NCBI GenBank assembly: GCA_964523895.1
Contig: CAZGBJ010000007.1
Location: 23,000 to 86,999, forward strand
Length of the DNA stretch: 64,000 nt
Source of the DNA: an uncultured Enterobacteriaceae bacterium
GTDB lineage: Bacteria; Pseudomonadota; Gammaproteobacteria; Eutrophobiales; Eutrophobiaceae
Direction: 5' to 3'
Part shown: in pieces, positions 1 to 64,000 of the stretch
How the letters are laid out: every line of letters starts with the position of its first letter
How positions within the stretch are numbered: position 1 is the first letter of the stretch
The notes under the pieces: generated by a model
Told to the model about the DNA's origin: nothing
Databases searched by the model: none
Seen by the model: the letters and a program-made list of their open reading frames with translations, nothing else
Made by a program: the position numbers and the translations under genes

Positions 1-948
1 GGCCCGGTTGAAACAGTAATATTAGGTGAGTCGGAAGATATCCTTAAGAAGATACCATTAAATAACTACTCTGTTTCATCAGCAGAAAACACTGGTTTAT
101 CTCTGGCGTTTGAACGTGACCTTTCAGTTAGCTCTCATGCTTTTCTAAAATCACATGTGATGAATGGTCAAGCCGTATTACCTGTTGCGGTTATTATCGA
201 ATGGTTTGCTCACGGTGCATTACATTTGAATCCGGGTATGCAATTTAACGGATTCGATGATTTTCGTGTTTTAAAAGGCGTTACGTTAAAAGCCGACGAA
301 AATATTCGTTTACAAATTCTTGCGGGAAACATTATTCATAAAGGCGATGTCTCTTTAGTTCCTGTTGAGCTACGTTCGAATGAATTATTACATGCCAGCG
401 CGACAATGATTCTGGCTGATAGTTATGAAACTAATGTTTTGCCACAATTAGAGGGTGTAAACGAAAAATATAATAGAAAACAAGGCGAGTATTATCAAAA
501 TGGACAGTTATTTCATGGACATGATTTACAAGGTATTTCAGAAGTAACACATTGCAGTGACAAAGGTATTGTCGCCAATATAAATGCAGCACCACAACCA
601 TCAACATGGATGAATCAACCGATACGTTCGAGCTGGTTAACCGATCCTTTAATTATTGATTCAGCATTCCAGATGATGATCCTTTGGAGCTTTGAAGAAA
701 GCGGAATCGCTTCTTTACCAACAACAATTGCATCGTATCGTCAATATCAACGGAGCTACCCAAAAGATAGTGCAAAAATTATTGCTGAAGTTAATGAACA
801 AACTGATCATAGAGCTAATGCAGCAATAGAGTTTCTTGATAGTAAAGGACAGTTGGTCGCCTTGATGGATGGATATGAATGTGTACGTGACAGCTCATTG
901 CAAATAGCATTCAAGAAAAATAAACTGGATAAAAAAGAAAACGTATAA
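1..948 (+). CDS. pfaA: 3-prime part of a PfaA-like multidomain PKS, C-terminal polyketide-type dehydratase domain. Gene starts upstream of the window.
   Basis: Frame 1 is open from nt 1 into ORF 157..948. HxxxGxxxxP motif (HVMNGQAVLP) and downstream DSAFQ (DxxxQ) motif are typical of PKS DH domains. The position upstream of a PfaC-like gene fits a PfaA C-terminus (KS-AT-ACPn-KR-DH). Confidence 0.6.
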   Translation, partial: GPVETVILGESEDILKKIPLNNYSVSSAENTGLSLAFERDLSVSSHAFLKSHVMNGQAVLPVAVIIEWFAHGALHLNPGMQFNGFDDFRVLKGVTLKADENIRLQILAGNIIHKGDVSLVPVELRSNELLHASATMILADSYETNVLPQLEGVNEKYNRKQGEYYQNGQLFHGHDLQGISEVTHCSDKGIVANINAAPQPSTWMNQPIRSSWLTDPLIIDSAFQMMILWSFEESGIASLPTTIASYRQYQRSYPKDSAKIIAEVNEQTDHRANAAIEFLDSKGQLVALMDGYECVRDSSLQIAFKKNKLDKKENV

Positions 949-978
949 AATAGATTGGGTATTTAGAAGATAGATAAT

Positions 979-2040
979 ATGAAAAAAACAGCATTAATAA
1001 CAGGTATAACGGGACAGGATGGGGCTTATCTTGCCGAATTTTTATTGAACAAGGGATATATTGTTCATGGTATTAAACGAAGAAGTTCGCTGATTAATAC
1101 CGATAGAATAGATCACTTATATCAAGATCCGCATATGTCTGGTCGTAATTTAATTTTACATTATGGTGATATGACTGACTCTACTAGTCTAACGCGCGTT
1201 ATTCAGGAATCCCAACCGGACGAAATTTATAATCTTGCCGCACAAAGTCATGTTGCTGTCTCATTTGAAGAACCGGAATACACGGCTGACTCAGATGCGT
1301 TAGGTCCATTAAGATTACTTGAAGCAATCCGGATTCTTAAGCTTGAAAAGAAGACACGTTTTTATCAAGCTTCAACATCTGAACTTTATGGTTTGGTTCA
1401 GGAAGTGCCACAAAAAGAAACCACCCCATTTTATCCACGTTCACCCTATGGTGTTGCAAAGTTGTATGCTTATTGGATAACGATTAACTATCGTGAAGCT
1501 TATGGTATTTATGCGTGTAACGGTATTTTATTTAATCATGAGTCGCCAGTACGCGGAGAAACCTTTGTTACCAGAAAGATTACTATGGCCTTGAGTCGGA
1601 TAAAGCATGGTTTACAGGACAAGTTATATATTGGCAACCTCAATGCAAAACGTGATTGGGGACATGCACGAGATTACGTCGAGATGCAATGGCTTATGTT
1701 GCAACAAAAAGAGCCGGAAGACTATGTTATCGCTACTGGCGTACAAAATAGTGTTAGGGAATTTATTGAATTCGCTGCCAAAGCGATTGATATAAACATA
1801 ACATGGAAAGGTCAGGATAAAGATGAAAAAGGTTATGATGATGAAGGAAATTGCATTGTCGAAGTTGATCCACGCTACTATCGTCCTGCTGAAGTTGAAA
1901 GTTTGTTAGGTGATCCGACTAAAGCAAGAGAAAATTTAGGTTGGACTCCGGCAACGAGCTTGCAGGGCTTAATTGATGAAATGATGCAGAAAGATATGCA
2001 GCTCGTTGAAAATGAAGTATTAATAAATAACCAAAAGTAA
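979..2040 (+). CDS. gmd: GDP-mannose 4,6-dehydratase
   Basis: Near full-length colinearity with E. coli Gmd from memory (ALITGxTGQDGxYLAEFLL, [20 protein letters not shown], DPRYxRPAEV, LGDPTKA). Confidence 0.9.
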
Positions 2041-2045
2041 ATTTC

Positions 2046-3005
2046 ATGCAAAAGGATTCCCGTATATACGTTGCCGGTCATAACGGTTTGGTAGGAAGTG
2101 CCATTTGCCGAAAGCTAAAAGCCGATCATCATAATAATCTCATTGCACGGTCACACAAAGAACTTGATCTCTGCAATCAATTAGCAGTAGATGCGTTCTT
2201 TAAAGAAGAACAACCCGAATACGTGTTTCTTGCAGCAGCGGTTGTTGGTGGTATACATGCGAATGAAACACAGGCGGTAAGTTTTCTAAGAGATAATCTC
2301 CTGATACAAACACATGTAATTGAAGCGGCTTATAAACATGGTGTAAAAAAAATGGCTTTTTTAGGGTCTACCTGTATCTATCCACGAGATTGTCCGCAGC
2401 CAATTAAGGAAGAATACTTACTAACTGGACCGTTAGAAGAAACTAACCAATGGTATGCGATAGCCAAAATTTCCGGCATTAAACTATGCCAGGCTTACCG
2501 CAAAGAATATGGTTTTAATGCAATCTCATTAATGCCAACCAATCTTTATGGACCAAATGATAATTTTGATTTAATGGACTCGCATGTTTTACCTGCTTTA
2601 ATACGAAAGTTTCATGAAGGTAAAGTCAGCAATAAAGAAGCGGTAGAGATTTGGGGCACTGGTAATCCTTATCGAGAGTTTCTCTATATTGATGATCTGG
2701 CAGATGCTAGTTGCTTTCTTATGCAAAATTATGATGATGACTCAATTATTAATGTTGGAACAGGCCAGGATATTAGTATTAGAGAATTGGCTGAATTAAT
2801 TAAAAAAATAGTTGGTTATAAAGGAAAAATTATTTTTGATTCCTCCAGGCCAGATGGCACTCAAAAAAAATGTTGTGATGTTACAAAATTAAATAATTTA
2901 GGTTGGAAAAGTAAAACGACTTTGCAAGATGGGTTAAAAATAACTTACGATTGGTATATTAACAATTTACCCTCTGAAACTGTTGATATTAAAGCAATAT
3001 TATAA
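2046..3005 (+). CDS. fcl: GDP-L-fucose synthase (GDP-4-keto-6-deoxymannose 3,5-epimerase/4-reductase)
   Basis: Matches E. coli Fcl/WcaG: VAGHxGxVGSAI, YAIAKIAGIKLCxxY, MPTNLYGPxDNF, NVGTGxDxxIRELA. The start lies 6 nt after the gmd stop. Confidence 0.85.
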   Translation: MQKDSRIYVAGHNGLVGSAICRKLKADHHNNLIARSHKELDLCNQLAVDAFFKEEQPEYVFLAAAVVGGIHANETQAVSFLRDNLLIQTHVIEAAYKHGVKKMAFLGSTCIYPRDCPQPIKEEYLLTGPLEETNQWYAIAKISGIKLCQAYRKEYGFNAISLMPTNLYGPNDNFDLMDSHVLPALIRKFHEGKVSNKEAVEIWGTGNPYREFLYIDDLADASCFLMQNYDDDSIINVGTGQDISIRELAELIKKIVGYKGKIIFDSSRPDGTQKKCCDVTKLNNLGWKSKTTLQDGLKITYDWYINNLPSETVDIKAIL

Positions 3006-3010
3006 GTATC

Positions 3011-4006
3011 ATGAAAAATATTCTGGTAACGGGTGGTGCTGGCTATATCGGGTCCCATGCTTGTAAAGCGTTGGCAAAAGCAGGATATAAGCCAATCACG
3101 TTTGATAATCTGTCAACAGGCCATGAGCATGCTGTAAAATGGGGGCCGCTTGAAATTGGTGATATCCGAGATACTGGGAAGCTATCATTAGTATTCGAAC
3201 AGTATAAACCTGAAGCGGTTATTCATTTTGCCTCAAAGATTGTGGTGTCAGAGTCGGTCAAGGCTCCTGATGAATACTATGATAATAATGTTAACGGCAC
3301 CTTAAGTTTGCTTAATGTGATGAAAACGCATTCAGTTAACGCAATTGTATTTTCAAGTACCGCATCGGTATACGGTTATCCTGAATCAAATCCTATCAAC
3401 GAATCTCATCCGTTGAAGCCGATAAATCCTTATGGAAAAACGAAACTGGCGTGTGAATGGCTATTACAGGATTACCAGAGTGCTTATGAAATAAACTATG
3501 TTGCATTAAGGTATTTCAATGCCGCAGGTGCCGATGCAGAAGATGAGTTAGGTGAAGAGCATGAGCCTGAAACACATTTAATACCATTAATTTTAAAAGC
3601 GACAAAAGACAAAACGAGCGTTTCAATTTTTGGCGATGATTATAATACGCTCGATGGGACTTGTATCCGTGATTATATCCATGTTTCAGACTTAGCAGAT
3701 GCCCATATTAAAGCATTGGAATATTTATTTAAACATAACAAATCAGAAACATTTAATCTTGGAACAGGAAAAGGATATTCAGTCAGGCAAGTATTAAATA
3801 CGGTTAAAAAAATCACTTCGGAAGATATTAGTGAAATAAAATCCGATAGAAGGTCAGGTGACCCAGATAGTCTGGTTGCAAAATCAGATTTGGCACAAAA
3901 GACATTAGCGTGGCAACCAAAGTTAAGTGACATAGATAATATAATTAAAACAGCCTGGAAATGGCATATACAAAAGCCTGTTCTTGGCTTGGATGACAAG
4001 TCATGA
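3011..4006 (+). CDS. galE: UDP-glucose (or UDP-GlcNAc) 4-epimerase
   Basis: SDR fold with VTGGAGYIGSH, YxxxK (PYGKTK), RYFNAAGA and DGTCIRDYIHVxDLA, as in GalE. The stop overlaps the start of the next gene (ATGA at 4003-4006). Confidence 0.8.
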   Translation: MKNILVTGGAGYIGSHACKALAKAGYKPITFDNLSTGHEHAVKWGPLEIGDIRDTGKLSLVFEQYKPEAVIHFASKIVVSESVKAPDEYYDNNVNGTLSLLNVMKTHSVNAIVFSSTASVYGYPESNPINESHPLKPINPYGKTKLACEWLLQDYQSAYEINYVALRYFNAAGADAEDELGEEHEPETHLIPLILKATKDKTSVSIFGDDYNTLDGTCIRDYIHVSDLADAHIKALEYLFKHNKSETFNLGTGKGYSVRQVLNTVKKITSEDISEIKSDRRSGDPDSLVAKSDLAQKTLAWQPKLSDIDNIIKTAWKWHIQKPVLGLDDKS

Positions 4007-7000
4007 AAAGTAAACAAGTTGCCGCAATAGTTGGTATTGGCGGCATCTTTCCTGGTGCACGTGATCTGGATGAATTCTGGCAGAATATTTTGAATGGGAA
4101 AGAGTCTGCTATTGATGTAGGTGCTGATCGTTGGCGTTTAGAGCCTGATGAACTGTACTCTCCTGATGTGTCTCCCGATAAAATTAATTCCCGTCGTGCC
4201 TGTTTGATTCAAAATTTTGAATTTAATCCAGAAGGGTTGAATGTTGATGCTGAGTTATTGCAACGTCTTGACCCGATGTATCAAATTTTATTGCATGCAG
4301 GTCGAGATGCCTGGGCTGATGCAAAAACGGATGCTATTAATAAACAACGTGTTGGTATTGTCATCGGTAATATCGCACTTCCTACTGAATCATCCTCACA
4401 ACTTAGTGATGAAATATTTAAACAACTCTTTGAATCACAGTTAGGTATTAATTCAGACCAACAAAAAGAAAAAATAGAGCCTTTAAATAGATATGTTGCC
4501 GGGTTGCCGGGTGGCTTATTGGCAAAAGCTTTAGGTTTTGGTGCAGGTGCTTATACATTAGATGCGGCATGTTCTTCCTCACTTTATTCTCTTAAGTATG
4601 CCATTGATGAATTAGTTGCTGGTCGCACTGATGTTATGTTAGCTGGTGGTTTATCTCGGCCGGATTGTTTGTATACACAAATGGGTTTTTCTCAACTCAA
4701 TGCCATTTCAAAGTCAGGTCGTTGTTCACCGTTTGATAGCAAAGCTGATGGTCTTGTAGTAGGTGAGGGAGCAGGTATTTTTGTACTTAAGCGATTAAGC
4801 GATGCCATCGAACAAGATGATCATATCTATGCCACGATAGAAGGTATTGGCCTTTCAAATGATATCGAAGGCAATATCATGTCGCCAGATTCGGAAGGTC
4901 AAGGCCGTGCAATGCAATCGGCTTATGAAATGGCCGGGTGGAAACCAAATCAAGTACAACATATTGAATGTCATGGCACAGGAACACCTGTTGGTGATGG
5001 CGTTGAATTCACCTCATTAAAAAATCTATGGCAAAGTCATAAGGTAGAGGGTGAATGTGTTATTGGATCAGTAAAAAGTAATGTCGGTCACTTATTAACA
5101 GCTGCTGGTGCTGCGGCATTAATGAAAACATTGTTAGCAATGAAACACGGTGTGTTACCGCCAACAGCAAATTATGAAAACCCTTCCAGTAAAATAGATT
5201 TAACAAATAGTCCATTCAAAGTTCTGGATAAAGCTGAGACGTGGAGTGTAAAAAACAATAGTCCAAGACGTGCTGCGATTAGTGGTTTTGGATTTGGTGG
5301 TATCAATGCGCATGTTCTTTTACAAGAGTATTTGCCAGAAACAATTAAAACGTTACCTTTAACGAGTATCGAAACTACGCATTCTGATAAATGTGATATT
5401 GCTATTGTAGGAATGGAATCACGACTAGGACCATGGAATGAACAGAATGATTTCGATAACGCATTATTATTTGGTTCAAATAAAGATGTTACTCATCCAA
5501 ACAATTGGTGGGGAGCAGATGGCAAAGCGTATCAGGGATATCTAATTGATGAAGTTAAAGTGCCTTTAGGTCGCTATAGAATACCTCCGGCTGAATTAAA
5601 AGAGATGTTGCCGCAGCAATTGTTAATGCTTGAAGTTGCAGCTAATGCATTGGATGACGCGAAACTTTCCGAGCTATCAAAAGAACAACAATGTCGTACA
5701 GGTGTTTTTATCGGTATTGCACTTGATTTGAATACAACTAATTTCCATTTTCGCTGGATGCAAAAGAAATATGCAAGAGAATGGCTGGAGAGATTAGGCA
5801 TTGAATTAAATAATATTGAATTAGATGAATGGGTAGAAAACCTTAAACAGTCATTTGGTCCATCATTATCTGCAAATCGAACTATGGGTGCGTTAGGCGG
5901 TATTGTTGCCAGTCGAATTGCCCGTGCTTTCCGAGTTGGTGGTCCCGCTTTTACTATTTCTTCTGAAGAAACATCGGGGTTACGAGCACTGGAATCCGGT
6001 GTGCGTGCCTTGCAACAGCAAGAACTGGATCAGGTAATTATAGGTGCTGTTGATCTGGCTAGTGATATTAGAGCTGTTAAAGCTAATGCAGATCAGATTG
6101 ATACTATTGCTGATGGAGCTACTGCCTTTGTCTTGAAACGTCACGAAGATGCCGTGCGTGATGGCGATAATGTTTATGCATTAATAAAAGGTATTGGTGT
6201 TGCGTCGGCAGGAGGCTGTGATGCAAAGGTTGAAGAATCTGGAATGGTTGCTGCTATTCAAAATGCTTGTTCAGATGCACAATGTCATTTAGATGCTATT
6301 GATTTAGTAAGTCAATCTTCTGTGAATGATGAAGTTGATATTCCTGCATTAGAAAATGCAACTATTAATACTTTCTCGCTTGGTCATTCGGGTGCAGCAA
6401 ATGGCTTAATGAATGTAGCGAATACAGTGACGCTATTAAATCAGTGTCTTCTGCCAAATGAGAATAATTCAAATGCGCGTTACTGGTTAAAAGATCGAAT
6501 AAAAGGCCCGAGACAGAGTTTAGTAAACAGTACAAGTATTGACGGTGTGTGTGTCAGTGTTGTTTTACAACAAGCCCAGAATAAAACACAGGCTAATATT
6601 GGTCTTAAAAATGTTAACTCTAAATTATTTTCGTTGTCAGCCAAGAATAAAGAATTATTAATAAATAAAATTAAAGCGTTATCTTTTGTTGATGTTGTTG
6701 AAGATACTAAAGAAAAATTTCGGGCTGTTATTCTTGTTAATAACGAAAATGAATTAAATTTAGCTCGCGAAGAACTCATTGCTAGCATACAAAAAAATAA
6801 CTCAATTGATAATGGACGCTGTTTTTATTCAGCGTCTCCTTTAGCGAAAGAAGGGAAAGTTGCCTTTGTCTATCCCGGCTCAGGCAATCATTTCTTCGGT
6901 ATGGGACAAGAGTTAGGTGTTAGTTTTCCTGAAGTATTGGAAAATTTAGATCAAGAAAATGAAATGCTATCTTCACAATTTGCAAAAGGTCGCTTTTGGC

Positions 7001-10000
7001 AAAATCACCATCATGAGGATAATCCTGGTAAAGAATTAAGCCATGAAGAAGTTATTTTCGGACAAGTGTGGTTGGGTACTTTTGTTAGTGATGTTGTAAC
7101 CAGCTTTGACGTTAAACCTGATGCCGTTATTGGTTATAGTCTGGGTGAGACTGCCGGTTTTTTCTCAACACGGACATGGACGGCTCGTGATGAGATGTTA
7201 AAACGAATTCAACAAAGTACTTTGTTTACAGAAGAATTGGCCGGCCCTTGTAAATCTGTACAAAAAGCATGGGGTACGGATAAACCTGTTAATTGGGCAC
7301 TGGGTGTAATTAATACCAGTGCCGAAAAAGTTAAAACGGTATTAAAAAAGTATGAACATGTTTATTTATTAATTATTAATACACCAAATGAATGTGTTAT
7401 TGGTGGAGACAAAACCAAATTAAACAAGGCTGTTAAAGAACTTGCTGTACAATATCATCCCTTGTCAGGTGTAACGACGGTGCATTGTGAAGTCGCTAAG
7501 CCTGTTGAAAAAGCGTATCGGGATTTACATATTTTTGAAACGACGCCGGCAAAAGGCGTTACTTTTTATAGTGGAATACGTGGTGGTGCATACGAGGTAA
7601 CACAGAATTCAGCCGCTGACTCTATTCTGGACCAAGCATTGGCTCCTTTCGATTATACCAAGGTGATTAATAGTGCCTATGAAGATGGTGTACGTCTGTT
7701 TATTGAAATGGGGCCAGGTGGTTCTTGTGCAAGAATGATCGATCAGATCCTTGAAGAGAAATCGCATTATGCGAAAGCAGTTTGTGTTAAAGGACAAAAC
7801 AGCGTTGATAATGTATTGCAAACACTAGCTAGATTATATGTTGAAGGCGTGGATGTGGATTTTTCAAAATTACAAACTAATAATGTTAAACAAGGAAAGA
7901 AATATAATAGCTATATTAGTGTTAAAACAGGTGGCGATCCGTTTAAAGTTCCACAACTTCCTATGTCTAAATCCGATGTTGTTGAAGAGATACATATTGA
8001 AAAAAATAACGTCGCAACAGATGTAATGTCATTACCAATGACTGCAAATGGTGACTATCAACCAACAATCGAGCCAATAATTCAACAAATGCAGCTCGCT
8101 GAACGAGCTCGTTCTGAAGCACAAGAAGCATTTCTGAGAGTTAGTCAGGGTATGACCGAGACTTTGACTCAAGCTATTAATATGCAAATGCAACTTTTGG
8201 ATAATGGCAACATTGATTTATCGCAAGTAATAATTAATCAAGAACAGTCTGATAGAGAAGAAACTCAAAGTAAGGATTGTCTGTTTGATCGTGAACAATG
8301 TATGGAAATAGCAATCGGATCTATTAGAAAAGTACTAGGTTCAGCATTTGCGGATATTGATACTTATCCCACAAGAGTACGTTTGCCTGATGAACCTTTA
8401 ATGTTAGCTGATCGTATTATAAGTATCGAAGGTGAAGCTGATTCTTTAAAAAACAACCCCAATACAAATGGGCGCGTTATCACTGAACATGATGTCTTGC
8501 CGGGAGCCTGGTATCTGGATCAGGGACGTATACCAACCTGTATCGCTGTTGAAGCAGGACAAGCCGATTTATTTTTATCCGGCTATTTAGGTATTGATCA
8601 TATATCCAAAGGACTGGCGGTTTATCGTTTATTAGATGCAAAAATTACCTTTCATGGATCCTTACCGGAAGCAGGACAAACTATTCATTATGATATTCGT
8701 ATCGATGAGTTCTTCCGACAAGATGACACTTATCTATTTCGTTTTAATTTTGAAGGTAGCGTCGCCTGCACGGATGCAGGCGGTAGAGTCGAGTCTGGAA
8801 CAGAGACCGGGATTGGTAGACCATTACTAACCATGACAGAAGGTTGTGCCGGTTTCTTTACTCAACAAGAATTAGATGCAGGAAAAGGCATCGTCTTAAC
8901 TAATATTGAAAAACAAAAAGCTCAGGGAATATTTACAAGTGACTGGAATGAATTAGTTGCTATGCAGAATGAAAGTTATAACGATGAACAGTTAAATGCG
9001 TTACGGCAAGGTGATTTAGCAACTTGTTTTGGTGGGGCATTTAATAATATTGAATTGAATAATCCAGTGGGTTTACCCAGTGGTCGCATGACATTAGTTC
9101 ATCGTATTTTAAATCTTGATCCTAAAGGTGGTCGTTTTGGAATAGGTCAAATTACTGGTGAAGCAGACATTCATCCTGATGACTGGTTCTTAACTTGTCA
9201 CTTTGTTGATGATCGCGTGATGCCTGGAACATTAATGTATGAATGTTGTTTGCATACCCTGCGTGTTTATTTATTAGGCATGGGTTGGATAGGTGAAACA
9301 GATGAGTTTGTTTATGAACCGATTATTGGCGAAGTGAGTCAGTTGAAATGTCGAGGACAAGTCACGGAAGAAACTAAAGCCGTTCAATATGAAATTACAT
9401 TAAAAGAAATTGGCTATCGTAATGATGGAACACCTTATGTATTAGCGGATGCATTAATGTACGGCGATCACCGTGCCATAGTGCAAATGAAAAATATGTC
9501 TGTTCAATTAAGCGGCTTAAAACGCGATAAATTGGAAGCGCTTTGGGAAAAGCAAATTAATAATATGAGTGGTTCTGAAATGGAGATTTTCAGAGGTGCT
9601 CATACAAAACAAGTTTTATTCGATAACGATTCGATTTTAGCTTTTGCTATTGGTAAGCCTTCCGAAGCCTTTGGTGATAAATACAAAATATTTGATTCCG
9701 AACGCAAGATTGCACGTCTACCAGGGCCGCCATACAAATTTCTTGATCGAATCGTTTCTATTAAAGATTGTGAACAATGGGTATTGAAAGCCGGTGGCGT
9801 TATCGAAGCTGAATATGATGTCCCCGTAGATGAATGGTACTTTACTGAAGATAATCAACCTTATATGCCGTTTGCCGTATTGCTTGAAGTGGCTTTGCAA
9901 CCTTGTGGCTGGTTAGCGGCATATTTAGGTTCAGCATTAAGCAGTGATATTGATATTTCATTTAGAAATTTAGGTGGCAAGGCAACACAATACATAAAAG

Positions 10001-10704
10001 TAACTCCAGAGATTGGGACGCTCACTACAAAAGTAAAGATGACCAGTGTCTCGCAGTCTGGCGGTATGATTATTCAGACGTATGATTACGAAATGACGTC
10101 AGATCAAGGGTTGGTATATAAAGGCGATACTAATTTTGGTTTCTTTTCAAAACAGGCATTGGCTGATCAAATTGGTATTCGCGATGCCAAACCTTATAGT
10201 CCAACAGAATTAGAACAGTCTCGAAGCAAATCCTTTGTTTATTCAGTTGATGCACCGATGCCTGCGGATATGATGCGTATGGTCGATGAGATTAGTCACT
10301 ATGATCCTGAAGGTGGGCCAAATAACCTGGGTTTTATAGAAGGAAAAGCAAGTGTAAAACAAGATGCCTGGTTTTTTAAAGCCCATTTTTATGAAGATCC
10401 GGTTTGGCCAGGTTCGTTAGGATTAGAATCTTTCATGCAGTTATTAAAAGCTTTTGCATGGGAGCGATGGCAGGGTGAACTACGGATCGGCGATTTTTCT
10501 TTTGATAGTATGGCTTTGCAGCAGGTTCACCAATGGGTATACCGAGGTCAAATCCTGCCGATTGATGAAAAAGTGACGGTTCAGGCGGTCATTACCGAGA
10601 TTGATGATGAGTCCAAAACCATTAAAGCGGATGGTTTTTTGACTGTTGATGGACGAATTATCTATCAGATGAAGAACTTTGCGCTTAGAATAACCTCCCT
10701 ATGA
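4003..10704 (+). CDS. pfaC: PfaC-like PUFA/secondary-lipid synthase subunit. KS (Cys190, nt 4570), KS-beta/CLF-like domain without active Cys, acyltransferase (GYSLGE, nt 7132-7149), then two FabA-type dehydratase domains (CHFVDDRVMPG at nt 9196; AHFYEDPVWPG at nt 10381).
   Basis: DAACSSS, HGTGT and GHLLTAAG motifs of the KS. A second KS-like fold has ISSEETSG in place of the Cys motif. An AT GxSxG motif is present. Two HxxxD/MPG FabA-like cores are present. The size (2233 aa) and domain order fit PfaC with an inserted PfaB-like AT. Confidence 0.8.
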   Translation: MKSKQVAAIVGIGGIFPGARDLDEFWQNILNGKESAIDVGADRWRLEPDELYSPDVSPDKINSRRACLIQNFEFNPEGLNVDAELLQRLDPMYQILLHAGRDAWADAKTDAINKQRVGIVIGNIALPTESSSQLSDEIFKQLFESQLGINSDQQKEKIEPLNRYVAGLPGGLLAKALGFGAGAYTLDAACSSSLYSLKYAIDELVAGRTDVMLAGGLSRPDCLYTQMGFSQLNAISKSGRCSPFDSKADGLVVGEGAGIFVLKRLSDAIEQDDHIYATIEGIGLSNDIEGNIMSPDSEGQGRAMQSAYEMAGWKPNQVQHIECHGTGTPVGDGVEFTSLKNLWQSHKVEGECVIGSVKSNVGHLLTAAGAAALMKTLLAMKHGVLPPTANYENPSSKIDLTNSPFKVLDKAETWSVKNNSPRRAAISGFGFGGINAHVLLQEYLPETIKTLPLTSIETTHSDKCDIAIVGMESRLGPWNEQNDFDNALLFGSNKDVTHPNNWWGADGKAYQGYLIDEVKVPLGRYRIPPAELKEMLPQQLLMLEVAANALDDAKLSELSKEQQCRTGVFIGIALDLNTTNFHFRWMQKKYAREWLERLGIELNNIELDEWVENLKQSFGPSLSANRTMGALGGIVASRIARAFRVGGPAFTISSEETSGLRALESGVRALQQQELDQVIIGAVDLASDIRAVKANADQIDTIADGATAFVLKRHEDAVRDGDNVYALIKGIGVASAGGCDAKVEESGMVAAIQNACSDAQCHLDAIDLVSQSSVNDEVDIPALENATINTFSLGHSGAANGLMNVANTVTLLNQCLLPNENNSNARYWLKDRIKGPRQSLVNSTSIDGVCVSVVLQQAQNKTQANIGLKNVNSKLFSLSAKNKELLINKIKALSFVDVVEDTKEKFRAVILVNNENELNLAREELIASIQKNNSIDNGRCFYSASPLAKEGKVAFVYPGSGNHFFGMGQELGVSFPEVLENLDQENEMLSSQFAKGRFWQNHHHEDNPGKELSHEEVIFGQVWLGTFVSDVVTSFDVKPDAVIGYSLGETAGFFSTRTWTARDEMLKRIQQSTLFTEELAGPCKSVQKAWGTDKPVNWALGVINTSAEKVKTVLKKYEHVYLLIINTPNECVIGGDKTKLNKAVKELAVQYHPLSGVTTVHCEVAKPVEKAYRDLHIFETTPAKGVTFYSGIRGGAYEVTQNSAADSILDQALAPFDYTKVINSAYEDGVRLFIEMGPGGSCARMIDQILEEKSHYAKAVCVKGQNSVDNVLQTLARLYVEGVDVDFSKLQTNNVKQGKKYNSYISVKTGGDPFKVPQLPMSKSDVVEEIHIEKNNVATDVMSLPMTANGDYQPTIEPIIQQMQLAERARSEAQEAFLRVSQGMTETLTQAINMQMQLLDNGNIDLSQVIINQEQSDREETQSKDCLFDREQCMEIAIGSIRKVLGSAFADIDTYPTRVRLPDEPLMLADRIISIEGEADSLKNNPNTNGRVITEHDVLPGAWYLDQGRIPTCIAVEAGQADLFLSGYLGIDHISKGLAVYRLLDAKITFHGSLPEAGQTIHYDIRIDEFFRQDDTYLFRFNFEGSVACTDAGGRVESGTETGIGRPLLTMTEGCAGFFTQQELDAGKGIVLTNIEKQKAQGIFTSDWNELVAMQNESYNDEQLNALRQGDLATCFGGAFNNIELNNPVGLPSGRMTLVHRILNLDPKGGRFGIGQITGEADIHPDDWFLTCHFVDDRVMPGTLMYECCLHTLRVYLLGMGWIGETDEFVYEPIIGEVSQLKCRGQVTEETKAVQYEITLKEIGYRNDGTPYVLADALMYGDHRAIVQMKNMSVQLSGLKRDKLEALWEKQINNMSGSEMEIFRGAHTKQVLFDNDSILAFAIGKPSEAFGDKYKIFDSERKIARLPGPPYKFLDRIVSIKDCEQWVLKAGGVIEAEYDVPVDEWYFTEDNQPYMPFAVLLEVALQPCGWLAAYLGSALSSDIDISFRNLGGKATQYIKVTPEIGTLTTKVKMTSVSQSGGMIIQTYDYEMTSDQGLVYKGDTNFGFFSKQALADQIGIRDAKPYSPTELEQSRSKSFVYSVDAPMPADMMRMVDEISHYDPEGGPNNLGFIEGKASVKQDAWFFKAHFYEDPVWPGSLGLESFMQLLKAFAWERWQGELRIGDFSFDSMALQQVHQWVYRGQILPIDEKVTVQAVITEIDDESKTIKADGFLTVDGRIIYQMKNFALRITSL

Positions 10705-11900
10705 ATTACTCCCGCGTACAAATGGAATCTATCGGTTATGAATTGCCACCGGTAGTGATTACTTCAGAAGATCTCGAGCATCGCCTAATGCCGATGTACG
10801 ACGCATTGCATATTGCTCCCGGTCAATTACAAGCCTTAACAGGTATTAGTGAACGTCGTTGGTGGGAAGAAGGACATGTACTATCCGATGGTGCAGCGGC
10901 AGCGGCTCGCAAAGCTCTGGAACAATCAAATGTTGAGGCAAAAGATATCGAAGCACTTGTTTATACGGGTGTTTGTCGGGAAAATTTTGAACCAGCTACA
11001 GCCTGTTCTGTTGCCGCCCAATTAGGCATTGGTGACGAAACTAATATTTATGACATATCCAACGCTTGTCTGGGCGTAATGAATGGTATTATTGATATTG
11101 CTAATCGTATCGAATTAAAACAAATCCGTGCCGGCATGGTGGTTTCCTGTGAAAGCTCTCGTGAAATCGTTGAGATTATGATTGAGCGTATGTTGCAGGA
11201 TAAAAGTATGGGTATGTTCACTAATTCATTGGCGACATTAACCGGTGGTTCAGGTGCTGCAGCAGTATTACTGACGGATGGTTCTTTCGATAATAAGGAG
11301 ACGCATCGCTTGGTTGGTGGCGCTAATCAATCTGCACCTGAATTTCATAAATTATGCCGTTGGGGTGTTACATTAACACCGCAGGCGATTGGTGATTTAA
11401 TGTTTTCACCGGATAAATTACTGGCTGCAATTGATCAGGTGATGGAGCCAGAAGTATTACCTAGCGCGATCAAGGAAGTGATGACCAGTGATAAATTGCC
11501 ACCGGCATTAACGAGTATAATGCCTTCAGAAAAGTTGCCGGCGGCATTATCTGAATTTATGTCTACCGATTCTGTATCAGTACTAAAGCACGGTGCAATA
11601 CTGGGTGTTAAAACCTGGGGTAATTTTCTGGGTAAAATGGGTTGGGCCAGAGACCAGGTTGATAAAGTCATTTGTCATCAGGTCGGTGAAGGTCATCGTG
11701 ATACCATATTAAAAGAACTGGGTATCGCACCCGAAAAAGATTTCAGTACTTATAAATATCTCGGCAATATCGGTACTGTTTCTGTTCCTTTAACAGCAGC
11801 CATTGCTGAACAAAGGCAGTTTCTTAAGAAAGGTGATCGCGTTAGTTTTCTTGGCATTGGTAGTGGTTTGAATTGCATGATGCTTGGTTGGGAATGGTAA
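10701..11900 (+). CDS. oleA: OleA, FabH-like thiolase for head-to-head Claisen condensation of acyl-CoAs
   Basis: KAS III/thiolase fold with ISNACLG (Cys123, nt 11067). The C-terminus LGIGSGLNCMMLGWEW and KLCRWG closely resemble Xanthomonas/Stenotrophomonas OleA (GIGSGLNC). It is followed by oleB-C-D homologs in canonical order. It carries a roughly 40-aa triple-repeat insertion not present in canonical OleA. Confidence 0.8.
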   Translation: MNYSRVQMESIGYELPPVVITSEDLEHRLMPMYDALHIAPGQLQALTGISERRWWEEGHVLSDGAAAAARKALEQSNVEAKDIEALVYTGVCRENFEPATACSVAAQLGIGDETNIYDISNACLGVMNGIIDIANRIELKQIRAGMVVSCESSREIVEIMIERMLQDKSMGMFTNSLATLTGGSGAAAVLLTDGSFDNKETHRLVGGANQSAPEFHKLCRWGVTLTPQAIGDLMFSPDKLLAAIDQVMEPEVLPSAIKEVMTSDKLPPALTSIMPSEKLPAALSEFMSTDSVSVLKHGAILGVKTWGNFLGKMGWARDQVDKVICHQVGEGHRDTILKELGIAPEKDFSTYKYLGNIGTVSVPLTAAIAEQRQFLKKGDRVSFLGIGSGLNCMMLGWEW

Positions 11901-11924
11901 TATTCTCCTGATCTAAATTTTATT

Positions 11925-12815
11925 ATGTCTTTTCCGGATTATCCTGATAACAATTCTTGTTATATGTCTGTTAATAACAGGCGACTACATTATCTCGAAG
12001 GAGGCAATGAACATCCTGAAACCGTTGTGATGTTACACGGGAATCCAAGTTGGTCATTTTATTATCGTCATCTGTTTACTGCATTAATCGATAAATATCA
12101 TTGTATTGTTCCTGACCATATTGGTATGGGTTTATCGGATAAGCCTGCTAGTAGTGAATATGACTTTACGCTAAAGCAACGCGTTGATGATCTTGATACG
12201 CTACTGTCCAGTTTGAATGTAGATAATAATTTAACGCTAATTGTCCATGATTGGGGCGGCATGATTGGTATGGCATACGCTACACGATATCCCGACAAGA
12301 TAAGACGATTAGTCATTTCCAATACAGCAGGTTTTCATATCCCGCAGGGAAAACAAATTCCCTGGCAATTAAAACTAAGTCGCACGCCATTAATTGGTTC
12401 TTTGTTGATTCAAGGACTCAATGCTTTTTGTCGAGGTGGTGTGATTCAATGTGTTACGCGAAAACCAATGAACAAAGATGTCAAAGATGCTTATTTAGCG
12501 CCTTATGATAGTTGGTCGAATAGATTATCTGTTTTACGATTTGTTGAAGATATTCCGTTAGATGAAGAGCATGTTACTTATGATGTGGTTGATAATGTTG
12601 ACAATAATTTACAACAGTTTTCAAGTTTACCAATGCTCATTTGCTGGGGATTAAATGACTTTGTCTTCGATCAACATTATCTAGCTGAATGGAAAAAACG
12701 TATGCCTATTGCGGAATACCATGAGTTTGATGCCGGACATTATTTGCTAGAAGATGCGAGTGATGAGGTTATTCCGATTATTAAACAATTTTTAGAAAAA
12801 CATATAATTAAATAA
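11925..12815 (+). CDS. oleB: OleB, alpha/beta-hydrolase (haloalkane dehalogenase-like) beta-lactone decarboxylase
   Basis: HGNPSWSFYYR and VHDWGG nucleophile-elbow region of the haloalkane-dehalogenase-like alpha/beta hydrolase family. Position between oleA and oleC. Confidence 0.75.
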   Translation: MSFPDYPDNNSCYMSVNNRRLHYLEGGNEHPETVVMLHGNPSWSFYYRHLFTALIDKYHCIVPDHIGMGLSDKPASSEYDFTLKQRVDDLDTLLSSLNVDNNLTLIVHDWGGMIGMAYATRYPDKIRRLVISNTAGFHIPQGKQIPWQLKLSRTPLIGSLLIQGLNAFCRGGVIQCVTRKPMNKDVKDAYLAPYDSWSNRLSVLRFVEDIPLDEEHVTYDVVDNVDNNLQQFSSLPMLICWGLNDFVFDQHYLAEWKKRMPIAEYHEFDAGHYLLEDASDEVIPIIKQFLEKHIIK

Positions 12816-12926
12816 TTATTTTTATTGCCACGGAGCACACAGAGGCCACGGAGAAAAGAAAAATGAAACTATTTAGTAAAAAAAATATGTATATCTCTGT
12901 GTTCTCTGTGGCTAATATTTAAAATT

Positions 12927-14582
12927 ATGATTACGGCAAATATTGCATCCCATTTGCCAGTAATGGCTGAGAAACAGCCCGAAACGTATGCGGTTGTTAA
13001 ACAGAGCAAGAACAAATCAAAAAAACCTTCATATGAAATTGCTTATACCTATAAGCAACTGGATGACGTTAGCAATCTTATTGCTAATGGTTTAGAAGCA
13101 TACGGAGTAAAAAAAGGAACGAGAACAGTACTTATGGTTAAACCGGGGCTTGATTTTTTTGCGTTGGTTTTTGCTTTGTTTAAACTTGAAGCGGTTCTGG
13201 TTGCTGTTGATCCGGGTATGGGAATTAAAAATCTGGGTAAATGTCTTAAAGAAGCTGAGCCTGAAGCCTTTATAGGCAACAGCACAGCGCATCTAGCTAG
13301 AATTACATTATCGTGGTCAAAGAATACAATAGATAAAACAGTTTTAACCGGGAGTAATATTTTATTAAATCAATTTTTAACAGACCTTAACAAGATAAAA
13401 TTGTTTGGAAAGCAGTCTGAAAGAAATAAAATAGAAACAAAGGCTGAAGATGTCGCTGCGATTCTTTTTACCAGCGGTAGTACCGGTGTTCCTAAAGGCG
13501 TTGTTTATACACATGCTAATTTTACGGCGCAAGTTGAAGCGTTAAAAAAACTTTATAATATTCAGCCAGGTGAAGTTGATCTTGCAACATTTCCATTGTT
13601 TGCCTTATTTGCTCCAGCGATGGGAATGACATCAATTATTCCACAGATGGATTTTACTAAACCCGGTACAGTTGATCCAACAAGAATTATCGATGCCGTG
13701 ACACAATATAAATGCACCAATATGTTTGGTTCGCCTGCCTTGCTTAATCGAGTGGGAAAATGGAGTGAGCATAAGGAAATTAAACTATCATCATTGAAAC
13801 GCGTATTGTCAGCCGGTGCACCTGTGTCTTCAACTGTGTTGCAACGCTTTAAAAAAATATTGAATGAAGATGTACAGATTTTTACACCCTACGGTGCAAC
13901 GGAATCATTACCAGTCAGTTCTATAGGCAGTGATGTGATTATTAATGAAACATCTAAGCTGACGGCTAAAGGAAAAGGCGTATGCGTTGGCAAAGCTGTT
14001 ACAGGCCTGGATGTGAAAATTATAAAGATTAATGACAATGTTATTCCAGAATGGAAAGATGAACTTGAATCACCAGTTAATGAAATAGGTGAAATTTGTG
14101 TTAAAGGTCCACAGGTGACACGAAATTATTTTAATCGTAATGATGCAACCGGGCTAGCTAAGATAAGAACAGATAATGGTTTTTACCACCGTATGGGTGA
14201 TGTAGGTTATCTTGATTGGCAAGATAGACTTTGGTTTTGTGGCCGTAAGAGTCAACGTGTCATTATTGAAACAGAAACAATGTTTACAATATGCTGTGAA
14301 GCAATATTTAATTCGCATCCTTTTGTTTTTCGATCAGCTTTAGTTGGAGCGCAAGCGAATAAAAAAACAATCCCTGTGATTTGTATTGAACTTGAGCCTG
14401 AACATAAATGGTTTAATAAAGAAGAATTTAAAAAAGAGTTGTTGTCTTTAGCTTCTAACTCTGAACTTACAAAGAATATCAAACATATTCTTTTTCATTC
14501 TGGGTTCCCGGTAGATATTAGACATAATGCCAAAATTGGTCGGGAAAAACTGACGATATGGGCTAGTAAAGAAGTCACATGA
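12927..14582 (+). CDS. oleC: OleC, AMP-dependent synthetase/ligase family (beta-lactone synthetase)
   Basis: Adenylate-forming enzyme motifs TSGSTGxPKG (FTSGSTGVPKGV) and YGATE. Position in the oleABCD order. Confidence 0.75.
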   Translation: MITANIASHLPVMAEKQPETYAVVKQSKNKSKKPSYEIAYTYKQLDDVSNLIANGLEAYGVKKGTRTVLMVKPGLDFFALVFALFKLEAVLVAVDPGMGIKNLGKCLKEAEPEAFIGNSTAHLARITLSWSKNTIDKTVLTGSNILLNQFLTDLNKIKLFGKQSERNKIETKAEDVAAILFTSGSTGVPKGVVYTHANFTAQVEALKKLYNIQPGEVDLATFPLFALFAPAMGMTSIIPQMDFTKPGTVDPTRIIDAVTQYKCTNMFGSPALLNRVGKWSEHKEIKLSSLKRVLSAGAPVSSTVLQRFKKILNEDVQIFTPYGATESLPVSSIGSDVIINETSKLTAKGKGVCVGKAVTGLDVKIIKINDNVIPEWKDELESPVNEIGEICVKGPQVTRNYFNRNDATGLAKIRTDNGFYHRMGDVGYLDWQDRLWFCGRKSQRVIIETETMFTICCEAIFNSHPFVFRSALVGAQANKKTIPVICIELEPEHKWFNKEEFKKELLSLASNSELTKNIKHILFHSGFPVDIRHNAKIGREKLTIWASKEVT

Positions 14583-15577
14583 AAGCCCTGGTGACTGGAG
14601 GTGGCGGTTTTCTTGGCAGTGCTATTGTAAAAGCATTACTGGATAAAGGTAACTCTGTCAGGGCTATACAAAGGGGAGACTATCCCTTTTTAAAAGAGCT
14701 GGGTGCTGAAGCTATTCAGGGTGATTTGACCAGACCTGACGATATTAATGCGGCTGCCAGCGGATGTGATGTTATCTTTCATGTGGCAGCAAAAGCTGGT
14801 GTATGGGGTGATTATAACGATTATTATCAAGCTAATGTGGTCGCTACTAAAAACGTATTACAGGCTTGTCGGGTCAATAATGTTAATAATCTGATATATA
14901 CCAGTACACCCAGCGTTGTCTTCAATGGTGAAAATGAAGAAGGCATTAACGAGTCAGCGCCTTATGTAAAAAACTGTTTTAATGCCTATCAAAAAACCAA
15001 AGCAGAAGCAGAGCAGCTTGTTATCAATGCAAATAATACTGATTTAAAAACAGTGTCATTAAGACCGCATTTAATCTGGGGTCCGGGTGATCCTCATCTT
15101 GCGCCAAGAATTATTAGCCGGGCGAAAACAGGTCGTTTAAGACTAGTAGGCAATAAAAATAATAAAGTTGATTCCTGTTATATAGATAATGCAGTTCAGG
15201 CTCATTTGTTAGCGGCTGATTGTTTGCAGTCAAATAAAGTTTGCGCGGGGAAAATATATTTTATTAGCAATGATGAACCGATTAGCATGGCTGATTTAAT
15301 TAATAAAATTTTAACTGCCGCTGATTTGCCGTCAGTCAATAAAAATTTACCTGAAAGAGCAGCCTATATCATTGGCTATGTGCTGGAAAAAAGTTATACA
15401 TTATTAAATATAAATAACGAACCTGTAATGACACGATTTGTTGCCCGGCAACTTTCGACGTCACATTGGTTTGACCTGTCAGCTGCAAAACAGGATCTAG
15501 GTTATCAAGCGCAGGTCAGTATTGATGAAGGAATGAAATGCCTTAAAGAATCACTTGCTTCTGATGTTTCTAAATGA
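14579..15577 (+). CDS. oleD: OleD, NAD(P)H-dependent reductase of the 3-beta-hydroxysteroid dehydrogenase/epimerase-dehydratase family
   Basis: VTGGGGFLGSAIV Rossmann motif with YxxxK (YQKTK), 3beta-HSD/NAD-epimerase family. ATGA overlap with oleC and with the downstream PPTase. Confidence 0.75.
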   Translation: MKALVTGGGGFLGSAIVKALLDKGNSVRAIQRGDYPFLKELGAEAIQGDLTRPDDINAAASGCDVIFHVAAKAGVWGDYNDYYQANVVATKNVLQACRVNNVNNLIYTSTPSVVFNGENEEGINESAPYVKNCFNAYQKTKAEAEQLVINANNTDLKTVSLRPHLIWGPGDPHLAPRIISRAKTGRLRLVGNKNNKVDSCYIDNAVQAHLLAADCLQSNKVCAGKIYFISNDEPISMADLINKILTAADLPSVNKNLPERAAYIIGYVLEKSYTLLNINNEPVMTRFVARQLSTSHWFDLSAAKQDLGYQAQVSIDEGMKCLKESLASDVSK

Positions 15578-16296
15578 ATAACGTTAATAAATTACTGGAA
15601 ACCAAGATTGAATTGTCAGATAAGAAAATACACGTTTTTTTATTGGAACTTGATTTGTTTAATGGTGATGATTTATATGTTTATTTGCCAGAAGATGAAG
15701 CTAAAAGGGCTGCTAGATTAAAGATAGAGGAAAAAAAGAATCAATTTGTAATCAGTAGGGGGATACTCAGATTATTGTTGTCAAATTGTTTGCAGAAAAA
15801 ACCAGAGAAAATAAATTTCTTATATGGGCAGCATTGCAAACCCGCTATCGAAGATAAGTATAATAATAAATCAGTTGAATTCAATGTGTCCCATTCTGGG
15901 GGTTATGCATTAATAGCAATAACGTTAGATAATAAAGTGGGCGTTGATATTGAAAAAATAAATCATGAAATAGATTATCAATCGTTATCTGATCGATTTT
16001 TCAGTGGCAAAGAAAATGATGAATTAAGAAGTTTGGATGAAAATGAGAAATTAGATGCTTTTTATCGGGCATGGGTAAGAAAGGAATCTTTCATAAAAGC
16101 AACAGGGAAAGGTATTACTTTTGGTCTTGATAGTTTTTCTGTTTCGTTGGCTGAAAGTAGAAAATCCAGTATTGAAGTTATTTCTGAAAATTTAATAAAT
16201 GAACAATGGTATTGCTACGATTTAAATAATCTGGATGACTATAAACTGGCGTTAACAAGTTGTAGCAAGGAACAGGAACTTATTATTTTCCGGTAA
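15574..16296 (+). CDS. pfaE: Sfp-type 4-prime-phosphopantetheinyl transferase (PfaE-like)
   Basis: PPTase motifs FNVSHSG, GVDIE and WxRKESFIKATGKG. Terminal gene of the pfa/ole operon. Confidence 0.75.
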   Translation: MNNVNKLLETKIELSDKKIHVFLLELDLFNGDDLYVYLPEDEAKRAARLKIEEKKNQFVISRGILRLLLSNCLQKKPEKINFLYGQHCKPAIEDKYNNKSVEFNVSHSGGYALIAITLDNKVGVDIEKINHEIDYQSLSDRFFSGKENDELRSLDENEKLDAFYRAWVRKESFIKATGKGITFGLDSFSVSLAESRKSSIEVISENLINEQWYCYDLNNLDDYKLALTSCSKEQELIIFR

Positions 16297-16780
16297 GTAA
16301 CGCTGCCAATCGCTCAGTAGTTTGTCGTAAACGTGCTGTAAGTACTTTGGAAAGCTTCCATAATAATTTATTGCCCAGATCACGATGTTGATTAACAATG
16401 TCTTCGAAGTCTTCACGCGTAATCAATAAAACGATAGAGTCTTTTGAAGCAATCGCTGAAGCTGAAAATGGCTCGCCATCAATGATGCCCATTTCTCCAA
16501 TTGACTCTCCTGCTATTACCTCAGCAATCTTTAATTGCTCGTCATTAGGTAAGTTTTTAAATATATTTATCTCGCCTTTTATTATTATGCAAAGACAATT
16601 ACTTTTGTCCCCTTCATGTAAAACAACGCAGCCGACATCTGCAGAATAGGCTCTGCTCCATCGAGCCAGTATTTCCATTTCAGCTTCGTCAAAATCAGAG
16701 AAGAAATCAGATTCTTTGAGTAAATCATAAGTGGCTTTTCTAAATGAATCGCCGTTATCAAGTAATTGTAGTTCTTTCAT
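16283..16780 (-). CDS. Stand-alone cyclic-nucleotide-binding (CAP effector-like) domain protein
   Basis: cNMP-binding beta-roll signatures (GEMGIIDGEPFSASAIA) in a 165-aa protein. No HTH domain. Confidence 0.6.
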   Translation of the reverse strand: MKELQLLDNGDSFRKATYDLLKESDFFSDFDEAEMEILARWSRAYSADVGCVVLHEGDKSNCLCIIIKGEINIFKNLPNDEQLKIAEVIAGESIGEMGIIDGEPFSASAIASKDSIVLLITREDFEDIVNQHRDLGNKLLWKLSKVLTARLRQTTERLAALLTGK

Positions 16781-16803
16781 AGTTAAGTTTTCTCTAAATT
16801 TTT

Positions 16804-18228
16804 CTAGACATTTCCTGTTGAAGGTGTGGATGGATTGATATCAGGTGCATTTGGAAATACTGATTTTCCAATTCTTGAAATAACTTCCCAACAGGGGCCA
16901 GGAAATTTATGTAATGATTCCATGACAAGCTTGAATGAAGAGATAAAGTAATCAACATCTGTTTTATCGATTATTAAAGGCGGGATCAATTTAATAACAT
17001 CAACATTATGACCGGCGACTTGTGTTAATACACCATGATCTTGTAGTAAAGGAATAGTAACAGCCTGGGGAAACAGACTCTTGTTTAATTTATGAGACAG
17101 AGTCCATGCCGCTCGTAGTTTAAGTGATTTTGGAACACCGAATTCAATTGCAATCATAAGACCACGCCAGCGAATGTCCTTGATAAATTCACAGGAATCT
17201 TTCAATTCGGTTAATTGAGTTCCAAGCAGTTGTCCCATTTTGGTTGCGTTATCCATCAATTTGTACTCATCGATATAGTCGAGTGTAGCAAGACCCGCTG
17301 CCATTGCCAGGTTGCCCTGGCCAAAAGTAGAAGAATGAACAACAGAACGATCCATGCTTGAAAAAACTTTGTCATGAATCCATTTTCGAGTCAAAACAGC
17401 ACCCACAGGAATAAAGCCACCCGATAATGATTTAGATAAAATAACGATATCTGCATCAACTTCCTCCTCTTGTTCTAGTGCCAGAAATTTACCGGTACGT
17501 CCCATGCCACTTTGAACTTCATCTGCGATAAACAAGGTTCTATGTTGATGACATAATTCCTGTGCTTGTTTGAGATAACCTGCTGGAGGAATATTCACTC
17601 CTTTACCCTGAATCGGTTCAACAATAAAGGCTGCCATATCGTTTTTAGATAGTGCTTGTTCAAGGGCTACAATATCTCCAAAAGGTACTTGGGCACAGTC
17701 GGGTAATAGTGAGCCAAAACCTTCACGAAATGTTTCATCGCCGTTTACAGATAAGGCGCCATTACTTAGTCCATGAAAAGATTTATTTGCATGGATAATT
17801 CCGGCCCGTCTTGTCGCACAACGAGCAAATTTAATTGCAGTTTCAACACCTTCTGCGCCTGAATTAGTGAAATAGACATAATCCAGCTCGTTTGGTATGC
17901 GTTGTTTAAGTTCTTTAGCAAGCAGGCCAGATAAAAGAGGTGCGTCTAATTGAACCAGACTGGGGTAATCAGACTCCATAAAGTCGATTAAAGTTTGACG
18001 TATTTCTGGATTATTACGTCCGACATTAAAGACGCCATAACCAGCTAACATATCGAGATAGCGTTGGCCATTTATGTCCCATAAATATTGGCCTTCGGCG
18101 CGAGTGTAACATTGGTCAAAACCAATCGTACTGAGGGTTTTTACGAAAAGTGGATTAACATGTTTTTCATGTAAATCGTAATTTTGCCCTCTGGCGCTAG
18201 TCAGTATTTGTTTGATATTGATAGCCAT
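16804..18228 (-). CDS. Class III (omega) PLP-dependent aminotransferase
   Basis: DEVQSGMGRTGK motif, PLP-lysine region (LSKSLSGG), 474 aa. Confidence 0.75.
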   Translation of the reverse strand: MAINIKQILTSARGQNYDLHEKHVNPLFVKTLSTIGFDQCYTRAEGQYLWDINGQRYLDMLAGYGVFNVGRNNPEIRQTLIDFMESDYPSLVQLDAPLLSGLLAKELKQRIPNELDYVYFTNSGAEGVETAIKFARCATRRAGIIHANKSFHGLSNGALSVNGDETFREGFGSLLPDCAQVPFGDIVALEQALSKNDMAAFIVEPIQGKGVNIPPAGYLKQAQELCHQHRTLFIADEVQSGMGRTGKFLALEQEEEVDADIVILSKSLSGGFIPVGAVLTRKWIHDKVFSSMDRSVVHSSTFGQGNLAMAAGLATLDYIDEYKLMDNATKMGQLLGTQLTELKDSCEFIKDIRWRGLMIAIEFGVPKSLKLRAAWTLSHKLNKSLFPQAVTIPLLQDHGVLTQVAGHNVDVIKLIPPLIIDKTDVDYFISSFKLVMESLHKFPGPCWEVISRIGKSVFPNAPDINPSTPSTGNV

Positions 18229-18410
18229 TTAATTCCAATATTTATACCCGTGATACCTGATTTTATTATGAATTATAGAATAATTCTTATTACTATGTAT
18301 GTGATAGTCTCGGTAAAATAGGGTTCAAAATAAGATTTCAGGCTCATTATTGTTAAATTGTTCTGAATTTTCGGACTTGAATCGACTATTTATCAGGTGA
18401 TAATTGAACA

Positions 18411-19198
18411 ATGCAAAACTGGTATAATTTACCGACCTATTATGATGTTTCTTTTTCACATGAGATGAGCGAAGAATTGGCTTTTTTGAAGAAAATATTT
18501 AGCCAATATTGCAAAGGAACTCATCCAAAATTACTGGAACCTGCCTGTGGTACAGGTCGATTAATTACTCCCCTTGTTCGTAGCGGTTTTGATTGTACCG
18601 GGTTTGACCTGAATGAGTATGCTCTCGCATACCTAAAAAAAAACTGGATCGAAATCATCTCCAAGCCGATATTTTCAATGGAAATATGGTCGACTTTCAA
18701 ATTAAAGGCAAAAAATTTGATGGCGCTTTTTGTACGGTTGATACATTTAGACACTTATTATCTGAAAAACAAGCTGAACAACATTTAATTAATGTATCGC
18801 AAGTATTAAAGAAAAACGGGATTTATGTGCTCGGTCTTCATTTATTGTCCGGAAAAGAAGTAACAAATAAGGTAATACGTTGGACGGCAAAAAGAGGGCG
18901 TTTAACCGTCAAGTCATCAATGACTATGTTAAAACTATTGCCAAAGAAGCGAATAGAGACATTACAAGTAATACTAAAGATAAATAAAACTAGGGACAGG
19001 TTTAAGTCTGTCACCGAGAAAAAATATGAATCTGTCTATCAACTTCGAACTTATACGCTAAAACAATTTAATAGATTATTATCAAAAACAAACGTCTTTG
19101 AAATAGTCAATGTTTATGACCATTATTACGATCTATCCAGACCAGTTGTATTAAATGAAATGACGGATTATGGTGTTTTTGTTCTCAGAAAGATTTAG
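18411..19198 (+). pseudogene. Class I SAM-dependent methyltransferase split by a +1 frameshift at an A9 homopolymer (nt 18635-18643). ORFs 18411..18788 and 18686..19198 are the two halves of one gene.
   Basis: Motif I LEPACGTGR in the first ORF. The second ORF frame read upstream of its Met gives LDRNHLQADIFNGNMVDF..FDGAFC, a typical methyltransferase continuation. Frames differ by +1 across the A-run. Confidence 0.6.
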
Positions 19199-19250
19199 CC
19201 AGAGACAATATTAAGGGACAGGTTTAAACCTGCCCCTGTGGAATCAAACG

Positions 19251-19760
19251 TTATTGGGCAAATTCTACCAGACTTGAATGTGAAAAAAGAAAATCGTTAT
19301 CAGGCATTGGCGTATGACAGCTCGCGCAATCCAGTTTATTGTCTTTTACTGTGCCATCTGTTTTGTAAATGGCAAAACCCCAATCGCCGGCGCGTTGTGC
19401 GGCATCGAAACCGGCATCCCAGTTTGATCGTTTTTCCATGACAGCAACGGCAGCAAATTTACCTTTTTCAAAAAGTCCATCCGCACCGGTAATAGGTTTA
19501 CCATCTTCCCCAGGGTTGGTTTTGTATACTTCCATAACAATTATTGCGCCATCGCCAAGCTCTGCATCAGAAGCAGTATCAATGGCAATTTTATTGCCAT
19601 AAAGTACGGCAAGCTGTTTACCATTTATACGATTGCGAGTGTCGTATTGAATGAATTCTGATTTATAGCCTTCGGGATAGCTAACATGCTCAGGATTTCC
19701 CCCGGCATAAGCAATGCAACTGAGCGATAAAGCAAGTAATGCTGTTATGATTATTTTCAT
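19251..19760 (-). CDS. Periplasmic cytochrome P460 / c-prime-beta-like haem protein
   Basis: N-terminal signal peptide. Roughly 170 aa with a single C-terminal CxxCH (CASCH), as in the cytochrome P460 family. Confidence 0.45.
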   Translation of the reverse strand: MKIIITALLALSLSCIAYAGGNPEHVSYPEGYKSEFIQYDTRNRINGKQLAVLYGNKIAIDTASDAELGDGAIIVMEVYKTNPGEDGKPITGADGLFEKGKFAAVAVMEKRSNWDAGFDAAQRAGDWGFAIYKTDGTVKDNKLDCASCHTPMPDNDFLFSHSSLVEFAQ

Positions 19761-19774
19761 TGTTTTACTCTCAT

Positions 19775-20296
19775 TTATTCGTTATCAACTTTAATAGGTT
19801 CATTAGGATCGACACCTTCTTTCGGCCCATACTTTTTTACATATTTTGCAATAAGTTTGTCCGCTTCGCCAAGTTCTTCCTCTGAAAGTTTCTCTTTTGC
19901 TTTTTTAATCGCATTCAAAGAGAGTTGGTGCTCGTGTGCTGCGCCGACACTAAACCAGACATAGGCATATTCATAATCATTAGGTAGCCCTCTTCCTTTA
20001 AAATACAAGTTCCCTAGTTTGTATTGAGCCTGGGGAATCCTTTTTTCAGAAGCTTTACGAAACCATTTCCCAGCATTTTTATAATCTTGTTCAACGCCTT
20101 GGCCTTTCATATACATCATACCCATGTAATATTGTGCATAGCCATGGTCTGAAGTTTCAGCAAGTGATTGCATGGTGGTAAATGCTTTGTCGTAATCTCC
20201 CATCATGAAGGCAACAACGCCATCATTGAAATCTGCACGAGCAGGAGAGGCAATTAGTGAAAGTAGTAAGATTAGTAAAGGGCTGATTTTTTTCAT
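19775..20296 (-). CDS. Secreted Sel1/TPR-like repeat protein
   Basis: Signal peptide plus Sel1-like repeats (YxxGxxYxxGxGVxQDxxxAxxWF pattern twice). Confidence 0.6.
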   Translation of the reverse strand: MKKISPLLILLLSLIASPARADFNDGVVAFMMGDYDKAFTTMQSLAETSDHGYAQYYMGMMYMKGQGVEQDYKNAGKWFRKASEKRIPQAQYKLGNLYFKGRGLPNDYEYAYVWFSVGAAHEHQLSLNAIKKAKEKLSEEELGEADKLIAKYVKKYGPKEGVDPNEPIKVDNE

Positions 20297-20456
20297 TATT
20301 AAAAACTCATTAGTTGGTATTAGCTGTTTAACTCTCGTAAAATGCGCCGTTTTCTTCCATGCTAGGGCAGCAATGTTATTGTACTAATTGCTTAGTACAC
20401 AAAAGCGATGAATTGTTTCATGCGGAACGAAAATTGTAAATATTATGAGGGGTTAA

Positions 20457-21473
20457 ATGACTGAATTTAGGGCATTTAGAGTATATAAGGAAGATAATCA
20501 GGTTGTCGGGCGTCTGCAAAGCCTGACATTTGATGATTTAACTCAAGGTGATGTCTTGATAAAGGCGGCATATTCCTCGGTAAATTATAAAGATGCGCTT
20601 GCGGCAACCGGCGCAGGCAAGATAATTCGTGATTTTCCTTGTATTGCTGGTGTGGATGTATCCGGTACTGTAGTCAAATCTCAGGATAAGCGATTCAAGG
20701 AAGGCGATAAAGTTCTTGTGACTGGCTACGATTTTGGCGTAGCTCATGACGGTGGTTATTCCGAATATGTCAGGGTGCCTGCAGAATGGATTGTGCCTTT
20801 GCCTGAATCAATGAGCTTGTTCGAAGCAATGGCGTTAGGTACGGCGGGTTTTACCGCTGCTTTGTGTATACAGCGGCTTGAGGAAAATAATCAAAGTCCG
20901 GAATTGGGGCAATTTATCGTAACTGGCGCGACAGGTGGTGTTGGTAATTTTGCTGTCGATATTATGTCTTCATTAGGCTATGACGTGGTTGCTGTTACCG
21001 GAAAGCAAGATAGTCATGATTTGTTGTTTGAATTAGGTGCGGCTCATGTCTTGGATCGACACAATATTAAGCTTGATGGTCCGCCAATGGAAAAAGGGCA
21101 ATGGGGCGGTGCTATTGATAATGTCGGCGGTGAATTTCTTGCCTGGTTGACCAGAACGACTAATCCCTGGGGAAATATTGCTTCTGTAGGACTGGCAGGA
21201 GGAAGTCAGTTGAATACCACAGTCATGCCTTTTATATTACGCGGCGTCAGTATTCTGGGTATTACTTCTTCAGGCTGCCCAACCGCTTATCGTCAACCGC
21301 TTTGGCAACGATTGGCAAGTGATTTGGCACCAAAACATCTGGATAAGATTGTGACGAATACGATTGGACTGGAAGATTTACCTGAGATATTTGAAAAAAT
21401 GTTGTCGGGTAAAACAACGGGAAGGACTGTTGTTGAAATTAATCCGACAGATCATCATTCCGATGTGAAATAA
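20457..21473 (+). CDS. acuI: YhdH/YhfP-family NADPH:quinone oxidoreductase (acrylyl-CoA reductase AcuI-like)
   Basis: Colinear with E. coli YhdH from memory (SSxNYKDALA, TGxDFGVAHDGG, GTAGFTAALC, VTGAxGGVG, TVMPFILRGV). Confidence 0.75.
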   Translation: MTEFRAFRVYKEDNQVVGRLQSLTFDDLTQGDVLIKAAYSSVNYKDALAATGAGKIIRDFPCIAGVDVSGTVVKSQDKRFKEGDKVLVTGYDFGVAHDGGYSEYVRVPAEWIVPLPESMSLFEAMALGTAGFTAALCIQRLEENNQSPELGQFIVTGATGGVGNFAVDIMSSLGYDVVAVTGKQDSHDLLFELGAAHVLDRHNIKLDGPPMEKGQWGGAIDNVGGEFLAWLTRTTNPWGNIASVGLAGGSQLNTTVMPFILRGVSILGITSSGCPTAYRQPLWQRLASDLAPKHLDKIVTNTIGLEDLPEIFEKMLSGKTTGRTVVEINPTDHHSDVK

Positions 21474-21524
21474 ATTGGAAAAAGCTATACTAATTATATA
21501 CAAATAATATGCTTCAGGTGATAT

Positions 21525-21746
21525 ATGAAACAAAGACTTACTGCAATTATTGAGCGCGAAGGTGATGACTATGTCGCATTGTGTCCGGAATTGGATATTG
21601 CCAGTCAGGGAGAAACCATCGAGGCCGCAAGGGAGAACCTACGTGAAGCGCTGGAATTGTTTTTTGAGACTGCGTCTAGTCAGGAGCTTTCAGCACGCTT
21701 ACATTCAGAAGTTTATGTGACACAGCTTGAGGTAGCCATTGGGTAA
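21525..21746 (+). CDS. hicB: HicB-family antitoxin (small UPF0150-type)
   Basis: 73-aa protein with YVALCPELDIASQGETIEAARENLREALELF, typical of short HicB. The hicA-like remnant follows directly. Confidence 0.6.
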   Translation: MKQRLTAIIEREGDDYVALCPELDIASQGETIEAARENLREALELFFETASSQELSARLHSEVYVTQLEVAIG

Positions 21747-21964
21747 ACTGAAGGTATTATCCGATAAAGCTGTATGTCAGATTCTTAAGCAACATACATT
21801 TCGTTGAAGTGCGAAGACGTGGCAGTCATGTTGTAATGCAAAGACAAAACTCTCTCGAAGAAACAATCACTGTGCCAGTGCCAAATCATAAAGAACTTCG
21901 TATTGGTACGTTATTATCAATCATTAGACAATCAGGATTATCCAGAGGCAAATTTGAAACCTAA
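21739..21964 (+). pseudogene. hicA: hicA-like mRNA-interferase toxin gene disrupted by a frameshift near nt 21800. Possible TTG start overlaps the hicB stop. The C-terminal half continues in the +1 frame.
   Basis: Frame A gives (L)GKLKVLSDKAVCQILKQHTF then a stop. The +1 frame continues [38 protein letters not shown], the HicA core (RGSHxxxxxP...IGTLxSIxKQxGL). Neither half has an ATG. Confidence 0.55.
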
Positions 21965-23354
21965 AACACTTTACGACAAACTTTGGCATGATCATATCGT
22001 GCATGATTATGGAGATGGCACGGCATTAATTTATATTGACCGCCATCTTATCCATGAAGTTACCTCACCTCAGGCTTTTGAAGGGCTCAAACTGGCTGGT
22101 CGACAGCCCTGGCGTTTAAATACGAATTTGGCTGTGCCTGATCATAATGTTCCAACGGTTAATCGTGAGGTGATTGAAGATCCTGTTTCAAAACTTCAAC
22201 TTGAAACATTGGATGCCAATTGTAAGGAAACCGGCATTACCAAATTCGATATGTTTGATCCAAGACAAGGTATTGTTCATGTTATAGGACCTGAGCAAGG
22301 TGCTTCTTTACCGGGCATGACCATTGTTTGTGGAGATTCTCATACGTCAACTAATGGTGCATTGGGCGCAATGGCATTTGGCATAGGGACTTCTGAAGTT
22401 GAGCATGTGCTTGCAACACAATGTTTAGTGCTTAAGAAAGCCATGAATATGTTGATTAAAGTTAATGGGCAAGTTGGCAAAGGCATTACAGCTAAAGATA
22501 TTGTGCTTGCCATTATTGGTGAAATTGGCACAGCAGGTGGAACCGGTTACACGATTGAGTTTGCCGGTGATGCTATTCGGGCTTTATCAATGGAAGGTCG
22601 GATGACAGTTTGTAATATGGGTATCGAAGCGGGTGCGCGTGTTGGACTAATCGCTGTTGATCAAAAGACCCTGGATTATGTCGAAGGACGTCCTTATTCT
22701 CCGAAAGGTGACGAGTGGGAGTGTGCTGTTGAATTATGGCGTGAACTAAAAAGTGATGATGATGCCCATTTTGATAAAATTGTAGAACTTGATGCCGCAA
22801 AAATAGAACCACAAGTTACCTGGGGTACTTCTCCGGAAATGGTGGTACCTGTTAATGATGCTGTTCCCAATCCTGCGGAAGCAGATAATGATGTTAAGCG
22901 TGAAGGTATTGAGAACGCTTTGAAGTATATGGATTTAATATCAGGTACTCCGATTACTGATATCAAAATTGATAAAGTGTTCATCGGTTCATGTACAAAT
23001 TCTCGTATTGAAGACTTACGTGAAGCGGCGGCAGTAGTGAAAGGTAAAAAAGTAGCGAGTAATGTTAAGTTGGCTATGGTGGTTCCTGGTTCCGGTTTAG
23101 TTAAACAACAAGCGGAAGACGAAGGTTTGCAAGATATTTTTATTGAATCAGGATTTGAATGGCGTGAACCCGGTTGTTCGATGTGTTTAGGCATGAATCC
23201 GGATCAGCTTGAGCCCGGTGAACGATGTGCTTCGACTTCAAACAGAAACTTTGAAGGCCGGCAGGGAGAAGGTGGGCGTACACATCTTGTTAGTCCAGGC
23301 ATGGCTGCGGCGGCAGGCATTGCCGGTCATTTTGTCGATGTAAGAAAACTCTGA
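21954..23354 (+). CDS. leuC: 3-isopropylmalate dehydratase large subunit. Likely TTG start ([16 protein letters not shown]).
   Basis: Aconitase-family motifs and the LeuC N-terminus [13 protein letters not shown]. The supplied ORF starts at 21903, inside the hicA remnant, with no ATG near the conserved N-terminus. TTG at 21954 is in frame. Confidence 0.8.
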
Positions 23355-23360
23355 GGAATA

Positions 23361-24008
23361 GTGATGGAAAAATTTAATACATTTACCGGAGTCATCGCAC
23401 CGTTGGATAGGTCCAATGTTGATACGGATGCGATTATTCCAAAGCAATTCCTAAAGTCGATTAAACGAAGTGGTTTTGGTCCTAATTTGTTTGATGCCTG
23501 GCGATACCTTGATTCAACTAACAGTGAAAATGGAACGAGAAAAATCAATTCTAATTTTGTGTTAAATCAATCACCTTATGATAAAGCCGAAATATTATTA
23601 GCCAGAGAAAATTTTGGTTGTGGTTCGTCAAGAGAACATGCGGTATGGGCAATGACGGATTTTGGTTTTAAAGTTGTGTTAGCGCCCAGCTTTGGCGATA
23701 TCTTTTATAGTAATTCATTCAAAAATGGTTTTTTACCAATTAGATTAAAGTCAGAAGAAATTGATTCTTTATTTAATTCTGTTCAATCAAATAATGGTTT
23801 TAAAGTAACGATTAATCTAGATGAACAATTTGTAGAAACTCAGGAAAAAGAAAGGCTTGAGTTTGATGTTGACTCAGGGTTGAAAGAACGCTTGCTTAAA
23901 GGTTTAGATGATATCGGACTTACTTTAGCTCATGCAGACGAAATTCGTGAATATGAACAGAGCAGGGCAAAGATAACTCCCTGGTTATTTAAAGAACTGT
24001 CAGCATAG
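23361..24008 (+). CDS. leuD: 3-isopropylmalate dehydratase small subunit
   Basis: LeuD N-terminus FxxxTGxxAPLDRxNVDTDxIIPKQFLK. Immediately downstream of leuC. Confidence 0.85.
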   Translation: MMEKFNTFTGVIAPLDRSNVDTDAIIPKQFLKSIKRSGFGPNLFDAWRYLDSTNSENGTRKINSNFVLNQSPYDKAEILLARENFGCGSSREHAVWAMTDFGFKVVLAPSFGDIFYSNSFKNGFLPIRLKSEEIDSLFNSVQSNNGFKVTINLDEQFVETQEKERLEFDVDSGLKERLLKGLDDIGLTLAHADEIREYEQSRAKITPWLFKELSA

Positions 24009-24033
24009 CTAAAAGATAGCCTGATTATCAGTT

Positions 24034-24867
24034 ATGACGAAAGAAAACTATGATTCGAATGTCATTGATGATTTTGGCGATGAGTGGGCTGCATACGATC
24101 AATCTTCAGTAAACCATGACGAACTGGAAAAACAATTTTTAGATTACTTTAAATTATTTTCATGGAATGAAAATATCACAAATGGTATGGGTGCTGATTT
24201 TGGTTGTGGTTCAGGTCGGTGGGCAAGGTTTGTCGCGGATAAAGTCGATTCACTCATATGTATTGATGCGAGTGATAAAGCAGTTAATGTTGCTAAAAAG
24301 AATCTGGCAGACAAGAGTAATTGCCGCGTTATGCAAGCTAAAGTAGGAGAGTTGCCGATTCCAGATAATTCATTGGACTTTGCTTATTCTTTAGGTGTGC
24401 TGCATCATTTGCCTGATACGGCTGAAGCAATAAAGAATTGTAGTAATAAATTAAAATCCGGCGCGCCTTTTTTAATCTATCTTTATTATGCCTTTGATAA
24501 TCGCCCAAAATGGTTTTCTTTAATCTGGAAATGTTCGGATATTTTTAGAAGAATCATTTCCAGGATGCCTTTTTCTATTAAATACCCGTTGAGTAATATC
24601 ATTGCTGCCGTTGTTTATTATCCATTAGCAAGATTGACTTTGTTGGCTGAGAAAATGGGAGTAGATATAAAAAATGTACCGTTAACTGAATATCGCGCCA
24701 AAAGTTTTTACACAATGAGAACCGATGCACTTGATCGATTTGGAACTCGACTGGAAAATCGATTTACTCAAATTCAAATAAAAAAGATGATGGAAGATGC
24801 AGGACTGATTGATATTCAGTTTTCCGATATTGCGCCGTATTGGTGTGCCATAGGAACCAAACTTTAA
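24034..24867 (+). CDS. Class I SAM-dependent methyltransferase
   Basis: Motif I DFGCGSGRW and an acidic motif II region. Methyltransf_11-like. Confidence 0.6.
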   Translation: MTKENYDSNVIDDFGDEWAAYDQSSVNHDELEKQFLDYFKLFSWNENITNGMGADFGCGSGRWARFVADKVDSLICIDASDKAVNVAKKNLADKSNCRVMQAKVGELPIPDNSLDFAYSLGVLHHLPDTAEAIKNCSNKLKSGAPFLIYLYYAFDNRPKWFSLIWKCSDIFRRIISRMPFSIKYPLSNIIAAVVYYPLARLTLLAEKMGVDIKNVPLTEYRAKSFYTMRTDALDRFGTRLENRFTQIQIKKMMEDAGLIDIQFSDIAPYWCAIGTKL

Positions 24868-24885
24868 AATTTATATAAAATAATA

Positions 24886-26289
24886 ATGACAATGAAGACA
24901 CGCTTTGCGCCTAGCCCTACGGGTTTATTACATATTGGTGGTATCCGTACGGCTTTATTTTCCTGGTTAGTTGCAAAACATAATAGTGGAAAGTTTGTTT
25001 TACGGATTGAAGACACGGATCGTGAACGTTCTACTGATGAAGCGGTTGAGGTTATTCTTGATGGAATGAAATGGTTAGGTCTGGATCATGATGAAGGGCC
25101 TTTTTATCAGACTCAGAGATTTGATCGATATACAGAAGTGATCGAACAATTATTAGAAGCAGGGCATGCTTATCGTTGTACTTGTTCGAAGGATAGAGTC
25201 GAGAAGATCAGAAATGAGGCGATGTCTCGTGGTGATAAACCACGATACGATGGTCATTGTCGAGCATTAACCCTGACTGATAGTAATTCAGTTATTCGTT
25301 TTAAGACTCCCACAGACGGACAGGTTATAGTCGATGACCGAGTGCAAGGAAAAGTTGTTTTTGAAAATAGCGAGTTAGATGACTTAATTATTGCGCGATC
25401 AGATGGAACGCCAACCTATAATTTAACCGTCGTTGTTGATGATATGGATATGGAAATAACCGATATCATTCGTGGTGATGATCATCTGAATAATACGCCA
25501 AGACAAATAAACATATTAAAAGCCCTGGGCGTACAAATACCTTATTATGCGCATATTCCTATGATACTTGGACCTGATGGAAAAAAATTATCGAAACGCG
25601 ATGGCGCGGCAAGTGTATTGCAATATCGAGAAGATGGCTATTTACCAGAAGCGTTATTAAATTATCTGGTTAGACTTGGTTGGTCAAAAGAGGATCAGGA
25701 AATATTTAGTATTGAAGAAATGATTTCTGAATTCGATATTAAAGATGTTAATAAATCAGCTTCAAGCATTAATCCTGATAAATTGCTTTGGTTAAATCAA
25801 CATTATTTGAAGAATGCGGAAAATACATCGTTGGTTGAGCCACTAGCTGAACTATTTAAAGTAATGGATTTATCAACAGATGTTGGTCCTGATTTAGAAG
25901 AATTGATTGATGTACAGAAACATCGCACCGAAACGTTAAAGGATATGGCGGAACAAAGTGTGCTTTTCTATCAAGATTTTGATGAATATGCTGAAAAAGC
26001 GGCAAAGAAGCATTTGCGCCCAGTGATACTAGAACCACTACAGGCACTTTATGAGTCGTTGAAGGATATCAATGACTGGAGTAATGAGAATATTAAAGGG
26101 GCTATTGAACAAACGGCGGAAAAGTTCGAGATGAAAATGGGTAAATTGGCTCAACCGTTACGAGTTGCTGTTACAGGCACCGGTATTTCCCCTAGCATTG
26201 ATGATACTTTGCACTTGTTAGGACAACAGAGAAGTCTGGGCAGATTACGCAAAGGCATTGAATTTATTGAGGATCGTAGTTCATCTTGA
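24886..26289 (+). CDS. gltX: Glutamyl-tRNA synthetase
   Basis: TRFAPSPTGxLHIGG (HIGH) and KLSKRDG (KMSKS) motifs. Colinear with E. coli GltX. Confidence 0.9.
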   Translation: MTMKTRFAPSPTGLLHIGGIRTALFSWLVAKHNSGKFVLRIEDTDRERSTDEAVEVILDGMKWLGLDHDEGPFYQTQRFDRYTEVIEQLLEAGHAYRCTCSKDRVEKIRNEAMSRGDKPRYDGHCRALTLTDSNSVIRFKTPTDGQVIVDDRVQGKVVFENSELDDLIIARSDGTPTYNLTVVVDDMDMEITDIIRGDDHLNNTPRQINILKALGVQIPYYAHIPMILGPDGKKLSKRDGAASVLQYREDGYLPEALLNYLVRLGWSKEDQEIFSIEEMISEFDIKDVNKSASSINPDKLLWLNQHYLKNAENTSLVEPLAELFKVMDLSTDVGPDLEELIDVQKHRTETLKDMAEQSVLFYQDFDEYAEKAAKKHLRPVILEPLQALYESLKDINDWSNENIKGAIEQTAEKFEMKMGKLAQPLRVAVTGTGISPSIDDTLHLLGQQRSLGRLRKGIEFIEDRSSS

Positions 26290-26346
26290 CAGGTTTCAGG
26301 CTCTCAAGTAGAGTCCGCCGTCTTGTTGAGATTAGCAGTTTTATTT

Positions 26347-26422
26347 GGGGCTATAGCTCAGCTGGGAGAGCGCTTGCGTGGCACGCAAGAGGTCGGCGGT
26401 TCGATCCCGCCTAGCTCCACCA
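26347..26422 (+). tRNA. tRNA-Ala (anticodon GGC)
   Basis: 76-nt sequence GGGGCTATAGCTCAGCTGGGAGAGCGC...GGC...TCGATCCCGCCTAGCTCCACCA is near-identical to E. coli tRNA-Ala(GGC). Ends in encoded CCA. Confidence 0.9.
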
Positions 26423-26467
26423 ATATATATTTTAAGTAGGCTGTTTTTCAGGACATATACAAATATT

Positions 26468-26543
26468 GTCCCCATCGTCTAGAGGCCTAGGACACTGCCC
26501 TTTCACGGCGGCAACAGGGGTTCGAATCCCCTTGGGGACGCCA
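26468..26543 (+). tRNA. tRNA-Glu (anticodon UUC)
   Basis: GTCCCCATCGTCTAGAGGCCTAGGACACTGCCCTTTCACGGCGGCAACAGGGGTTCGAATCCCCTTGGGGACGCCA matches the E. coli tRNA-Glu scaffold. Ends in CCA. Confidence 0.9.
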
Positions 26544-26549
26544 ATATTA

Positions 26550-26577
26550 AAAAAGCAGCTTTATAGCTGTTTTTTTA
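26550..26577 (+). terminator. Rho-independent terminator after the tRNA pair
   Basis: AAAAAGCAGCT-TTAT-AGCTG followed by a T7 run. Confidence 0.6.
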
Positions 26578-26675
26578 ATATTGATTTATTAAACGATGAG
26601 AACCAGTTCGACAAATTTGTCAGGAACAAATTTGAACGGTCGAAGACCGGCCCGCAGGGTGGAGCACATGGAAGT

Positions 26676-26701
26676 GCGAAATAATCCCCTTGGGGACGCC
26701 A
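26676..26701 (+). repeat. Direct repeat of the 3-prime end of tRNA-Glu (19 nt identical, aatccccttggggacgcca, plus a 3-nt-interrupted T-loop piece). Att-site-like remnant.
   Basis: nt 26683-26701 are identical to nt 26525-26543 of tRNA-Glu. The preceding cgaaATAat matches cgaat of the T-loop apart from a 3-nt insertion. Confidence 0.7.
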
Positions 26702-26706
26702 TACAT

Positions 26707-26732
26707 AAAGCCCACGTATATGTGGGCTTTTT
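26707..26732 (+). terminator. Rho-independent terminator, possibly bidirectional for the convergent XRE gene
   Basis: AAAGCCCAC-GTATAT-GTGGGCTTTTT, a 6-9 bp stem with a T-run. Confidence 0.6.
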
Positions 26733-26762
26733 AATTTAGTAATTTATAGTTCAGTTCTTCCT

Positions 26763-27125
26763 CTAAGCCATTGCCTGATTTGTGGTAGTTAGGGTAAACA
26801 CATGACGTTTGCCGATAGTCTTGGTTTCCAGTCTATGTCCAAGGCGAACAAATTTATCCATTAAATAATCAATAGTGTATTGATCAAATTTTGTTGGGCT
26901 ACAAATAGCGCTGACTTCTGGTTGTTTAATGCCGAGAATTTCTGCGGCTTTTGCCTGAGTCAGTTTGTGCTTCTTCAAATGTGTTCGAATAGCACAAGAC
27001 AGGTCAGCCTTAACCTTCAGCACTGCTGCAGTTCCATCATCGAAACCGATGTCTTTGAAGACGTTGCCGGATGATGAGGTCATTTTACTTATGTTTTTCA
27101 TGTCTTTACTCTCTTTTGTGGTCAC
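26763..27125 (-). CDS. XRE-family HTH protein (HigA/antitoxin-like). The true start may be the internal Met at 27083.
   Basis: NVFKDIGFDD ... LTQAKAAEILGIKQPEVSAI HTH_XRE pattern, as in HigA2-type antitoxins. No toxin partner ORF is visible upstream. Confidence 0.55.
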   Translation of the reverse strand: MTTKESKDMKNISKMTSSSGNVFKDIGFDDGTAAVLKVKADLSCAIRTHLKKHKLTQAKAAEILGIKQPEVSAICSPTKFDQYTIDYLMDKFVRLGHRLETKTIGKRHVFTLTTTNQAMA

Positions 27126-27210
27126 ACTTACGGCCGCTGACCTAGCTACTGTTTCAGTATATTTTCAATCTCATTCTTAGAGTCTTATGGAAATATTAAT
27201 ATTTAAGGGT

Positions 27211-27530
27211 CTTCAGCAGAATCTGTGGGTTAACAAGAAAAGTATTTTTGAAAACTTGAACAAATAAAATAAGTTAGGTGTTAAATGGGCTGTTTTATTT
27301 CTGTACTCGTATTTAACGGACAATTAAAAAGTTCCGTCATTCCGGGCTTGACCCGGAATCCAGTTAAACAAGCAGTACGTCCACATTATGTTGATAATAA
27401 CGTATTGAATTTTAGAGGATGTTTTATCTATTTAAAACTTTACCTAAAGATGTTATCCACTGGATTCCGGGTCAAGCCCGGAATGACGGGGTATTATTTT
27501 CATAATATCTACCCACAGATTCTGCTGAAG
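27211..27530. repeat. Roughly 320-bp nested inverted-repeat element (MITE-like or compound REP). Outer 20-bp perfect TIRs are 27211-27230 and 27511-27530. Inner 30-bp perfect IRs are 27334-27363 and 27460-27489, and each is itself an 8-bp-stem hairpin.
   Basis: CTTCAGCAGAATCTGTGGGT vs ACCCACAGATTCTGCTGAAG are exact reverse complements. TCCGTCATTCCGGGCTTGACCCGGAATCCAG and its exact reverse complement lie 96 bp apart. Only a spurious 86-aa ORF lies inside. Confidence 0.6.
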
Positions 27531-27663
27531 AGCCATATTTTATAGCATATTGAATGCGTTTTAACCGTGTTTATTATTTTGCTATTATCAGTTTTATAGT
27601 ATTATAGCTATAGTACATTTCTTATCTTTTCTTAAATTCAATTTCTTGATTTCTATCATATAA

Positions 27664-28671
27664 ATGAGAATACTCATCACAGGTGCCGCAGGATTTATCG
27701 GTTTTCATACTTCTCAGTATTTACTTAATCGAGGTGATTCAGTAATAGGTATTGATAATCTCAATGACTATTATGATCCTTCATTAAAAGAAGCACGTTT
27801 ATCTCAATTAAAAAACAACAGTAATTTCAGTTTCCATAAAATAGATATTATCGATAAAGATGCCGTCGATAATGTGTTTAAATCAGAGTCTCCTGATTAT
27901 ATCATTCATCTGGCTGCTCAGGCAGGAGTTCGCTATTCATTAAAAAACCCTTACGCATATATTGACTCAAATATTACGGGATTTATGAATATCCTTGAAG
28001 CTTGCCGGCATAATCCGGTTAAACATCTGACATTCGCTTCTTCCAGTTCTGTTTATGGTTCAAATACACGAATGCCTTTTAGTGTAAATGATAATGTTGA
28101 CCACCCACTTTCATTATACGCAGCGACAAAAAAATCAAATGAGTTAATGGCACACACATATAGTCATTTATATAATATCCCTGTTAGCGGCTTACGATTT
28201 TTTACTGTCTATGGTCCATGGGGAAGACCTGATATGGCATTATTCATATTTACTAAAAAAATACTAAATGGTGAAAGAATAGATGTATTTAATAATGGAC
28301 AGCATAAACGTGACTTTACTTATATTGATGATATTGTAGAAGGTGTCGTTCGTGTTTCTGACAATATTGCTATCAGTAATCCTGATTGGAATAGCGATAA
28401 CCCTGACCCTGCCACAAGTAAAGCACCTTATCGTTTATATAATATTGGTAATAACAAACCGGTTGAGTTGATGTATTTCATTGAGCTAATTGAAAAGAAT
28501 CTCGATAAAAAAGCGGATAAAAATTATTTGCCACTGCAACCTGGTGATGTGCCTGAGACTTATGCCAATGTTGATGCACTAATTGATTATGTTGATTATT
28601 CTCCGTCAACTTCGATTGAATCAGGTATAGAGAATTTTATAAAGTGGTATAAGGATTATTATAAAGTATGA
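27664..28671 (+). CDS. NAD-dependent nucleotide-sugar epimerase, Cap1J/WbnF-like UDP-glucuronate 4-epimerase
   Basis: [11 protein letters not shown], YxxxK (YAATK) and [13 protein letters not shown] are typical of UDP-GlcA 4-epimerases. Confidence 0.65.
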
Positions 28672-29963
28672 GTGAAATTGACAATCGGACTATATCCGTT
28701 ATCGGTTTAGGTTATGTTGGCTTGCCTGTTGCAGTTGCGTTTGGTGAAACTTCAAAAGTTATTGGTTTTGATATAAATCAAAAAAGAATATCTGAACTTA
28801 TCGATGGTGTAGATAAAACAGACGAAGTCATAGCTTCCGAACTTGATTCTGCTGATATTATCTTTACATCAGATTTAAACGAGTTGTCGAATGCTGACTT
28901 TCATATTGTTGCGGTTCCTACTCCAATAAACAGTTCTAAAAAACCTGATTTAAAACCACTTTTATCTGCATCAAAAACAGCAGGCCAGATCTTAAAAAAA
29001 GGCGATATCGTAGTTTATGAGTCTACAGTTTATCCCGGGGCTACGGAAAATGAATGTGCTTCTATTTTAGAAGAGGAGTCTGGTTTGGTCAGCGGCAAAG
29101 ATTTTTTTCTGGGCTATTCTCCAGAAAGAATAAACCCCGGCGATAAGAAACATACTTTTAAAACAATTAAAAAAGTAGTTTCCGCACAAGATGAAAATAC
29201 ATTACAAATTGTTGCTGATGTTTATTCATCCGTTGTCGATGCAGGTGTATATAAGGCTGCGTCAATAAAAGTAGCAGAAGCGGCTAAAGTAATTGAGAAT
29301 ACACAACGTGACTTGAATATTGCACTAATGAATGAACTGGCGGTTTTATTTAAACGCATGGATATTGATACACATGACGTACTGGAAGCTGCTGGCACCA
29401 AGTGGAATTTTTTACCATTCGAGCCCGGGCTGGTTGGTGGTCATTGTATTGGTGTTGATCCCTATTATTTGACATATAAATCAGAATCGTTGGGCTATAC
29501 ACCACAAGTTATTCTTTCAGGAAGAGAGATAAATGACAGTATGGGTAAATTTATTGCCGGTTCACTGATAGAGAACCTGGAGAAAGGTGGGAAAGAACTT
29601 GAGGAAATTGTTATCACTATACTGGGTATAACATTTAAAGAAAATGTTCCCGATATTCGTAATACAAGAGTGACCGATATAATAGATGAGCTTGGTCTGT
29701 ACCCTGTAAAAATACAGGTTTATGATCCTTGCGCTGATAGTATTGATGTTAGGGATGAATATCAGATTGATTTAGTTGATGAGTTTGATGATTTAGAAAA
29801 GGCTGATGCCGTTATTCTCGCTGTTCCGCATGATGATTTTATAACACAAGGCTGGAAACTTGTTTCTGAATTGTTACCATCCAAAGATGGTGTTGTTTAT
29901 GATATCAAGAGTATCCTTGATAGAAAGAATAAGCCTGAAGATATTAATCTCTTTCGTCTATAA
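28668..29963 (+). CDS. TviB/WbpA/WbpO-like UDP-N-acetylhexosamine 6-dehydrogenase
   Basis: Long colinear identity stretches to Vi-polysaccharide TviB from memory: [23 protein letters not shown], [26 protein letters not shown], [26 protein letters not shown]. Confidence 0.8.
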
Positions 29964-29990
29964 ATGTATGTTGTTAATTAAGGAAAATAA

Positions 29991-31295
29991 ATGAAAGTCA
30001 CCATGTTAGGTTGTGGTTATGTCGGGCTTGTTTCGGGTACTTGTTTTGCTGAGTTTGGTGCCAACGTCACCTGTTTTGATGTCGACAAAACCAAGGTGAA
30101 AAAATTATTGGAAGGTATTATACCAATATATGAACCGGGTCTTGATGATTTGGTTAAAAAGAATATTGATCAGGGGCGACTTTCTTTCTCGCATGATCTG
30201 AATGACTGTATTTCTGATTCTGATCTTGTTTTTGTAGCTGTAGGTACACCGACAAGACGAGGAGATGGTCATGCTGATTTAAGTTATGTCTATCAAGCTG
30301 TGCAGGATATTGCACCATTCCTAAAAAATTATACTGTGATTGTTGATAAATCGACTGTGCCGGTTGGTACGGCAAGAAACGTTAAACGCATTATTGCCGA
30401 AACAAATCCAGATGCTGATTTTGATGTTGCATCAAATCCTGAGTTTCTTCGAGAGGGCGCAGCGATTACTGATTTTATGCGTCCGGATCGTGTTGTGATT
30501 GGAGTCGAAAATAAACGTGCAGAAAGCGTATTAAGAGAATTATATCGACCTATTAACTTAATTGAATCGCCAATATTATCAACTGATCTTGAAAGTGCAG
30601 AACTAATTAAATACGCATCGAATGCATTTTTAGCAACCAAGGTTAGCTTTATTAATGAAATATCTGTTCTTTGTGAAGAAGTAGGTGCAGATGTTCATGC
30701 CATTGCCAAAGGCATGGGTTTGGATGGACGAATTGGCCGTAAGTTTTTACACCCCGGTCCAGGTTATGGTGGTTCATGTTTCCCAAAAGATACTCAGGCA
30801 CTGGTGCGAACGGCTCAGGAACATGGTGTATCAAGTCGTATTGTAGAAACGGTTATTGAAGTCAATGAAGCACAGAAAGCAAGAATGATAAAAAAAATTC
30901 GCAGTGCGTTAGGGGGAAATGAAAATGGTAAAACGATAGCTGTTTTGGGTCTAACCTTTAAACCTGAAACAGATGATATGCGCGATGCACCTTCTCTCGC
31001 TATATTGCCAAAACTGGTTGAAAATGGTTGCCAAATAAATGCACATGATCCTCAAGGTATCAATGAAGCAAAATTATTATTGCCCTCTGAAATTCAGTAT
31101 CATGATGGTATCTATTCAACTATAAACAATGCTGATGCCGTGGTATTGATGACAGAATGGAATATGTACCGCAATCTGGATATGGATGTCATTAAAGAGA
31201 AACTAAACAAACCTGTATTTGTTGATCTTCGTAATGTCTATGAACCCGATGCAATGAAATCACTGGGTTTTGATTATTATTGTATTGGCAGATAA
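29991..31295 (+). CDS. ugd: UDP-glucose 6-dehydrogenase
   Basis: MLGCGYVGLVSG N-terminus and GGSCFPKD catalytic Cys motif. 434 aa. Confidence 0.8.
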   Translation: MKVTMLGCGYVGLVSGTCFAEFGANVTCFDVDKTKVKKLLEGIIPIYEPGLDDLVKKNIDQGRLSFSHDLNDCISDSDLVFVAVGTPTRRGDGHADLSYVYQAVQDIAPFLKNYTVIVDKSTVPVGTARNVKRIIAETNPDADFDVASNPEFLREGAAITDFMRPDRVVIGVENKRAESVLRELYRPINLIESPILSTDLESAELIKYASNAFLATKVSFINEISVLCEEVGADVHAIAKGMGLDGRIGRKFLHPGPGYGGSCFPKDTQALVRTAQEHGVSSRIVETVIEVNEAQKARMIKKIRSALGGNENGKTIAVLGLTFKPETDDMRDAPSLAILPKLVENGCQINAHDPQGINEAKLLLPSEIQYHDGIYSTINNADAVVLMTEWNMYRNLDMDVIKEKLNKPVFVDLRNVYEPDAMKSLGFDYYCIGR

Positions 31296-31306
31296 AACAT
31301 AGATTA

Positions 31307-31927
31307 ATGAATAAAGTAACGAATCAACATACAATCTGGCATGCGCCTTCAGTCTATCGAAAAGACAGGGAAGAAATGAATGGACACAAAAGTGTCATTG
31401 TCTGGTTTACTGGTCTATCAGGCGCTGGTAAATCCACAGTAGCACATGCATTAGAAGATAGATTACATAAAAACAAAATCAGAACTTTTGTTCTTGATGG
31501 AGATAATGTCAGGCGCGATCTATGTAAAGACCTTGGTTTTTCAGATGATGATCGAACCGAGAATATCAGACGAATCGGTGAAGTAAGTAAACTCATGATG
31601 GAAGCCGGTGTTATAGTTTTGACTGCATTTATTTCCCCCTTTATTAAAGATAGACAAATTGTCAGGGAATTGGCTGCTAAAGGTGAGTTTATCGAAGTGT
31701 ATTGTGATGCTTCACTCGATGTTTGTGAGTTACGTGATGTAAAAGGACTATACAAAAAAGCTCGAGCAGGTGAAATTCCCGAGTTTACAGGGATATCTTC
31801 ACCGTATGAATATCCAAACAACCCTGAAATTGTACTCGATACTGCAAACCAATCGGTAGAAAATGCAGTTGAATGTATAATTGCTTACCTTTGTGAAAGA
31901 CAAATTATAACTATTAATCGTTTATAA
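31307..31927 (+). CDS. cysC: Adenylyl-sulfate (APS) kinase. The supplied ORF start at 31280 overlaps ugd, so the start is probably the Met at 31307.
   Basis: VxWFTGLSGAGKSTVA P-loop, LDGDNVR, and FISPFxxDRQ. Colinear with E. coli CysC. Confidence 0.85.
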   Translation: MNKVTNQHTIWHAPSVYRKDREEMNGHKSVIVWFTGLSGAGKSTVAHALEDRLHKNKIRTFVLDGDNVRRDLCKDLGFSDDDRTENIRRIGEVSKLMMEAGVIVLTAFISPFIKDRQIVRELAAKGEFIEVYCDASLDVCELRDVKGLYKKARAGEIPEFTGISSPYEYPNNPEIVLDTANQSVENAVECIIAYLCERQIITINRL

Positions 31928-31935
31928 AATATCTT

Positions 31936-32436
31936 ATGAAGTTCTGGTATTTAATCCATTCAAAACCTAAAGATGAAAAAGTAGCTCAGGAAAACCTTGA
32001 GAGGCAGGGTTATGAAACCTATTTGCCGTTAATTCTTGGTAGAGCAAAAAAGCGTGGTAAAACAATAAAATCGATTCAACCGATGTTCCCTAGATATCTA
32101 TTCATTCATTTGAGCGATCAAACTGATGACTGGGGGCCTATTCGTTCAACATTGGGTGTCTCTAGTTTGATCCGATTTGGTTTGACGCCAGCAAGAGTAC
32201 CGGAGGCGCTAATAAATTCATTAAAGAATAATGAAAATATTCAAGGAATTCATGAGCTTCCGACTAAACCTTTATCTGCTGGAGATAAATTACTCATCGT
32301 TGAAGGTCCATTTGAGGGATATGAAGCGACCTTATTTAGCCAAAAATCAGATGATAGAGTTATCGTACTATTAAAAATTGCTGAAAATTATGTAAAAGTT
32401 AAGTTAGAACAATCACTTATAGAGCCATTAAGCTAA
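31936..32436 (+). CDS. rfaH: RfaH-type operon-specific transcription antiterminator (NusG paralog)
   Basis: MKFWYLIHSKPKDEKVAQENLERQGYETYLPL matches the RfaH N-terminal NGN domain pattern (WYLLxxKxxxExxAxxxLxRQ) and the size is 166 aa. A canonical ops site is present 0.8 kb downstream. Confidence 0.7.
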   Translation: MKFWYLIHSKPKDEKVAQENLERQGYETYLPLILGRAKKRGKTIKSIQPMFPRYLFIHLSDQTDDWGPIRSTLGVSSLIRFGLTPARVPEALINSLKNNENIQGIHELPTKPLSAGDKLLIVEGPFEGYEATLFSQKSDDRVIVLLKIAENYVKVKLEQSLIEPLS

Positions 32437-32520
32437 TATTATTTTGTCTAATGAAGGAGTGTAACTTCTTCATTTTTTAAAAATCTACTATATTTTTCAC
32501 TATATCTAGTAGTTCATTTC

Positions 32521-33174
32521 ATGAACGCTCTGGTATATACTGTTCAGATAATGAACAATCAGCAAAAAGAAGATACCGCAACGCTAGAAATTCTACAAAC
32601 TATTGAAAATAAAGGGAATTTTACGCAGCGACATCTGGCTGATCAACTTGGCGTTGCTCTAGGTTTAGCAAATTCTTATCTTAAGCGATGTGTCCATAAA
32701 GGTTTGGTCAAAATTCATCAAGCGCCAGCGAACCGATATCTCTATTACCTAACACCAAAAGGCTTTGCTGAAAAAAGTCGATTAACCACCGAATATCTAA
32801 GTAGCTCATTTAACTTCTATCGTCGTGCAAGTGCTTCGTGCTCTGATGTGTTCGAGCAATGTCATGAGCTTGGACATCATAAGGTGTTGTTATGTGGATT
32901 ATCTGAACTTGCAGAGATTGCGAGTCTTAGAGCGAGAGAACAAGGTATCGATATTGTCGGTACGCTTACTCTAGATTCAAAGTCAAAAATGTTTCTTGGC
33001 TTGCCCGTTTGGAATTCATTTGATTTGTTATCCGATTTTGATGCCTGTGTGGTTACCGAAGTGGCAGAACCGAAAAAACTTATTGAATATATGAGTACAC
33101 AAGTTGACTCAGATATTGTTTTTGTACCTGATATTTTAGGAATAAAAAAAGAATCACAAAATAACGCAGCCTGA
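32521..33174 (+). CDS. Putative winged-helix transcriptional regulator with an uncharacterised C-terminal domain
   Basis: The N-terminal 70 aa resemble a MarR-like wHTH (LEILQTIENKGNFTQRHLADQLGVALGLANSYLKRCVHKGLV). The rest is unassigned. Confidence 0.35.
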   Translation: MNALVYTVQIMNNQQKEDTATLEILQTIENKGNFTQRHLADQLGVALGLANSYLKRCVHKGLVKIHQAPANRYLYYLTPKGFAEKSRLTTEYLSSSFNFYRRASASCSDVFEQCHELGHHKVLLCGLSELAEIASLRAREQGIDIVGTLTLDSKSKMFLGLPVWNSFDLLSDFDACVVTEVAEPKKLIEYMSTQVDSDIVFVPDILGIKKESQNNAA

Positions 33175-33214
33175 TTTTTTATATATTAAAAATCAGGCTG
33201 CGTTATTTTGTGAT
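33153..33214. terminator. Exceptionally long perfect hairpin (27-bp stem, 8-nt AT loop) overlapping the stop codon at 33172. Candidate bidirectional terminator or insulator.
   Basis: ATCACAAAATAACGCAGCCTGATTTTT (33153-33179) is the exact reverse complement of AAAAATCAGGCTGCGTTATTTTGTGAT (33188-33214). Flanked by A- and T-runs. Confidence 0.6.
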
Positions 33215-33223
33215 TTATTAAAA

Positions 33224-33262
33224 CACCTAGTGTCAACTTTGACACTAGGTGGCGGTAGCGTG
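33224..33262 (+). promoter_or_regulatory. JUMPstart-like element. A 12-13-bp perfect hairpin (33224-33251) abuts an exact ops site GGCGGTAGCGTG (33251-33262), 64 nt upstream of the ABC transporter start.
   Basis: The 12-mer equals the E. coli ops consensus recognised by RfaH, and rfaH is encoded just upstream. Hairpin is CACCTAGTGTCAA/TTGACACTAGGTG. Confidence 0.7.
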
Positions 33263-33325
33263 CATAAAGCCACATCTAGTTGGTATGAAATATAGATAAT
33301 GTCAAAAAAATATTCTTAAGTACAA

Positions 33326-36098
<2,773 letters not shown>

Positions 36099-36099
<1 letters not shown>

Positions 36100-37259
36100 T
36101 GATTCCTTATAGTCACCAAGAAATTAGTCAAGTAGATATTGATGCTGTTATTAAGGTACTTAAGTCTGACTTCTTGACTCAGGGACTAATGGTCCCGAAG
36201 TTTGAAAGTGCAGTAGCTGAGTATACCGGTGCAAAGCATGGAGTTGCGGTAAATAGTGGCACATCAGCATTACATATAGCTTGTTTGTCACTTGATCTTG
36301 GCGCTGGCGACATTCTTTGGACAAGCCCCATATCTTTTGTCGCCTCAGCAAATTGCGGTCGTTATTGTGGCGCCGATGTTGATTTTGTTGATATTAATCC
36401 TGATACATGGAATATCGATATCTTTGCTCTAAAGGATAAGCTTGTTCAAGCTCGAAAGGAAAAACGACTTCCAAAAGTTGTGGTGCCTGTTCATTTTGCG
36501 GGACAGCCTCCTGAACAAGAAAAGATATGGGAACTAGCTCAGGAGTTTGGCTTTCGTATTCTAGAAGACGCATGCCATGCTATTGGCGCTTCACGAAAAG
36601 GTGAGCGTGTGGGTAGTTGTCGATGGTCTGATATAACCGTTTTTAGTTTTCATCCGGTCAAAATTATTACCACGGGTGAAGGTGGAATGGCTATGACAAA
36701 TGATGAAGAGCTTGCTTGGAGAATGGGGATATTGCGTTCTCATGGAATTTCTAGAGAACCTGAGCGAATGACGAAGAAACATGAAGGCCCATGGTATTAC
36801 GAACAGCTTGAATTAGGCATGAATTATCGGATGACTGATATACAGGCAGCATTGGGAATAAGCCAATTGTCACGAATAGATTACTTCATTGAACAGAGAA
36901 ATTTGTTGGCAAAGAAATATAATGAGAGTTTGATAGGCTTACCATTAAAGTTAACAACAGTTTTGCCGGATAATCGTTCAGCATTTCATCTTTATGTTAT
37001 TCGACTAATGACAGAAAAGGTAAGTTGTTCCCATCGTGAAATTTTTGAATCATTTCGAGAAGAAGGTATCGGAGTTAATCTTCATTATATGCCAATTCAT
37101 TTGCAACCTTATTATAAAAAAATGGGTTTTAGAAATAATTTATTTATGGAAGCTGAAAAATATGCCAAAGAGGCAATCACCTTACCCATGTATCCAGATT
37201 TAACAGATGAACAACATAGTTTTGTTATTAATAAAATTAAAGAACATATAAATGTCTGA
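36099..37259 (+). CDS. pseC: UDP-4-amino-4,6-dideoxy-N-acetyl-beta-L-altrosamine aminotransferase (DegT family)
   Basis: DegT/DnrJ fold with the PseC-like N-terminus IPYSxQxIxxxDIDAVxxVLKSDFLTQG and the PLP Lys region FSFHPVKIITTGEGG. Adjacent to pseB. Confidence 0.75.
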
Positions 37260-37788
37260 AATTTTAAGTGAACATCTTTTTTATAGGGAATTGCAAGAAA
37301 GCGATGTAACAGGCAAGTATGTCCATTGGTTGAATGATCCGGAAATAAATCGATATCTTGAAGTACGGCATGTTACCCAGACTATTGAAAGTTGCATCGA
37401 ATTTGTTAAAGAAATGAATGTAGACCAATCTCAACATCTTTTTGGGATATTTCTAATTCAAAATGGGGAACACATAGGAAATATTAAACTGGGTTTTATC
37501 AATCAATATCATCTTAGAGGGCAGTTGAGTTTGTTTATTGGTGATAGTAATTGCTGGAGGAAAGGATATGCCTCAGAAGCAATTAGAGCCATTACTAAAT
37601 GGGGGTTTGATGAATTAGGTTTGGGAAAAATTGAAGCGGGATGTTGTGAAGAGAATGTGGCATCACGCAATGTGTTTTTAAATGTAGGGTATAAAGAAGA
37701 AGGTTTTTTTCGAGAACACGCTTTGATTAATGGGCAACGCATAGGAAGTTATTGGTTAGGGATTCTCCCAAATGAAATATCTGAATAA
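37252..37788 (+). CDS. pseH: GNAT N-acetyltransferase, PseH-like
   Basis: GNAT fold, 178 aa, between pseC and further pse genes. Confidence 0.6.
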   Translation: MSEILSEHLFYRELQESDVTGKYVHWLNDPEINRYLEVRHVTQTIESCIEFVKEMNVDQSQHLFGIFLIQNGEHIGNIKLGFINQYHLRGQLSLFIGDSNCWRKGYASEAIRAITKWGFDELGLGKIEAGCCEENVASRNVFLNVGYKEEGFFREHALINGQRIGSYWLGILPNEISE

Positions 37789-38650
37789 ACTGGCTCTGGG
37801 GACGGTTCAATTTGGCCAGCCATATGGTGTATCAAATAAACTAGGACAAGTGAGTATTGAAGAAGCGAGAGCAATACTTAATTTTGCTGTAGCAAATAAT
37901 TTCAATACTCTTGATACAGCTATTGCATATGGTGATAGTGAGCTTGTTCTTGGGTCTATTGGTGTTAATCAATGGAACGTTATTACCAAGTTATCAACAA
38001 TACCGGAAGACTGTGAAAATATATCTAGCTGGATTGAGAAGTCTATTGATCAATCATTGGCAAGATTGAATATAAGTAAACTTGAAGGTGTGCTTTTGCA
38101 TTCACCGAAACAATTAATCTCACCAGTTGGAGAAAGAATATTCTCAGCTCTACAGGAGCTTAAAGAGAATAATAAAGTAAATAAGATAGGTATTTCAATT
38201 TACAGTCCTGAAGAGCTGAACGAACTTATTCCTCAATATTCATTTGATATAGTTCAGGCGCCATTAAATATTATTGATCGGAGGATGGTTTCTTCTGGTT
38301 GGTTGTCTCGGTTGTATCAAAGTAATGTTGAAGTACACGTGCGTTCTATTTTTCTTCAAGGGGTGCTTCTAATGAGTGCATCAGAACGTCCGGAAAAATT
38401 TAATCGATGGAGCAAATTATGGGATTGTTGGAATAATTGGTTATCTGAAACTGGTTTTGATGCAATTCAGGCCTGTTTGTCGTTTGTTCTTTTAAATAGA
38501 GAAATAGATCGTGTGATTGTTGGTATTGATAGCCTGGAACAATTAAAGGAAATAATATCGGTTGTTAATAAGCCTCAAGTAGATATTCCAAATTATTTAT
38601 TTAGTAATGACCTCGATTTAATTAATCCTTCCAGATGGAATCAAATATAA
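37772..38650 (+). CDS. Aldo/keto reductase family oxidoreductase
   Basis: AKR N-terminus LGTVQFGxxYG and LDTAxxYGxSE. 292 aa. Confidence 0.55.
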   Translation: MKYLNKLALGTVQFGQPYGVSNKLGQVSIEEARAILNFAVANNFNTLDTAIAYGDSELVLGSIGVNQWNVITKLSTIPEDCENISSWIEKSIDQSLARLNISKLEGVLLHSPKQLISPVGERIFSALQELKENNKVNKIGISIYSPEELNELIPQYSFDIVQAPLNIIDRRMVSSGWLSRLYQSNVEVHVRSIFLQGVLLMSASERPEKFNRWSKLWDCWNNWLSETGFDAIQACLSFVLLNREIDRVIVGIDSLEQLKEIISVVNKPQVDIPNYLFSNDLDLINPSRWNQI

Positions 38651-40674
38651 AAACACTCGCTATTATTCAGGCAAGAATGGGGTCAACTCGATTACCTAAT
38701 AAGGTTATGAGATCTGTTTCAGGTACTCCAATGATTGAATTGTTACTAATAAGGCTTTCACTCTCAAATAAAATAGACAAAATAATTATCGCCACACCCG
38801 ATTCTGTCGAGAATAAATCTTTGGTTAAACATGTCAAAAAACTTGGTTTTGACGTTTTTCAAGGCAGTGAACATGATGTTTTAGAAAGGTTTTACCAAGC
38901 TGCATTACCTTATTCTCCTGAGGCTATTGTACGTATAACTGCTGATTGCCCATTAATTGAACCCCGCATTGTTGATGAAATTATTTCTCGTTATTTTGAA
39001 TCCGATATTGATTACTTGAGTAATACTTGTCCGCCAACATTTCCAGATGGCTTAGATGTTGCGATATTTTCATTTTCTGCTCTTGAGCGCTCTCATAATG
39101 AAGCAACTACTAATTTTCAACGAGAACATGTTGTGCCTTATATTCGTGAATCAGGACTTTTTAAATTGGGTAATTATAGTAACGAAGACAATTTCTCTGA
39201 GGAAAGGTGGACGGTAGATGAGTTAGTCGATTTTGAAGTTATTGAATCGATATTTAAACATTTTCATCCGCGATATGATTTTGATTGGCTAGAAGTACTT
39301 GAACTTAAGAACATTAAGCCGGAGATATTTATGGCAAACCAACATCTTTCACGAAATGAAGGAAGTATATTGGGCACTGGTCAAAAATTATGGAAGCGTG
39401 CTAAACATGTTATTCCTGGAGGCAACATGTTGTTATCTAAGCGTGCAGAAATGTTTTTACCCGAGCATTGGCCTTCATACTTTAGTAAGGCGGAAGGCTG
39501 TAAAGTTTGGGACTTGGATGGAAACGAATTCATTGATATGTCCATTATGGGAATAGGAACAAATATTCTTGGATACGGGCACCCTGAGGTTGACGAAGCA
39601 GTTCACCAAGCTGTTAAATCTGGAAACATGTCGACATTTAATTGCCCCGAGGAAGTATATCTTGCGGAGAAATTAATCGAATTACACCCGTGGGCGAATA
39701 TGGTTCGCTTTGCACGGTCAGGAGGAGAGGCAAATGCTATTGCCATTCGAATTGCTAGAGCGGCATCAGGGAAACAAAATGTGGCTTTTTGTGGATATCA
39801 TGGTTGGCATGATTGGTATCTAGCTGCAAATCTAGGGGATGAAAAGAATCTTAATGGACATTTACTTCCAGGCTTGGAACCTAGGGGGGTGCCTGAATCA
39901 TTAAAAGGCACAGTGCATCCATTTAAATACAATGACTATGATGGGTTAGAGAAACTTGTAAATAAACATAACATTGGCGTGATAAAAATGGAAGTTTCAA
40001 GGAATCAAGAACCAATAGATGGGTTTCTAAATAAAATACGTAAGTTAGCGATTGAGCGTGGTATCGTTTTAATCTTTGATGAGTGTACTTCTGGATTTCG
40101 CCAAACACTTGGAGGTTTACATAAGCTTTATGGGGTTGAACCAGACATGGCAATATTCGGTAAGGCTTTGGGGAATGGTTATGCTATTACGGCAACAATA
40201 GGTAGACGTGAAATAATGGAAGCAGCGCAATCAACATTCATCAGTAGTACTTTCTGGACTGAACGAATAGGACCATCAGCAGGATTAAAAACTCTCGAAG
40301 TTATGGAGAAACTTAGATCTTGGGAACAAATCACAAGAACAGGACAAGAAATCGGAACAAGATGGACATTATTAGCAGATAAATATTCTCTACCAATTAC
40401 GGTGTTTGGTTTACCTGCGCTAATTAAGTTTTCAATTAATAGTCAAAATGCATTAGCGTATAAAACTTTTATTACTCAGGAGATGCTTAGTAAAGGATAT
40501 TTGGCCGGCAACAGCGTTTATGTTTGTACAGAACATACTCCTGCTATTCTTAATGGATATTTTGACGCTATGGAGTCTGTATTTGCACAAATACAAGAAT
40601 GTGAAAATGGTCGAGATATTATGAGCCTTCTTCGAGGACCTATTTGTCATTCGGAATTCAAACGACTGAATTAA
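38635..40674 (+). CDS. Bifunctional fusion. N-terminal CMP-sugar cytidylyltransferase domain (SpsF/NeuA-like, about 230 aa) and C-terminal class III aminotransferase domain (glutamate-1-semialdehyde aminomutase-like, about 430 aa).
   Basis: The N-terminus AIIQARMGSTRLPNKV and ITADCPLIEP belong to the CTP_transf_3 family. The C-terminus has the class III PLP fold (GNGYAI...). 679 aa as a single ORF. Confidence 0.65.
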   Translation: MESNIKTLAIIQARMGSTRLPNKVMRSVSGTPMIELLLIRLSLSNKIDKIIIATPDSVENKSLVKHVKKLGFDVFQGSEHDVLERFYQAALPYSPEAIVRITADCPLIEPRIVDEIISRYFESDIDYLSNTCPPTFPDGLDVAIFSFSALERSHNEATTNFQREHVVPYIRESGLFKLGNYSNEDNFSEERWTVDELVDFEVIESIFKHFHPRYDFDWLEVLELKNIKPEIFMANQHLSRNEGSILGTGQKLWKRAKHVIPGGNMLLSKRAEMFLPEHWPSYFSKAEGCKVWDLDGNEFIDMSIMGIGTNILGYGHPEVDEAVHQAVKSGNMSTFNCPEEVYLAEKLIELHPWANMVRFARSGGEANAIAIRIARAASGKQNVAFCGYHGWHDWYLAANLGDEKNLNGHLLPGLEPRGVPESLKGTVHPFKYNDYDGLEKLVNKHNIGVIKMEVSRNQEPIDGFLNKIRKLAIERGIVLIFDECTSGFRQTLGGLHKLYGVEPDMAIFGKALGNGYAITATIGRREIMEAAQSTFISSTFWTERIGPSAGLKTLEVMEKLRSWEQITRTGQEIGTRWTLLADKYSLPITVFGLPALIKFSINSQNALAYKTFITQEMLSKGYLAGNSVYVCTEHTPAILNGYFDAMESVFAQIQECENGRDIMSLLRGPICHSEFKRLN

Positions 40675-40711
40675 TTGCATCGCATTTAAAGGTGGAATTT
40701 TAATAAATCAA

Positions 40712-41839
40712 GTGTTCAATGTAGCTTTTAGAGTAGATGCTTCTAGAGAAATAGGAACAGGGCATGTTATGAGATGTCTTGCATTGGCCGATAAATTTCG
40801 AGAACAAGGAATAAAATCACATTTTGTTATGCGAGCACACATAGGCAATATGGCAACGCATGTTAAAGATGCTGATTATGGTGTTACGCTTTTACCTTCC
40901 GGAGAAGAAAACACATTCATTTCTACAGAGGATGAATCGAATGATTATGCTTCATGGTTGGGAGCAAGTTGGGTTGAAGATGCAGAAGACACCATACAAA
41001 ATATTACTGATTTCCATTGTTCATGGTTGATTGCGGATCATTATGCAATAGATGAAAAATGGGAATCCAGAATCAAACATAATTCAGATATTAACATAAT
41101 GGTTATAGATGGTTTAGCAGATAGGAAACATGATTGTGATATTTTATTAGATCAAAATTATACTAAAGATGGTTGTGGTCGTTGGAGAGATTTGGTTTCT
41201 CTTGAGTGTAAAATGTTTATCGGTCCAGAGTATGGACTCTTTAGATCTGAATTTGTCACAGCATATCTCCATATGCAAGAACGAAACGGTATTGTAAAAC
41301 GAATATTTATTGCATTCGGAGGTGTGGATAAACACAATATCACGCAACTAGCACTTGAGGCTGTTATTAATTTAAATGACGTGGATATCTCTATAGATGT
41401 GGTAATAGGTTCAGGGTATCAATACAAAAATGAATTGGAAGTTTTTTGTCAGAAACATACTCAAATAACTCTTCATGTAGAGACATTAAAGGTGGCTTTA
41501 CTGATGGCAAATGCTGATTTAGCAATTGGCGGCGGCGGAACCATGATGTGGGAGCGTTGTTATCTTGGATTACCTTCTATTGTTATTGCGATTGCTGAAA
41601 ATCAAATAAACCAAGCGGTTTCTGTTGGTTCTACAGATGCAATTTATTATTTAGGTGACTTTAATAATGATATAAAGAATGAATTAGACAAAGTTTTAGG
41701 TTCGATTGCCTATGATTCAAATCGTTTGTGTTCAATGAGTTGCAGTTCATTAAATTTGATGAAATCAAAAACACATACAAATGGTCGCGTTAACAATCAT
41801 CCTGTAGTTGAATATATGATGGAAAATATAGCAAGGTAG
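40712..41839 (+). CDS. pseG: UDP-2,4-diacetamido-2,4,6-trideoxy-beta-L-altropyranose hydrolase
   Basis: GT-B-like protein beginning VAFRVDASREIGTGHVMRCLALA, cf. PseG FRSDSSSQIGFGH. In pse gene context. Confidence 0.65.
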   Translation: MFNVAFRVDASREIGTGHVMRCLALADKFREQGIKSHFVMRAHIGNMATHVKDADYGVTLLPSGEENTFISTEDESNDYASWLGASWVEDAEDTIQNITDFHCSWLIADHYAIDEKWESRIKHNSDINIMVIDGLADRKHDCDILLDQNYTKDGCGRWRDLVSLECKMFIGPEYGLFRSEFVTAYLHMQERNGIVKRIFIAFGGVDKHNITQLALEAVINLNDVDISIDVVIGSGYQYKNELEVFCQKHTQITLHVETLKVALLMANADLAIGGGGTMMWERCYLGLPSIVIAIAENQINQAVSVGSTDAIYYLGDFNNDIKNELDKVLGSIAYDSNRLCSMSCSSLNLMKSKTHTNGRVNNHPVVEYMMENIAR

Positions 41840-41887
41840 TTATCTTGTCGTTAAAAATCATGGGCGTTAATTTATAATTGTTTTTAG

Positions 41888-42514
41888 TTGGTTAGGATGC
41901 TACTTAAAGAAAAAATAATAATGCAAGAACATGAAGTTGCTGAGCTTGATCTAGCTTTTAAAGGCGACCGAGAATATTTGCATGGCACAGATATTTTTAA
42001 TGAACTTGTAATGTTAATGTCGCCTGTGGAACATATTAAATTTCAGTTGAAAAAAATAATGACAAGCCAAATATCGATAATTAGATTAGGTGATAGACAA
42101 GAAAGTCGTCAAAAAATATCTGGTATTTTTAAATTCATGCACAAAAAAAATGAAATTGAATTGGGGTTGTTTGAAAATAGTAAGAAGATAAATCGGCGTT
42201 ATGAATATAACGAAGAAGAGGTTATCAGAGATGTTATATATACAAAAGATAAAGCCGAATTACATTCGTCGACTAAATATAGCTTTATTGAAAGATTAGT
42301 CTCTCTCAACAAATCGATGCTTGTTCGGTTTGTCGAGCAGCCATCAGTGAAATGGTATTTTACACAAATTGACATAACAAGACTTCCTGCCGATGATTGT
42401 TCGTTGAGCTTAAGTATAAAACAGCAACTTGGAATTCGTTTGGTTTTATCAAATATTGTAGCGAATGGTGTAAAGATAGGTAGTATCGGTTTTTCGGGTG
42501 TGGTTGAGGAATGA
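41888..42514 (+). CDS. Hypothetical protein. The start may be the internal Met at 41921.
   Basis: ORF only. No recognisable motif. Its stop overlaps the start of the FabH-like gene. Confidence 0.3.
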   Translation: MVRMLLKEKIIMQEHEVAELDLAFKGDREYLHGTDIFNELVMLMSPVEHIKFQLKKIMTSQISIIRLGDRQESRQKISGIFKFMHKKNEIELGLFENSKKINRRYEYNEEEVIRDVIYTKDKAELHSSTKYSFIERLVSLNKSMLVRFVEQPSVKWYFTQIDITRLPADDCSLSLSIKQQLGIRLVLSNIVANGVKIGSIGFSGVVEE

Positions 42515-43428
42515 TAGGCATCGAAAAAATCACCTATGCTTTAGGTGATGTACGCATCAATAATTATGATAGAGCAACTGCTTTAGGTGCAACTGATGAC
42601 TTAATTAAAAATAAAATTGGTATAGAAAGTGTGAGAAGGAAAATGGCGGATCAAGATACTTCAGACATTGCCTTGCAAGCGGCACAGAAAATATTTGATA
42701 GTAGTTCTTTAGAACTAAAGGATATTGAATGCCTCATTGTTATTACTCAAAACCCTGATGGCTTTGGGCTTCCTCATACATCGGCGGTTCTGCATGGAAA
42801 ATTAGATTTGGATGAATCTGTTGCTTGTTTTGATATTTCTCTTGGTTGTTCTGGATATGTGTATGGTTTGTCTGTAATCACTTCGTTCATGAACTCAAAT
42901 AATATGACTTGTGGCCTTTTGATAAGTGCGGATCCTTATTCAAAAATTCTTGATGAGAATGATCGTAATACAGCAATGATTTTTGGAGATGCTGCTACAG
43001 CAACGTTAATATCAGAACAGTGTATCTGGAGTATAGGGAAGTTTGATTTTGGAACAGCAGGTAAAAAAGGTGATGCTTTAAGAATATCTGACGAACGTAA
43101 ATTGGTAATGAATGGCAGGGCGGTTTTTAACTTTTCTGCTACAGAAGTACCTAAAAGTATTCAGAAAACATTAGAGTTGAATAATATGCTTATGGAAGAC
43201 GTTGATCAGATAATTTTGCATCAGGGAAGTCGTTTCATTGTTGAAACAATAGCAAAAAGGCTTGATGAACATGACAGGATCAAATTTTATGCAATGGATT
43301 ATGGAAATACAGTGTCATCATCTATTCCTATTATTCTGGCAGATCAAACTTCGTCACGAAACCGTACGATAATGTTATCTGGTTTTGGCGTTGGATTATC
43401 ATGGGCAACAACCATTATATCTAAATAG
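42511..43428 (+). CDS. FabH-like 3-oxoacyl-ACP synthase III (short, 305 aa)
   Basis: Thiolase-fold KAS III with ISLGCSGYVYGL around the nucleophilic Cys and HQGSRFI downstream. Located inside the glycan locus. Confidence 0.65.
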   Translation: MIGIEKITYALGDVRINNYDRATALGATDDLIKNKIGIESVRRKMADQDTSDIALQAAQKIFDSSSLELKDIECLIVITQNPDGFGLPHTSAVLHGKLDLDESVACFDISLGCSGYVYGLSVITSFMNSNNMTCGLLISADPYSKILDENDRNTAMIFGDAATATLISEQCIWSIGKFDFGTAGKKGDALRISDERKLVMNGRAVFNFSATEVPKSIQKTLELNNMLMEDVDQIILHQGSRFIVETIAKRLDEHDRIKFYAMDYGNTVSSSIPIILADQTSSRNRTIMLSGFGVGLSWATTIISK

Positions 43429-43439
43429 AGGAGTGTTTA

Positions 43440-43673
43440 ATGTTAACTGAAGAAGAGCTTCGTAAAATTATCACTGACAAAGTGACGGGGATTGATGCAG
43501 ATACAATACCAGTCGAAACAGTATTTTCTGACGTGGGAATTGATTCATTAGATCATGCCGTTATTCTTTTAGCTATGGATGAAGAATATGGACTAAAGGT
43601 CCCAGATGATGATGTTGACCAATGTAATTCAATCAAGAATATTTTGCAGTATGCAAAAGAGATGAAAGCTTGA
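43440..43673 (+). CDS. Acyl carrier protein
   Basis: 77 aa with the GIDSLDHAV phosphopantetheine-attachment motif. Confidence 0.75.
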   Translation: MLTEEELRKIITDKVTGIDADTIPVETVFSDVGIDSLDHAVILLAMDEEYGLKVPDDDVDQCNSIKNILQYAKEMKA

Positions 43674-43707
43674 TGTTTAACATCCAGAAAAATAATTTAT
43701 TGTTCTT

Positions 43708-44589
43708 ATGAAATTGTCAGATTATTTTTCTACTTCGCAGATTGTAAATGATGGTGTTTTTTCTACGCTTGGTGGAGTTAGAACTGAATACGAAAATACC
43801 CTTGCATATGCAGACACTCCATTTCATTTGAAAAAACTCGCTGCCATTAAAAATGTTTCTTGTCTTATTATAAAGACTAATCTAGTTGATGAATTGAAAG
43901 ATAGTTCTATATCCTTTGTAGTTTCTCCATCCCCGCGAGACACTTTTTATGAATTACATGAAAAACTTATCGTAGAAAACAATTACTCACCAATGACAGA
44001 GTCGTATATTGGGGAGCACTGTAATATTCATAAGTCAGCAATTATATCTGACAATGTTCATATTGGAGATAATACTACGATAGGCGAGAAAGTTGTTATA
44101 CGCAATAATGTTTATATCTGTTCAGGTTCAACAATAGAGCCTGGCTCAGTTATTGGAGCAGAAGGAATTTTATACAGAATCGTAAATAATAAAAAAATAC
44201 GTATTCAACATGCTGGAGGAGTCAAGATCGGGGTTGATGCCACACTTTTGGCAAACAGCGTTATAGTTAAGTCTGTTCATCCGTCTATAAAGACGGAAGT
44301 CGGTGCTAGAACTATTATCGGAATAGCAAGCACAATAGGTCACGAAGTTTTTATTGGGGAAGATTGTATTATTTCTGGTAATTCGGTTGTAGCACGTAAC
44401 GCTATCATTGAAAATGAATGTTATCTCGGTTCAAGTACTGTTGTTCGAGAAAATATTAAACTCGGTAAAGGTGCAATAGTATATGCCGGAGCAATTGTTG
44501 TTTCGGATGTCGCCGCAGGAAATAAAGTTTCAGGTAATTTTGCGCATTCTCATTTTGATAGATTACGAGAATATTCATCCAAAATATAA
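43708..44589 (+). CDS. Left-handed beta-helix (hexapeptide-repeat) acyltransferase, LpxD-like N-acyltransferase
   Basis: Multiple [LIV]-G-x-x-x-x hexapeptide repeats over about 200 aa. LpxD-like overall organisation. Confidence 0.6.
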   Translation: MKLSDYFSTSQIVNDGVFSTLGGVRTEYENTLAYADTPFHLKKLAAIKNVSCLIIKTNLVDELKDSSISFVVSPSPRDTFYELHEKLIVENNYSPMTESYIGEHCNIHKSAIISDNVHIGDNTTIGEKVVIRNNVYICSGSTIEPGSVIGAEGILYRIVNNKKIRIQHAGGVKIGVDATLLANSVIVKSVHPSIKTEVGARTIIGIASTIGHEVFIGEDCIISGNSVVARNAIIENECYLGSSTVVRENIKLGKGAIVYAGAIVVSDVAAGNKVSGNFAHSHFDRLREYSSKI

Positions 44590-44597
44590 ATTAAGTT

Positions 44598-45650
44598 TTG
44601 ACTGCTACAATACTTCATGACATTTTCTCTTCCCGCAGGATGAGGCCATTTATCATTGCAGAGATGTCAGGTAACCACAACCAATCATTAGATAGAGCAT
44701 TTATGTTAGTTGAGGCGGCTGCAAAAGCGGGAGCAAATTCGATTAAATTGCAAACATATACCGCTGATACAATGACCCTTGATATTGAGAGTGATGAATT
44801 TCTTATTGATAATCCTGATAGTCTATGGAAAGGAAACTCTCTTTATGCACTTTATGAAAAAGCACATACTCCTTGGGAATGGCACGAACCAATATTTAAT
44901 CGGGCTAGAGAATTAGGGTTAATAGCATTTAGCTCACCATTTGATAGAACATCAGTTGATTTTCTTGAATCTCTGGATGTGCCTTGTTACAAGATTGCCT
45001 CTTTTGAAAACACAGATATTCCATTAATAAAAAAAGTCGCGTCAACAGGGAAACCTATGTTTATGTCAACTGGCATGGCAACGTATAGCGAACTGGAAGA
45101 ATCAGTTCAAGCAGCTCGAGATTCCGGTTGTAAAGAATTGATGTTGCTCAAGTGTACAAGTGAGTATCCAGCATTGACTGAAAATATGAATCTATTAACT
45201 CTTCCTGACATGCGAGATTCATTTGGCTGTGAAATTGGATTATCTGACCACACTATAGGATGTGTTGCTGCGATTACGTCTGTTGCATTAGGTGTGAAAG
45301 TAATTGAAAAACATTTTACGCTTGACCGAAATGATGGTGGTGTTGATAGCAGTTTTTCGCTAATTCCAGAAGAACTCGCTCTTCTTGTTAATGAAACTGA
45401 GCATGCATGGAAATCATTAGGGAAAGTAAGTTATGGTCCGACAAAAGCGGAAAAAGTTGCCGTTACCAGGAGGCGTTCAATCTATGTAACCGAAGACATG
45501 AAATCAGGAGATGTTTTTACAGAACAAAATTTACGTTGTATTCGTCCTGGAAATGGTTTGCCTCCAAAGCATTTTGATTCGTTACTAGGCAAGGCGGTGA
45601 ACTGTGATGTAAAAAAAGGAACTCCTGTCCGGTGGGACTTGGTCTCTTGA
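44598..45650 (+). CDS. pseI: Pseudaminic acid synthase (NeuB/PseI family with C-terminal SAF domain)
   Basis: NeuB-family TIM-barrel (IAEMSGNHNQSL, KLQTY, SSPFD) plus a C-terminal SAF antifreeze-like domain. Flanked by pseG and pseF. Confidence 0.75.
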   Translation: MTATILHDIFSSRRMRPFIIAEMSGNHNQSLDRAFMLVEAAAKAGANSIKLQTYTADTMTLDIESDEFLIDNPDSLWKGNSLYALYEKAHTPWEWHEPIFNRARELGLIAFSSPFDRTSVDFLESLDVPCYKIASFENTDIPLIKKVASTGKPMFMSTGMATYSELEESVQAARDSGCKELMLLKCTSEYPALTENMNLLTLPDMRDSFGCEIGLSDHTIGCVAAITSVALGVKVIEKHFTLDRNDGGVDSSFSLIPEELALLVNETEHAWKSLGKVSYGPTKAEKVAVTRRRSIYVTEDMKSGDVFTEQNLRCIRPGNGLPPKHFDSLLGKAVNCDVKKGTPVRWDLVS

Positions 45651-45690
45651 TTGTGCCACCTATTAATTTATTTTAAGTTGTAATTATTTA

Positions 45691-46440
45691 ATGTCACTTT
45701 CACAAGACAAAGTAGTAGCAATTATTGAGGCTCGAATGGGCTCGACCAGACTTCCGGGAAAACATTTGTTAAAAGCAAATGGTAAACCAATGCTTCAGCA
45801 CTTAATTGAGCGATTACAACAAGTATCAGTCATTGATGAAATTGTAATAGCGACTACTAATAATAAAAAAGATGATTTGTTAGTTTCTTTTGCAAGTGAA
45901 GTTTCTGTAGGTGTTTATCGAGGAAATGAAAACGATGTTATGGGAAGGGTCGTTGAGGCAGGTGAAGCATTTTCTGCTGATGTGATCTGTGAAATAACTG
46001 GCGATTGCCCAATTATCGATCCTGAAATAGTTGAACAGGTAATTCAGACTTTCCTAGTTAATAATGCTGTGTATGTAAATAACGGTAAGCATGGTGGTTT
46101 ACCTGGAGGAATGAATGTTCAGGTATTTTATCTTGAAACACTAAAACATTCAGCTGAGTTAACTCAAGATCCAAAAGACCGCGAACATGTAACTTTACAT
46201 ATAAAACGAAATTCAGAATTATTTCCTCCAATTTATCTTGTTGCAGAGGCAAAACTTCGTTGGCCAGAGTTAGAGTTAACCTTAGATGAGGGTGATGATT
46301 ATGAATTGCTCAAACGTATTGTTGAGTTTTTTGGGGATGAAAACCCATTTTTTAGTTGTTATGACATCATACAATTGCTCCAAAAAAAAACTGATTGGAT
46401 TCAAATTAATCAGCATGTAAACCGAAAGGGAGAAGGATGA
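45691..46440 (+). CDS. pseF: CMP-pseudaminic acid synthetase-like cytidylyltransferase
   Basis: CTP_transf_3 motifs AIIEARMGSTRLPGK and ITGDCPIIDP. Directly downstream of pseI. Confidence 0.6.
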   Translation: MSLSQDKVVAIIEARMGSTRLPGKHLLKANGKPMLQHLIERLQQVSVIDEIVIATTNNKKDDLLVSFASEVSVGVYRGNENDVMGRVVEAGEAFSADVICEITGDCPIIDPEIVEQVIQTFLVNNAVYVNNGKHGGLPGGMNVQVFYLETLKHSAELTQDPKDREHVTLHIKRNSELFPPIYLVAEAKLRWPELELTLDEGDDYELLKRIVEFFGDENPFFSCYDIIQLLQKKTDWIQINQHVNRKGEG

Positions 46441-47363
46441 GTTTACAAGCTTTAGTCATTGGGCTTGGTCAGATCGGTATGGGTTACGATCTTAATGAGA
46501 TTGATCAGAATATCATCACTTCTTTGGCTCGAGCATTTTCTTTGCACTCGAAGTTTGACTTGATTGGTGGAATTGATAGTGATTCCCATAGAAGGAATAT
46601 GTTTGAGAAATATTTTGGGAAATCAGCTTATTTTAATATTGATCATCTTCTTAAAAAATATAAGCCGGATGTTGTTGCAATAGCAACACCTACAGAATCA
46701 CATTTCAGTATTTTTAAGGAATTGGTTTCTCAATATACACCTAAAGTTATTTTATGTGAAAAACCTCTTTCGTATGATATCAATGAAGCAAAAAAAATGG
46801 TTAGTATAGCCATTGAAAAAGATATTTTATTATTTACCAATTATATGCGTCGATGTAACCCGTCTGTAATTGAGTTTAAGAATCGAATTACAAAAAATGA
46901 GTTTAAAAATCCAATTAAGGGAATATGTTGGTATTCAAAAGGCTTGTTTCATAGCGGATCTCATTTCCTTAATTTATTTCAGTATTGGCTTGGTGACGTT
47001 ATAGATTTTAAGATTATCAATCAAGGACGTTTGTGGAACTCTACCGATCCAGAACCTGATATTGAGATGGTTTTTGAAATGGGAAAAATATTATTTTTAT
47101 CAACAGATACAGAAAGCAATCCTTATTATAGTGTTGAGTTAATGGCGAAAAATGGGCGCATGCGTTATGAGGGTAATCTTATGCTTTTGTCTCTTGCAAG
47201 TTCTAATGAAGAAAAGGAAATATCATCAGATATATCGAGGCCGCAGTGGCATGTTGTTGAGCAGATTTACCAATGTCTCAATGGCAATAAAAGTTCAATA
47301 TGCACAGGAAAGGAAGGGCTTTCTACTCTTGATGTCCTTACACAAATTAAACGGCAGTTATGA
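46437..47363 (+). CDS. Gfo/Idh/MocA-family NAD-dependent sugar oxidoreductase (WbpB/WlbA-like)
   Basis: N-terminal Rossmann ALVIGLGQIGMGY and EKP motif (LCEKPLS). ATGA overlaps on both sides. Confidence 0.6.
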   Translation: MSLQALVIGLGQIGMGYDLNEIDQNIITSLARAFSLHSKFDLIGGIDSDSHRRNMFEKYFGKSAYFNIDHLLKKYKPDVVAIATPTESHFSIFKELVSQYTPKVILCEKPLSYDINEAKKMVSIAIEKDILLFTNYMRRCNPSVIEFKNRITKNEFKNPIKGICWYSKGLFHSGSHFLNLFQYWLGDVIDFKIINQGRLWNSTDPEPDIEMVFEMGKILFLSTDTESNPYYSVELMAKNGRMRYEGNLMLLSLASSNEEKEISSDISRPQWHVVEQIYQCLNGNKSSICTGKEGLSTLDVLTQIKRQL

Positions 47364-48646
47364 AGGGACAGCTAAATAATAAATTAGCTCTTCATGGTGG
47401 TCCAAAGACTATTCAACAGTCGTTTAAAGGCTATAACTCTATTGGAAAAGAAGAAACGGAAGCTGCAAGGCAAGTTGTTAATAGTGGAGTATTGTCTGAA
47501 TTTTTAGGAAGTTGGACGACGGGATTTTATGGCGGTTCTAAAGTTAAGGAATTTGAAAAAGCGTGTGAAAACTATTTTAAGGTAAAGCATGCGGTAACGG
47601 TTAATTCATGGACTTCAGGACTCATTGCTGCTGTTGGTGCTATTGGAATAGAACCTGGTGATGAAGTAATTGTAAGTCCTTGGACAATGTCTGCTAGTGC
47701 AACTGCAATTATGCATTGGAATGCTATACCTGTGTTTGCAGATATTGATAGAGAGACTTTTAATATTGATCCTGTATCTATTTTGAAAAATATTACTCCT
47801 AATACAAAGGCAATTATGGCTGTTGATATTTTTGGTCATTCAGCTGATATGGATATGATAATGAAAATTGCTGATGAAAATGATTTGAAAGTAATATCTG
47901 ATTCAGCTCAATCTCCAGGGGCTTTATATAAAGGTAAATATGCGGGCACGCTTGCTCATGTGGGTGGATATAGCCTCAATTATCATAAACACATTCATAC
48001 TGGAGAGGGCGGGATTCTTGTTACAAATAACGATGATATTGCTGAGAAATTGCGATTGATTCGTAATCATGCTGAAGCAGTGGTAGAAGATAAAGGCGTA
48101 ACTGAGCTTACAAACATGGTTGGCTATAATTTTCGACTTGGTGAAATTGAATGTGCAATAGGCATTGAACAATTAAAAAAACTAAAAGGAATAGTAAAAA
48201 CACGACAAGATTTAGCGGGTAAGCTTACCGAAGGATTACAAGGTTTGCCTGGTTTGCAAACTCCTATTGTAAAGCCAGAATGTACACATGCTTATTATGG
48301 GTATCCTATTATATTAGACATCGAAGAATTAGGTGTAAACAGAGAACGGATTCATGAGGCGTTACAAGCAGAAGGGGTGCCAATAGCAAAAAAATATCAG
48401 AACATACATTTGCTTCCAATGTATCAAAAAAAAATAGCATATGGCTCTAAAGGATTTCCTTGGAATTCGGAAATATGTAAACGTGACATTGATTATGGGA
48501 AAGGTATTTGTCCCATAGCAGAAGATCTTAATGACGTAACGTACCTATGTATTGGTATGTGTGTATATGAATATGATGAAAATGATATCACTATGATAAT
48601 TAAAGCATTTAGGAAGGTATGGGAAAAGTTAGGGGAGTTAATATGA
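47360..48646 (+). CDS. DegT/DnrJ/EryC1/StrS aminotransferase (WbpE/WlbC-like)
   Basis: DegT-family fold, 428 aa, PLP Lys region (GYSLNYHKHIHTGEGG). Confidence 0.65.
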   Translation: MKGQLNNKLALHGGPKTIQQSFKGYNSIGKEETEAARQVVNSGVLSEFLGSWTTGFYGGSKVKEFEKACENYFKVKHAVTVNSWTSGLIAAVGAIGIEPGDEVIVSPWTMSASATAIMHWNAIPVFADIDRETFNIDPVSILKNITPNTKAIMAVDIFGHSADMDMIMKIADENDLKVISDSAQSPGALYKGKYAGTLAHVGGYSLNYHKHIHTGEGGILVTNNDDIAEKLRLIRNHAEAVVEDKGVTELTNMVGYNFRLGEIECAIGIEQLKKLKGIVKTRQDLAGKLTEGLQGLPGLQTPIVKPECTHAYYGYPIILDIEELGVNRERIHEALQAEGVPIAKKYQNIHLLPMYQKKIAYGSKGFPWNSEICKRDIDYGKGICPIAEDLNDVTYLCIGMCVYEYDENDITMIIKAFRKVWEKLGELI

Positions 48647-49176
48647 TTTATGCACTGGGAAACAAATATTTTGTACGAGCACTTCAGCTTAGTGACTTGG
48701 AAGGGCCATATCCATCATGGTTTGAAGACCAGGAAATATGTAAATATAACTCACATGGAAAGTACTTTAAAAGTGCAAATTACTACCGTAGCTATATAGA
48801 AAATATTGATAAAGCATCTCAAATCGTTTGGGCTATATGTCATGAAAGTGATGGTCACATTGGTAATGTAAGCCTGCAATCTCTCTCATTTATAAATCGG
48901 AGTGCTGAATTTGCCATTATAATTGGAAATAAGGATCATATAGGTAAAGGTCTGAGCAAAATGGCCGGAAAGAAAATAATCGAACATGGATTTTATAAGT
49001 TAAATCTGGAGCGTATATATTGTGGTACGGCGGATACTAATTCTCAGATGAAAGCGCTTGCAAAATCACTCGGCATGGTAGAAGAAGGCCGTCGTAGGAA
49101 ACATATTTATCTCGATAATATGTGGGTCGATATTATCGAATATGGTTTACTGCGAAAAGAAGCAAGTTTTAGCTAG
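48643..49176 (+). CDS. GNAT-family N-acetyltransferase
   Basis: GNAT fold. ATG at 48643 overlaps the DegT stop (ATGA), so it is preferred over the ORF-track start at 48619. Confidence 0.5.
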   Translation: MIYALGNKYFVRALQLSDLEGPYPSWFEDQEICKYNSHGKYFKSANYYRSYIENIDKASQIVWAICHESDGHIGNVSLQSLSFINRSAEFAIIIGNKDHIGKGLSKMAGKKIIEHGFYKLNLERIYCGTADTNSQMKALAKSLGMVEEGRRRKHIYLDNMWVDIIEYGLLRKEASFS

Positions 49177-49191
49177 ATAGTTATTGCCGAA

Positions 49192-50058
49192 ATGAAGGTT
49201 GCTGTTGTTTGTTATCATGCTGGTGGTGCAGAAATAATATCTAGTTATATCGCCGAGAATGATATTGATTGTTCTTTTGTGTTAGATGGACCTGCAATAA
49301 AAGTTTTTTCACGACGTTTCGGTGATATAAAAAACATATCTTCTGAAGAAGCATTGATGGAATGTGATAGTTTTTTAACGGGGACTGGATGCGTGTCAAA
49401 TTGGGAATGGAATGCAATACAAATTGCAAAAAATAATAAGAAATATGTTGTGTCCTTTATTGACCATTGGGTTAATTATCATAATCGTTTTGTTCGAAAT
49501 GGCATTGAACAAGTTCCAGATGAGGTCTGGGTGGGTGATCAACATGCTTACACGTTGGCAAGGAAAGAACTGGAAGGGTATCAAGTAAAATTTGTTGACA
49601 ATCCCTATTTCAAAGAAGTAAAAAAAATGTTTGGTTATTATGCTGCGGGCAAAGTCGGTGCCTCGGCCTCAAAAAATATACTATATGTTTGTGAAAATAT
49701 TAATAAACCAGAATTTCATCAAAATGATTCGATTCGTTACATGCTGGAAAATATAAGTAGAATTATTGATAACCCTGATTTGATATTAATCAGACCTCAT
49801 CCGTCAGAAGAGAGCAGTAAATATAAGTGGTTGTGTGATGAATATGATTTGCCAATAGAAATTAGCACAAATTCATTACTTATAGATGATATTAAAAATT
49901 GTAAAATTGTTGCGGGCTGCACATCTATGGCAATGGTGATAGGACTTCTTGCAAAAAAACGGGTTGTTTCTTGCATTCCAGATAACAAGACATCTTTAAC
50001 TTTGCCCTTTCAGGAAATAGAAATGCTTTCTCATATCATTGATGAATGTAACATATGA
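49192..50058 (+). CDS. Hypothetical protein, candidate glycosyl/polysaccharide transferase partner
   Basis: ORF only. Overlaps the next ORF by 4 nt. Confidence 0.3.
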   Translation: MKVAVVCYHAGGAEIISSYIAENDIDCSFVLDGPAIKVFSRRFGDIKNISSEEALMECDSFLTGTGCVSNWEWNAIQIAKNNKKYVVSFIDHWVNYHNRFVRNGIEQVPDEVWVGDQHAYTLARKELEGYQVKFVDNPYFKEVKKMFGYYAAGKVGASASKNILYVCENINKPEFHQNDSIRYMLENISRIIDNPDLILIRPHPSEESSKYKWLCDEYDLPIEISTNSLLIDDIKNCKIVAGCTSMAMVIGLLAKKRVVSCIPDNKTSLTLPFQEIEMLSHIIDECNI

Positions 50059-51692
50059 TTGATCTGAATGAATTGAAAGAAAAATATTTTAATTTATTAA
50101 ATTGGTTAAGGGGTGATAAATCATGCCGTATATTCATAGAGCATAATAAAAAAATATTTTCTTCTGTACCTAATAAAAAAGCAGATAAATTTATTGTTCT
50201 GCTTGAATTAAATGATATGCATTCCAGCATAATCGCTTATAGTTATTTGGCTAATGTGTTGTCATCATTCTATGGTGCTGAAATCATAGCTTATGTTCCA
50301 GATTTTCCAACCAGTTGGAAACGAATGCTTGCATGGCACATGCGTCGAAGATTAAACATGGATGTCTTCGCAATATATAAATCATTCGGCACTAAAGGTT
50401 TCTTGCTTCCAACTCTCAACAAGAAACAATGTAAAAAAGCAGAATGTTTGTTTAAAGGTATATTGGAAAATTTGAAAACAATATCAGATGTTGAGTCTGT
50501 TGTTATAGATGGGGTGCATATTGGGGACTTAATATATGATTCGTACCTTAAATATTATGAAAGACCAACTATAGAGATTAATGATAAGGATTTCCATGTT
50601 TCGCTGTTTAAAACAGTTAAATTATTTGTCTTTTGGCAAGATTATATTAAAAACCATAATGTCTCAGCCATTAATGTGAGCCACTGTGTTTACAATACTG
50701 CCTTACCTGTTCGAATCGCAATTAATGAAGGTGTTTCAGTCTTTCAGGCTAATGCAACACATGTATATAGACTAAGTAAAAAGAATAACTTTGCTTATAA
50801 TGATGTTAAGTATTACAAAGAACGTTTTTCAGCATTGCCTGTTGAAGTTCGTGATGCAGGTCTGAAAGTAGCTGAGCGTAGAATTAATGAACGTTTTTCC
50901 GGCAAAATAGGTATTGATATGTCATATTCGACTAAATCAGCATATGGTGAGTTTAAAGAAGAAAGACTAATTGCCAAATCAGACAGAAAAAAAATATTAA
51001 TTGCCGCACATTGTTTCTTCGATAGCCCGCATAGCTATGGCGTTAATCTATTTCCGGATTTTTATGAATGGCTTGACTTTTTAGGTTCTACATCTGAAGA
51101 AACAGATTATGATTGGTACATTAAAACTCATCCAGATTATGTATCAAAAACAAAAGAAATTATTGAGCTGTTTGTTAGTAAGTATAAGAAATTTAATTTG
51201 TTACCTTCGGACAGCTCTCATAATCAGATTATTAAAGAAGGAATAGATGTTGCTTTAAGCGTCTATGGAACAATTGGGTTTGAATATGCCGCGCAAGGCA
51301 TCCCTGTGATTAACGCATCGTTAAATAATCCACACATAGCTTACAATTTCAACTTGCATCCTAGGAGTATTGAGGAATATAAAAAAATATTGGTGAATTT
51401 GGAAAATCTCAGTCTGACGATAGACAAGAAAGATGTGTATGAATATTATTTTATGAAAAATATATATAACACTGAAGATTGGTTGTTTTCTGACTATGCT
51501 AAAATGATTAAAGATGTTGGTGGCTATAGAGAGCAATTTAGTTCAAAAGTTTATGCTGTTTGGCTGCATGGATTTAATGTGAATAGCCATCAAGAAACAA
51601 TAAAAGCATTATCAAAGTTTGTAGAATCTGAAGATTTCCGTCTCAATCATCATCATTCAAATAGAAAATTTAACATGAAAAAGGTGGCATAA
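50055..51692 (+). CDS. Hypothetical 545-aa protein, possibly a capsule-synthesis-type (KpsC/KpsS-like) or other non-Leloir sugar transferase
   Basis: ORF only. Weak resemblance to large polysaccharide-assembly transferases. The 28% GC is much lower than the surroundings. Confidence 0.3.
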   Translation: MIDLNELKEKYFNLLNWLRGDKSCRIFIEHNKKIFSSVPNKKADKFIVLLELNDMHSSIIAYSYLANVLSSFYGAEIIAYVPDFPTSWKRMLAWHMRRRLNMDVFAIYKSFGTKGFLLPTLNKKQCKKAECLFKGILENLKTISDVESVVIDGVHIGDLIYDSYLKYYERPTIEINDKDFHVSLFKTVKLFVFWQDYIKNHNVSAINVSHCVYNTALPVRIAINEGVSVFQANATHVYRLSKKNNFAYNDVKYYKERFSALPVEVRDAGLKVAERRINERFSGKIGIDMSYSTKSAYGEFKEERLIAKSDRKKILIAAHCFFDSPHSYGVNLFPDFYEWLDFLGSTSEETDYDWYIKTHPDYVSKTKEIIELFVSKYKKFNLLPSDSSHNQIIKEGIDVALSVYGTIGFEYAAQGIPVINASLNNPHIAYNFNLHPRSIEEYKKILVNLENLSLTIDKKDVYEYYFMKNIYNTEDWLFSDYAKMIKDVGGYREQFSSKVYAVWLHGFNVNSHQETIKALSKFVESEDFRLNHHHSNRKFNMKKVA

Positions 51693-51694
51693 TA

Positions 51695-52471
51695 ATGAAA
51701 GCTGTGATTCTGGCGGGTGGTTTGGGCACTAGGTTGAGTGAAGAGACTGATTTGAGACCAAAGCCTATGGTGGAAATTGGTAACAAACCAATCTTATGGC
51801 ACATCATGAAAAATTATTCTGCTCATAACATCAATGAATTCATTATTTGTTGTGGATATAAGGGCTATGTGATTAAGGAATATTTTGCGAATTATTTTTT
51901 ACACATGTCTGATGTTACATTTGATATGCGTGATAATAAAATGAATGTTCATCATAATAATGCTGAGCCATGGAAAGTAACATTATTAGATACGGGTGAA
52001 AAAAGTGAAACGGGTGGCCGATTAAGACGTGTGAATGAGTATGTGAAAAATGATGATGCATTTTGTTTTACATATGGTGATGGTGTCAGTGATGTGGATA
52101 TAACTGCCTTGATAAAATTCCATTTTAATAAAAATAAATTAGCTACTTTAACAGCGACTAGACCACCAGGCCGTTATGGTGCAGTCAAACTTGACTCTAA
52201 TGATATCGTCGAAAAATTTCAGGAAAAACCTGAAGGGGACGGAAGTTGGATCAATGGTGGTTTTTTTGTGCTATCTCCAGCGGTGCTTAAATTAATTGAT
52301 AATGATTCTATTAGTTGGGAGAGTAGCACCCTAAATACTTTATCTGAAAAACGTCAACTTAGTGCATTTCGTCATTCTGGTTTTTGGCAACCTATGGATA
52401 CTCTTCGTGATAAGAATTTTCTAAATGAATTATGGAATAGTGGTAATGCACCATGGAAAGTTTGGGACTAA
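51695..52471 (+). CDS. rfbF: Glucose-1-phosphate cytidylyltransferase
   Basis: MKAVILAGGLGTRLSEETxxxPKPMVEIGxKPILWHIMK is the RfbF/DdhA N-terminus. Confidence 0.85.
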   Translation: MKAVILAGGLGTRLSEETDLRPKPMVEIGNKPILWHIMKNYSAHNINEFIICCGYKGYVIKEYFANYFLHMSDVTFDMRDNKMNVHHNNAEPWKVTLLDTGEKSETGGRLRRVNEYVKNDDAFCFTYGDGVSDVDITALIKFHFNKNKLATLTATRPPGRYGAVKLDSNDIVEKFQEKPEGDGSWINGGFFVLSPAVLKLIDNDSISWESSTLNTLSEKRQLSAFRHSGFWQPMDTLRDKNFLNELWNSGNAPWKVWD

Positions 52472-53532
52472 ATCTGTTTTCTGAGCTTTATCACGGTAGA
52501 CGTGTTCTTCTAACGGGGCATACTGGCTTTAAAGGAAGTTGGCTTGCACTATGGTTAAAAATGCTGGGCGCAAAAGTTACCGGGCTTTCACTTGCACCGG
52601 GATCGTCACCCAACCACTGGGATTTATTACAAATGGGAATGCAAAGTCATTTTCTGGATATTCGTGATGTTTCTGCAATAAAAGATACTATTAAAGCTGT
52701 GCAACCGGAAATAATGTTCCATCTTGCAGCTCAATCCTTGGTAAGGGGTTCCTATAACGACCCATTAAGAACCTGGGAAACTAACGTCATGGGCACAGCT
52801 AATCTTCTGGAAATTTGCCGGGAAGTGCCCGAATTGAAAGCCATTGTTATTGTCACATCAGATAAATGCTATGAAAACCGTGAAAGGCTGAAGGGATACT
52901 CTGAAAATGATCCTTTAGGTGGATATGATCCATATAGCGCATCGAAAGCTGGTGCGGAACTTGTTGCTGCCAGTTATCGTAATTCTTTTTATTCTGAGCC
53001 TAATATGCCACTTCTTGCAACTGCTCGTGCTGGAAATGTGATCGGGGGAGGTGATTGGTCAGAAAATCGTTTGATCCCCGATCTTGTTCGTGCAATAGAG
53101 AATAAAGAAATATTGGAAATACGTTCTCCTGATTCTATAAGACCTTGGCAACATGTGCTTGAATCACTTTCTGGATATCTCATGTTAGGACAAAAATTAC
53201 TCGAAGGTCAGAGTGAATTTGCCTCGGCATGGAATTTTGGTCCTGACCAGAAAGCGAATTTTACTGTATCACAAGTGCTTAATGGATTGAGTGAATATTG
53301 GACAGATGTTTCTTGGGGAGTAACAAAGGCATCTCAACCACATGAAACTGGATTACTATTTTTGGATAGTTCTAAAGCGAATAATACGTTGAGGTGGAAG
53401 CCCGTATTGAATTTCAAAGAAACTTTGATGATGACTGCGGATTGGTATAAGGAATACCAGAAAACGGGTAGCGTAATAAGCCTGCAACAATTAGTGCAAT
53501 ATTCAGAAAAACTAGCTGCCATTTCAGAATAA
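52453..53532 (+). CDS. rfbG: CDP-glucose 4,6-dehydratase
   Basis: LTGHTGFKGSWLxLWL and YxxSK (YSASK) motifs of RfbG/DdhB. Overlaps rfbF. Confidence 0.8.
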   Translation: MESLGLNLFSELYHGRRVLLTGHTGFKGSWLALWLKMLGAKVTGLSLAPGSSPNHWDLLQMGMQSHFLDIRDVSAIKDTIKAVQPEIMFHLAAQSLVRGSYNDPLRTWETNVMGTANLLEICREVPELKAIVIVTSDKCYENRERLKGYSENDPLGGYDPYSASKAGAELVAASYRNSFYSEPNMPLLATARAGNVIGGGDWSENRLIPDLVRAIENKEILEIRSPDSIRPWQHVLESLSGYLMLGQKLLEGQSEFASAWNFGPDQKANFTVSQVLNGLSEYWTDVSWGVTKASQPHETGLLFLDSSKANNTLRWKPVLNFKETLMMTADWYKEYQKTGSVISLQQLVQYSEKLAAISE

Positions 53533-53536
53533 ATTT

Positions 53537-54094
53537 ATGTCTTTGATGATTAATGAAACCTTTATTTCAGGTGTTTTTCTTATAGGAAATACACAATTTG
53601 CTGATCCTAGAGGGAAATTTTCTCGTTTTTTCTGCAAAGAAGAACTTTCTACTGTATTAGAAGGAAGAGATATTAAGCAGGTTAATTTTTCTTGTACCGA
53701 ATCTATAGGGGCTATTAGAGGACTTCATTATCAATCTTCACCTCATGCAGAGATGAAAATTGTACGTTGCCTTAAAGGAAAGGTATGGGATGTGGTCGTT
53801 GATCTTCGTGAGGATTCGCCAACTTTCTTGAGCTGGCATACCGAAGAGCTTTCCCCCTCAAATCACAATGCATTAGTTATTCCAGAGGGGTGTGCTCATG
53901 GGTTCCAGGTCTTGCAGTCAGGTTCTGAATTACTCTATATGCATACAGAGTATTATAATCCCGAATATGAAGGGGGCTTACGTTATAACGATCCAAAGTT
54001 AAAAATTCCGTGGCCAATTCCAGCAGTTGACATTTCAGAGCGAGACTTGAACCATCCTTTAATTAGTTCAAATTATAAAGGCATTAAAATTTGA
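53537..54094 (+). CDS. RmlC/RfbC-like cupin epimerase acting on an NDP-4-keto-6-deoxyhexose
   Basis: dTDP-4-dehydrorhamnose 3,5-epimerase fold (GLHYQ, His/Asp dyad region). 185 aa. Confidence 0.65.
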   Translation: MSLMINETFISGVFLIGNTQFADPRGKFSRFFCKEELSTVLEGRDIKQVNFSCTESIGAIRGLHYQSSPHAEMKIVRCLKGKVWDVVVDLREDSPTFLSWHTEELSPSNHNALVIPEGCAHGFQVLQSGSELLYMHTEYYNPEYEGGLRYNDPKLKIPWPIPAVDISERDLNHPLISSNYKGIKI

Positions 54095-55314
54095 ATTGTC
54101 GTCATTGTAAACAGCAGCTGGTGCATGAGTTCTTGAACTTGGGTTATGCTCCACCATCAAATTCATATTTGAGTATTGAAGATTTAAATAAACCCGAGTT
54201 AACTTATCCATTGAGACTCTTTGTTTGTTCTAATTGTTGGTTAGTGCAAATAGAGGACTACACTTCAGCTGAAGAACTTTTTGATAATGATTATGCCTAT
54301 TTCTCTTCAGTTTCTAAAGACTGGCTTGCACATGCAAAAAGCTATGTTGAGAAAATCATTCCAAAAATTGGTTTAACTAATGACAGTTATGTCATTGAGA
54401 TTGCGGCTAATGATGGCTACCTATTAAAGAATTTTGTGGAATTGAAAATTCCGTGTTTGGGTATTGAACCTACGGCTAACACTGCAGAAGCAGCAGAAAA
54501 ACAGGGCATTGCTATACTTCGTGATTTCTTTAGTAAAACATTGGCGACACAATTACAGAAAGAAAGTAAACAGGCGGACTTGATTATTGGGAATAATGTC
54601 TATGCTCATGTGCCTGATTTAAACAATTTTACTGCTGGGCTAAAAATCTTACTTAAAGAAAGGGGAACTATTACTCTGGAATTTCCTCACTTGATGCAAT
54701 TGTTGAAAAATACACAATTTGATACTGTATATCATGAGCATTTCTCATACTTATCTTTATACACCGTAATCAGAATATTCTCTGTAGCAGAATTGCGAGT
54801 ATGGCATGTAGAGGAGCTGGATACTCATGGTGGAAGCTTGAGGATCTATGGTTGCCATGAGAATGACTCTCGACAATCAACACCAATTGTCGCGGAAATA
54901 TTAGCTGAAGAAGAACTTCAAGGGATGCGTAATTTAAAACTTTATAGCTTTTTCCAAGAACGTGCAGATAGAATAAAGAATGCACTTTTAAAATTCTTGA
55001 TTGAACAGAAAGATAAAGGTAAAAAAGTTGTGGCTTATGGAGCTGCAGCGAAAGGTAATACAATACTTAACTATGCGGGGGTCAAGTCAGATCTGCTTCC
55101 GAGAGTTTATGATGCCGCTCAGTCAAAGCAAGAAAAATTTCTTCCTGGTAGCCATATTCCAATATTGAACCCAGATGAAATCGAAAAAGATAGTCCTGAT
55201 TATATTTTGATTTTACCCTGGAATATCTCAAAAGAGATCATGGGAAAACTCAAGCAAGTTAAAGAATGGAATTGCCAGTTTGTAACAGCTATTCCTGAGA
55301 TTGAAATTATTTAG
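54091..55314 (+). CDS. NDP-hexose C-methyltransferase (TylC3/EryBIII/NovU-like) with N-terminal Cys4 zinc ribbon
   Basis: CRHC...CSNC zinc ribbon, TVYHEHFSYLS and VAYGAAAKGNT motifs. 407 aa, typical of sugar C-methyltransferases. Confidence 0.7.
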   Translation: MNCRHCKQQLVHEFLNLGYAPPSNSYLSIEDLNKPELTYPLRLFVCSNCWLVQIEDYTSAEELFDNDYAYFSSVSKDWLAHAKSYVEKIIPKIGLTNDSYVIEIAANDGYLLKNFVELKIPCLGIEPTANTAEAAEKQGIAILRDFFSKTLATQLQKESKQADLIIGNNVYAHVPDLNNFTAGLKILLKERGTITLEFPHLMQLLKNTQFDTVYHEHFSYLSLYTVIRIFSVAELRVWHVEELDTHGGSLRIYGCHENDSRQSTPIVAEILAEEELQGMRNLKLYSFFQERADRIKNALLKFLIEQKDKGKKVVAYGAAAKGNTILNYAGVKSDLLPRVYDAAQSKQEKFLPGSHIPILNPDEIEKDSPDYILILPWNISKEIMGKLKQVKEWNCQFVTAIPEIEII

Positions 55315-55319
55315 CTCAT

Positions 55320-56438
55320 ATGAGACAGCGTATTCACTACACAAAGCCTTCTATAACAGAGTTGGAAGTAGAGTATGCCACAGATGCTACTCGTAATGGT
55401 TGGGGTGAGAAATGTTATGAATATATTGAGAAATTTGAAGATTCATTTAAAGAACATCTTAATGTTAAATATGCAATTGCGACATCAAGTTGTACTGGAG
55501 CCCTTCACTTAGGGCTCTCTGCTTTAGGAGTAGGCCTCGGAGATGAAGTAATACTCGCTGATACAAATTGGATTGCATCGGTTTCCCCTATTACGTATCT
55601 TGGTGCATCTCCAGTCTTTGTTGATATATTACCGGATACGTGGTGTATAGATCCCAAAGAAATTGAAAAAAATATTACTTCAAAAACAAAAGCGATTATT
55701 GCAGTGCATTTGTATGGAAACCTTTGTGATATGGATGCTTTACTCGAGATTAGTCAAAAATATAATGTACCTGTTATTGAAGATGCTGCAGAGGCTATTG
55801 GTTCTATATATCATGGAAAAAGAGCAGGTAGCATGGGCAAATTTGGGTGTTTTTCTTTTCATGGAACGAAGACTTTAACTACAGGAGAAGGCGGGTTGTT
55901 TGTCACTAATGATGAAAGTCTTTATGAAAAAGTATTGACGCTAAGTAATCATGGTAGAGATAAAAATCAAACAAGACAATTTTGGCCAGATATGATTGGC
56001 TATAAATATAAGATGAGTAATATACAAGCAGCGATAGGTTGTGCGCAACTCAATAGGATTGATGAATTGATTAATGAAAAAAGAAGAATATTTGATGCTT
56101 ATTATCATGAGATATCAGAATATCCTCTTGCAATGAATCCAGAATATGATGGCACTGTAAATGGATATTGGATGCCAACAGTCATTATAGCTGAAGCTGT
56201 TGGCATCGAAACAGATAAACTGTTGTCCGAATTTCATAAGCGAGAAATGGATTGTAGAGTGTTTTTTTATCCGTTGAGTATGTTGTCAATGTTTAAAGAA
56301 AAGAAATCCAACAAAAATAGTTATTCACTATACAAGAGAGGAATTAACCTGCCATCGTATCATGATCTTACCCAAGATCAGATTTACAGTGTTACTCAAG
56401 TTGTAAAAAATTATTTTAAAAATATGAGTCTAACTTGA
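55320..56438 (+). CDS. DegT-family PLP aminotransferase
   Basis: 372 aa (aminotransferase size rather than the roughly 437-aa E1 dehydrase). Lys in FSFHGTKTLTTGEGG. Confidence 0.65.
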   Translation: MRQRIHYTKPSITELEVEYATDATRNGWGEKCYEYIEKFEDSFKEHLNVKYAIATSSCTGALHLGLSALGVGLGDEVILADTNWIASVSPITYLGASPVFVDILPDTWCIDPKEIEKNITSKTKAIIAVHLYGNLCDMDALLEISQKYNVPVIEDAAEAIGSIYHGKRAGSMGKFGCFSFHGTKTLTTGEGGLFVTNDESLYEKVLTLSNHGRDKNQTRQFWPDMIGYKYKMSNIQAAIGCAQLNRIDELINEKRRIFDAYYHEISEYPLAMNPEYDGTVNGYWMPTVIIAEAVGIETDKLLSEFHKREMDCRVFFYPLSMLSMFKEKKSNKNSYSLYKRGINLPSYHDLTQDQIYSVTQVVKNYFKNMSLT

Positions 56439-56528
56439 TTTATACTCATTTATATAAGAAGCATTCGGTCAATTAAGAACAATAATATTTAAAAAAGTAC
56501 TTTAATATGTTCTGTATATAATAACTAC

Positions 56529-57206
56529 ATGAAAAATAATATATTATTATGGGGTGGGCGTAGTAAAGCACGGATTGTATGTCAAATGTTAAAAGAGATG
56601 TTTGAAGTTGAAAGTTTAATAATATTTGACAATACACTTGATGAAATTTCATTTGAATATGGTGGTTCTCACATCAAGGATATAAAAAATCTGAAAAGTA
56701 TAATTCAAAATTTATCACATTTTGTTGTTTGTATTGGTGGAGAACATGGCGCTGCACGCTATAAAACAGCAATTACACTTGAAGCGCTAGGACTAAAAAC
56801 GGTTGATTTAATCCATCATCATTCATTTATAGATACTTGTAATGAAATTGGTCGCGGTTGCCAAATAATGCCTTCCGCTACAATTCATAAATTTTGTAAG
56901 ATAGGTGACTACTCAATTATTAATACAAATGCCACGATCGATCACGAATGTAACATAGGAAATGGCGTTCATATAATGGCAGGAGCATCAATTGCTGGGA
57001 AAATTGTAATTGATGATTTTTCTACTATAGGGACAAATGCTACGATATTGCCAAACCTTCGAATTGGGCGAGGAGCATTTGTAGGTGCCGGTGCTGTTGT
57101 AACAAAAGATGTTGATGATTACGGCGTTGTTGTTGGTGTCCCAGCAAAAGAGGTAAGGAAGAATATTATAAGTATAAATGAGATGCTGTTAGAAAAATTG
57201 AAATAA
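56529..57206 (+). CDS. Hexapeptide-repeat sugar N-acetyltransferase (PglD/NeuD-like)
   Basis: N-terminal Rossmann-like domain plus C-terminal LbH repeats (IGxGxxI x several). Confidence 0.6.
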   Translation: MKNNILLWGGRSKARIVCQMLKEMFEVESLIIFDNTLDEISFEYGGSHIKDIKNLKSIIQNLSHFVVCIGGEHGAARYKTAITLEALGLKTVDLIHHHSFIDTCNEIGRGCQIMPSATIHKFCKIGDYSIINTNATIDHECNIGNGVHIMAGASIAGKIVIDDFSTIGTNATILPNLRIGRGAFVGAGAVVTKDVDDYGVVVGVPAKEVRKNIISINEMLLEKLK

Positions 57207-57433
57207 TATATTTTTAATTGAACTTTGAATATGTAGCTTTTAGATTTTTTATTACTTTAAATAGCACTTCCGTGAAATATTAGTATCGAGGGTATTCTTT
57301 AAAAGATAAGTTTTTTCCATACTAATTATTTATTAACTATAAATTTTCGTTGGTAAATTAAGAAGGTGGCGAACTCATCAATATTTAATGCCAGATTGTG
57401 AAAAAATGTGTCTTTAAAGTAAAAGGATAAGAT

Positions 57434-58201
57434 ATGAACGATAGAAATAGTGATAATCCATATGAAGATTTTAAAAGTGACTGCGTTAAGGAAGTATCTA
57501 AGCAATCAGAAGACACTGAATTTACTAATATTACAAATGATTGGTTAAACGTGGCTAATAGGTATAAATACTCTTACCATTATGAATGGTTAGGGAGGCC
57601 AATTATTCAGTATCCACAAGACATAATGGCAATGCAGGAAATAATTTGGTCTATCAAACCAGATTTAATTATAGAAACAGGCATTGCTCATGGTGGGTCT
57701 TTAATTTTTTCAGCATCAATGTTGGAGCTAAATGCAATGTCTGAAGGCCCAGTAGACGCTAAAGTATTAGGGATAGATGTGGATATACGTAAACATAATC
57801 GCGATGCGATAGAAGCACACCCTTTGTATCATCGAATTTCAATGATTGAAGGTTCGAGCATATCTTCGGATGTGATCGAAATGGTGAAAGAAGAGTCGAA
57901 GAATAAAAATAACATACTTGTTTTTTTGGATTCAAATCATACGCATGAACATGTTTATAAGGAACTGATTGCATATGCACCATTAGTGACTTTGGGAAGT
58001 TATTGCGTTGTGTTCGATACTGTAATAGATGATTTTCCTAAATCAATGTTTCCAAATAGACCATGGGGTCCTGACGATAATCCGAAAACTGCAGTAAAAA
58101 AATATTTAAATGAGCATTCAGAATTTATTGTAGATGAATATTTTCAAAACAAATTAAAAATAACTGTGGCCCCAGATGGATATTTAAAAAAGATAAAATG
58201 A
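57434..58201 (+). CDS. CmcI/cephalosporin-hydroxylase-family SAM-dependent O-methyltransferase (rhamnosyl O-methyltransferase-like)
   Basis: PF04989-like signature: WxGxPIIQYPQDxxxxQExIW, IIETGxAHGGS. Confidence 0.55.
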   Translation: MNDRNSDNPYEDFKSDCVKEVSKQSEDTEFTNITNDWLNVANRYKYSYHYEWLGRPIIQYPQDIMAMQEIIWSIKPDLIIETGIAHGGSLIFSASMLELNAMSEGPVDAKVLGIDVDIRKHNRDAIEAHPLYHRISMIEGSSISSDVIEMVKEESKNKNNILVFLDSNHTHEHVYKELIAYAPLVTLGSYCVVFDTVIDDFPKSMFPNRPWGPDDNPKTAVKKYLNEHSEFIVDEYFQNKLKITVAPDGYLKKIK

Positions 58202-59010
58202 CGAAAAGTTATTCATCTCGTATTGGAGCTATGCGCCTTATAGCGAGACTAGATATAAAGTCTGATAAATTAATAAAAACAATAAAATTGGAAGGCGTGC
58301 AGCATATAGGGGATCCTGGAATAGTAGCAAAAAAATACTACGAACAAGGTATCGATGAAATACTATTATTGGATACTGTTGCTAGTTTATATGGAAGGAA
58401 CCATCTCGTAGACGTAATCAAATATGTTTCATCAAACACGTATATACCAATTACAGTTGGTGGAGGAATAAGAAGTATTGAAGATGTAGAAAGTATTTTA
58501 TCTGTCGGCGGTGATAAAATAGCAATTAATACTGCTGTAATAAAAAACCCTGTGTTAATTAGTGACTTGGCAAAAAATTTTGGCTCTCAGTGCATTGTTT
58601 TGCAAGTCGATGCAAAATTTATTTGTGAAGGAAAATGGGAACCATATACAGATGGAGGTCGTGAACGAACCTATTTAGATGTTATTGATTGGGTAAAAAA
58701 AGGTTATGAAATGGGGGCAGGTGAAATACTTTTAACATCAATTGATCGAGAAGGAACATGTAAGGGGCTTGATTTGGGTTTATGTAATGTTGTTTCTAAA
58801 TCTGTGCCTATTCCTGTAATTGCATCAGGAGGAGTTGGTTCTATTGAGGACGTTATTCAAGGTAGTAAAAATAGTAATGTTGATGCAATTGCAATGTCGG
58901 ATTTACTTAATGTAAAAAAAATAAATATTAAAGAAATTAAAGATAGATGCGCTGAAAAAGGAATTGAGATAAGAAAGGTTGCTAATGAAAATAGTTATAA
59001 TCGATTATAA
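58198..59010 (+). CDS. wbuZ: HisF-like imidazole-glycerol-phosphate-synthase cyclase paralog
   Basis: (beta/alpha)8 HisF motifs (ARLDIK..., GGGIRS, SGGVG). ATGA overlap with the upstream gene. Paired with a hisH-like gene and wbuX. Confidence 0.65.
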   Translation: MTKSYSSRIGAMRLIARLDIKSDKLIKTIKLEGVQHIGDPGIVAKKYYEQGIDEILLLDTVASLYGRNHLVDVIKYVSSNTYIPITVGGGIRSIEDVESILSVGGDKIAINTAVIKNPVLISDLAKNFGSQCIVLQVDAKFICEGKWEPYTDGGRERTYLDVIDWVKKGYEMGAGEILLTSIDREGTCKGLDLGLCNVVSKSVPIPVIASGGVGSIEDVIQGSKNSNVDAIAMSDLLNVKKINIKEIKDRCAEKGIEIRKVANENSYNRL

Positions 59011-59623
59011 ATCAGGAAATATTCAGAGTCTTATACATGCGTTGCAAGAAATTGGGTGTGATTTTTTGCTCTCTAGTAAAAAAGAAGATATTTTAAATGC
59101 AGATCGAGTGATACTACCTGGGGTTGGAGCGTTTGGAAGGTGTATAGAACAATTTAAAAATTTTAAGCTAGACCTTGTCATTAAAGAGTATGTGGCATCA
59201 GGGAAGTATGTTTTAGGTATTTGTGTTGGTATGCAAATACTTTTTGAAGAGAGTAATGAATTCAAGAGAAATGAAGGTTTAGGGATTATTAAAGGCCAAG
59301 TTAAGAAACTTCCTGTATCTGCGAAAAATGGTGAGCGAATAAAAATACCACATACAAATTGGTCTCCTATTTATTCCCCGCAGAAAAAAAAATGGATAAA
59401 TACACCTTTTTCAAATATTGTAGAAAATGAATACGTCTATTTTGTGCATTCTTACCATGCAATTCCCTCTAATAAAGATGAGGTTATTGCTCTCACATCT
59501 ATTGGGGGTCATGATATATGCGCAGCTATACAAAAAGAAAATGTTTTTGGTTGCCAATTTCATCCTGAAAAAAGTGGCAACGTTGGCTTATCAATATTAA
59601 GAAACTTTATTGCTTTGAAATGA
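58979..59623 (+). CDS. wbuY: HisH-like class I glutamine amidotransferase paralog
   Basis: GATase1 triad context (LPGVGAFG, GICVGMQ, FHPEKS). Confidence 0.65.
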   Translation: MLMKIVIIDYKSGNIQSLIHALQEIGCDFLLSSKKEDILNADRVILPGVGAFGRCIEQFKNFKLDLVIKEYVASGKYVLGICVGMQILFEESNEFKRNEGLGIIKGQVKKLPVSAKNGERIKIPHTNWSPIYSPQKKKWINTPFSNIVENEYVYFVHSYHAIPSNKDEVIALTSIGGHDICAAIQKENVFGCQFHPEKSGNVGLSILRNFIALK

Positions 59624-59654
59624 ATAGTTATAAACAGATATTTGAGGTATTGAG

Positions 59655-60908
59655 ATGACTTTTTCTGAAAATGTGAAAAATAATTTAAACAGAAATTTTG
59701 GTGGTTTGGAAGTTAAGTATGGCTTGCCTAGCGAAGTTGTGTTCTGCAAAAAATGTGTAATATCAAATCAGCGACCAATTACAACTCTTGAGGTTGAGCA
59801 TGATGAGTCACAAAAAAAGCCAACGACAAATTTTGATGAAGATGGTGTTTGCGATGCATGTCGTTGGGCAGAGTACAAGGAAGAAAAAATAGATTGGGAG
59901 GAAAGAGAGCGACATTTAAAAGAGCTTCTTAATAGATACAGAAGTCCGAATGGAGATTATGATGTGGTTGTGCCTGTTAGCGGGGGTAAAGATTCATGCT
60001 ACGTGGCCCATTTGCTAAAAGAAAAATATAAAATGAATCCATTGACTGTAACTTGGGCTCCTCATATATATACAGAACCAGGTTGGCGTAATCTTCAATC
60101 TTTTATTAACTCGGGTTTTGATAATATTCTTACAACACCGAATGGGAAAGTGCATCGGTTACTTACTAAATTAGCATTTGAAAAGCTTGGGCATGCCTTC
60201 CAGCCATTTATTTTAGGGCAAAGAAATATCGCGCCTAAAATTGCACTTAAGAATAACATAAAGCTAGTGTTTTATGGGGAAAACGTTGCTGAATATGGTA
60301 ATAGAATAGAAGATAATCTACATCCTCAAATGGAAAAACTATTATATACAAGTATAGACATATGTAATGATGATTTATTTATTTCTGGTGTGACAATAAA
60401 AGAATTAAAAGAAAAATATAGTATTCAACATTCTGATCTAATTCCATATGGTTCTCCAAGTATGGATGAAATTGAAAGTAATGAAATTGAGTTTCACTAT
60501 ATGAGCTTTTATAAGAAGTGGATTCCTCAAGATAACTATTACTATGCTGTTCGGAATACTGGTTTCCAACCAAATGATGAAAGAACTCAAGGAAGTTATT
60601 CTAAGTACAGTAGCTTTGATGATAAAATAGATTCCTTTCATTATTATATGACATACATTAAGTTTGGTATGGGACGTGCTGTGGCTGATGCATCTCAGGA
60701 AATTAGAACTGGAAAGATCAGTAGAGATGAGGGAGTTGCATTAGTTAATCGCTATGATCATGAATTTCCATCTAGATACTATAAAGAATTCCTTGATTAT
60801 ATTGATATAACTGATGATGAATTTAAATCAATAACCGAGGTGTTTCGTTCTCCTCATTTGTGGAAAAAAGAAGATGATCAATGGGTTTTGAGGCATAAAA
60901 TAAAGTAG
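59655..60908 (+). CDS. wbuX: N-acetyl sugar amidotransferase (WbuX/WbpG/PseA family, PP-loop ATPase)
   Basis: PP-loop SGGKDS, Cys-rich N-terminus, 417 aa. Confidence 0.65.
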   Translation: MTFSENVKNNLNRNFGGLEVKYGLPSEVVFCKKCVISNQRPITTLEVEHDESQKKPTTNFDEDGVCDACRWAEYKEEKIDWEERERHLKELLNRYRSPNGDYDVVVPVSGGKDSCYVAHLLKEKYKMNPLTVTWAPHIYTEPGWRNLQSFINSGFDNILTTPNGKVHRLLTKLAFEKLGHAFQPFILGQRNIAPKIALKNNIKLVFYGENVAEYGNRIEDNLHPQMEKLLYTSIDICNDDLFISGVTIKELKEKYSIQHSDLIPYGSPSMDEIESNEIEFHYMSFYKKWIPQDNYYYAVRNTGFQPNDERTQGSYSKYSSFDDKIDSFHYYMTYIKFGMGRAVADASQEIRTGKISRDEGVALVNRYDHEFPSRYYKEFLDYIDITDDEFKSITEVFRSPHLWKKEDDQWVLRHKIK

Positions 60909-60928
60909 TAATTATAAAATTTTTATAA

Positions 60929-61825
60929 ATGGCATCAGACAACCCAATCGTAAGCATAGGTATTCCTGTGTATAATTCGGAAAAATTTATTTCCGATACG
61001 CTCAATTCAATTGTTTCCCAGTCGTACAAAGAATTGGAAATAATTATTTCAGATAATGCGTCTACTGATGCAACATCAGAAATATGTAAGAGTTACTCGG
61101 AAAGGGATATAAGAATAAAGTATGTAAGGCAGGAATATAATCTAGGTAGTGATTTGAATTTTAAATACGTTTTTGATGTTGCAAAGGGAGAATTCTTTAT
61201 GTGGCATGCTGCACATCATCTTCGTTCTCATGATTATGTTGAAAAAAATATTATTTTTTTAAAAAATAATCCACTATATGTTGCTTCAGGATCTCCAGAC
61301 TGCTTTAAAGATGAAATTAATGATCCGAGCAAACTAGCATTCTTTTCATTTGATGGTAATTGTTACAATAATTTAAAATGTTTTCTGAATAATTGTTGGA
61401 GAAGTCATGGGATATTTTATTCCTTGATAAGGAAAACAACGATAGGCAGTACAGAATTAATAGGTTGGAAATGTATAGCTCAAGATTGGATCTTGATTAT
61501 TTATTTATTGTTAAAGGGGAAGATTCATAGAGTTCAGGAAGGGAGATTGCTTTTGGGAAGAGAAGGGCAAAGTAACTCAAATGTTCCATTTGATGGGCTT
61601 ATAAATAAGAAAATAGAGCATTTTTTTCCACTGTATGAATTTACATTATATTTTATTAAATCGATTTCTTTTGAAAATGAGATAGGAGTTGTTGAAAAAA
61701 TTAATTTATATTCAATTATTTTTTGGTTAAATATAAAATATAAAATCAGGGAAGGAATAAATGTAATATTGCGTGCAGCACAAATAACGGCAAATAATTT
61801 ATTTATGAGAAAGGATAAAGTATAA
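60929..61825 (+). CDS. Family 2 glycosyltransferase
   Basis: VSIGIPVYNSEKFISDTLNSIVSQSYKELEIIISDNASTD, the classic GT2 N-terminus with DxD-type motifs. Confidence 0.7.
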   Translation: MASDNPIVSIGIPVYNSEKFISDTLNSIVSQSYKELEIIISDNASTDATSEICKSYSERDIRIKYVRQEYNLGSDLNFKYVFDVAKGEFFMWHAAHHLRSHDYVEKNIIFLKNNPLYVASGSPDCFKDEINDPSKLAFFSFDGNCYNNLKCFLNNCWRSHGIFYSLIRKTTIGSTELIGWKCIAQDWILIIYLLLKGKIHRVQEGRLLLGREGQSNSNVPFDGLINKKIEHFFPLYEFTLYFIKSISFENEIGVVEKINLYSIIFWLNIKYKIREGINVILRAAQITANNLFMRKDKV

Positions 61826-61892
61826 GTTGCAAGAAATTAAATATTGCATTGAGATGGTGTGATAGTATGAGCAATCTACTTAATTAAATGCG

Positions 61893-63776
61893 TTGCTAAA
61901 AATAAATGAGCAATTGAAAAAATACTTCTATTATATTTTAACTAATCAGGCATGCATTGCTTTGTTAGTAACAGCGATATTCGCGATTCAATTTCTCTAT
62001 TGCTTACCATTCTTAGGTAATACTAGGGTATTTAATCCTGAAACAGTAGGGACTTTAATTAGTTATTTTATCTACGCAGGAGAGCCATTTTCTTTCCCAT
62101 TGGGGGAAATAAAAAGCATCACCTTTCCTTTTGTCGATGGGAATGTAGGCAACGTTGGTGCTCTACCACTGTTTGCGATTACATTTAAAGCTTTAGGAAA
62201 AGTTCTATCGTATTTTCAAAAGTTTGATTATTTTATCTTTGTTGAAATCCTCTCTAGTTTTCTTACGGCATATTTTTCGATGAAAATATTACTGATGTTG
62301 GGTGTTAGGCATGTTGGCTTTAGAATACTGGGTGCCTTGTTGGTGGGGACATCGTTAATTATGTTAATAAGAAGTGCCTCTCTTCAACCATTCTGCGTGG
62401 TTCAATTCCCATTGTTTACAATATGGATGTATTTAATGTTGCTTGTGCTGCAGGGCAAGGATGTATTTTACCGAAAAGACTTGTTGGTTATGTTTATTTT
62501 TCCCATAACAGCATTAATCGATAATTACACATTGGTTGGCATAATATTGGGCACAAGTGTATTGGTTGTGTTTGAATTTTACGAAAGTTATTTTGGCGGA
62601 CTTGCTTCTTCATGGAGCCGGTTTAATAGAATATTCTGGATTTTAATTGCAGGAATATGTTTGAGTATATTGAGTTTGTATATTATAGGAATGTATCCGT
62701 TGCCTTCAATGGCCAGTTTTTTTACAAGTTACGATGTTGGTGCAGGAGGTAGATATCATGTGGCTGATTTATTCTCACTATTCATTCCAGTTGGTGATAA
62801 TTATAGTGGATTACCAGTAAGTTCTTTATTAGGAAAATTTCATTTTTTACCTAATACAAATCAGTTGGGAAAAGGACAGCATGAAGGAGTTGCCTATATT
62901 GGGACGGCAATTATATTTATATGGTTTTTTCTGATAATTAATTTTCTATATTCATGTAAAATAAGTTTGCTTAAGTATCGAAAGAAAAAAGAATATCAAT
63001 TTAGATTGCATTCTTCTTGGATGAAGTTAGGCATTGCTTCTATAGTTGTTTTCTTATTCAGTTTTGGGTATGAATTACATGTTCTCGGCATGCCCATGTC
63101 TAATTTTCCTTTGATGCCTGCTGCCTGGTTATCAGATCGTATTCCTGCCTTGTACAATATAAGGGCTCCTGGACGATTGGCTATATTATTAAGCTTGTTC
63201 ATTATATTAGAGGGAATTAGATCATTTCATAAATGGTATGATAATTATAAAAGTGAACTTGGAAAGCAGCCGTCAACTAAATGGTTTTCTCGATCAGTAC
63301 ATCTAAGTTTAGTGTTTTTTGCAATAATACATTTGGTTGAAATATCATCACTTTTAAAACCAGTTGCAGTTCAAGCATCTCATCCAATAGGTGGGGTTTA
63401 TTCTGAAGAAGATATTAAGGAGCTTCGTCGATTAGGAGATTCTTATGATGTGGTTTTGATTGCCCCTACGGTCAAATCATTTGATGTTGAGTGGATGACA
63501 GAAGCATATGCCTTAGCCTATTATCTAGAGTTGCCGTCAAATCTATATTTAATAGCAAGAACTATTCCTCAGCATGATAACAAAATCGCAAAAGATCTGT
63601 TTCGCATTGAGAATGGGGAATGGGATTCTCTTATAAATGAGTATGGCAATATTCTATTTGCTATGCCTTATTATCTTGCAGAGCAGCTTCGTTCTAAAAT
63701 GGAAAATAGATTTTCAGAAGTAAGAATTGGACCTGTTTCTCTTTGGACACAAAAAAAGGTTTCAATTAGTACGTGA
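61893..63776 (+). CDS. Large polytopic inner-membrane protein (at least 12 predicted TM helices). Candidate glycan polymerase, ligase or O-oligosaccharyltransferase-like enzyme.
   Basis: Hydrophobic profile with many 20-aa hydrophobic stretches and a C-terminal soluble domain. No diagnostic motif recognised (no WWDYG). Confidence 0.35.
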   Translation: MLKINEQLKKYFYYILTNQACIALLVTAIFAIQFLYCLPFLGNTRVFNPETVGTLISYFIYAGEPFSFPLGEIKSITFPFVDGNVGNVGALPLFAITFKALGKVLSYFQKFDYFIFVEILSSFLTAYFSMKILLMLGVRHVGFRILGALLVGTSLIMLIRSASLQPFCVVQFPLFTIWMYLMLLVLQGKDVFYRKDLLVMFIFPITALIDNYTLVGIILGTSVLVVFEFYESYFGGLASSWSRFNRIFWILIAGICLSILSLYIIGMYPLPSMASFFTSYDVGAGGRYHVADLFSLFIPVGDNYSGLPVSSLLGKFHFLPNTNQLGKGQHEGVAYIGTAIIFIWFFLIINFLYSCKISLLKYRKKKEYQFRLHSSWMKLGIASIVVFLFSFGYELHVLGMPMSNFPLMPAAWLSDRIPALYNIRAPGRLAILLSLFIILEGIRSFHKWYDNYKSELGKQPSTKWFSRSVHLSLVFFAIIHLVEISSLLKPVAVQASHPIGGVYSEEDIKELRRLGDSYDVVLIAPTVKSFDVEWMTEAYALAYYLELPSNLYLIARTIPQHDNKIAKDLFRIENGEWDSLINEYGNILFAMPYYLAEQLRSKMENRFSEVRIGPVSLWTQKKVSIST

Positions 63777-63800
63777 TAAAATTACGATGGGGGACATCAA

Positions 63801-64000
63801 ATGTTGTTTTCAAAAAAATCTGAAAAGGTTTGCGTACCTTCAAAAGCACAAGAGTTTAATCCCATTTTAATAAAGAATGATGATGGTTTTTATTTTTATC
63901 TTCCTGAAATGTCTGTAGGTGGAGAAGGAGAAACTTTAGAAGATGCTTATAAGCAATATGAATTGAATTTACAACAATTCCTAGATCAGACTGGAAAATA
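63801..64000 (+). CDS. 5-prime part of an unassigned ORF running off the window end
   Basis: ATG at 63801 preceded by GGGGGA SD-like sequence. Open to the end of the window (MLFSKKSEKVCVPSK...). Confidence 0.3.
   Translation, partial: MLFSKKSEKVCVPSKAQEFNPILIKNDDGFYFYLPEMSVGGEGETLEDAYKQYELNLQQFLDQTGK

Follow-up and report, generated by a model that had tools for sequence, protein, structure and literature searches.

The closest described counterpart of the locus analyzed here is found in Geobacter bemidjiensis Bem, where pfaD, A, B, C, oleA, B, C, D and pfaE form a tandem array and which makes C31:9 (PMC4882568). More generally, the ole genes have been described as "often linked" to pfa-like clusters, and the Type I clusters have been proposed to feed olefin synthesis (PMC3098273). 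In P. profundum SS9, the pfa and ole operons are adjacent. In vivo, OleA is known to draw on acyl chains supplied by the Pfa synthase, and in Shewanella and Photobacterium EPA and the precursor of the hydrocarbon are products of one and the same Pfa synthase.

The block considered here comprises positions 1-16296 of the window, i.e. the entire 64-kb stretch of DNA that was analyzed, and it comes from an uncultured marine gammaproteobacterium of low GC content. Judging from gene content and order, the block most probably corresponds to the downstream two-thirds of a secondary-lipid operon of Type I (Shulse & Allen) with the layout pfaD-pfaA-[gmd-fcl-galE]-pfaBC-oleA-oleB-oleC-oleD-pfaE, which would produce a very-long polyunsaturated hydrocarbon, the sugar genes being passengers. 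The features are the following:

1-948, plus strand: 3' end of a pfaA-like gene (C-terminal PS-DH, or DH', domain; the ORF exits the 5' edge of the window; Pfam PS-DH, TIGR02813 PfaA)
979-2040, plus strand: gmd, GDP-mannose 4,6-dehydratase, apparent inserted passenger (TIGR01472, 580 bits, cutoff 415; Pfam GDP_Man_Dehyd, 509 bits)
2046-3005, plus strand: fcl, GDP-L-fucose synthase-like, apparent inserted passenger (NF047922, 474 bits, just under the cutoff of 500)
3011-4006, plus strand: galE, UDP-glucose 4-epimerase, apparent inserted passenger (TIGR01179, 439 bits, cutoff 262); its stop overlaps the pfaBC start
4003-10704, plus strand: pfaBC fusion, 2233 aa, with KS, CLF, AT and FabA-like DH domains (Pfam, TIGR02816, motifs)
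10701-11900, plus strand: oleA, 399 aa, predicted head-to-head Claisen-condensing thiolase (NF006720, 478 bits, cutoff 285)
11367-11561, plus strand: insertion in OleA, aa 223-287, five degenerate 13-residue repeats with the consensus xPxKLPxALxxxM (alignment with Xanthomonas OleA)
11925-12815, plus strand: oleB, alpha/beta hydrolase of the haloalkane dehalogenase type, putative beta-lactone decarboxylase (Abhydrolase_1)
12927-14582, plus strand: oleC, olefin beta-lactone synthetase of the AMP-dependent ligase family (NF045785, NF045786, PRK09274)
14579-15577, plus strand: oleD, 2-alkyl-3-oxoalkanoate reductase, SDR (NF042423, NF042422), with an ATGA overlap at each end
15574-16296, plus strand: pfaE-type (Sfp/HetI) 4'-phosphopantetheinyl transferase (PPTase), the last gene of the block (Pfam ACPS, AASDHPPT_N)
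16283-16780, minus strand: convergent gene for a cNMP-binding protein, which closes the block after the PPTase gene

All genes from the pfaA end through the PPTase gene lie head-to-tail on the plus strand in the ORF map of positions 1-16296, in agreement with an earlier, sequence-only reading of this DNA, and the four ATGA start/stop overlaps listed in that reading were all found upon inspection of the sequence, at 4003-4006, 10701-10704, 14579-14582 and 15574-15577. ATGA is the commonest type of overlap among bacteria, so the four cases indicate tight packing and nothing unusual. The first overlap had been taken to join PfaA to PfaC. A PfaA-like end does precede the PfaC-like gene, but it stops at position 948 rather than at about 4003, and the intervening positions 979-4006 hold three separate nucleotide-sugar genes (gmd, fcl and galE) that had been overlooked; hence the overlap at 4003 couples galE, the actual upstream partner, with pfaBC, and not PfaA with PfaC. 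A scan for intrinsic terminators and promoters inside the block detected none above chance (the counts did not exceed those expected from shuffles) and was uninformative.

The PfaA-like fragment aligns to positions 2316-2568 of the 2582 positions of TIGR02813, that is, to the last ~250 positions, so that the window holds the DH' end of PfaA alone; for the full PfaA with four ACP domains, and for PfaD, one has to turn to relatives such as L057 and L065. Searches with the C-terminal fragment as the query returned mostly truncated proteins and no architecture, and the architecture was taken instead from metagenome loci: a longer fragment (938 aa) from the same lineage, L050, shows ACP-KR-DH, and the full protein of a 78%-identical relative, L057, spans 2268 aa with the domain order KS-AT-ACPx4-KR-DH. 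From relatives with 78-81% identical PfaA, we infer that the operon also has pfaD and the N-terminal portion of pfaA, both outside the window. The KS-CLF-AT-DH-DH megasynthase of the sequence-only reading was recovered at the domain level as a PfaB/C fusion of 2233 aa: Pfam detects ketoacyl-synt in two stretches, Acyl_transf_1 at 955-1262 and FabA in three stretches, and residues 949-1283 match the PfaB family TIGR02816. The first KS domain carries DAACS187 and HGTGT324; in the second KS-like domain, which reads TISSEETSG, the Cys is missing. The AT domain has the motif GYSLG1044. This fusion with the KS-CLF-AT-DH2 arrangement is what defines Type I clusters (PMC3098273).

By both sequence and fold, the KAS III-like protein of the block groups with OleA and not with FabH. 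Among the PDB sequences, its best match is Xanthomonas OleA (E 1e-55, 193 bits), compared to 4e-17 for the best FabH. In a Foldseek search with the AF2 model (pLDDT 92.9, from a 93-sequence alignment), ranks 1-28 are all OleA (target-normalised TM 0.94-0.96, E down to 2e-42), with FabH appearing from 3.5e-29; a previous model, built on a shallow set of 32 sequences sharing at least 75% identity, had a pLDDT of 45 and was replaced. Cys123 (NACLG), Glu97 (FEPATA), His326 (CHQV) and Asn356 (GNIG) align with C143, E117, H285 and N315 of the Xanthomonas protein, and each is at least 90% conserved across the 93 homologues.

The remaining genes named in the sequence-only reading, oleB, oleC, oleD and the Sfp-type PPTase gene, are all present, with the OleBCD olefin genes located beside oleA in the order oleA-B-C-D at 10701-15577. 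For the ligase and the reductase, no other named family comes close to OleC and OleD: OleC scores 657 bits with NF045785 (cutoff 850) and 623 with NF045786 (cutoff 900), the next unrelated family being at 206, and passes PRK09274 (721 bits, cutoff 478), and OleD scores 476 bits with NF042423 and 422 with NF042422 (cutoff 580 for both), followed by a family at 153. The best NCBIfam match of the PPTase is NF042922 HetI (153 bits, under the cutoff). OleC, OleD and the PPTase thus fall below the NCBIfam equivalog cutoffs and appear to be divergent members of their families. The best families and PDB matches of OleB are haloalkane dehalogenases, and the HDWGG Asp-nucleophile motif is kept. Searches of PDB sequences with OleB, OleC and OleD retrieved generic dehalogenases, ligases and SDRs, and no Ole-named chain. 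In relatives, the position of oleB after oleA and that of the PPTase gene at the end of the operon are conserved.

Comparison of related loci shows that the pfa-ole junction is a stable feature. In all 82 evaluable loci, oleA starts within 2 kb downstream of pfaBC, and within 300 bp in 79 of these. The order pfaBC-oleA-B-C-D-PPTase is common to 46 species-representative genomes (according to the submitters' labels, 42 MAGs of proteobacteria, 3 of Planctomycetota and 1 of Gemmatimonadota), and distant loci from Planctomycetota (L046) and Desulfobacterales (L047) retain pfaBC-oleA-B-C-D. In metagenome contigs, pfaD-pfaA-pfaBC-oleA-oleB(-oleC) recurs down to 35-45% identity of PfaA. The sequence-only reading had suggested that the arrangement might be new and had named routine adjacency in well-described genomes as counter-evidence; the adjacency turned out to be routine, in these 82 loci as well as in G. 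bemidjiensis and P. profundum SS9. A literature search on the MAG names (UBA973 and others) and on pfa/ole in metagenomes found nothing relevant. In one locus (L035), minus-strand ORFs of 649 and 339 aa upstream of pfaBC were considered as squalene-hopene cyclase and squalene synthase and rejected, with no tblastn match and with Pfam assignments to AcrB and HlyD.

The grouping of OleA and the best families of OleC and OleD support the earlier proposal, in which the head-to-head condensation is supplied by a Pfa-type synthase of its own. By homology, the PPTase would activate the ACP domains of PfaA, and PfaD, PfaA and PfaBC would assemble malonyl units into a polyunsaturated acyl thioester of medium chain length. 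OleA would then condense two such chains head-to-head via Cys123, Glu97, His326 and Asn356, after which OleD would reduce the 2-alkyl-3-ketoacid, OleC would close the beta-lactone and OleB would decarboxylate it to a cis-olefin. The product is most likely a C31:9-type polyunsaturated hydrocarbon like that of G. bemidjiensis and Shewanella, with the chain length being a guess by analogy. It appears improbable that the Pfa-like synthase serves mainly to make membrane PUFA (EPA/DHA-like) or some other secondary lipid, with Ole as a minor branch or a pathway that stops at the ketone or the beta-lactone: although the synthase of Shewanella and Photobacterium does serve both ends, and OleB, OleC and OleD are divergent and below the equivalog cutoffs, all four ole genes are undamaged, stand in the canonical order and are kept together with pfaBC in 82 of 82 loci, OleB keeps its nucleophile motif, the sole cultured organism cited with the tandem layout (G. 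bemidjiensis) makes C31:9, and the domain scan of the block found no acyltransferase that would load PUFA into phospholipid.

The three sugar genes require separate consideration. The order PfaA-gmd-fcl-galE-PfaBC, with an identical Gmd protein, is repeated in independent metagenome assemblies and is therefore not an assembly artefact; each of four contigs (L050-L053, one from a Logan sample and three from JGI samples) contains the PfaA-to-PfaBC stretch in full, and two others (L054, L055) contain it in part. Furthermore, gmd-fcl is found at the pfaA/pfaBC junction in ~10 relatives (L006, L009, L024, L057, L058, L060, L063, L066, L068, L124). A functional tie to the operon is possible because of this recurrence and because galE is translationally coupled to pfaBC, and, much more speculatively, co-transcription of the sugar genes with pfaBC would tie envelope sugar supply to hydrocarbon production. 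Nevertheless, the idea that gmd, fcl and galE belong to the pathway and that the product is a sugar-decorated very-long-chain lipid (heterocyst-glycolipid-like or fucosylated) rather than a bare hydrocarbon seems decidedly improbable, even with gaps of 5-30 bp around the sugar genes, the ATGA overlap into pfaBC and the recurrence of the gene order. An Ole-type olefin has no hydroxyl for glycosylation, the Pfam domain scan found no glycosyltransferase or flippase genes in the block, pfaA directly abuts pfaBC in 63 related loci, and relatives carry APS kinase, HipA or TPR genes in place of galE. Across relatives, the pfa/ole junctions hold APS kinase, HipA, TelA, DinB, A2M/PBP1C, Wzc/CpsB, capsule genes, efflux genes or Cas12a, with DinB, TelA, Cas12a and the efflux genes being unrelated cargo. 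Thus, gmd, fcl and galE look like co-oriented passengers at a junction that is variable in the clade, and most likely would supply GDP-fucose and UDP-galactose to the large surface-polysaccharide/nonulosonic-acid locus at 27.6-64 kb of the window, 11 kb downstream of the block. That the pfaA/pfaBC and oleA/oleB junctions are landing sites for unrelated genes is a modest lead.

It is very improbable that the adjacency itself is meaningless, with pfaA, the sugar genes and pfaBC-ole being separate transcription units that are merely co-oriented in a compact genome, given that, against the nearly all-plus-strand orientation and positive GC skew of the 64-kb window and the presence of at least ~3 kb of unrelated genes, some on the opposite strand, directly upstream of pfaBC in 18 genome loci, stand the invariance of the pfaBC-oleA junction across phyla, the four overlaps combined with no terminator-like sites above chance, and the dependence of Ole on Pfa experimentally established in other bacteria.

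The unusual insertion in OleA, already remarked upon in the sequence-only reading, is evident in the alignment with Xanthomonas OleA, where it amounts to ~64-65 aa. Its 13-residue period scores 101, compared to -86 +/- 23 in shuffles, none of which (0 of 5000) reached 101; Tandem Repeats Finder detected no underlying repeat in the DNA, so that the repeat is visible at the protein level only. The insertion is modelled as short helices (pLDDT 60-85) between strands 219-225 and 283-289, at the site of a loop that varies in length among the pfa-linked OleAs (346 to 399 aa), and is missing from the Desulfobacterales and Planctomycetota loci that share the operon (OleA of 346-347 aa). The length and the prolines of the insertion are kept in 31 members of the clade, in which OleA is 75-96% identical and the neighboring proteins 35-88%. 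The insertion could alter substrate or partner specificity. This invariance in the face of divergent neighbors, together with the variable loop in pfa-linked OleAs, raises the speculative and rather unlikely possibility that the insertion is a functional module specific to pfa-coupled OleAs, maybe a helical arm that docks the tandem ACPs of PfaA or an anchor to the membrane or the Ole complex. If so, it would be this loop that directs Pfa intermediates towards the hydrocarbon.

The pfa-ole layout has a published precedent in Geobacter and occurs commonly in nature, and the block represents no new pathway or genetic arrangement. What the analysis adds is the presence of this known tandem pfa-ole hydrocarbon operon in a widespread clade of uncultured low-GC marine gammaproteobacteria (46 species-level genomes, chromosomes of ~2.5-2.9 Mb), which, by analogy, are candidate ocean sources of C31:9-type polyenes. 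The conserved OleA repeat insertion is, next to the junctions that act as landing sites, the second of two modest leads.

With regard to known systems, OleA of Xanthomonas campestris (PDB 3ROW, 4KTI and others) has the same thiolase fold and the same catalytic Cys, His, Asn and Glu base as the OleA of the block, but is only ~31% identical to it, lacks its residues 223-287 and uses FAS II-derived acyl-CoAs, whereas the protein of the block is proposed to use Pfa-derived chains. The pfaABCDE and oleABCD genes of Shewanella and Photobacterium, producers of EPA and C31:9, share the enzymology, with OleA condensing the Pfa chain and OleBCD finishing the olefin; however, pfaB and pfaC are separate genes rather than a pfaBC fusion, pfaD is at the 3' end, the PPTase gene is usually apart, and a pfaT thioesterase gene is linked, whereas the domain scan found no pfaT-like hot-dog gene in the block. 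In Shewanella, the pfa and ole loci are unlinked, in contrast to the block. The Type I cluster of G. bemidjiensis, which makes C31:9 hentriacontanonaene, differs in its host, an anaerobic deltaproteobacterium, and in having neither the three nucleotide-sugar genes between pfaA and pfaBC nor the 65-aa repeat insertion in OleA, but has the same one-strand gene order with the PPTase gene last, the same KS-CLF-AT-DH2 architecture of pfaBC with oleABCD immediately downstream, and pfaD before pfaA, as in the relatives of the window.

The block at positions 1-16296 of the window is a pfa-ole tandem operon of a known, widespread kind, found here in a new lineage; it includes sugar genes that are probably passengers, and a loop of its OleA is enlarged. 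It comprises ten co-oriented genes, identified by ORF listing, Pfam and NCBIfam, and is closed by a convergent cNMP-binding gene:

1-948, + strand: part of a pfaA-like gene that encodes the C-terminus (PS-DH domain; match to the final ~250 positions of TIGR02813, the PfaA model; frame open to the window edge)
979-2040, + strand: gmd (TIGR01472, 580 bits)
2046-3005, + strand: fcl-like GDP-fucose synthase (474 bits, slightly below the 500-bit cutoff)
3011-4006, + strand: galE (439 bits)
4003-10704, + strand: pfaBC fusion, 2233 aa
10701-11900, + strand: oleA-type thiolase, 399 aa
11925-12815, + strand: oleB, dehalogenase-like alpha/beta hydrolase
12927-14582, + strand: oleC, AMP-ligase type
14579-15577, + strand: oleD, SDR
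15574-16296, + strand: Sfp/HetI-type PPTase

All four ATGA overlaps reported in the sequence-only reading were found, and the PfaA 3' end that it described is present as a C-terminal fragment; this fragment stops at 948, and the three nucleotide-sugar genes that follow had been overlooked. Given that these genes separate PfaA from PfaBC, the first overlap joins galE to pfaBC. Independently assembled metagenomes show the same PfaA-to-PfaBC order around an identical Gmd protein, and four of these assemblies cover the stretch from end to end, so the gene order is not an assembly artefact. The gene spacing, together with the lack of terminator-like signals above chance in the block in a promoter/terminator scan, suggests co-transcription.

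Judging by its domains and motifs, the 2233-aa protein is a pfaBC fusion [KS-CLF-AT-DH2], in agreement with the initial description of a KS-CLF-AT-DH-DH megasynthase: it combines a single catalytic KS (motifs DAACS187 and HGTGT324), a second KS-like domain that lacks the Cys and represents the chain-length factor, a PfaB-type AT (GYSLG1044; TIGR02816) and FabA-type dehydratase domains. The KAS III-like thiolase is, by sequence and predicted fold, OleA and not FabH, as had been proposed: Xanthomonas OleA structures match it with an E-value of 1e-55 vs 4e-17 for the best FabH, and OleA structures occupy Foldseek ranks 1-28 (TM 0.94-0.96) for its AF2 model (pLDDT 92.9). Its Glu97, Cys123, His326 and Asn356 match the catalytic residues of the Xanthomonas enzyme, and each shows at least 90% conservation in a set of 93 homologues. 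The ligase and the reductase, likewise assigned correctly, match olefin beta-lactone synthetase (OleC) and 2-alkyl-3-oxoalkanoate reductase (OleD) far better than the next families; both score below the NCBIfam equivalog cutoffs and are thus divergent. OleB carries the Asp-nucleophile motif HDWGG. Across the gammaproteobacterial loci of the clade, identity to the window protein is 75-96% for OleA vs 46-81% for PfaBC, 53-88% for OleB, OleC and OleD and 35-66% for the PPTase, which implies unusually strong constraint on OleA.

The unusual OleA insertion noted previously is confirmed: Xanthomonas OleA has nothing that corresponds to residues 223-287, and these are also missing from almost all of the best 150 cluster representatives in a 1.84-billion-protein library, whose full-length members are 338-360 aa long and to which the window protein aligns in two stretches. 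The insertion consists of five 13-residue units with the consensus xPxKLPxALxxxM (period score 101 vs -86 +/- 23 for shuffles, none of 5000 reaching 101); no DNA-level repeat was found under it. Among 31 clade members neither its length nor its prolines vary, and in the AF2 model it is predicted, with moderate confidence, to form short helices flanked by two core strands. Given that this loop varies among pfa-linked OleAs (protein lengths of 346-347 aa in 23 loci, 350, 351, 359, 362, 366 and 383-385 aa, and 399 aa in 45 loci), the insertion is the extreme of an expandable loop and not a unique event. One might speculate that it docks the ACP domains of PfaA or aids membrane association.

The pfaA-pfaBC and oleA-oleB junctions are variable in the clade of the window: although the operon is conserved, these two sites act like hot spots for insertion. 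Their cargo includes gmd-fcl with APS kinase, HipA or TPR genes, Wzc/CpsB/TPR capsule genes (related locus L012, 2-3361), opposite-strand AcrB/HlyD efflux (L035, 2-2984, - strand) or TonB-receptor genes and, in one case, Cas12a (Cpf1; L043, 599-3517, - strand). In about ten related species, the oleA-oleB gap holds a same-strand gene for a 368-aa DinB/Pol IV protein (Pfam IMS, IMS_C; L008, 11269-12375; also L007, L009-L015, L042 and L065), which the window lacks, its gap being 24 bp; elsewhere this gap contains an alpha-2-macroglobulin/PBP1C pair (L017, 11352-19693), TelA (L020, 5862-8490) or a nucleotidyltransferase (L013, 12494-13549). There is a small probability that gmd-fcl-galE is functionally tied to the lipid, given that gmd-fcl also occupies the pfaA-pfaBC junction of about ten related loci and that galE is translationally coupled to pfaBC; against this, pfaA directly adjoins pfaBC in 63 loci. 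Because the block has no glycosyltransferase and a surface-polysaccharide locus lies 11 kb downstream in the same window, these genes are more readily regarded as passengers serving envelope glycan synthesis.

The polysaccharide locus (27664-63776, + strand) covers at least ~18 kb and probably about 36 kb; towards its distal end, at 48-64 kb, GC drops to 0.31-0.35. The ORFs sampled at 27.6-45.7 kb encode an epimerase, two UDP-Glc/GDP-Man dehydrogenases, an ABC exporter, a PseB-like dehydratase, a DegT aminotransferase, a cytidylyltransferase-aminotransferase fusion and NeuB; this gene content points to a glycan that contains nonulosonic acid. A second KAS III gene within this locus (42511-43428; FabH-like, 305 aa) is presumably involved in acyl modification of a sugar; it is unrelated to OleA. 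Between the two loci lie a pair of overlapping + strand ORFs, perhaps one gene that has been split or frameshifted (18411-18788, with weak N-terminal methyltransferase matches only, and 18686-19198, with no matches), a cytochrome P460 gene (19251-19760, - strand) and, following leuCD, a tRNA-Ala(GGC)/tRNA-Glu(TTC) pair (26347-26543).

For the block, the identity of the enzymes, the order of the genes and their conservation are direct observations; pfaD and the first part of pfaA are predicted from relatives with 78-81% identical PfaA, and the chemistry and a C31:9-type product are proposed by analogy with Shewanella and Geobacter. The PPTase would activate the PfaA ACPs, and PfaD, PfaA and PfaBC would iteratively assemble a polyunsaturated acyl chain; OleA would then join two such chains, OleD would reduce the condensation product, OleC would make the beta-lactone and OleB would decarboxylate it to the olefin. 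In several relatives, in a region whose equivalent here lies beyond the window, divergent squalene/phytoene synthase-like and squalene-hopene cyclase genes are located directly upstream of pfaD (L057, 1592-4737, - strand; also L058, L061, L062, L065, L066, L068 and L072), so that hopanoid genes adjoin the hydrocarbon operon in this clade.

An OleA protein search yielded 46 species-representative genomes, nearly all MAGs of uncultured marine Gammaproteobacteria (some under the label Thiotrichaceae bacterium UBA973, UBA7357 or UBA7359); several of them are closed chromosomes, 2.5-2.9 Mb in size. The order pfaBC-oleA-oleB-oleC-oleD-PPTase is kept in all whose contigs reach far enough. Two distant loci, in a Planctomycetota and a Desulfobacterales MAG, retain pfaBC-oleA-B-C-D. 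Six loci (L004, L005, L028, L032, L041 and L048) from MAGs deposited under the names 'Enterobacteriaceae', 'Gemmatimonadota' or 'Planctomycetota' encode OleAs 75-96% identical to that of the window, with the clade-specific insertion; these labels probably reflect mis-binning or mislabelling. Starting from the PfaA C-terminus, an independent search yielded 80 metagenome loci with the layout pfaD(ER)-pfaA(KS-AT-ACPx4-KR-DH')-pfaBC-oleA-oleB(-oleC), down to 35-45% PfaA identity. Of the 82 evaluable loci in the two sets together, 79 have the oleA start within 300 bp of the pfaBC end and the other three have it within 2 kb.

The sequence-only reading thus stands in part: the observation is partly confirmed and its functional interpretation is supported, and the suggestion that the pfa-ole arrangement might be undescribed is not, since adjacency of the two blocks is common in relatives and already published. 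The [KS-CLF-AT-DH2] pfaBC fusion is a defining trait of several cluster types of Shulse & Allen, Type I included (PMC3098273), and ole genes are described there as often linked to pfa-like clusters. Geobacter bemidjiensis Bem has pfaD, pfaA, pfaB, pfaC, oleABCD and pfaE in tandem and produces C31:9 (PMC4882568). In P. profundum SS9, the pfa and ole operons adjoin, and OleA takes its substrates from the Pfa synthase (Allemann & Allen 2019); the layout in the window is not unusual and has been described before.

Follow-up and report, generated by a model that had tools for sequence, protein, structure and literature searches.

The window analysed here, a stretch of 64,000 nucleotides, opens inside a lipid-synthase operon in which three sugar-nucleotide genes (gmd, fcl and galE) are enclosed by a PfaA-like gene on one side and a fused PfaBC-like gene on the other, with oleABCD and a PPTase gene further downstream. 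Open reading frames read in the window give the following order.

1-948, + strand: 3′ end of a PfaA-like gene with the PS-DH dehydratase region (Pfam PS-DH/PKS_DH_N; TIGR02813 positions 2276-2568), truncated by the window start
949-978, + strand: spacer from the pfaA stop to the gmd start
979-2040, + strand: gmd, GDP-mannose 4,6-dehydratase (TIGR01472, 580 bits against a cutoff of 415)
2046-3005, + strand: fcl, GDP-L-fucose synthase, a GDP-4-keto-6-deoxymannose 3,5-epimerase/4-reductase (NF047922, 1bsv)
3011-4006, + strand: galE-type UDP-hexose 4-epimerase (TIGR01179, 439 bits against a cutoff of 262)
4003-10704, + strand: PfaBC-fusion-like gene, KS-CLF-AT-DH-DH, 2233 aa (Pfam ketoacyl-synt, Acyl_transf_1 and three stretches of FabA)
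10701-11900, + strand: oleA (best NCBIfam match)
11925-12815, + strand: oleB (best NCBIfam match)
12927-14582, + strand: oleC (olefin beta-lactone synthetase, 657 bits, below the equivalog cutoff of 850)
14579-15577, + strand: oleD (2-alkyl-3-oxoalkanoate reductase, 476 bits, below the equivalog cutoff of 580)
15574-16296, + strand: HetI-type PPTase (Pfam ACPS)

Both the identities that the first-pass annotation had given to the three sugar genes, with exactly these reading frames, and their embedding between the PfaA-like gene and the PfaBC-like and ole genes are borne out, the identities by HMM and PDB matches. Gmd scores above an equivalog-level cutoff, aligns over its full length with PDB 7kf3 (584 bits) and carries the SDR catalytic Thr/Glu and Tyr-x3-Lys, with TSELYG and YGVAK (YxxxK) present in the alignment. 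Fcl reaches 474 bits against a cutoff of 500 for NF047922, covering profile positions 2-304 of 308, and matches E. coli GMER (1bsv) over its full length (333 bits, residues 5-307). The alignment with 7anh displays GSTCIYP, YAIAK and SHVLP in the Fcl query, and the Ser/Cys, Tyr-x3-Lys and His of Fcl are the residues that we take to be catalytic, as in E. coli GMER. The GalE-type protein, besides its HMM match, aligns with PDB 8wxk (340 bits) and contains SSTASVYG and YGKTK. Its ‘gatekeeper’ residue (Tyr299 in E. coli) is presumably Leu, in ...GDPDSLVAK..., a hint, and a lead only, that N-acetylated substrates are possible.

Positions 979-4006 encode these three SDR enzymes only, which falls short of a complete Wzx/Wzy- or Wza/Wzc-type locus, and a Pfam domain search found no GT domain in 1-16296, in line with what had been noticed before. 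The ATGA overlap that the first-pass annotation described is present, as the galE TGA stop and the pfaC ATG start share 4 nt; its spacer lengths of 31, 6 and 6 nt need correction, since direct reading gives 30, 5 and 5 nt for pfaA-gmd, gmd-fcl and fcl-galE. Given these short spacers, the overlap and the lack of a terminator-like site, gmd-fcl-galE are probably carried on one mRNA with pfaA and pfaC, as had been proposed. A scan of 1-17000 found no promoter-like or terminator-like site inside the cassette spacers, and gave 43 promoter-like matches against 59 ± 8.5 in shuffles and terminator-like matches at chance level, a result that neither supports nor excludes internal promoters.

In the host operon, a KS-CLF-AT-DH2 fusion, which also has a TIGR02816 PfaB-family match at residues 949-1283, accompanies pfaA, oleA-D and a PPTase gene, as in a Pfa-type synthase (Type I-like, with fused PfaBC) combined with OleABCD. 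The best NCBIfam matches of oleABCD also include PRK09258 (478 bits) and a haloalkane-dehalogenase-like alpha/beta hydrolase, with several below equivalog cutoffs. This Pfa/ole gene order is common to 60+ loci, and in relatives a full-length PfaA of ~2200 aa is preceded by the PfaD enoyl reductase. A Type I-like ‘secondary lipid synthase’ (pfaD, pfaA, fused pfaBC) is linked to oleABCD in Geobacter and Gemmata (Shulse and Allen 2011, PMC3098273), much like the window’s fused PfaBC-like gene followed by oleA-D and PPTase and its relatives’ pfaD and full pfaA upstream. The nearest organism-named homologues outside the Gammaproteobacteria are loci of Gemmataceae (Fimbriiglobus), at 39-43% identity and in the same order, and other loci, at 38-48% identity, are unassigned metagenome contigs. 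Pfa-Ole coupling leads to a C31:9 polyunsaturated hydrocarbon (PMC6463001), and by analogy with these two published systems (PMC6463001, PMC3098273) the predicted product of the operon would be a long-chain polyunsaturated hydrocarbon.

A variable junction between pfaA and pfaC

Comparison with ~100 related loci, most of them from MAGs or metagenome contigs in which assembly errors are possible, placed the three genes in a wider setting. In 61 of 61 distant pfaA-pfaC(-ole) loci, pfaA and pfaC abut with a median gap of 63 nt, and gmd, fcl and galE are found in none, so that the core lipid pathway does not include the sugar genes. The pfaA|pfaC junction is variable only in one clade of uncultured marine Gammaproteobacteria, where it is empty in ~8-10 lineages, which keep the lipid operon, and holds gmd-fcl in ~13. 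Even the first codons of pfaC are not the same in empty and occupied forms. The first-pass annotation had reasoned that orthologous loci which never carried the sugar genes would indicate a local rearrangement; in fact they are carried at this site by those ~13 lineages, and one, L160, has the same trio. The NCBI labels of these clade relatives are ‘Gammaproteobacteria bacterium’ or ‘Thiotrichaceae bacterium UBA7357/UBA7359/UBA973’.

What follows gmd-fcl in the ~13 lineages is diverse: galE, an initiating sugar transferase, GT4s, Wzx, Wzy-like proteins, rmlABCD, APS kinase, sulfate permease and toxin-antitoxin genes. By locus, and with three further loci (L009, L021 and L026) included, the content is as follows.

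L160: gmd-fcl, then galE, Bac_transf, methyltransferase, GT4, Wzx-like flippase and GT4
L156, L077: Bac_transf in the cargo
L157, L022: Wzy_C, FecR-like and epimerases
L008: rmlACDB
L009, L021, L026: GT1, WecG, Wzy_C, porin, Wza, Wzc and CpsB
L011: pfaA-gmd-fcl-pfaC plus APS kinase
L085, L159: SulP in the cargo
L084: minimal cassette, pfaA-gmd-fcl-pfaC

Features of a complete polysaccharide locus are thus seen at the same site in L160, L156/L077, L157 and L009/L021/L026; in the last three, EPS export genes (Wza/Wzc) lie directly upstream of pfaC and pfaA is not within the 10-kb flank. The galE of the window is 79% identical to that of L160 in the same position (pfaA-gmd-fcl-galE). Relatives also carry a TPR gene, or its remnants, just upstream of pfaC. 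There is none in the window, where galE overlaps pfaC, and this is decay and compaction. A second cargo site is found in relatives between oleA and oleB, with dinB, HicB/AbiEii toxin-antitoxin genes, TelA and transporters. As this cargo is unrelated, location inside the operon implies no role in the lipid pathway. Cargo at both sites sets the clade apart from the described pfa-ole clusters and the 61 distant loci, in which pfaA lies beside pfaBC and sugar genes are absent.

Variable O-antigen and capsule loci between conserved flanks are familiar from galF-gnd in E. coli and hemH-gsk in Yersinia pseudotuberculosis (PMC7305143, PMC5399914). The clade’s island resembles them in its fixed site between conserved genes, in the nucleotide-sugar genes (gmd, fcl, galE, rml) at one end, in the variable transferase, flippase, polymerase and export content, and in a presence and content that are patchy over the phylogeny. 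Unlike them, it interrupts a single operon, flanked by pfaA and pfaC, and many lineages have an empty site; the window furthermore keeps three precursor genes only and lacks an initiating transferase, a GT, Wzx and Wzy.

Age of the linkage

The association of gmd-fcl with pfaA extends across the clade. When orthologs were chosen for Gmd similarity only, five of five turned out to follow pfaA directly, and gmd-fcl occupies the same site in basal and main subclades. Gmd and Fcl distances follow PfaA distances (Mantel r 0.75 and 0.79, respectively, p = 2e-4), and the Gmd+Fcl tree agrees with the PfaA tree on major splits, which have 100% bootstrap in the former; weakly supported internal nodes in the PfaA C-terminus tree leave the number of gains and losses uncertain. 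Base composition of the cassette is neighbour-like (GC 0.36-0.39, GC3 0.25-0.31), as is its codon usage (correlation 0.83-0.91). All three genes are under purifying selection, with dN/dS against relatives of ~0.03-0.05 for gmd, ~0.04 for fcl and ~0.07 for galE, similar to oleA and oleD, values that are qualitative only because dS is saturated (at least 1 between lineages) and several pairs gave no estimate. Exact copies of the cassette in the same order are present on 10 metagenome contigs, and identical proteins recur in several metagenomes; samples with this exact sequence include JGI 3300009481, 3300009703 and 3300011013 as well as SRR6056609 and SRR5211068. The five Gmd orthologs after pfaA, the co-divergence with PfaA, the native composition and the low dN/dS together indicate that the pfaA-gmd-fcl linkage is old, not recent.

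Two candidate descriptions of the cassette were rejected: recent HGT, on native base composition and co-divergence with PfaA, and pseudogene status, on the presence of catalytic motifs and the (qualitative) dN/dS.

Destination of the sugar nucleotides

We think it likely that the trio is the precursor head of a variable surface-polysaccharide island within the lipid operon, whose products go to polysaccharide and have no lipid role. The predicted Gmd and Fcl would act in turn to make GDP-L-fucose, and the predicted GalE would interconvert UDP-glucose/galactose-type sugars. In this scheme gmd-fcl(-galE) would be the ‘precursor’ head, conserved in an island that is otherwise highly variable and specific to the clade. 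This island would be lodged within a pfaD-pfaA-pfaBC-oleABCD-PPTase operon of uncultured marine Gammaproteobacteria, where it separates pfaA from pfaC, and in the window’s lineage it has apparently been pared down to three genes. The sugar products would feed GTs encoded elsewhere and end in a fucose/galactose-containing surface polysaccharide, their probable destination, and the cassette enzymes would leave the Pfa/Ole hydrocarbon unmodified; most likely the cassette has no part in making the lipid. From the repeated occurrence of APS kinase and SulP beside fcl in relatives, the polysaccharide may be predicted to be sulfated.

A candidate consumer of these sugar nucleotides lies further along the window.

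27664-63776, + strand: large surface-polysaccharide locus (precomputed Pfam on identical metagenome contigs)
40712-41839: GT28_C/PseG-like gene (Pfam)
60929-61825: GT2 (Pfam)

This locus contains two UDP-Glc/GDP-Man dehydrogenases, APS kinase, a NusG paralog, an ABC exporter and DegT aminotransferases, together with NeuB, CMP-sugar synthetases, rml-like genes and the GT2. By Pfam and identity comparison it has no gmd, fcl or galE copy of its own: clade GalE-type proteins share only 22-27% identity with the SDRs at 27664, 35098 and 52453, and clade Fcl shares 25-26% with the one at 27664. No fucosyltransferase or galactosyltransferase was identified within the 64-kb window.

One alternative explanation, which we regard as unlikely, is adaptive co-regulation, in which the supply of GDP-fucose and UDP-galactose is co-expressed with the Pfa/Ole lipids for coordinated envelope remodelling (for example in cold or under pressure), one of the possibilities listed in the first-pass annotation, and the products stay chemically separate. 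The spacing in the window may be counted as enforcing a shared transcript, and across most lineages gmd begins ~27-101 nt after pfaA, an adjacency kept in the ~13 lineages and in the independently sampled Gmd orthologs despite different genes after fcl. It stays tight even in L158, L159 and L156, where pfaC has moved 10 kb off or is not in view, and this persistence could reflect selection for gmd-fcl co-expression with pfaDA rather than neutral hitch-hiking. However, a spacer of 30-100 nt offers rearrangement little to hit, and adjacency can thus persist neutrally; pfaA and gmd are separated by other genes in L031, L008 and L022, and the ~8-10 empty-junction lineages of the clade retain the lipid operon.

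The first-pass annotation had also suggested a fucosylated glycolipid, a reading that the relatives disfavor and that we consider quite improbable. Here a long-chain Pfa/Ole intermediate (the OleD 2-alkyl-3-hydroxy acid, or a Pfa acyl chain) would be fucosylated or galactosylated by a GT encoded elsewhere, or would anchor a fucose-containing polymer as its lipid part. Clusters that combine PKS and sugar genes for glycolipids do exist, in the hgl genes for cyanobacterial heterocyst glycolipids and in mycobacterial phenolic glycolipids that use GDP-fucose, and the window shares with them the physical association of Type I PKS-like lipid genes with sugar-nucleotide genes, here nested and probably co-transcribed in an old, conserved pfaD-pfaA-gmd-fcl linkage. 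Those systems include dedicated GTs and a hydroxylated lipid acceptor, whereas neither is evident in the window, and the minimal cassettes of L084, L011 and L085 have no GT either. The GTs that do follow gmd-fcl in relatives accompany Bac_transf, Wzx, Wzy and Wza/Wzc, the machinery of undecaprenyl-phosphate-based polysaccharide assembly. Moreover, where oleABCD is complete, the predicted product is a hydrocarbon, which offers no hydroxyl for glycosylation (PMC6463001), and the 61 distant pfa-ole loci lack the sugar genes. A related proposal, to which we assign a similarly small chance, treats pfaD-pfaA-gmd-fcl as a selected functional unit in which a Pfa-derived polyunsaturated or very-long-chain lipid is physically joined to, or needed to anchor or export, a fucose-containing, possibly sulfated glycan. 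If true, PUFA-synthase-dependent glycoconjugates would form a new class, and the hold of gmd-fcl on its place next to pfaA, even with pfaC/ole displaced, would be accounted for.

It is very unlikely that the trio is the useless leftover of a lost polysaccharide locus. The window does hold the most reduced gmd-fcl-galE form, with the downstream island genes and the TPR gene gone, but the reading frames are intact, catalytic motifs are present, dN/dS is 0.03-0.07 (again qualitative) and identical proteins recur between metagenomes. Least credible of all is the recent insertion raised by the first-pass annotation, a foreign or transposed cassette lately landed in one genome’s operon: the junction is a hotspot, occupied in relatives by toxin-antitoxin genes (PIN, HipA, Fic) and a PD-(D/E)XK nuclease gene, but the data described above, from native composition and exact copies to shared site, co-divergence with pfaA and saturated synonymous sites, already contradict it, the cassette having neither the atypical composition or codon usage nor the phylogenetic incongruence with its flanks of a recently acquired island, and no integrase, transposase, tRNA or repeats noted in it.

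On the preferred reading, in which the trio heads a polysaccharide island, a puzzling linkage would be resolved, as the sugar genes would belong to a surface-glycan island and not to the hydrocarbon pathway. Gene-cluster mining tools should therefore not call a glycosylated polyketide or lipid cluster here. Our literature search, of incomplete coverage, returned no description of pfa genes linked to fucose genes, and queries for pfaA/pfaC with fucose gave unrelated papers only. The architecture is unusual in that a hypervariable polysaccharide island and an oleA|oleB cargo site have long been tolerated inside a large lipid-synthase operon. If co-transcription is real, the supply of membrane lipid and of surface glycan would be transcriptionally coupled in the window’s organism.

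The sugar-nucleotide cassette and its operon

The ORF listing reproduced exactly the gene coordinates of the first-pass annotation, which had placed three sugar-nucleotide genes inside a lipid-synthase operon.

Genes of the cassette and its flanks (window coordinates)
1-948: PfaA-like C-terminal dehydratase region, gene truncated by the window start (Pfam PS-DH; TIGR02813 positions 2276-2568)
979-2040: gmd (Gmd; TIGR01472 580 bits, cutoff 415)
2046-3005: fcl (Fcl, GDP-L-fucose synthase; NF047922 474 bits, slightly below the cutoff of 500)
3011-4006: galE, GalE-type epimerase (TIGR01179 439 bits, cutoff 262; PDB 8wxk 340 bits)
4003-10704: pfaC, PfaBC fusion of 2233 aa (domain matches KS-CLF-AT-DH-DH)
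Downstream of pfaC, in order: oleA, oleB, oleC, oleD, HetI-type PPTase

Gmd matches PDB 7kf3 at 584 bits with its catalytic motifs present, and Fcl matches E. coli GMER over its full length at 333 bits, with Ser/Cys, YxxxK and His motifs. The tight packing described previously holds, with spacers of 30, 5 and 5 nt rather than 31, 6 and 6, and the galE stop does overlap the pfaC start as ATGA. Matches resembling promoters or terminators do not exceed the shuffled expectation, with none inside the spacers. This geometry argues strongly that sugar and lipid genes probably share a transcript; the latter fit a Pfa synthase that is Type I-like and has Ole genes linked to it (PMC3098273). Glycosyltransferase domains are absent from 1-16296, as the first reading of the sugar-gene block had indicated.

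Inheritance of the pfaA-gmd-fcl linkage

Related loci were gathered by scanning a genome collection with the PfaBC protein and metagenomes with the PfaA C-terminus, and the window proteins were run by tblastn against every fetched locus. Across 61 distant loci whose PfaA is 38-48% identical (the ones with organism names are Fimbriiglobus/Planctomycetes), pfaBC directly follows pfaA with a median gap of 63 nt, oleA, oleB and oleC usually lie downstream, and tblastn found gmd, fcl or galE homologues in 0/61. [quoted passage not shown] Since pfaA and pfaBC are adjacent there without sugar genes, the latter lie outside the core lipid system.

The close relatives (PfaBC 67-83% identical) are all uncultured marine Gammaproteobacteria MAGs. 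The comparison of orthologous pfa loci proposed earlier found gmd-fcl shared at the pfaA|pfaC junction by relatives, patchily and only in this clade. A protein search with Gmd returned clade orthologs of 80-94% identity; in five picked solely by long contig and spread of identity, gmd is directly downstream of pfaA (5/5). SQS/PSY hopanoid genes lie upstream of pfaD in all four sampled loci that reach that far, for example directly upstream on the minus strand in three relatives (L156:38-1087, L158:1-1246, L159:1-1287), and L158 and L159 also show squalene-hopene cyclase. A larger lipid neighbourhood thus includes the pfa/ole genes of these relatives, on the side that lies before the window start.

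In a neighbour-joining tree of the PfaA C-terminus, many of whose internal nodes are weakly supported, gmd-fcl is found in a basal subclade (L084, L158, L085, L159) and across the whole main subclade, and empty sites are scattered. The Gmd+Fcl tree agrees with it in the major splits, at 100% bootstrap, and distance matrices agree with that of PfaA (Mantel r = 0.75 for Gmd and 0.79 for Fcl, p = 2e-4), a comparison also made on a smaller set. GC, GC3 and codon usage of gmd, fcl and galE match neighbouring genes, and their dN/dS of ~0.03-0.07 is similar to that of oleA and oleD, with dS saturated. Such agreement, native composition and low dN/dS indicate that the association of gmd-fcl with pfaA is ancient, vertically co-inherited and under purifying selection. 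The recent insertion once considered is rejected, as Gmd and Fcl co-diverge with PfaA, composition is native and dS is saturated.

The pfaA-gmd adjacency is kept even where pfaC is displaced, with four opposite-strand genes intervening in L159 and fcl followed in L158 by a type II secretion cluster. This persistence may be neutral, since rearrangements have only a tiny spacer as target, or may reflect selection for co-expression; that it outlasts pfaC displacement leaves a small probability of a true lipid-glycan connection.

Variable cargo at two sites of the operon

Junction content differs among loci of the clade.

Content of the pfaA|pfaC junction (L numbers are fetched loci)
Empty (~16-39 nt): L007, L013, L014, L016, L018/L033/L082/L083, L024/L079, L028, L034
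gmd-fcl: window, L011/L080, L031, L008/L081, L022/L078/L088, L077, L084, L085, L156-L160
Other: L010, PIN toxin-antitoxin pair; L076, unknown ORFs; L087, PD-(D/E)XK nuclease gene

In relatives, gmd-fcl is accompanied by ordinary polysaccharide machinery.

Companion genes
L160: after gmd-fcl, galE (79% identical to window galE), Bac_transf, methyltransferase, GT4, Wzx-like flippase, GT4
L156, L077: Bac_transf after gmd-fcl
L157, L022: Wzy_C, FecR-like gene and epimerases after gmd-fcl
L008: rmlACDB before gmd
L011:8775-9389: APS kinase beside fcl
L085:6691-8328, L159:11990-13615: SulP sulfate permease beside fcl
L084: minimal form, pfaA-gmd-fcl-pfaC
L009, L021, L026 (pfaA beyond reach of the fetched sequence): directly upstream of pfaC, GT1, WecG, Wzy_C, porin, Wza, Wzc, CpsB, TPR gene

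Sulfate activation and uptake genes thus recur beside fcl, and the polysaccharide locus of the window also has an APS kinase (31280-31927), which hints at a sulfated, fucose-containing polysaccharide. Two relatives encode, after gmd-fcl-Bac_transf, a ~2000-aa protein (L077:14934-20786; L156:13629-19646) with subtilase S8, cadherin-like/Big domains, thrombospondin type 3 repeats and a lactonase-type beta-propeller; neither has pfaC within 10 kb. Between gmd and fcl, L157 carries a second Gmd-like SDR (4549-5538; 44% identical to Gmd) that may make a different GDP-6-deoxyhexose.

The PfaC N-terminus is M[A/T]ERIAIVG at empty sites (e.g. L028/L007/L013:9986) and [M/L]K-x-x-x-[K/Q]-IAIVG, often starting at TTG, in six other non-empty clade loci inspected (e.g. 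L011:9980; L031/L008/L022:10001); the window has MKSKQVAAIVG (4003-4035). That these first-codon classes track the upstream junction state suggests that there are two old haplotypes, instead of many independent deletions. On these trees, the patchy pattern could stem from repeated loss or from recombinational exchange between the conserved pfaA and pfaC flanks. A TPR gene of 222-232 aa directly precedes pfaC in L008 (9328-9996), L009 (7638-8336), L021 and L026, and C-terminal remnants persist in L011/L080 (L011:9610-9834), L022 (9511-9795), L031 (9578-9835), L012 and L076, whereas neither gene nor remnant is found there in the window. The arrangement in the window thus appears derived and reduced, with just the three precursor genes surviving and packed against pfaC.

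The oleA|oleB gap, 24 nt in the window (11901-11924), holds a dinB-type (IMS family) DNA polymerase gene in ~10 relatives and, in others, HicB- and AbiEii-type toxin-antitoxin genes, TelA, an ion channel or an SBF transporter (cargo at L007:17838-18944; L009:16676-19721; L020:5862-8768; L019:6223-9546). The clade’s operon tolerates such unrelated cargo, and location inside it does not imply pathway membership.

The large polysaccharide locus and the role of the cassette

Remaining genes of the window
16.3-20.3 kb: cNMP-binding protein, aminotransferase, apparently split methyltransferase, cytochrome P460, Sel1 protein
20.4-26.3 kb: housekeeping genes (partial gene, then aconitase-type leuC-like and leuD-like; methyltransferase; class-I tRNA-synt_1c, gltX-type aminoacyl-tRNA synthetase)
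27664-63776: long surface-polysaccharide locus, all genes on the same strand, beginning at 27.6 kb and reaching the window end

The split methyltransferase (18411-19198) comprises two overlapping ORFs of 125 and 170 aa with weak methyltransferase matches where relatives have a single ~257-aa ORF (e.g. L007:25392-26165), which may be due to a frameshift, a pseudogene or a sequencing error. The polysaccharide locus encodes two UDP-Glc/GDP-Man dehydrogenases, rml-like genes, a NusG paralog (31936-32436), an ABC exporter, methyltransferases and GT2, besides nonulosonic-acid-type genes (NeuB, two CMP-sugar synthetase-like genes, DegT aminotransferases, acetyltransferases). A FabH-like gene is embedded at 42511-43428 and precedes a small carrier protein, and several ORFs lack Pfam matches (50055-51692, 59655-60908, 61893-63776). 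The locus contains no gmd, fcl or galE up to the window end; its SDR genes have only 22-27% identity to clade GalE-type proteins.

A dedicated fucolipid made by the operon is disfavoured: minimal cassettes lack a glycosyltransferase, companion genes in relatives are of undecaprenyl-phosphate-type assembly and export, the complete oleABCD set predicts a hydrocarbon, and the sugar genes never occur in the distant pfa-ole loci examined. As in classical O-antigen and capsule loci, island content varies between conserved flanking genes (PMC7305143, PMC5399914); unlike there, both flanking genes in this clade belong to a single lipid operon, and the window version has no assembly gene, so the cassette is not itself a complete polysaccharide locus. 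Our literature search, in an incomplete library, found no report of fucose genes inside a pfa cluster. Best supported by these sequence comparisons is a role in precursor supply: gmd, fcl and galE would provide GDP-L-fucose and UDP-galactose-type sugars for surface polysaccharide as the conserved leading part of a variable glycan island that lies between pfaA and pfaC, with the consuming transferases encoded elsewhere and the 27.6-64 kb locus as an obvious candidate.

Follow-up and report, generated by a model that had tools for sequence, protein, structure and literature searches.

The gene at positions 4003..10704 of the 64-kb stretch of DNA analysed here (the window) very probably encodes the fused PfaBC subunit of a three-subunit, Type I-like PUFA-type 'secondary lipid' synthase, organized as pfaD-pfaA-(insert)-pfaBC and co-transcribed with oleABCD and a phosphopantetheinyl transferase (PPTase) gene, the predicted product being a long polyolefin. 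All features discussed below are on the forward strand. The PfaBC protein starts at an ATG, is 2233 residues long and has the domain order KS-CLF-AT-(DH'-DH)-(DH'-DH). A first-pass annotation had described it as a PfaB/PfaC-type fusion with an acyltransferase (AT) between the chain-length factor (CLF) and the first FabA-type dehydratase (DH), and this description is borne out by TIGR02816, the crystal structure 9ry8 and the Pfam domains. More than 120 full-length homologues, 52 to 84% identical, have the same Pfam content, and the domain matches, as sequence assignments, are not due to chance.

The amino-terminal part is an apparently active ketosynthase (KS; residues 7-447, 4021..5343), matched by Pfam ketoacyl-synt, Ketoacyl-synt_C and KAsynt_C_assoc (E 4e-71), and its triad Cys190/His324/His363 is kept in 120 of 120 homologues. 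Its best PDB match is 6riw ('ORF10', E 9.8e-116), presumably the KS-CLF structure of Moritella PfaC; the alignment runs on to residue 692, in the KS-like CLF that follows (residues 465-822, extending to about 890; 5395..6468; Pfam ketoacyl-synt E 1.2e-22 for the isolated piece). In the CLF, Glu656 takes the place of the active-site Cys, and all homologues have Glu, Asp or Gln there. The two DH domains expected from the first-pass annotation are both catalytic FabA-type dehydratase/isomerases with their His and Glu, and a third hot-dog domain proves to be a pseudo-DH. The first catalytic domain (residues 1691-1829, 9073..9489) matches Pfam FabA (E 2.9e-31), PRK05174 (219.7 bits) and FabA structures in the PDB, and the second (residues 2087-2223, 10261..10671) matches Pfam FabA (E 3.6e-32) and the FabA structure 3q62 (E 8.8e-18); His1733 and Glu1747 in the one, His2128 and Glu2142 in the other, are invariant among homologues. 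The hot-dog lying between them (DH'2, residues 1906-2040, 9718..10122; Pfam FabA E 8.7e-12) should be non-catalytic, with Asp1950 at the position of the catalytic His, where homologues have D, N, E, S or G. A further pseudo-hot-dog, at about residues 1440-1640 ahead of the first catalytic domain, went undetected by domain searches.

The integrated AT (residues 949-1283, 6847..7851) comes after the CLF and ahead of the first hot-dog region, which begins at about residue 1440. It matches the NCBIfam models TIGR02816 PfaB_fam (E 1.4e-28) and fabD (E 1.9e-17), and scores just 25.5 to 32.6 bits with Pfam Acyl_transf_1, at or below the gathering score of 32.7. Its closest solved relative is the crystal structure of Shewanella PfaB (PfaBs; 9ry8, E 3.6e-28, 349 residues), in the alignment of which GYSMGE corresponds to GYSLGE and TAMH (H573) to TTVH (H1161). 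The GYSLGE motif at 7132..7149, already pointed out in the first-pass annotation, is the nucleophile elbow (Gly1044-Tyr-Ser1046) of this domain and the sole GxSxG of the protein, and an AT fold is detected around residue 1046. PfaB ATs carry the signature GYSxG, in which Tyr replaces the His of malonyl-ATs, and their hallmarks include a Ser-His dyad (motif III, xAxH) and the lack of both the FabD R117 and the motif-I Gln (PMC12895367). Among 121 sequences, the Tyr of GYSLGE is kept in 117, 108 have Ser as the nucleophile and 13 have Cys, and the His of the dyad Ser1046-His1161 is invariant. The Arg/Gln pair that specifies malonyl is absent: when the domain is aligned with PfaBs and with a PKS AT, Arg117 of FabD corresponds to Q1071 and the motif-I Gln to I1018, and PGSGN is read where PGQxQ is expected. 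Judged from its sequence, the AT is thus of the PfaB type, with all the hallmarks present. Three residues before Q1071, Arg1068 is invariant across the PfaBC family; PfaBs has Ala479 there.

The window opens inside pfaA, whose 3' end (1..948, the PS-DH dehydratase part) is truncated at the left edge, its frame being open from base 1 to the stop at 946-948. The fragment matches PS-DH (Pfam, E 3.5e-14) and positions 2316-2568 of the 2582 of the PfaA profile TIGR02813; in two same-species contigs it continues upstream across the KR domain, and full PfaA in relatives reads KS-AT-4xACP-KR-DH. Three sugar-nucleotide genes separate it from pfaBC: gmd (979-2040; Pfam GDP_Man_Dehyd, E 8e-153), an fcl-like epimerase/reductase gene (2046-3005; Pfam Epimerase) and a galE-like 4-epimerase gene (3011-4006; TIGR01179 galE, 439 bits, above cutoff).

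Directly downstream of pfaBC lie oleABCD and a PPTase gene, the most informative part of the context, which the first-pass annotation had missed. The ole set is complete, with thiolase, hydrolase, AMP-ligase-fold and SDR genes in the order oleA-B-C-D over 10701-15577. The oleA-like gene (10701..11900) encodes a thiolase of the head-to-head Claisen condensation type (NCBIfam PRK09258, 478 bits, above the cutoff of 285). It is followed by an oleB-like alpha/beta hydrolase gene (11925..12815; Pfam Abhydrolase_1) of the beta-lactone decarboxylase family, the haloalkane-dehalogenase-like product of which matches NCBIfam haloalkane dehalogenase models below cutoff (E 9e-45) and the position of which is kept across relatives. 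The product of the oleC-like gene (12927..14582), an olefin beta-lactone synthetase of the AMP-dependent ligase fold, scores 721 bits with PRK09274, above cutoff, and 657 bits with NF045785, below the equivalog cutoff of 850; that of the oleD-like gene (14579..15577), a 2-alkyl-3-oxoalkanoate reductase, matches Pfam 3Beta_HSD and scores 476 bits with NF042423, below its cutoff of 580. Both NF045785 (OleC) and NF042423 (OleD) are Shewanella-type equivalog models, to which these are strong, sub-cutoff matches. Last comes the gene of an Sfp/HetI-type 4'-phosphopantetheinyl transferase, the pfaE equivalent (15574..16296; Pfam ACPS and AASDHPPT_N; NF042922 HetI E 9.5e-45, below cutoff). Overlaps of 4 nt join galE to pfaBC and pfaBC to oleA (ATGA in both cases, start of the second gene on stop of the first) and, by their coordinates, oleC to oleD and oleD to the PPTase gene. 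From this arrangement, the pfa, ole and PPTase genes are predicted to form a single, co-transcribed operon interrupted by the sugar-nucleotide genes; no pfaT-type thioesterase gene is visible within it.

The order pfaD-pfaA-(insert)-pfaBC-oleA-(insert)-oleBCD-PPTase is kept in about 25 loci from gammaproteobacterial metagenome-assembled genomes, and Fimbriiglobus (Planctomycetota) likewise has pfaA-pfaBC-oleABCD. Outside the Gammaproteobacteria, the nearest matches of the PfaA fragment and of PfaBC, at 39 to 47% identity, are in Geobacteraceae, Desulfuromonadales, Gemmataceae and Fimbriiglobus.

How does this cluster compare with known systems? The first-pass annotation had advised a comparison with the classification of Shulse and Allen, in which the pfaBC [KS-CLF-AT-DH2] fusion defines Types C, D, H, I and K (Shulse & Allen 2011; PMC3098273), and 'pfaBC' is the standard term in current papers (PMC13291983). 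The fusion itself is therefore already known, and its interpretation is only partly new. Type I has been linked to ole genes, with a proposed role in making the precursor of a C31:9 olefin (PMC3098273). With Type I, and with the similar Type K (Geobacter, Desulfuromonas, Pelobacter, Gemmata, Desulfococcus), the present cluster shares the fused pfaBC and the association with oleABCD, as well as tandem ACPs in an unsplit pfaA and a pfaD that is a gene of its own, the complete pfaA and pfaD being known here from relatives. All three genes of the Type I set, pfaD, pfaA [KS-MAT-ACPn-KR] and pfaBC, are found in 12 relatives and in a cluster merged from the relatives' contigs L072 and L011; the window holds pfaBC and the 3' end of pfaA. 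In contrast to the Type I and K hosts, anaerobic Deltaproteobacteria and Planctomycetes, the lineage here is one of uncultured, low-GC (about 37%) marine Gammaproteobacteria, and the whole pfa-ole-PPTase set lies in what looks like one operon, partly with 4-nt overlaps and with sugar-nucleotide genes inside. By its gene content the cluster may be called Type I-like, a provisional label since KS phylogeny is among the criteria that define the types.

The canonical PfaABCDE systems of Shewanella, Moritella and Photobacterium (Types A and B) have the same catalytic domains, including two FabA-type DH, but their AT belongs to a separate PfaB, in which it follows a pseudo-KS, whereas the AT of PfaBC follows the CLF as part of the fusion, and their pfaD is 3' of pfaC, whereas in the relatives examined it is 5' of pfaA. 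The Shewanella synthase also feeds OleABCD, from ole genes located elsewhere and not in the same operon (PMC6463001). Type D Psychroflexus torquis and Type C Desulfatibacillum alkenivorans have the identical KS-CLF-AT-DH2 order on one polypeptide (PMC3098273). However, in Type D pfaA is split and the products are membrane ARA and EPA, neither of which is a feature here, and in Type C pfaD is the 3'-terminal gene, unlike in the relatives. Myxobacterial Pfa3 is KS-CLF-AT-DH-DH-AGPAT, with an extra C-terminal acyltransferase domain that PfaBC lacks. The first-pass annotation was also reminded of eukaryotic ORF B. The likeness is real as far as KS-CLF-AT on one polypeptide is concerned, as in thraustochytrid (Schizochytrium) ORF B, but this protein continues with an enoyl reductase and has no DH (DH being on ORF C), whereas in PfaBC two DH didomains and no enoyl reductase come after the AT; moreover, the AT of PfaBC keeps the conserved Tyr that eukaryotic PfaB-type ATs lack (PMC12895367). 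There is thus no support for ORF B as the best comparison, nor for regarding the fusion as unusual, bacterial pfaBC having been known since 2011 (PMC3098273).

In the scheme that we propose, the PPTase would activate the tandem ACPs of PfaA, malonyl units would be loaded by the PfaA MAT, and the chain would be elongated by the PfaA KS together with the KS-CLF pair of PfaBC. The KR would carry out reduction, the PS-DH and the two FabA-type DH/isomerases would take care of dehydration and introduce cis double bonds, and PfaD, in all likelihood encoded just upstream of the window, would reduce selected enoyl intermediates. The integrated AT would act on the late or terminal acyl chain as a PfaB-type long-chain acyltransferase, not as a malonyl loader; transfer of long-chain (>C16) acyl groups instead of malonyl is established for PfaBm and PfaBs only (PMC12895367). 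OleA would then condense two polyunsaturated acyl chains head to head, which in the Shewanella model are 16:4 chains from the Pfa ACPs; in published work, OleA obtains its acyl groups from Pfa synthase ACPs (PMC6463001). OleD, OleC and OleB would convert the condensation product to a long polyolefin, possibly a C31:9-type hydrocarbon, chain length and unsaturation being extrapolated from Shewanella and Geobacter.

The oleA gene directly follows pfaBC in every relative examined, across phyla and including Fimbriiglobus, and together with the ATGA overlap of the two genes this suggests a dedicated coupling of the Pfa synthase to OleA. A bolder version, which we think rather unlikely, is that the synthase of this lineage is a dedicated hydrocarbon machine and no PUFA synthase, in which the AT would act as a gate, halting elongation once the polyunsaturated chain is of middle length and passing it to a translationally coupled OleA, Arg1068 and the occasional Cys nucleophile would perhaps reflect this specialization, and the GDP-fucose/UDP-hexose genes would tie the hydrocarbon to envelope polysaccharide. 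Alternatively, the product may be a membrane PUFA (EPA, ARA, DHA-like), the AT of PfaBC being the acyltransferase that releases it and the ole genes a neighbouring secondary sink. Psychroflexus torquis, which makes EPA and ARA, has the same fusion (PMC3098273), PfaB-type ATs decide which PUFA is finally formed and release it (PMC12895367), and in Shewanella one Pfa synthase supplies both PUFA and hydrocarbon synthesis (PMC6463001). Yet this alternative accords poorly with the overlap and the constant neighbourhood of pfaBC and oleA; in addition, the Geobacteraceae, Desulfuromonadales and Gemmataceae in which the PfaA fragment has its nearest matches outside the Gammaproteobacteria are hosts of Type I clusters, the proposed function of which is in olefin synthesis, and PfaA of the relatives is unsplit, as opposed to that of Type D. 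We consider it quite improbable, and retain the polyolefin as the expected product.

The question arises as to where the enoyl reductase of the synthase is encoded. The first-pass annotation had seen no PfaD-like reductase in the 16 kb downstream of pfaBC, and its absence extends to the whole 64 kb: a profile built from the PfaD of 7 relatives found nothing better than E 2, at negative bit scores, the best tblastn match had E 0.12, and Pfam scans of the ORFs called between 16.3 and 48.6 kb found no NMO-type reductase. Of the two explanations then put forward, a gene upstream of the window is the one favoured by our results. In all 12 close relatives in which the region is visible (uncultured marine Gammaproteobacteria, 64 to 85% identical), pfaD is directly 5' of pfaA and encodes a Pfam NMO domain with a helical insert. 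Two of them, L072 and L074, have the same pfaA-gmd junction as the window, and L072 overlaps L011 at 99.97% identity over 7.7 kb, so that the two merge into a complete cluster pfaD-pfaA-gmd-fcl-...-pfaBC-oleABCD-PPTase. The source organism's own pfaD was not recovered by a homologue search with the PfaA fragment or a metagenome scan with PfaD, and no same-species contig contains it. This is to be expected, since the six same-species contigs all start inside pfaA, and assemblies classically break at tandem ACP repeats. The pfaD of the source genome is almost certainly just left of the window, as it is in the relatives. The other explanation, a synthase truly devoid of enoyl reductase and making a polyene-type chain that is fully conjugated or has more double bonds, could appeal to the lack of PfaD-like sequence in the window and in the public assemblies of the source, but the window begins inside pfaA, so that the position of the relatives' pfaD falls outside it; given the 12 relatives, among them those sharing the pfaA-gmd junction, we regard this explanation as very unlikely, and a more unsaturated product finds no support.

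The oddity flagged initially is thereby resolved as a known architecture, and the 'missing' reductase has been given a likely place. Three points, all modest, are new: the occurrence of a Type I-like pfa-ole operon in a lineage of marine Gammaproteobacteria, the sugar-nucleotide genes embedded in it, and the invariant Arg1068 of the AT. Type I clusters were originally described from anaerobic Deltaproteobacteria and a Planctomycete, whereas here a complete pfa-ole-PPTase cluster, apparently in a single operon, is documented in a widespread, uncultured lineage of the aerobic ocean. It may point to another source of very-long-chain polyunsaturated hydrocarbons in the sea, and could provide a compact set of genes with which to make polyolefins in heterologous hosts, as well as a handle on the role of PfaB-type ATs where PUFA release is not the end point.

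As to the sugar-nucleotide genes, the gmd/fcl insert between pfaA and pfaBC is present in six relatives, and no insert is found at this place in six others and more. In L022 the site also holds genes for an O-antigen ligase, HipA, FecR and HTH proteins, and the oleA/oleB junction of other relatives holds DinB, nucleotidyltransferase and HicB genes; given such varied genes, the two junctions appear to behave as cargo-insertion sites. That gmd, fcl and galE take part in the pathway, which would then yield a glycosylated (fucosylated) long-chain lipid comparable to the Type F hgl heterocyst glycolipids, would fit with three such genes inside the operon, with the ATGA overlap of galE and pfaBC and with the gmd-fcl insert common to several relatives, but is hardly credible given that no glycosyltransferase gene is in or adjoining the operon, that many close relatives do without the insert altogether, that both junctions take up cargo, and that another locus can account for sugar-nucleotide use. 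This locus, a large one for surface polysaccharide and nonulosonic acid, lies at about 27.6 to 48.6 kb, as far as the scan extended.

The open reading frame at 4003-10704 on the forward strand codes, from an ATG start, for a protein of 2233 residues (PfaBC, to which residue numbers refer), whose architecture was read from both whole-protein and piecewise profile searches. A ketosynthase (KS) at residues 8-447 (Pfam ketoacyl-synt, E = 4e-71, plus C-terminal and extension domains) is followed at residues 465-822 by a second KS-like domain (E = 1.2e-22 as an isolated piece), in which Glu656 occupies the Cys position, so that this domain is a chain-length factor (CLF). The N-terminal 690 residues match PDB entry 6riw ('ORF10'; E = 9.8e-116), presumably the KS-CLF structure of Moritella PfaC. 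Next come an acyltransferase (AT) at about residues 949-1283, recognized by profiles and by a match to the PfaB crystal structure, and three FabA-like hot-dog domains, placed by profile search at residues 1691-1829, 1906-2040 and 2087-2223. His and acid of the active site are retained in the first (H1733/E1747) and the third (H2128/E2142); in the middle one Asp takes the place of the His, as would suit the inactive half of a DH'-DH didomain. Conservation was counted in an alignment of 121 sequences, PfaBC and 120 full-length homologues, in which the catalytic residues named are all conserved.

The first-pass annotation had proposed a PfaC-like subunit with an AT integrated between the CLF and the first dehydratase (DH), and this was borne out. 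GYSLGE, found exactly at nt 7132-7149 as proposed, is the sole GxSxG motif of PfaBC and makes Ser1046 the nucleophile. Neither a missing AT fold near residue 1046 nor a single DH was found: the fold is that of a PfaB-type AT, and two DHs are catalytic. Despite a weak Pfam score (25.5-32.6 bits, for a gathering score of 32.7), the sequence comparisons identify the AT unambiguously. NCBIfam assigns the region to TIGR02816, 'PfaB family' (E = 1.4e-28), ahead of fabD (E = 1.9e-17) and mdcH (E = 1e-15), and the closest solved structure to the isolated region is Shewanella PfaB (9ry8; E = 3.6e-28 over 349 residues), with GYSMGE paired to GYSLGE and the catalytic His of TAMH paired to that of TTVH (H1161).

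The hallmarks that divide PfaB-type ATs from malonyl transferases (PMC12895367) are all present: a Tyr precedes the nucleophile, a Ser-His dyad is found, the position of FabD R117 holds Q1071 instead of Arg, that of the motif-I Gln holds I1018, and PGSGN stands where PGQxQ is expected. In the homologue alignment, the stretch at 7066-7206 on the forward strand (residues 1022-1068) contains two features that we consider mildly new. Arg1068, three residues ahead of the position of the malonyl-binding Arg117 of FabD and Ala in Shewanella PfaB, is invariant (121 of 121), and the nucleophile Ser1046 is replaced by Cys in 13 of the 121 sequences. Tyr1045 is His in four of the 121. The exact job of this AT is inferred.

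No enoyl reductase (ER, PfaD) had been seen in the first pass, and this holds for the whole window. A profile of seven PfaD proteins from relatives gave nothing against the six-frame translation of all 64 kb (best E = 2, negative bits), tblastn for PfaD over the same 64 kb was empty, and NMO-type reductases were absent from Pfam scans of the open reading frames between 16.3 and 48.6 kb. Three explanations were considered: a pfaD gene outside the window, a product made without ER, and a substitute enzyme.

Frame 1 is open from the first base of the window to a stop at 946-948 and codes for the PS-DH end of a PfaA-like protein; the window thus starts inside pfaA. The PfaA of relatives has 2269 residues arranged as KS-AT-4xACP-KR-DH, and the gene upstream of it codes for 560-570 residues with a Pfam NMO domain and the helical insert typical of PfaD. 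In each of the eight genome loci that show this region, pfaD is the gene immediately 5' of pfaA, as it is in four further metagenome loci (PfaD identity 71-85%). Two relatives, L072 and L074, carry pfaD-pfaA-gmd with a pfaA|gmd junction identical in kind to that of the window. As L072 is 99.97% identical to another locus, L011, across a 7.7-kb overlap, one population holds the complete pfaD-pfaA-gmd-fcl-...-pfaBC-oleABCD-PPTase cluster. Given that the window opens inside pfaA and that pfaD precedes pfaA in relatives, we place the ER of the source organism, with high confidence, some 6 kb to the left of the window; the first-pass annotation had named an upstream position as one possibility. An exact-protein look-up with gmd returned only six contigs of the same species, all starting inside pfaA (a gain of at most 1.9 kb), a homologue search with the 938-residue PfaA fragment yielded no full-length PfaA of the species, and a metagenome scan with the PfaD of a relative gave no high-identity contig from the same samples. 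Recovery of this pfaD probably failed because tandem ACP repeats break assemblies.

A product more unsaturated than usual for want of an ER had also been suggested; we found no evidence for such a product, and relatives have pfaD 5' of pfaA. As for a substitute enzyme, the only other reductase-like gene nearby codes for an MDR-family oxidoreductase (ADH_N + ADH_zinc_N; 20457-21473) 4 kb past the operon, separated from it by five open reading frames, of which four run on the opposite strand; its fold differs from that of PfaD, and we rejected it as unsupported. In a more distant soil-metagenome cluster (Ga0070734_10000070, 1-9395), the order is pfaA-pfaBC-oleA-pfaD, with the ER 3' of oleA, and the AT region is unmatched, query residues 914-1358 being missing between two tblastn segments. 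Outside the marine clade, then, the place of the ER and the presence of an AT both vary.

The fused architecture is not unusual, and the locus belongs to an already described kind. The first-pass annotation was right about the PfaB/PfaC-type fusion, but its likeness to eukaryotic ORF B did not stand: thraustochytrid ORF B is KS-CLF-AT-ER, a looser match than the bacterial pfaBC precedents. Fused pfaBC (KS-CLF-AT-DH2) was described for Types C, D, H, I and K, among them Type C of Desulfatibacillum, with pfaD at the 3' end, Type D of Psychroflexus, an ARA and EPA producer with split pfaA, Type H, also with split pfaA, and Type I of Geobacter, Desulfuromonas, Pelobacter and Gemmata (Shulse and Allen 2011, PMC3098273); 'pfaBC' is a routine term in a 2026 survey (PMC13291983). 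On gene content and order, we class the present cluster as Type I-like, because it combines an unsplit pfaA, fused pfaBC and linked oleABCD with, in relatives, pfaD 5' of pfaA. The nearest non-gammaproteobacterial homologues belong to Type I host groups: Geobacteraceae, Desulfuromonadales and Gemmataceae for PfaA (43-47%), and Fimbriiglobus for PfaBC (39-43%, with pfaA-pfaBC-oleABCD synteny). Precursor supply for ole-dependent olefins was proposed for Type I, since Geobacter bemidjiensis makes C31:9, and ole genes were noted to be linked in many cases to clusters of this sort (PMC3098273).

The pfa, ole and PPTase genes form one operon. Directly downstream of pfaBC lie genes for an OleA-type thiolase (478 bits with PRK09258, which exceeds the cutoff), an OleB-like alpha/beta hydrolase, an OleC-type beta-lactone synthetase (657 bits with the Shewanella model, 721 bits with PRK09274), an OleD-type 2-alkyl-3-oxoalkanoate reductase (476 bits) and a HetI/Sfp-type PPTase, in that order. 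galE/pfaBC and pfaBC/oleA overlap by ATGA, and the coordinates give overlaps of 4 nt for oleC/oleD and oleD/PPTase. Scans for promoters and terminators over 1-19 kb gave no enrichment over shuffled sequences. In Shewanella, OleA draws a 16:4 acyl chain directly off the Pfa ACPs, and OleBCD complete the 31:9 hydrocarbon (PMC6463001). The domains, their intact active sites, the organisation of the operon and the synteny are direct observations; in the best-supported reading, PfaBC would be the subunit of a Pfa-type synthase that carries out elongation, dehydration/isomerisation and off-loading, and the output of this synthase would be channelled to head-to-head olefin synthesis. The product itself is a prediction.

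Convergent with the PPTase gene, on the reverse strand at 16283-18228, are genes for a cNMP-binding protein (165 residues) and a class-III aminotransferase (474 residues), which keep their place beside the cluster in most relatives (75-88% identity). We asked whether the former (16283-16780) might be a PfaT-type thioesterase and rejected this on its cNMP-binding identity; no such thioesterase is present there or in the cluster. Further on, a cytochrome P460 family protein (19251-19760, reverse strand) stands beside a Sel1-repeat protein, without relation to the lipid cluster.

Between pfaA and pfaBC, at 979-4006, lie gmd, fcl-like and galE-like genes, whose embedding in the operon is mildly new. 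The question arises as to whether they belong to the pathway. The insert is common to six relatives (L008, L011, L022, L031, L072 and L074) and absent from others, and unrelated cargo occupies this site and the oleA|oleB junction elsewhere: at the pfaA|pfaBC junction, L022 (2700-9500) has genes for a FecR-like protein, a Wzy_C O-antigen ligase, a HipA toxin and an HTH regulator, and at the oleA|oleB junction, L007 (17838-18944) and L009 (16676-19433) carry DinB/Pol IV, nucleotidyltransferase and HicB antitoxin genes. In the marine gammaproteobacterial lineage, both junctions act like hot spots for insertion. The window also holds a large same-strand surface-polysaccharide and nonulosonic-acid locus, at 27664-48646 and extending at least to the end of the scan at 48.6 kb, with two UDP-glucose/GDP-mannose dehydrogenases, an APS kinase, a NusG/RfaH-like factor, an ABC exporter, a pseudaminic/legionaminic-type set (PseB-like, DegT aminotransferases, GNAT, NeuB, CMP-transferases) and a FabH-like KAS III (42511-43428). 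Because the insert varies, the same sites carry other cargo and this locus is present, the three sugar genes most likely serve the envelope and not the lipid, and pathway membership was rejected as the main reading.

The host lineage, uncultured low-GC marine Gammaproteobacteria in which the cluster is widespread, is mildly new as well. When GTDB species genomes were scanned with PfaBC, about 25 loci were returned from uncultured marine gammaproteobacterial MAGs, 67-81% identical over the full length (titles among them being 'Thiotrichaceae bacterium UBA7357/UBA7359/UBA973', OFTM102 and PRO17), and full-length homologues at 52% identity or more number over 120. The order conserved in the tblastn synteny table is pfaD, pfaA, an optional insert, pfaBC, oleA, a second optional insert, oleB, oleC, oleD and PPTase. 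In the window, GC falls to 30-34% past 56 kb.

Follow-up and report, generated by a model that had tools for sequence, protein, structure and literature searches.

Insertion sequences of the ISL3 family, such as IS1411, IS31831 and IS1096, have ends that start with GG and are flanked by 8-bp AT-rich duplications. A different kind of repeat, the CGTC REP, consists of a CGTC tag, an 8-9 bp stem starting with AT, a 4-5 nt loop and a CCA tail; CGTC REPs occur mostly as inverted dimers with 20-100 bp spacers, include dRS3 of Neisseria and RPE-4 and RPE-6 of Rickettsia, and have "no dedicated transposase" (Di Nocera, De Gregorio and Rocco 2013, PMC3733652). Perfect REP homodimers were suggested to be disfavored for reasons of stability (PMC3733652). 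In Neisseria, the NTS repeat (consensus CGTCATTCCCGCGMAVGCGGGAATCYRG), which belongs to a wider class called SRM, is bound as single-stranded DNA, not RNA, by SsnA, a 94-aa GIY-YIG protein that cuts just upstream of it (Chenal et al. 2025, PMC11893778). The GTC upstream of the NTS palindrome and the C right after it are critical, and ssnA genes are typically flanked by the motif (PMC11893778).

Here, we analyze a nested palindrome in a 64-kb stretch of DNA (the window) from a low-G+C organism (36.8%) whose closest named GltX relatives are MAGs labeled Gammaproteobacteria or Pseudomonadota. Positions 27207-27534 very probably constitute a 328-bp non-autonomous MITE derived from an ISL3-family insertion sequence, a reading built on direct observations: the identity of its ends, the absence of a transposase, a target-site duplication (TSD), empty sites in relatives, further copies and the identity of its hairpin motif. 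A first-pass annotation had taken the structure for a transposon-derived miniature element or a REP/BIME-type repeat, and both halves of that suggestion are right, the outer repeat being the terminal inverted repeat (TIR) of an ISL3 group and the inner arms being of REP type. The features of the locus are as follows:

27148-27178, minus strand: remnant of a toxin gene, about 30 nt and frameshifted; the homology of relatives stops at 27178.
27199-27206, no strand: left TSD copy, ATATTTAA, abutting the left end and equal to the right copy at 7/8 positions.
27207-27230, plus strand: left 24-nt TIR of ISL3 type, GGGTCTTCAGCAGAATCTGTGGGT, which also ends full-length ISL3 elements and other MITEs.
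27231-27333, plus strand: left subterminal region, 103 nt, with 98.7% identity to the L033 copy.
27334-27364, plus strand: inner arm L, its hairpin reading forward on the plus strand, a perfect 31-nt inverted repeat with 27459-27489.
27365-27458, no strand: AT-rich spacer of 94 nt that separates the arms; the L033 copy lacks it.
27459-27489, minus strand: inner arm R, the same hairpin reading forward on the minus strand.
27490-27510, plus strand: right subterminal region, 21 nt, kept in L033.
27511-27534, minus strand: right 24-nt TIR (reverse complement GGCTCTTCAGCAGAATCTGTGGGT); homology to L253 restarts at 27535.
27535-27542, no strand: right TSD copy, ATATTTTA, the same as the lone 8-mer at the L253 empty site.
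27561-27588, plus strand: promoter-like site of the glycan operon from a promoter scan, TTAACC, 16 nt, TG-TATTAT.

The perfect 20-bp outer inverted repeat of the first-pass annotation is real: 27211-27230 reads CTTCAGCAGAATCTGTGGGT, 27511-27530 is the reverse complement of this, and 100 shuffles gave no chance match with 3 mismatches allowed. It grows outward by 4 nt (GGGT / AGCC) to true ends of 24 nt with one mismatch, and it is with these ends that the element measures 328 bp. The inner repeat pairs perfectly, as described, over 31 nt rather than the 30 bp given (27334-27364 and 27459-27489, 100% complementary, 94 nt apart). Each arm is also a hairpin in its own right, ATTCCGGG-CTTGA-CCCGGAAT, with arm L reading CCGTC-ATTCCGGG-CTTGA-CCCGGAAT-CCAGT. 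Neither the outer nor the inner repeat occurs again in the 64-kb window with 3 mismatches allowed, shuffled sequences yield neither of them, and the window holds one copy of the element. As single-stranded DNA, 27200-27540 has a predicted folding energy of -81.8 kcal/mol, against -29.3 +/- 4.4 for shuffled sequences (z = -11.9). From 26821 onward, the window is identical to an independent JGI contig, Ga0114933_10000389, and the nested palindrome is therefore no one-off assembly artifact. The only open reading frame in the element (86 aa) has no Pfam match, and a tblastn search of the 64-kb window with two ISL3 transposases as queries found no ISL3 transposase. Open reading frame positions bear out the placement: on the left lies the XRE gene on the minus strand (26763-27125), and on the right the first gene of the glycan locus, from 27664 onward. 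This locus spans about 36 kb, all on the plus strand.

The outer 20-mer occurs exactly in at least 120 metagenome contigs from very diverse samples. About one-third of the matches listed are no farther than about 150 nt from the end of their contig, as is typical of repeats; nearly all of those listed are preceded by GGGT or GGCT (GGST), and most are followed by the 3' end of an opposite-strand gene whose product ends in LPEPxxTHRFC (...AYGFRSYRCLEIALYHTLGQLPEPETTHRFC, then stop). In full-length copies, the last codons of the transposase (THRFC) and its stop codon fall within the repeat. The genes in L088 and L003 match DDE_Tnp_ISL3 (E = 2.6e-79 and 2.9e-70, respectively) and additionally encode ISL3 HTH and zinc-ribbon domains. 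Because these ends are common to transposase-bearing elements, we identify the outer repeat as the 24-nt TIR of an ISL3 group, GGST-CTTCAGCAGAATCTGTGGGT, examples of which lie at L003 8846-10369 and L088 1011-2421. Pairing each 20-mer match with its partner end yielded two classes of elements. The first comprises full-length elements of 1.36-1.6 kb with both ends present, including four with perfect 8-bp duplications (L003, GATTCATG; L016, GGATTGCC; L041, CAATGTTC; L118, TAAAAAAT), and the second comprises gene-free elements of 200-375 bp, with perfect 8-bp duplications in L033, L010, L031, L042, L082 and L099.

The window element shares with ISL3 MITEs ends identical to those of full-length elements, an 8-bp AT-rich TSD, the absence of a transposase, a size in the 200-375 bp range, copies at unrelated sites and empty sites in relatives. 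It differs from them in that its parent group is met in metagenome contigs only, and in that its subfamily bears a REP-type hairpin dimer as cargo. In a plasmid-database search, the nearest annotated plasmid ISL3 transposases were those of Paraburkholderia, Caballeronia and Polaromonas, at about 57% identity, but these elements have a different end, ACCCACACTTTTTACTGACGAACC, encoding THTFY and a stop codon. Neither repeat sequence was found in any paper of the library searched. The contigs collected here document an ISL3 group whose GGST-CTTCAGCAGAATCTGTGGGT ends are conserved over 39-66% G+C: across contigs of 39% to 66% G+C (L002-L121) the 24 nt are essentially invariant, which may stem from the end also encoding the THRFC C-terminus of the transposase and its stop codon.

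Insertion is documented by relatives that lack the element. Exact-protein look-ups with the XRE and GltX of the window yielded no match, not even for P0007, which is 100% identical. We reached relatives instead through XRE homologs at 85-93% identity and through GltX homologs at 88-89%, the latter leading to syntenic contigs. Two contigs, L252 and L253, are syntenic with the window (gltX 88% identical; order gltX, tRNAs, XRE, epimerase), align to it on both flanks and lack the element; in L253, BLAST homology restarts at 27535, the first base past the right end. Removing the element and one TSD copy in silico gives an empty window site, ATGGAAATATTAATATTTAA joined to TAGCATATTGAATGCGTTTTAACCG, that aligns without a gap at the junction to ATTGAAATATTGATATTTTATGGTTATTAAATATGTTTTAACCG in L253 and to ATAGAAATATTAATATTT-ATGGTTATTAAATGCATTTTAACCG in L252. 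Both relatives have a single ATATTT(T)A at the insertion point. The 8-mer of L253 is ATATTTTA itself, and this lone copy is the classical empty-site proof of insertion. XRE homologs on short contigs (L248-L250) and the 72% homolog (L242-L247) lie in other contexts and offer no empty site, but it was through them that the loss of a toxin gene from the window came to light.

Flanking duplications, empty sites in relatives and further copies had been named in the first-pass annotation as things to check, and each is seen here: the 8-bp AT-rich duplication (ATATTTAA / ATATTTTA) agrees at 7/8 positions and is perfect in sister copies, the site is uninterrupted in L252 and L253, each of the two repeats recurs many times outside the window, and related elements lie at unrelated sites. 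An eye-catching nested palindrome is thereby explained as an ordinary mobile-element insertion, and that insertion is dated as lineage-specific. As a mechanism, we propose that an ISL3 DDE transposase would recognize the 24-nt ends and mobilize the MITE in trans, the enzyme being supplied by a full-length copy in the genome or the community. Insertion into the intergenic region upstream of the glycan operon duplicated the 8-bp AT-rich target ATATTTTA.

Judged by their sequence, the inner arms are CGTC-tagged REP, NTS/SRM-like hairpins, and the motif family is pan-bacterial. In a scan of one genome per species, the 24-mer GTCATTCCGGGCTTGACCCGGAAT occurs exactly in at least 120 genomes from many phyla; the matches listed include Bacteroidota, Nitrospirota, Dehalococcoidia, Proteobacteria, Treponema, Fibrobacter and Armatimonadota, as well as Gottesmanbacteria, Melainabacteria, Verrucomicrobia and Jettenia. 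At most of the loci listed, an inverted partner such as CTGGATTCCCGCTTTCGCGGGAATGAC follows after 8-60 nt. None of the 120 genome loci listed has an ISL3 end near the hairpin with up to 3 mismatches, so the hairpin is normally independent of the ISL3 transposon, which has captured it. In L135, what looked like an ISL3 end close to the hairpin was rejected as a chance 4-mismatch match inside a gene.

The window arm fits each structural feature of CGTC REPs (the CGTC tag, an 8-bp stem starting with AT, a 5-nt loop and the CCA tail), and the inverted dimer has a 94-nt spacer within the published range of 20-100 bp. It departs from them in being a perfect homodimer that rides inside an element with transposon ends. 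CGTC REPs are repeated many times in their host genomes; the 64-kb window holds two arms, both within the MITE. The likeness to NTS lies in the flanks: CGTCATTCC before the hairpin and GGAATCCAG after it are the conserved flanks that give NTS its orientation, including the critical GTC and C, with a match of 9/9 on the 5' side (CGTCATTCC) and 9/9 on the 3' side (GGAATCYRG). The cores differ, GGGCTTGACCC in the window against CGCGMAVGCG in NTS. As a regular expression, the published SRM pattern HGTCWYN(0-2)YYVSBRHN(0-5)WNVSBRGN(0-2)RNCYNB has no match in the window, and a check by hand showed that it fails on the arms at one loop base. Because the pattern fails and recognition by a nuclease is only putative, we do not file the arms as SRM members. 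In L136 and L226, the exact 24-mer stands on both sides of GIY-YIG genes, reproducing the NTS-ssnA-NTS layout. A crude test of the 64-kb window, combining a motif regular expression with phmmer and an approximate E. coli YhbQ query, returned no GIY-YIG/ssnA gene. By analogy with NTS, the arms may interact with an Ssn nuclease.

The same hairpin is found in other arrangements. An Armatimonadota MAG carries a head-to-tail array of five copies of the 24-nt hairpin with a 47-nt period and similar "spacers" (L153 5493-5704), and another array lies at L167 2357-2416. In an alphaproteobacterial MAG (L174 4371-6150), five copies of the 24-mer are interleaved with a second hairpin type, GATCCTGAAnnAGTTCAGGATGAC. 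A dimer in a Nitrospirota MAG, CGTCATTCCGGGCTTGACCCGGAATCCAG ... CTGGATTCCCGCTTTCGCGGGAATGACG (L135 289-358), apparently falls within an open reading frame, like published intragenic REPs.

Related copies place this cargo within a MITE subfamily. The copy in L033 is 202 bp long, shows 98.7% identity over 151 nt and occupies an unrelated site, where a perfect TCAAATAC duplication flanks it. In tetranucleotide composition, its 255-kb contig correlates with the window at 0.95, compared with 0.96-0.97 for true relatives and <0.35 for unrelated contigs; going by composition and the 98.7% identity only, it may come from the source organism. L033 lacks 125 bp, including the spacer and one arm, and has a single hairpin, CCGTCATTCCGGG-CTTGA-CCCGGAATGACGG, where the window holds two arms and a spacer; a dimer that collapsed across its short direct repeats would be expected to leave just this. 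More distant members on contigs of 37-45% G+C (L010, L031/L051 and L062) have the layout of the window element: end, subterminal region, arm, spacer, arm, subterminal region, end. The window and L062 are 68% identical over 163 nt that include the end and the arm, with z = 6.3 for the left subterminal region. On the right, the subterminal regions of L031 and L062 (z = 7.5) and of L010 and L031 (z = 5.1) are similar, and that of the window (27490-27510) is weakly homologous to that of L031 (z = 3.5). Since the layout is shared together with homologous subterminal regions, the hairpin dimer is the ancestral cargo of the subfamily.

When copies are aligned by their outer frame, L031 and L010 have spacers that are reverse complements of each other (z = 10.4 flipped versus 0.1 direct), and the L031 spacer is also flipped relative to the end of the L062 spacer (z = 5.0 versus 1.1 direct), so the family has seen at least one inversion of the segment that separates the arms. 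The window spacer has no significant similarity to the spacers of the other family members. We take the dimer to have been present ancestrally, with no recent nested insertion. In this subfamily it acts as an unstable long palindrome, having collapsed in one near-identical copy and showing its interior in both orientations among family members. Only the hairpin-dimer cargo, with the collapse and inversion it has undergone from copy to copy, is unusual about the element.

The explanation that best survives beside an ancestral cargo is that a self-standing palindrome of the REP-dimer, RPE or WsnRNA46 type (27334-27489) was recently inserted into an older, simpler ISL3 MITE, which we consider unlikely. 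It accords with the overwhelming occurrence of the motif away from ISL3 ends (the 120 loci above), with the existence of hairpin-free MITEs that have the same ends (L042, L066, L082, L094 and L099), with the 31/31 identity of the window arms, as expected of a recent origin, with a window spacer unrelated to those of the other members and with the 125 bp missing from L033. However, L033 retains one complete hairpin with the outer CCGTC...GACGG, as expected of a collapse product and not of a pre-insertion site; no separate target duplication flanks the inner module; and the dimer occupies the same relative position in four diverged members (the window, L010, L031/L051 and L062) with homologous subterminal regions, so its capture predates their divergence.

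A further reading, which we regard as highly improbable, is a WsnRNA46-type structured RNA, either a small RNA gene or a cis-regulatory element, located in the 5' region of the glycan operon or upstream of the divergently oriented XRE gene. Rfam model RF02625 (WsnRNA46) does match 27314-27507 over the whole model with 45.6 bits (E about 1e-8), the predicted fold of the region is very stable, and the hairpin structure is kept with differing stem sequences in other family members. This Wolbachia small RNA and the window element share an architecture in which an AT-rich spacer separates two GTCAT..CC..GGATCCAG-type arms, each about 31 nt long, but the spacer of the window element is 59-62 nt longer than that of the model, and the similarity is restricted to the arms. 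The score is below the family's gathering score of 65.3 bits (in the window, two tRNAs alone exceed the gathering thresholds of their models), and the opposite strand scores nearly as high (38.8 bits), as a DNA palindrome does. The arms pair perfectly over 31 nt without G-U pairs or bulges, and close relatives without the whole segment still keep the operon and the promoter-like site. The related NTS is recognized as single-stranded DNA, not RNA (Chenal et al., PMC11893778). The first-pass annotation had held that a single-copy sequence conserved as a structured RNA would overturn its view; the repeats are instead present in many copies, and the one relevant Rfam match is sub-threshold and on both strands.

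Invertible promoter switches, or invertons, have precedents in the capsule loci of Bacteroides and in fimS of E. coli. At the window locus, such a switch would use the 24-nt repeats as recombinase sites to flip the 280-bp segment and turn the glycan operon on or off, and the geometry invites the idea, with inverted repeats of about 24 nt around some 280 bp immediately 5' of a long glycan operon and promoter-like hexamers, at chance level, on the minus strand of the segment. We give this next to no credence, since the repeats are ISL3 ends that hold the transposase stop codon in full-length copies, homologous copies are located at unrelated sites, the best promoter-like site lies outside the segment, no recombinase was found among the open reading frames scanned (part of those in the window), the five contigs carrying the epimerase have the same neighbors, with one arrangement seen and sequence from one contig, and the segment, bordered by an 8-bp duplication in the window, is absent in L252 and L253, which retain the promoter-like site; these empty sites largely refute the inverton reading.

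The MITE may nevertheless matter to the operon next to it. The promoter-like stretch at 27561-27588 is conserved in L252 and L253, the latter having TGCTATAAT, and we infer that it serves the glycan operon as a promoter. The element ends 27 nt upstream of its -35 hexamer and therefore replaces whatever lay upstream of about -60, roughly where an upstream promoter element or activator site would be expected for this 36-kb operon. Expression of the glycan operon may for this reason differ from that in relatives, and the element may affect the glycan promoter, as the first-pass annotation had suggested, or the XRE gene.

A MITE subfamily with a captured CGTC/NTS-type dimer is a concrete example of how transposase-less repeats could be moved. 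We have also considered a wider role, in which ISL3-type MITEs act as vehicles that carry Ssn-related hairpin dimers between sites and genomes, the copy at the edge of the glycan locus limiting transformational replacement; this is a speculation that we hold to be improbable. If it were true, each strand would have one correctly oriented cleavage site at which a resident Ssn nuclease would cut incoming single-stranded DNA, and the copy at the glycan edge would parallel the role proposed for NTS clusters around surface-antigen genes of Neisseria. The window arms also offer a natural substrate on which Ssn nucleases, themselves a recent discovery, could be assayed beyond Neisseria.

The other flank of the element has a history of its own. 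The XRE protein is an HTH_37 (HigA-like) antitoxin, and in L249, L250 and L252 an intact Gp49/HigB-like toxin gene lies beside it. In the window, this toxin gene has been deleted save for about its last 30 nt (27148-27178), which makes the XRE gene an orphan antitoxin. The junction of this deletion (about 27178/27186) is 13-20 nt from the TSD of the element, and the deletion is therefore a separate event.

Among relatives, the stretch from gltX, tRNA-Ala(GGC) and tRNA-Glu(TTC) to the glycan locus (window 26290-27660) is hypervariable. It has no toxin-antitoxin genes in L251 (5405-5996), one toxin-antitoxin pair in L252 (5405-6842; order gltX, tRNAs, XRE, Gp49 toxin, epimerase) and three antitoxin-like genes in L253 (5399-8160). 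It looks like a hotspot of small selfish elements beside tRNA genes.

Other parts of the window hold further genes of interest. At 31280-32436, the glycan locus includes an APS kinase gene, which hints at a sulfated glycan, and a 166-aa NusG-family paralog, possibly an operon-specific antiterminator of the RfaH/LoaP type. At 157-16296, three sugar epimerase/dehydratase genes precede a giant PfaC-like open reading frame (2233 aa) with ketosynthase and FabA-like domains, which is followed by OleA (thiolase)-, OleB (alpha/beta hydrolase)-, OleC (AMP-binding)- and OleD (3-beta-HSD)-like genes and a phosphopantetheinyl transferase gene; this looks like a polyunsaturated hydrocarbon/olefin cluster. 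Finally, a cytochrome P460 gene adjoins a gene for a Sel1-repeat protein at 19251-19760.
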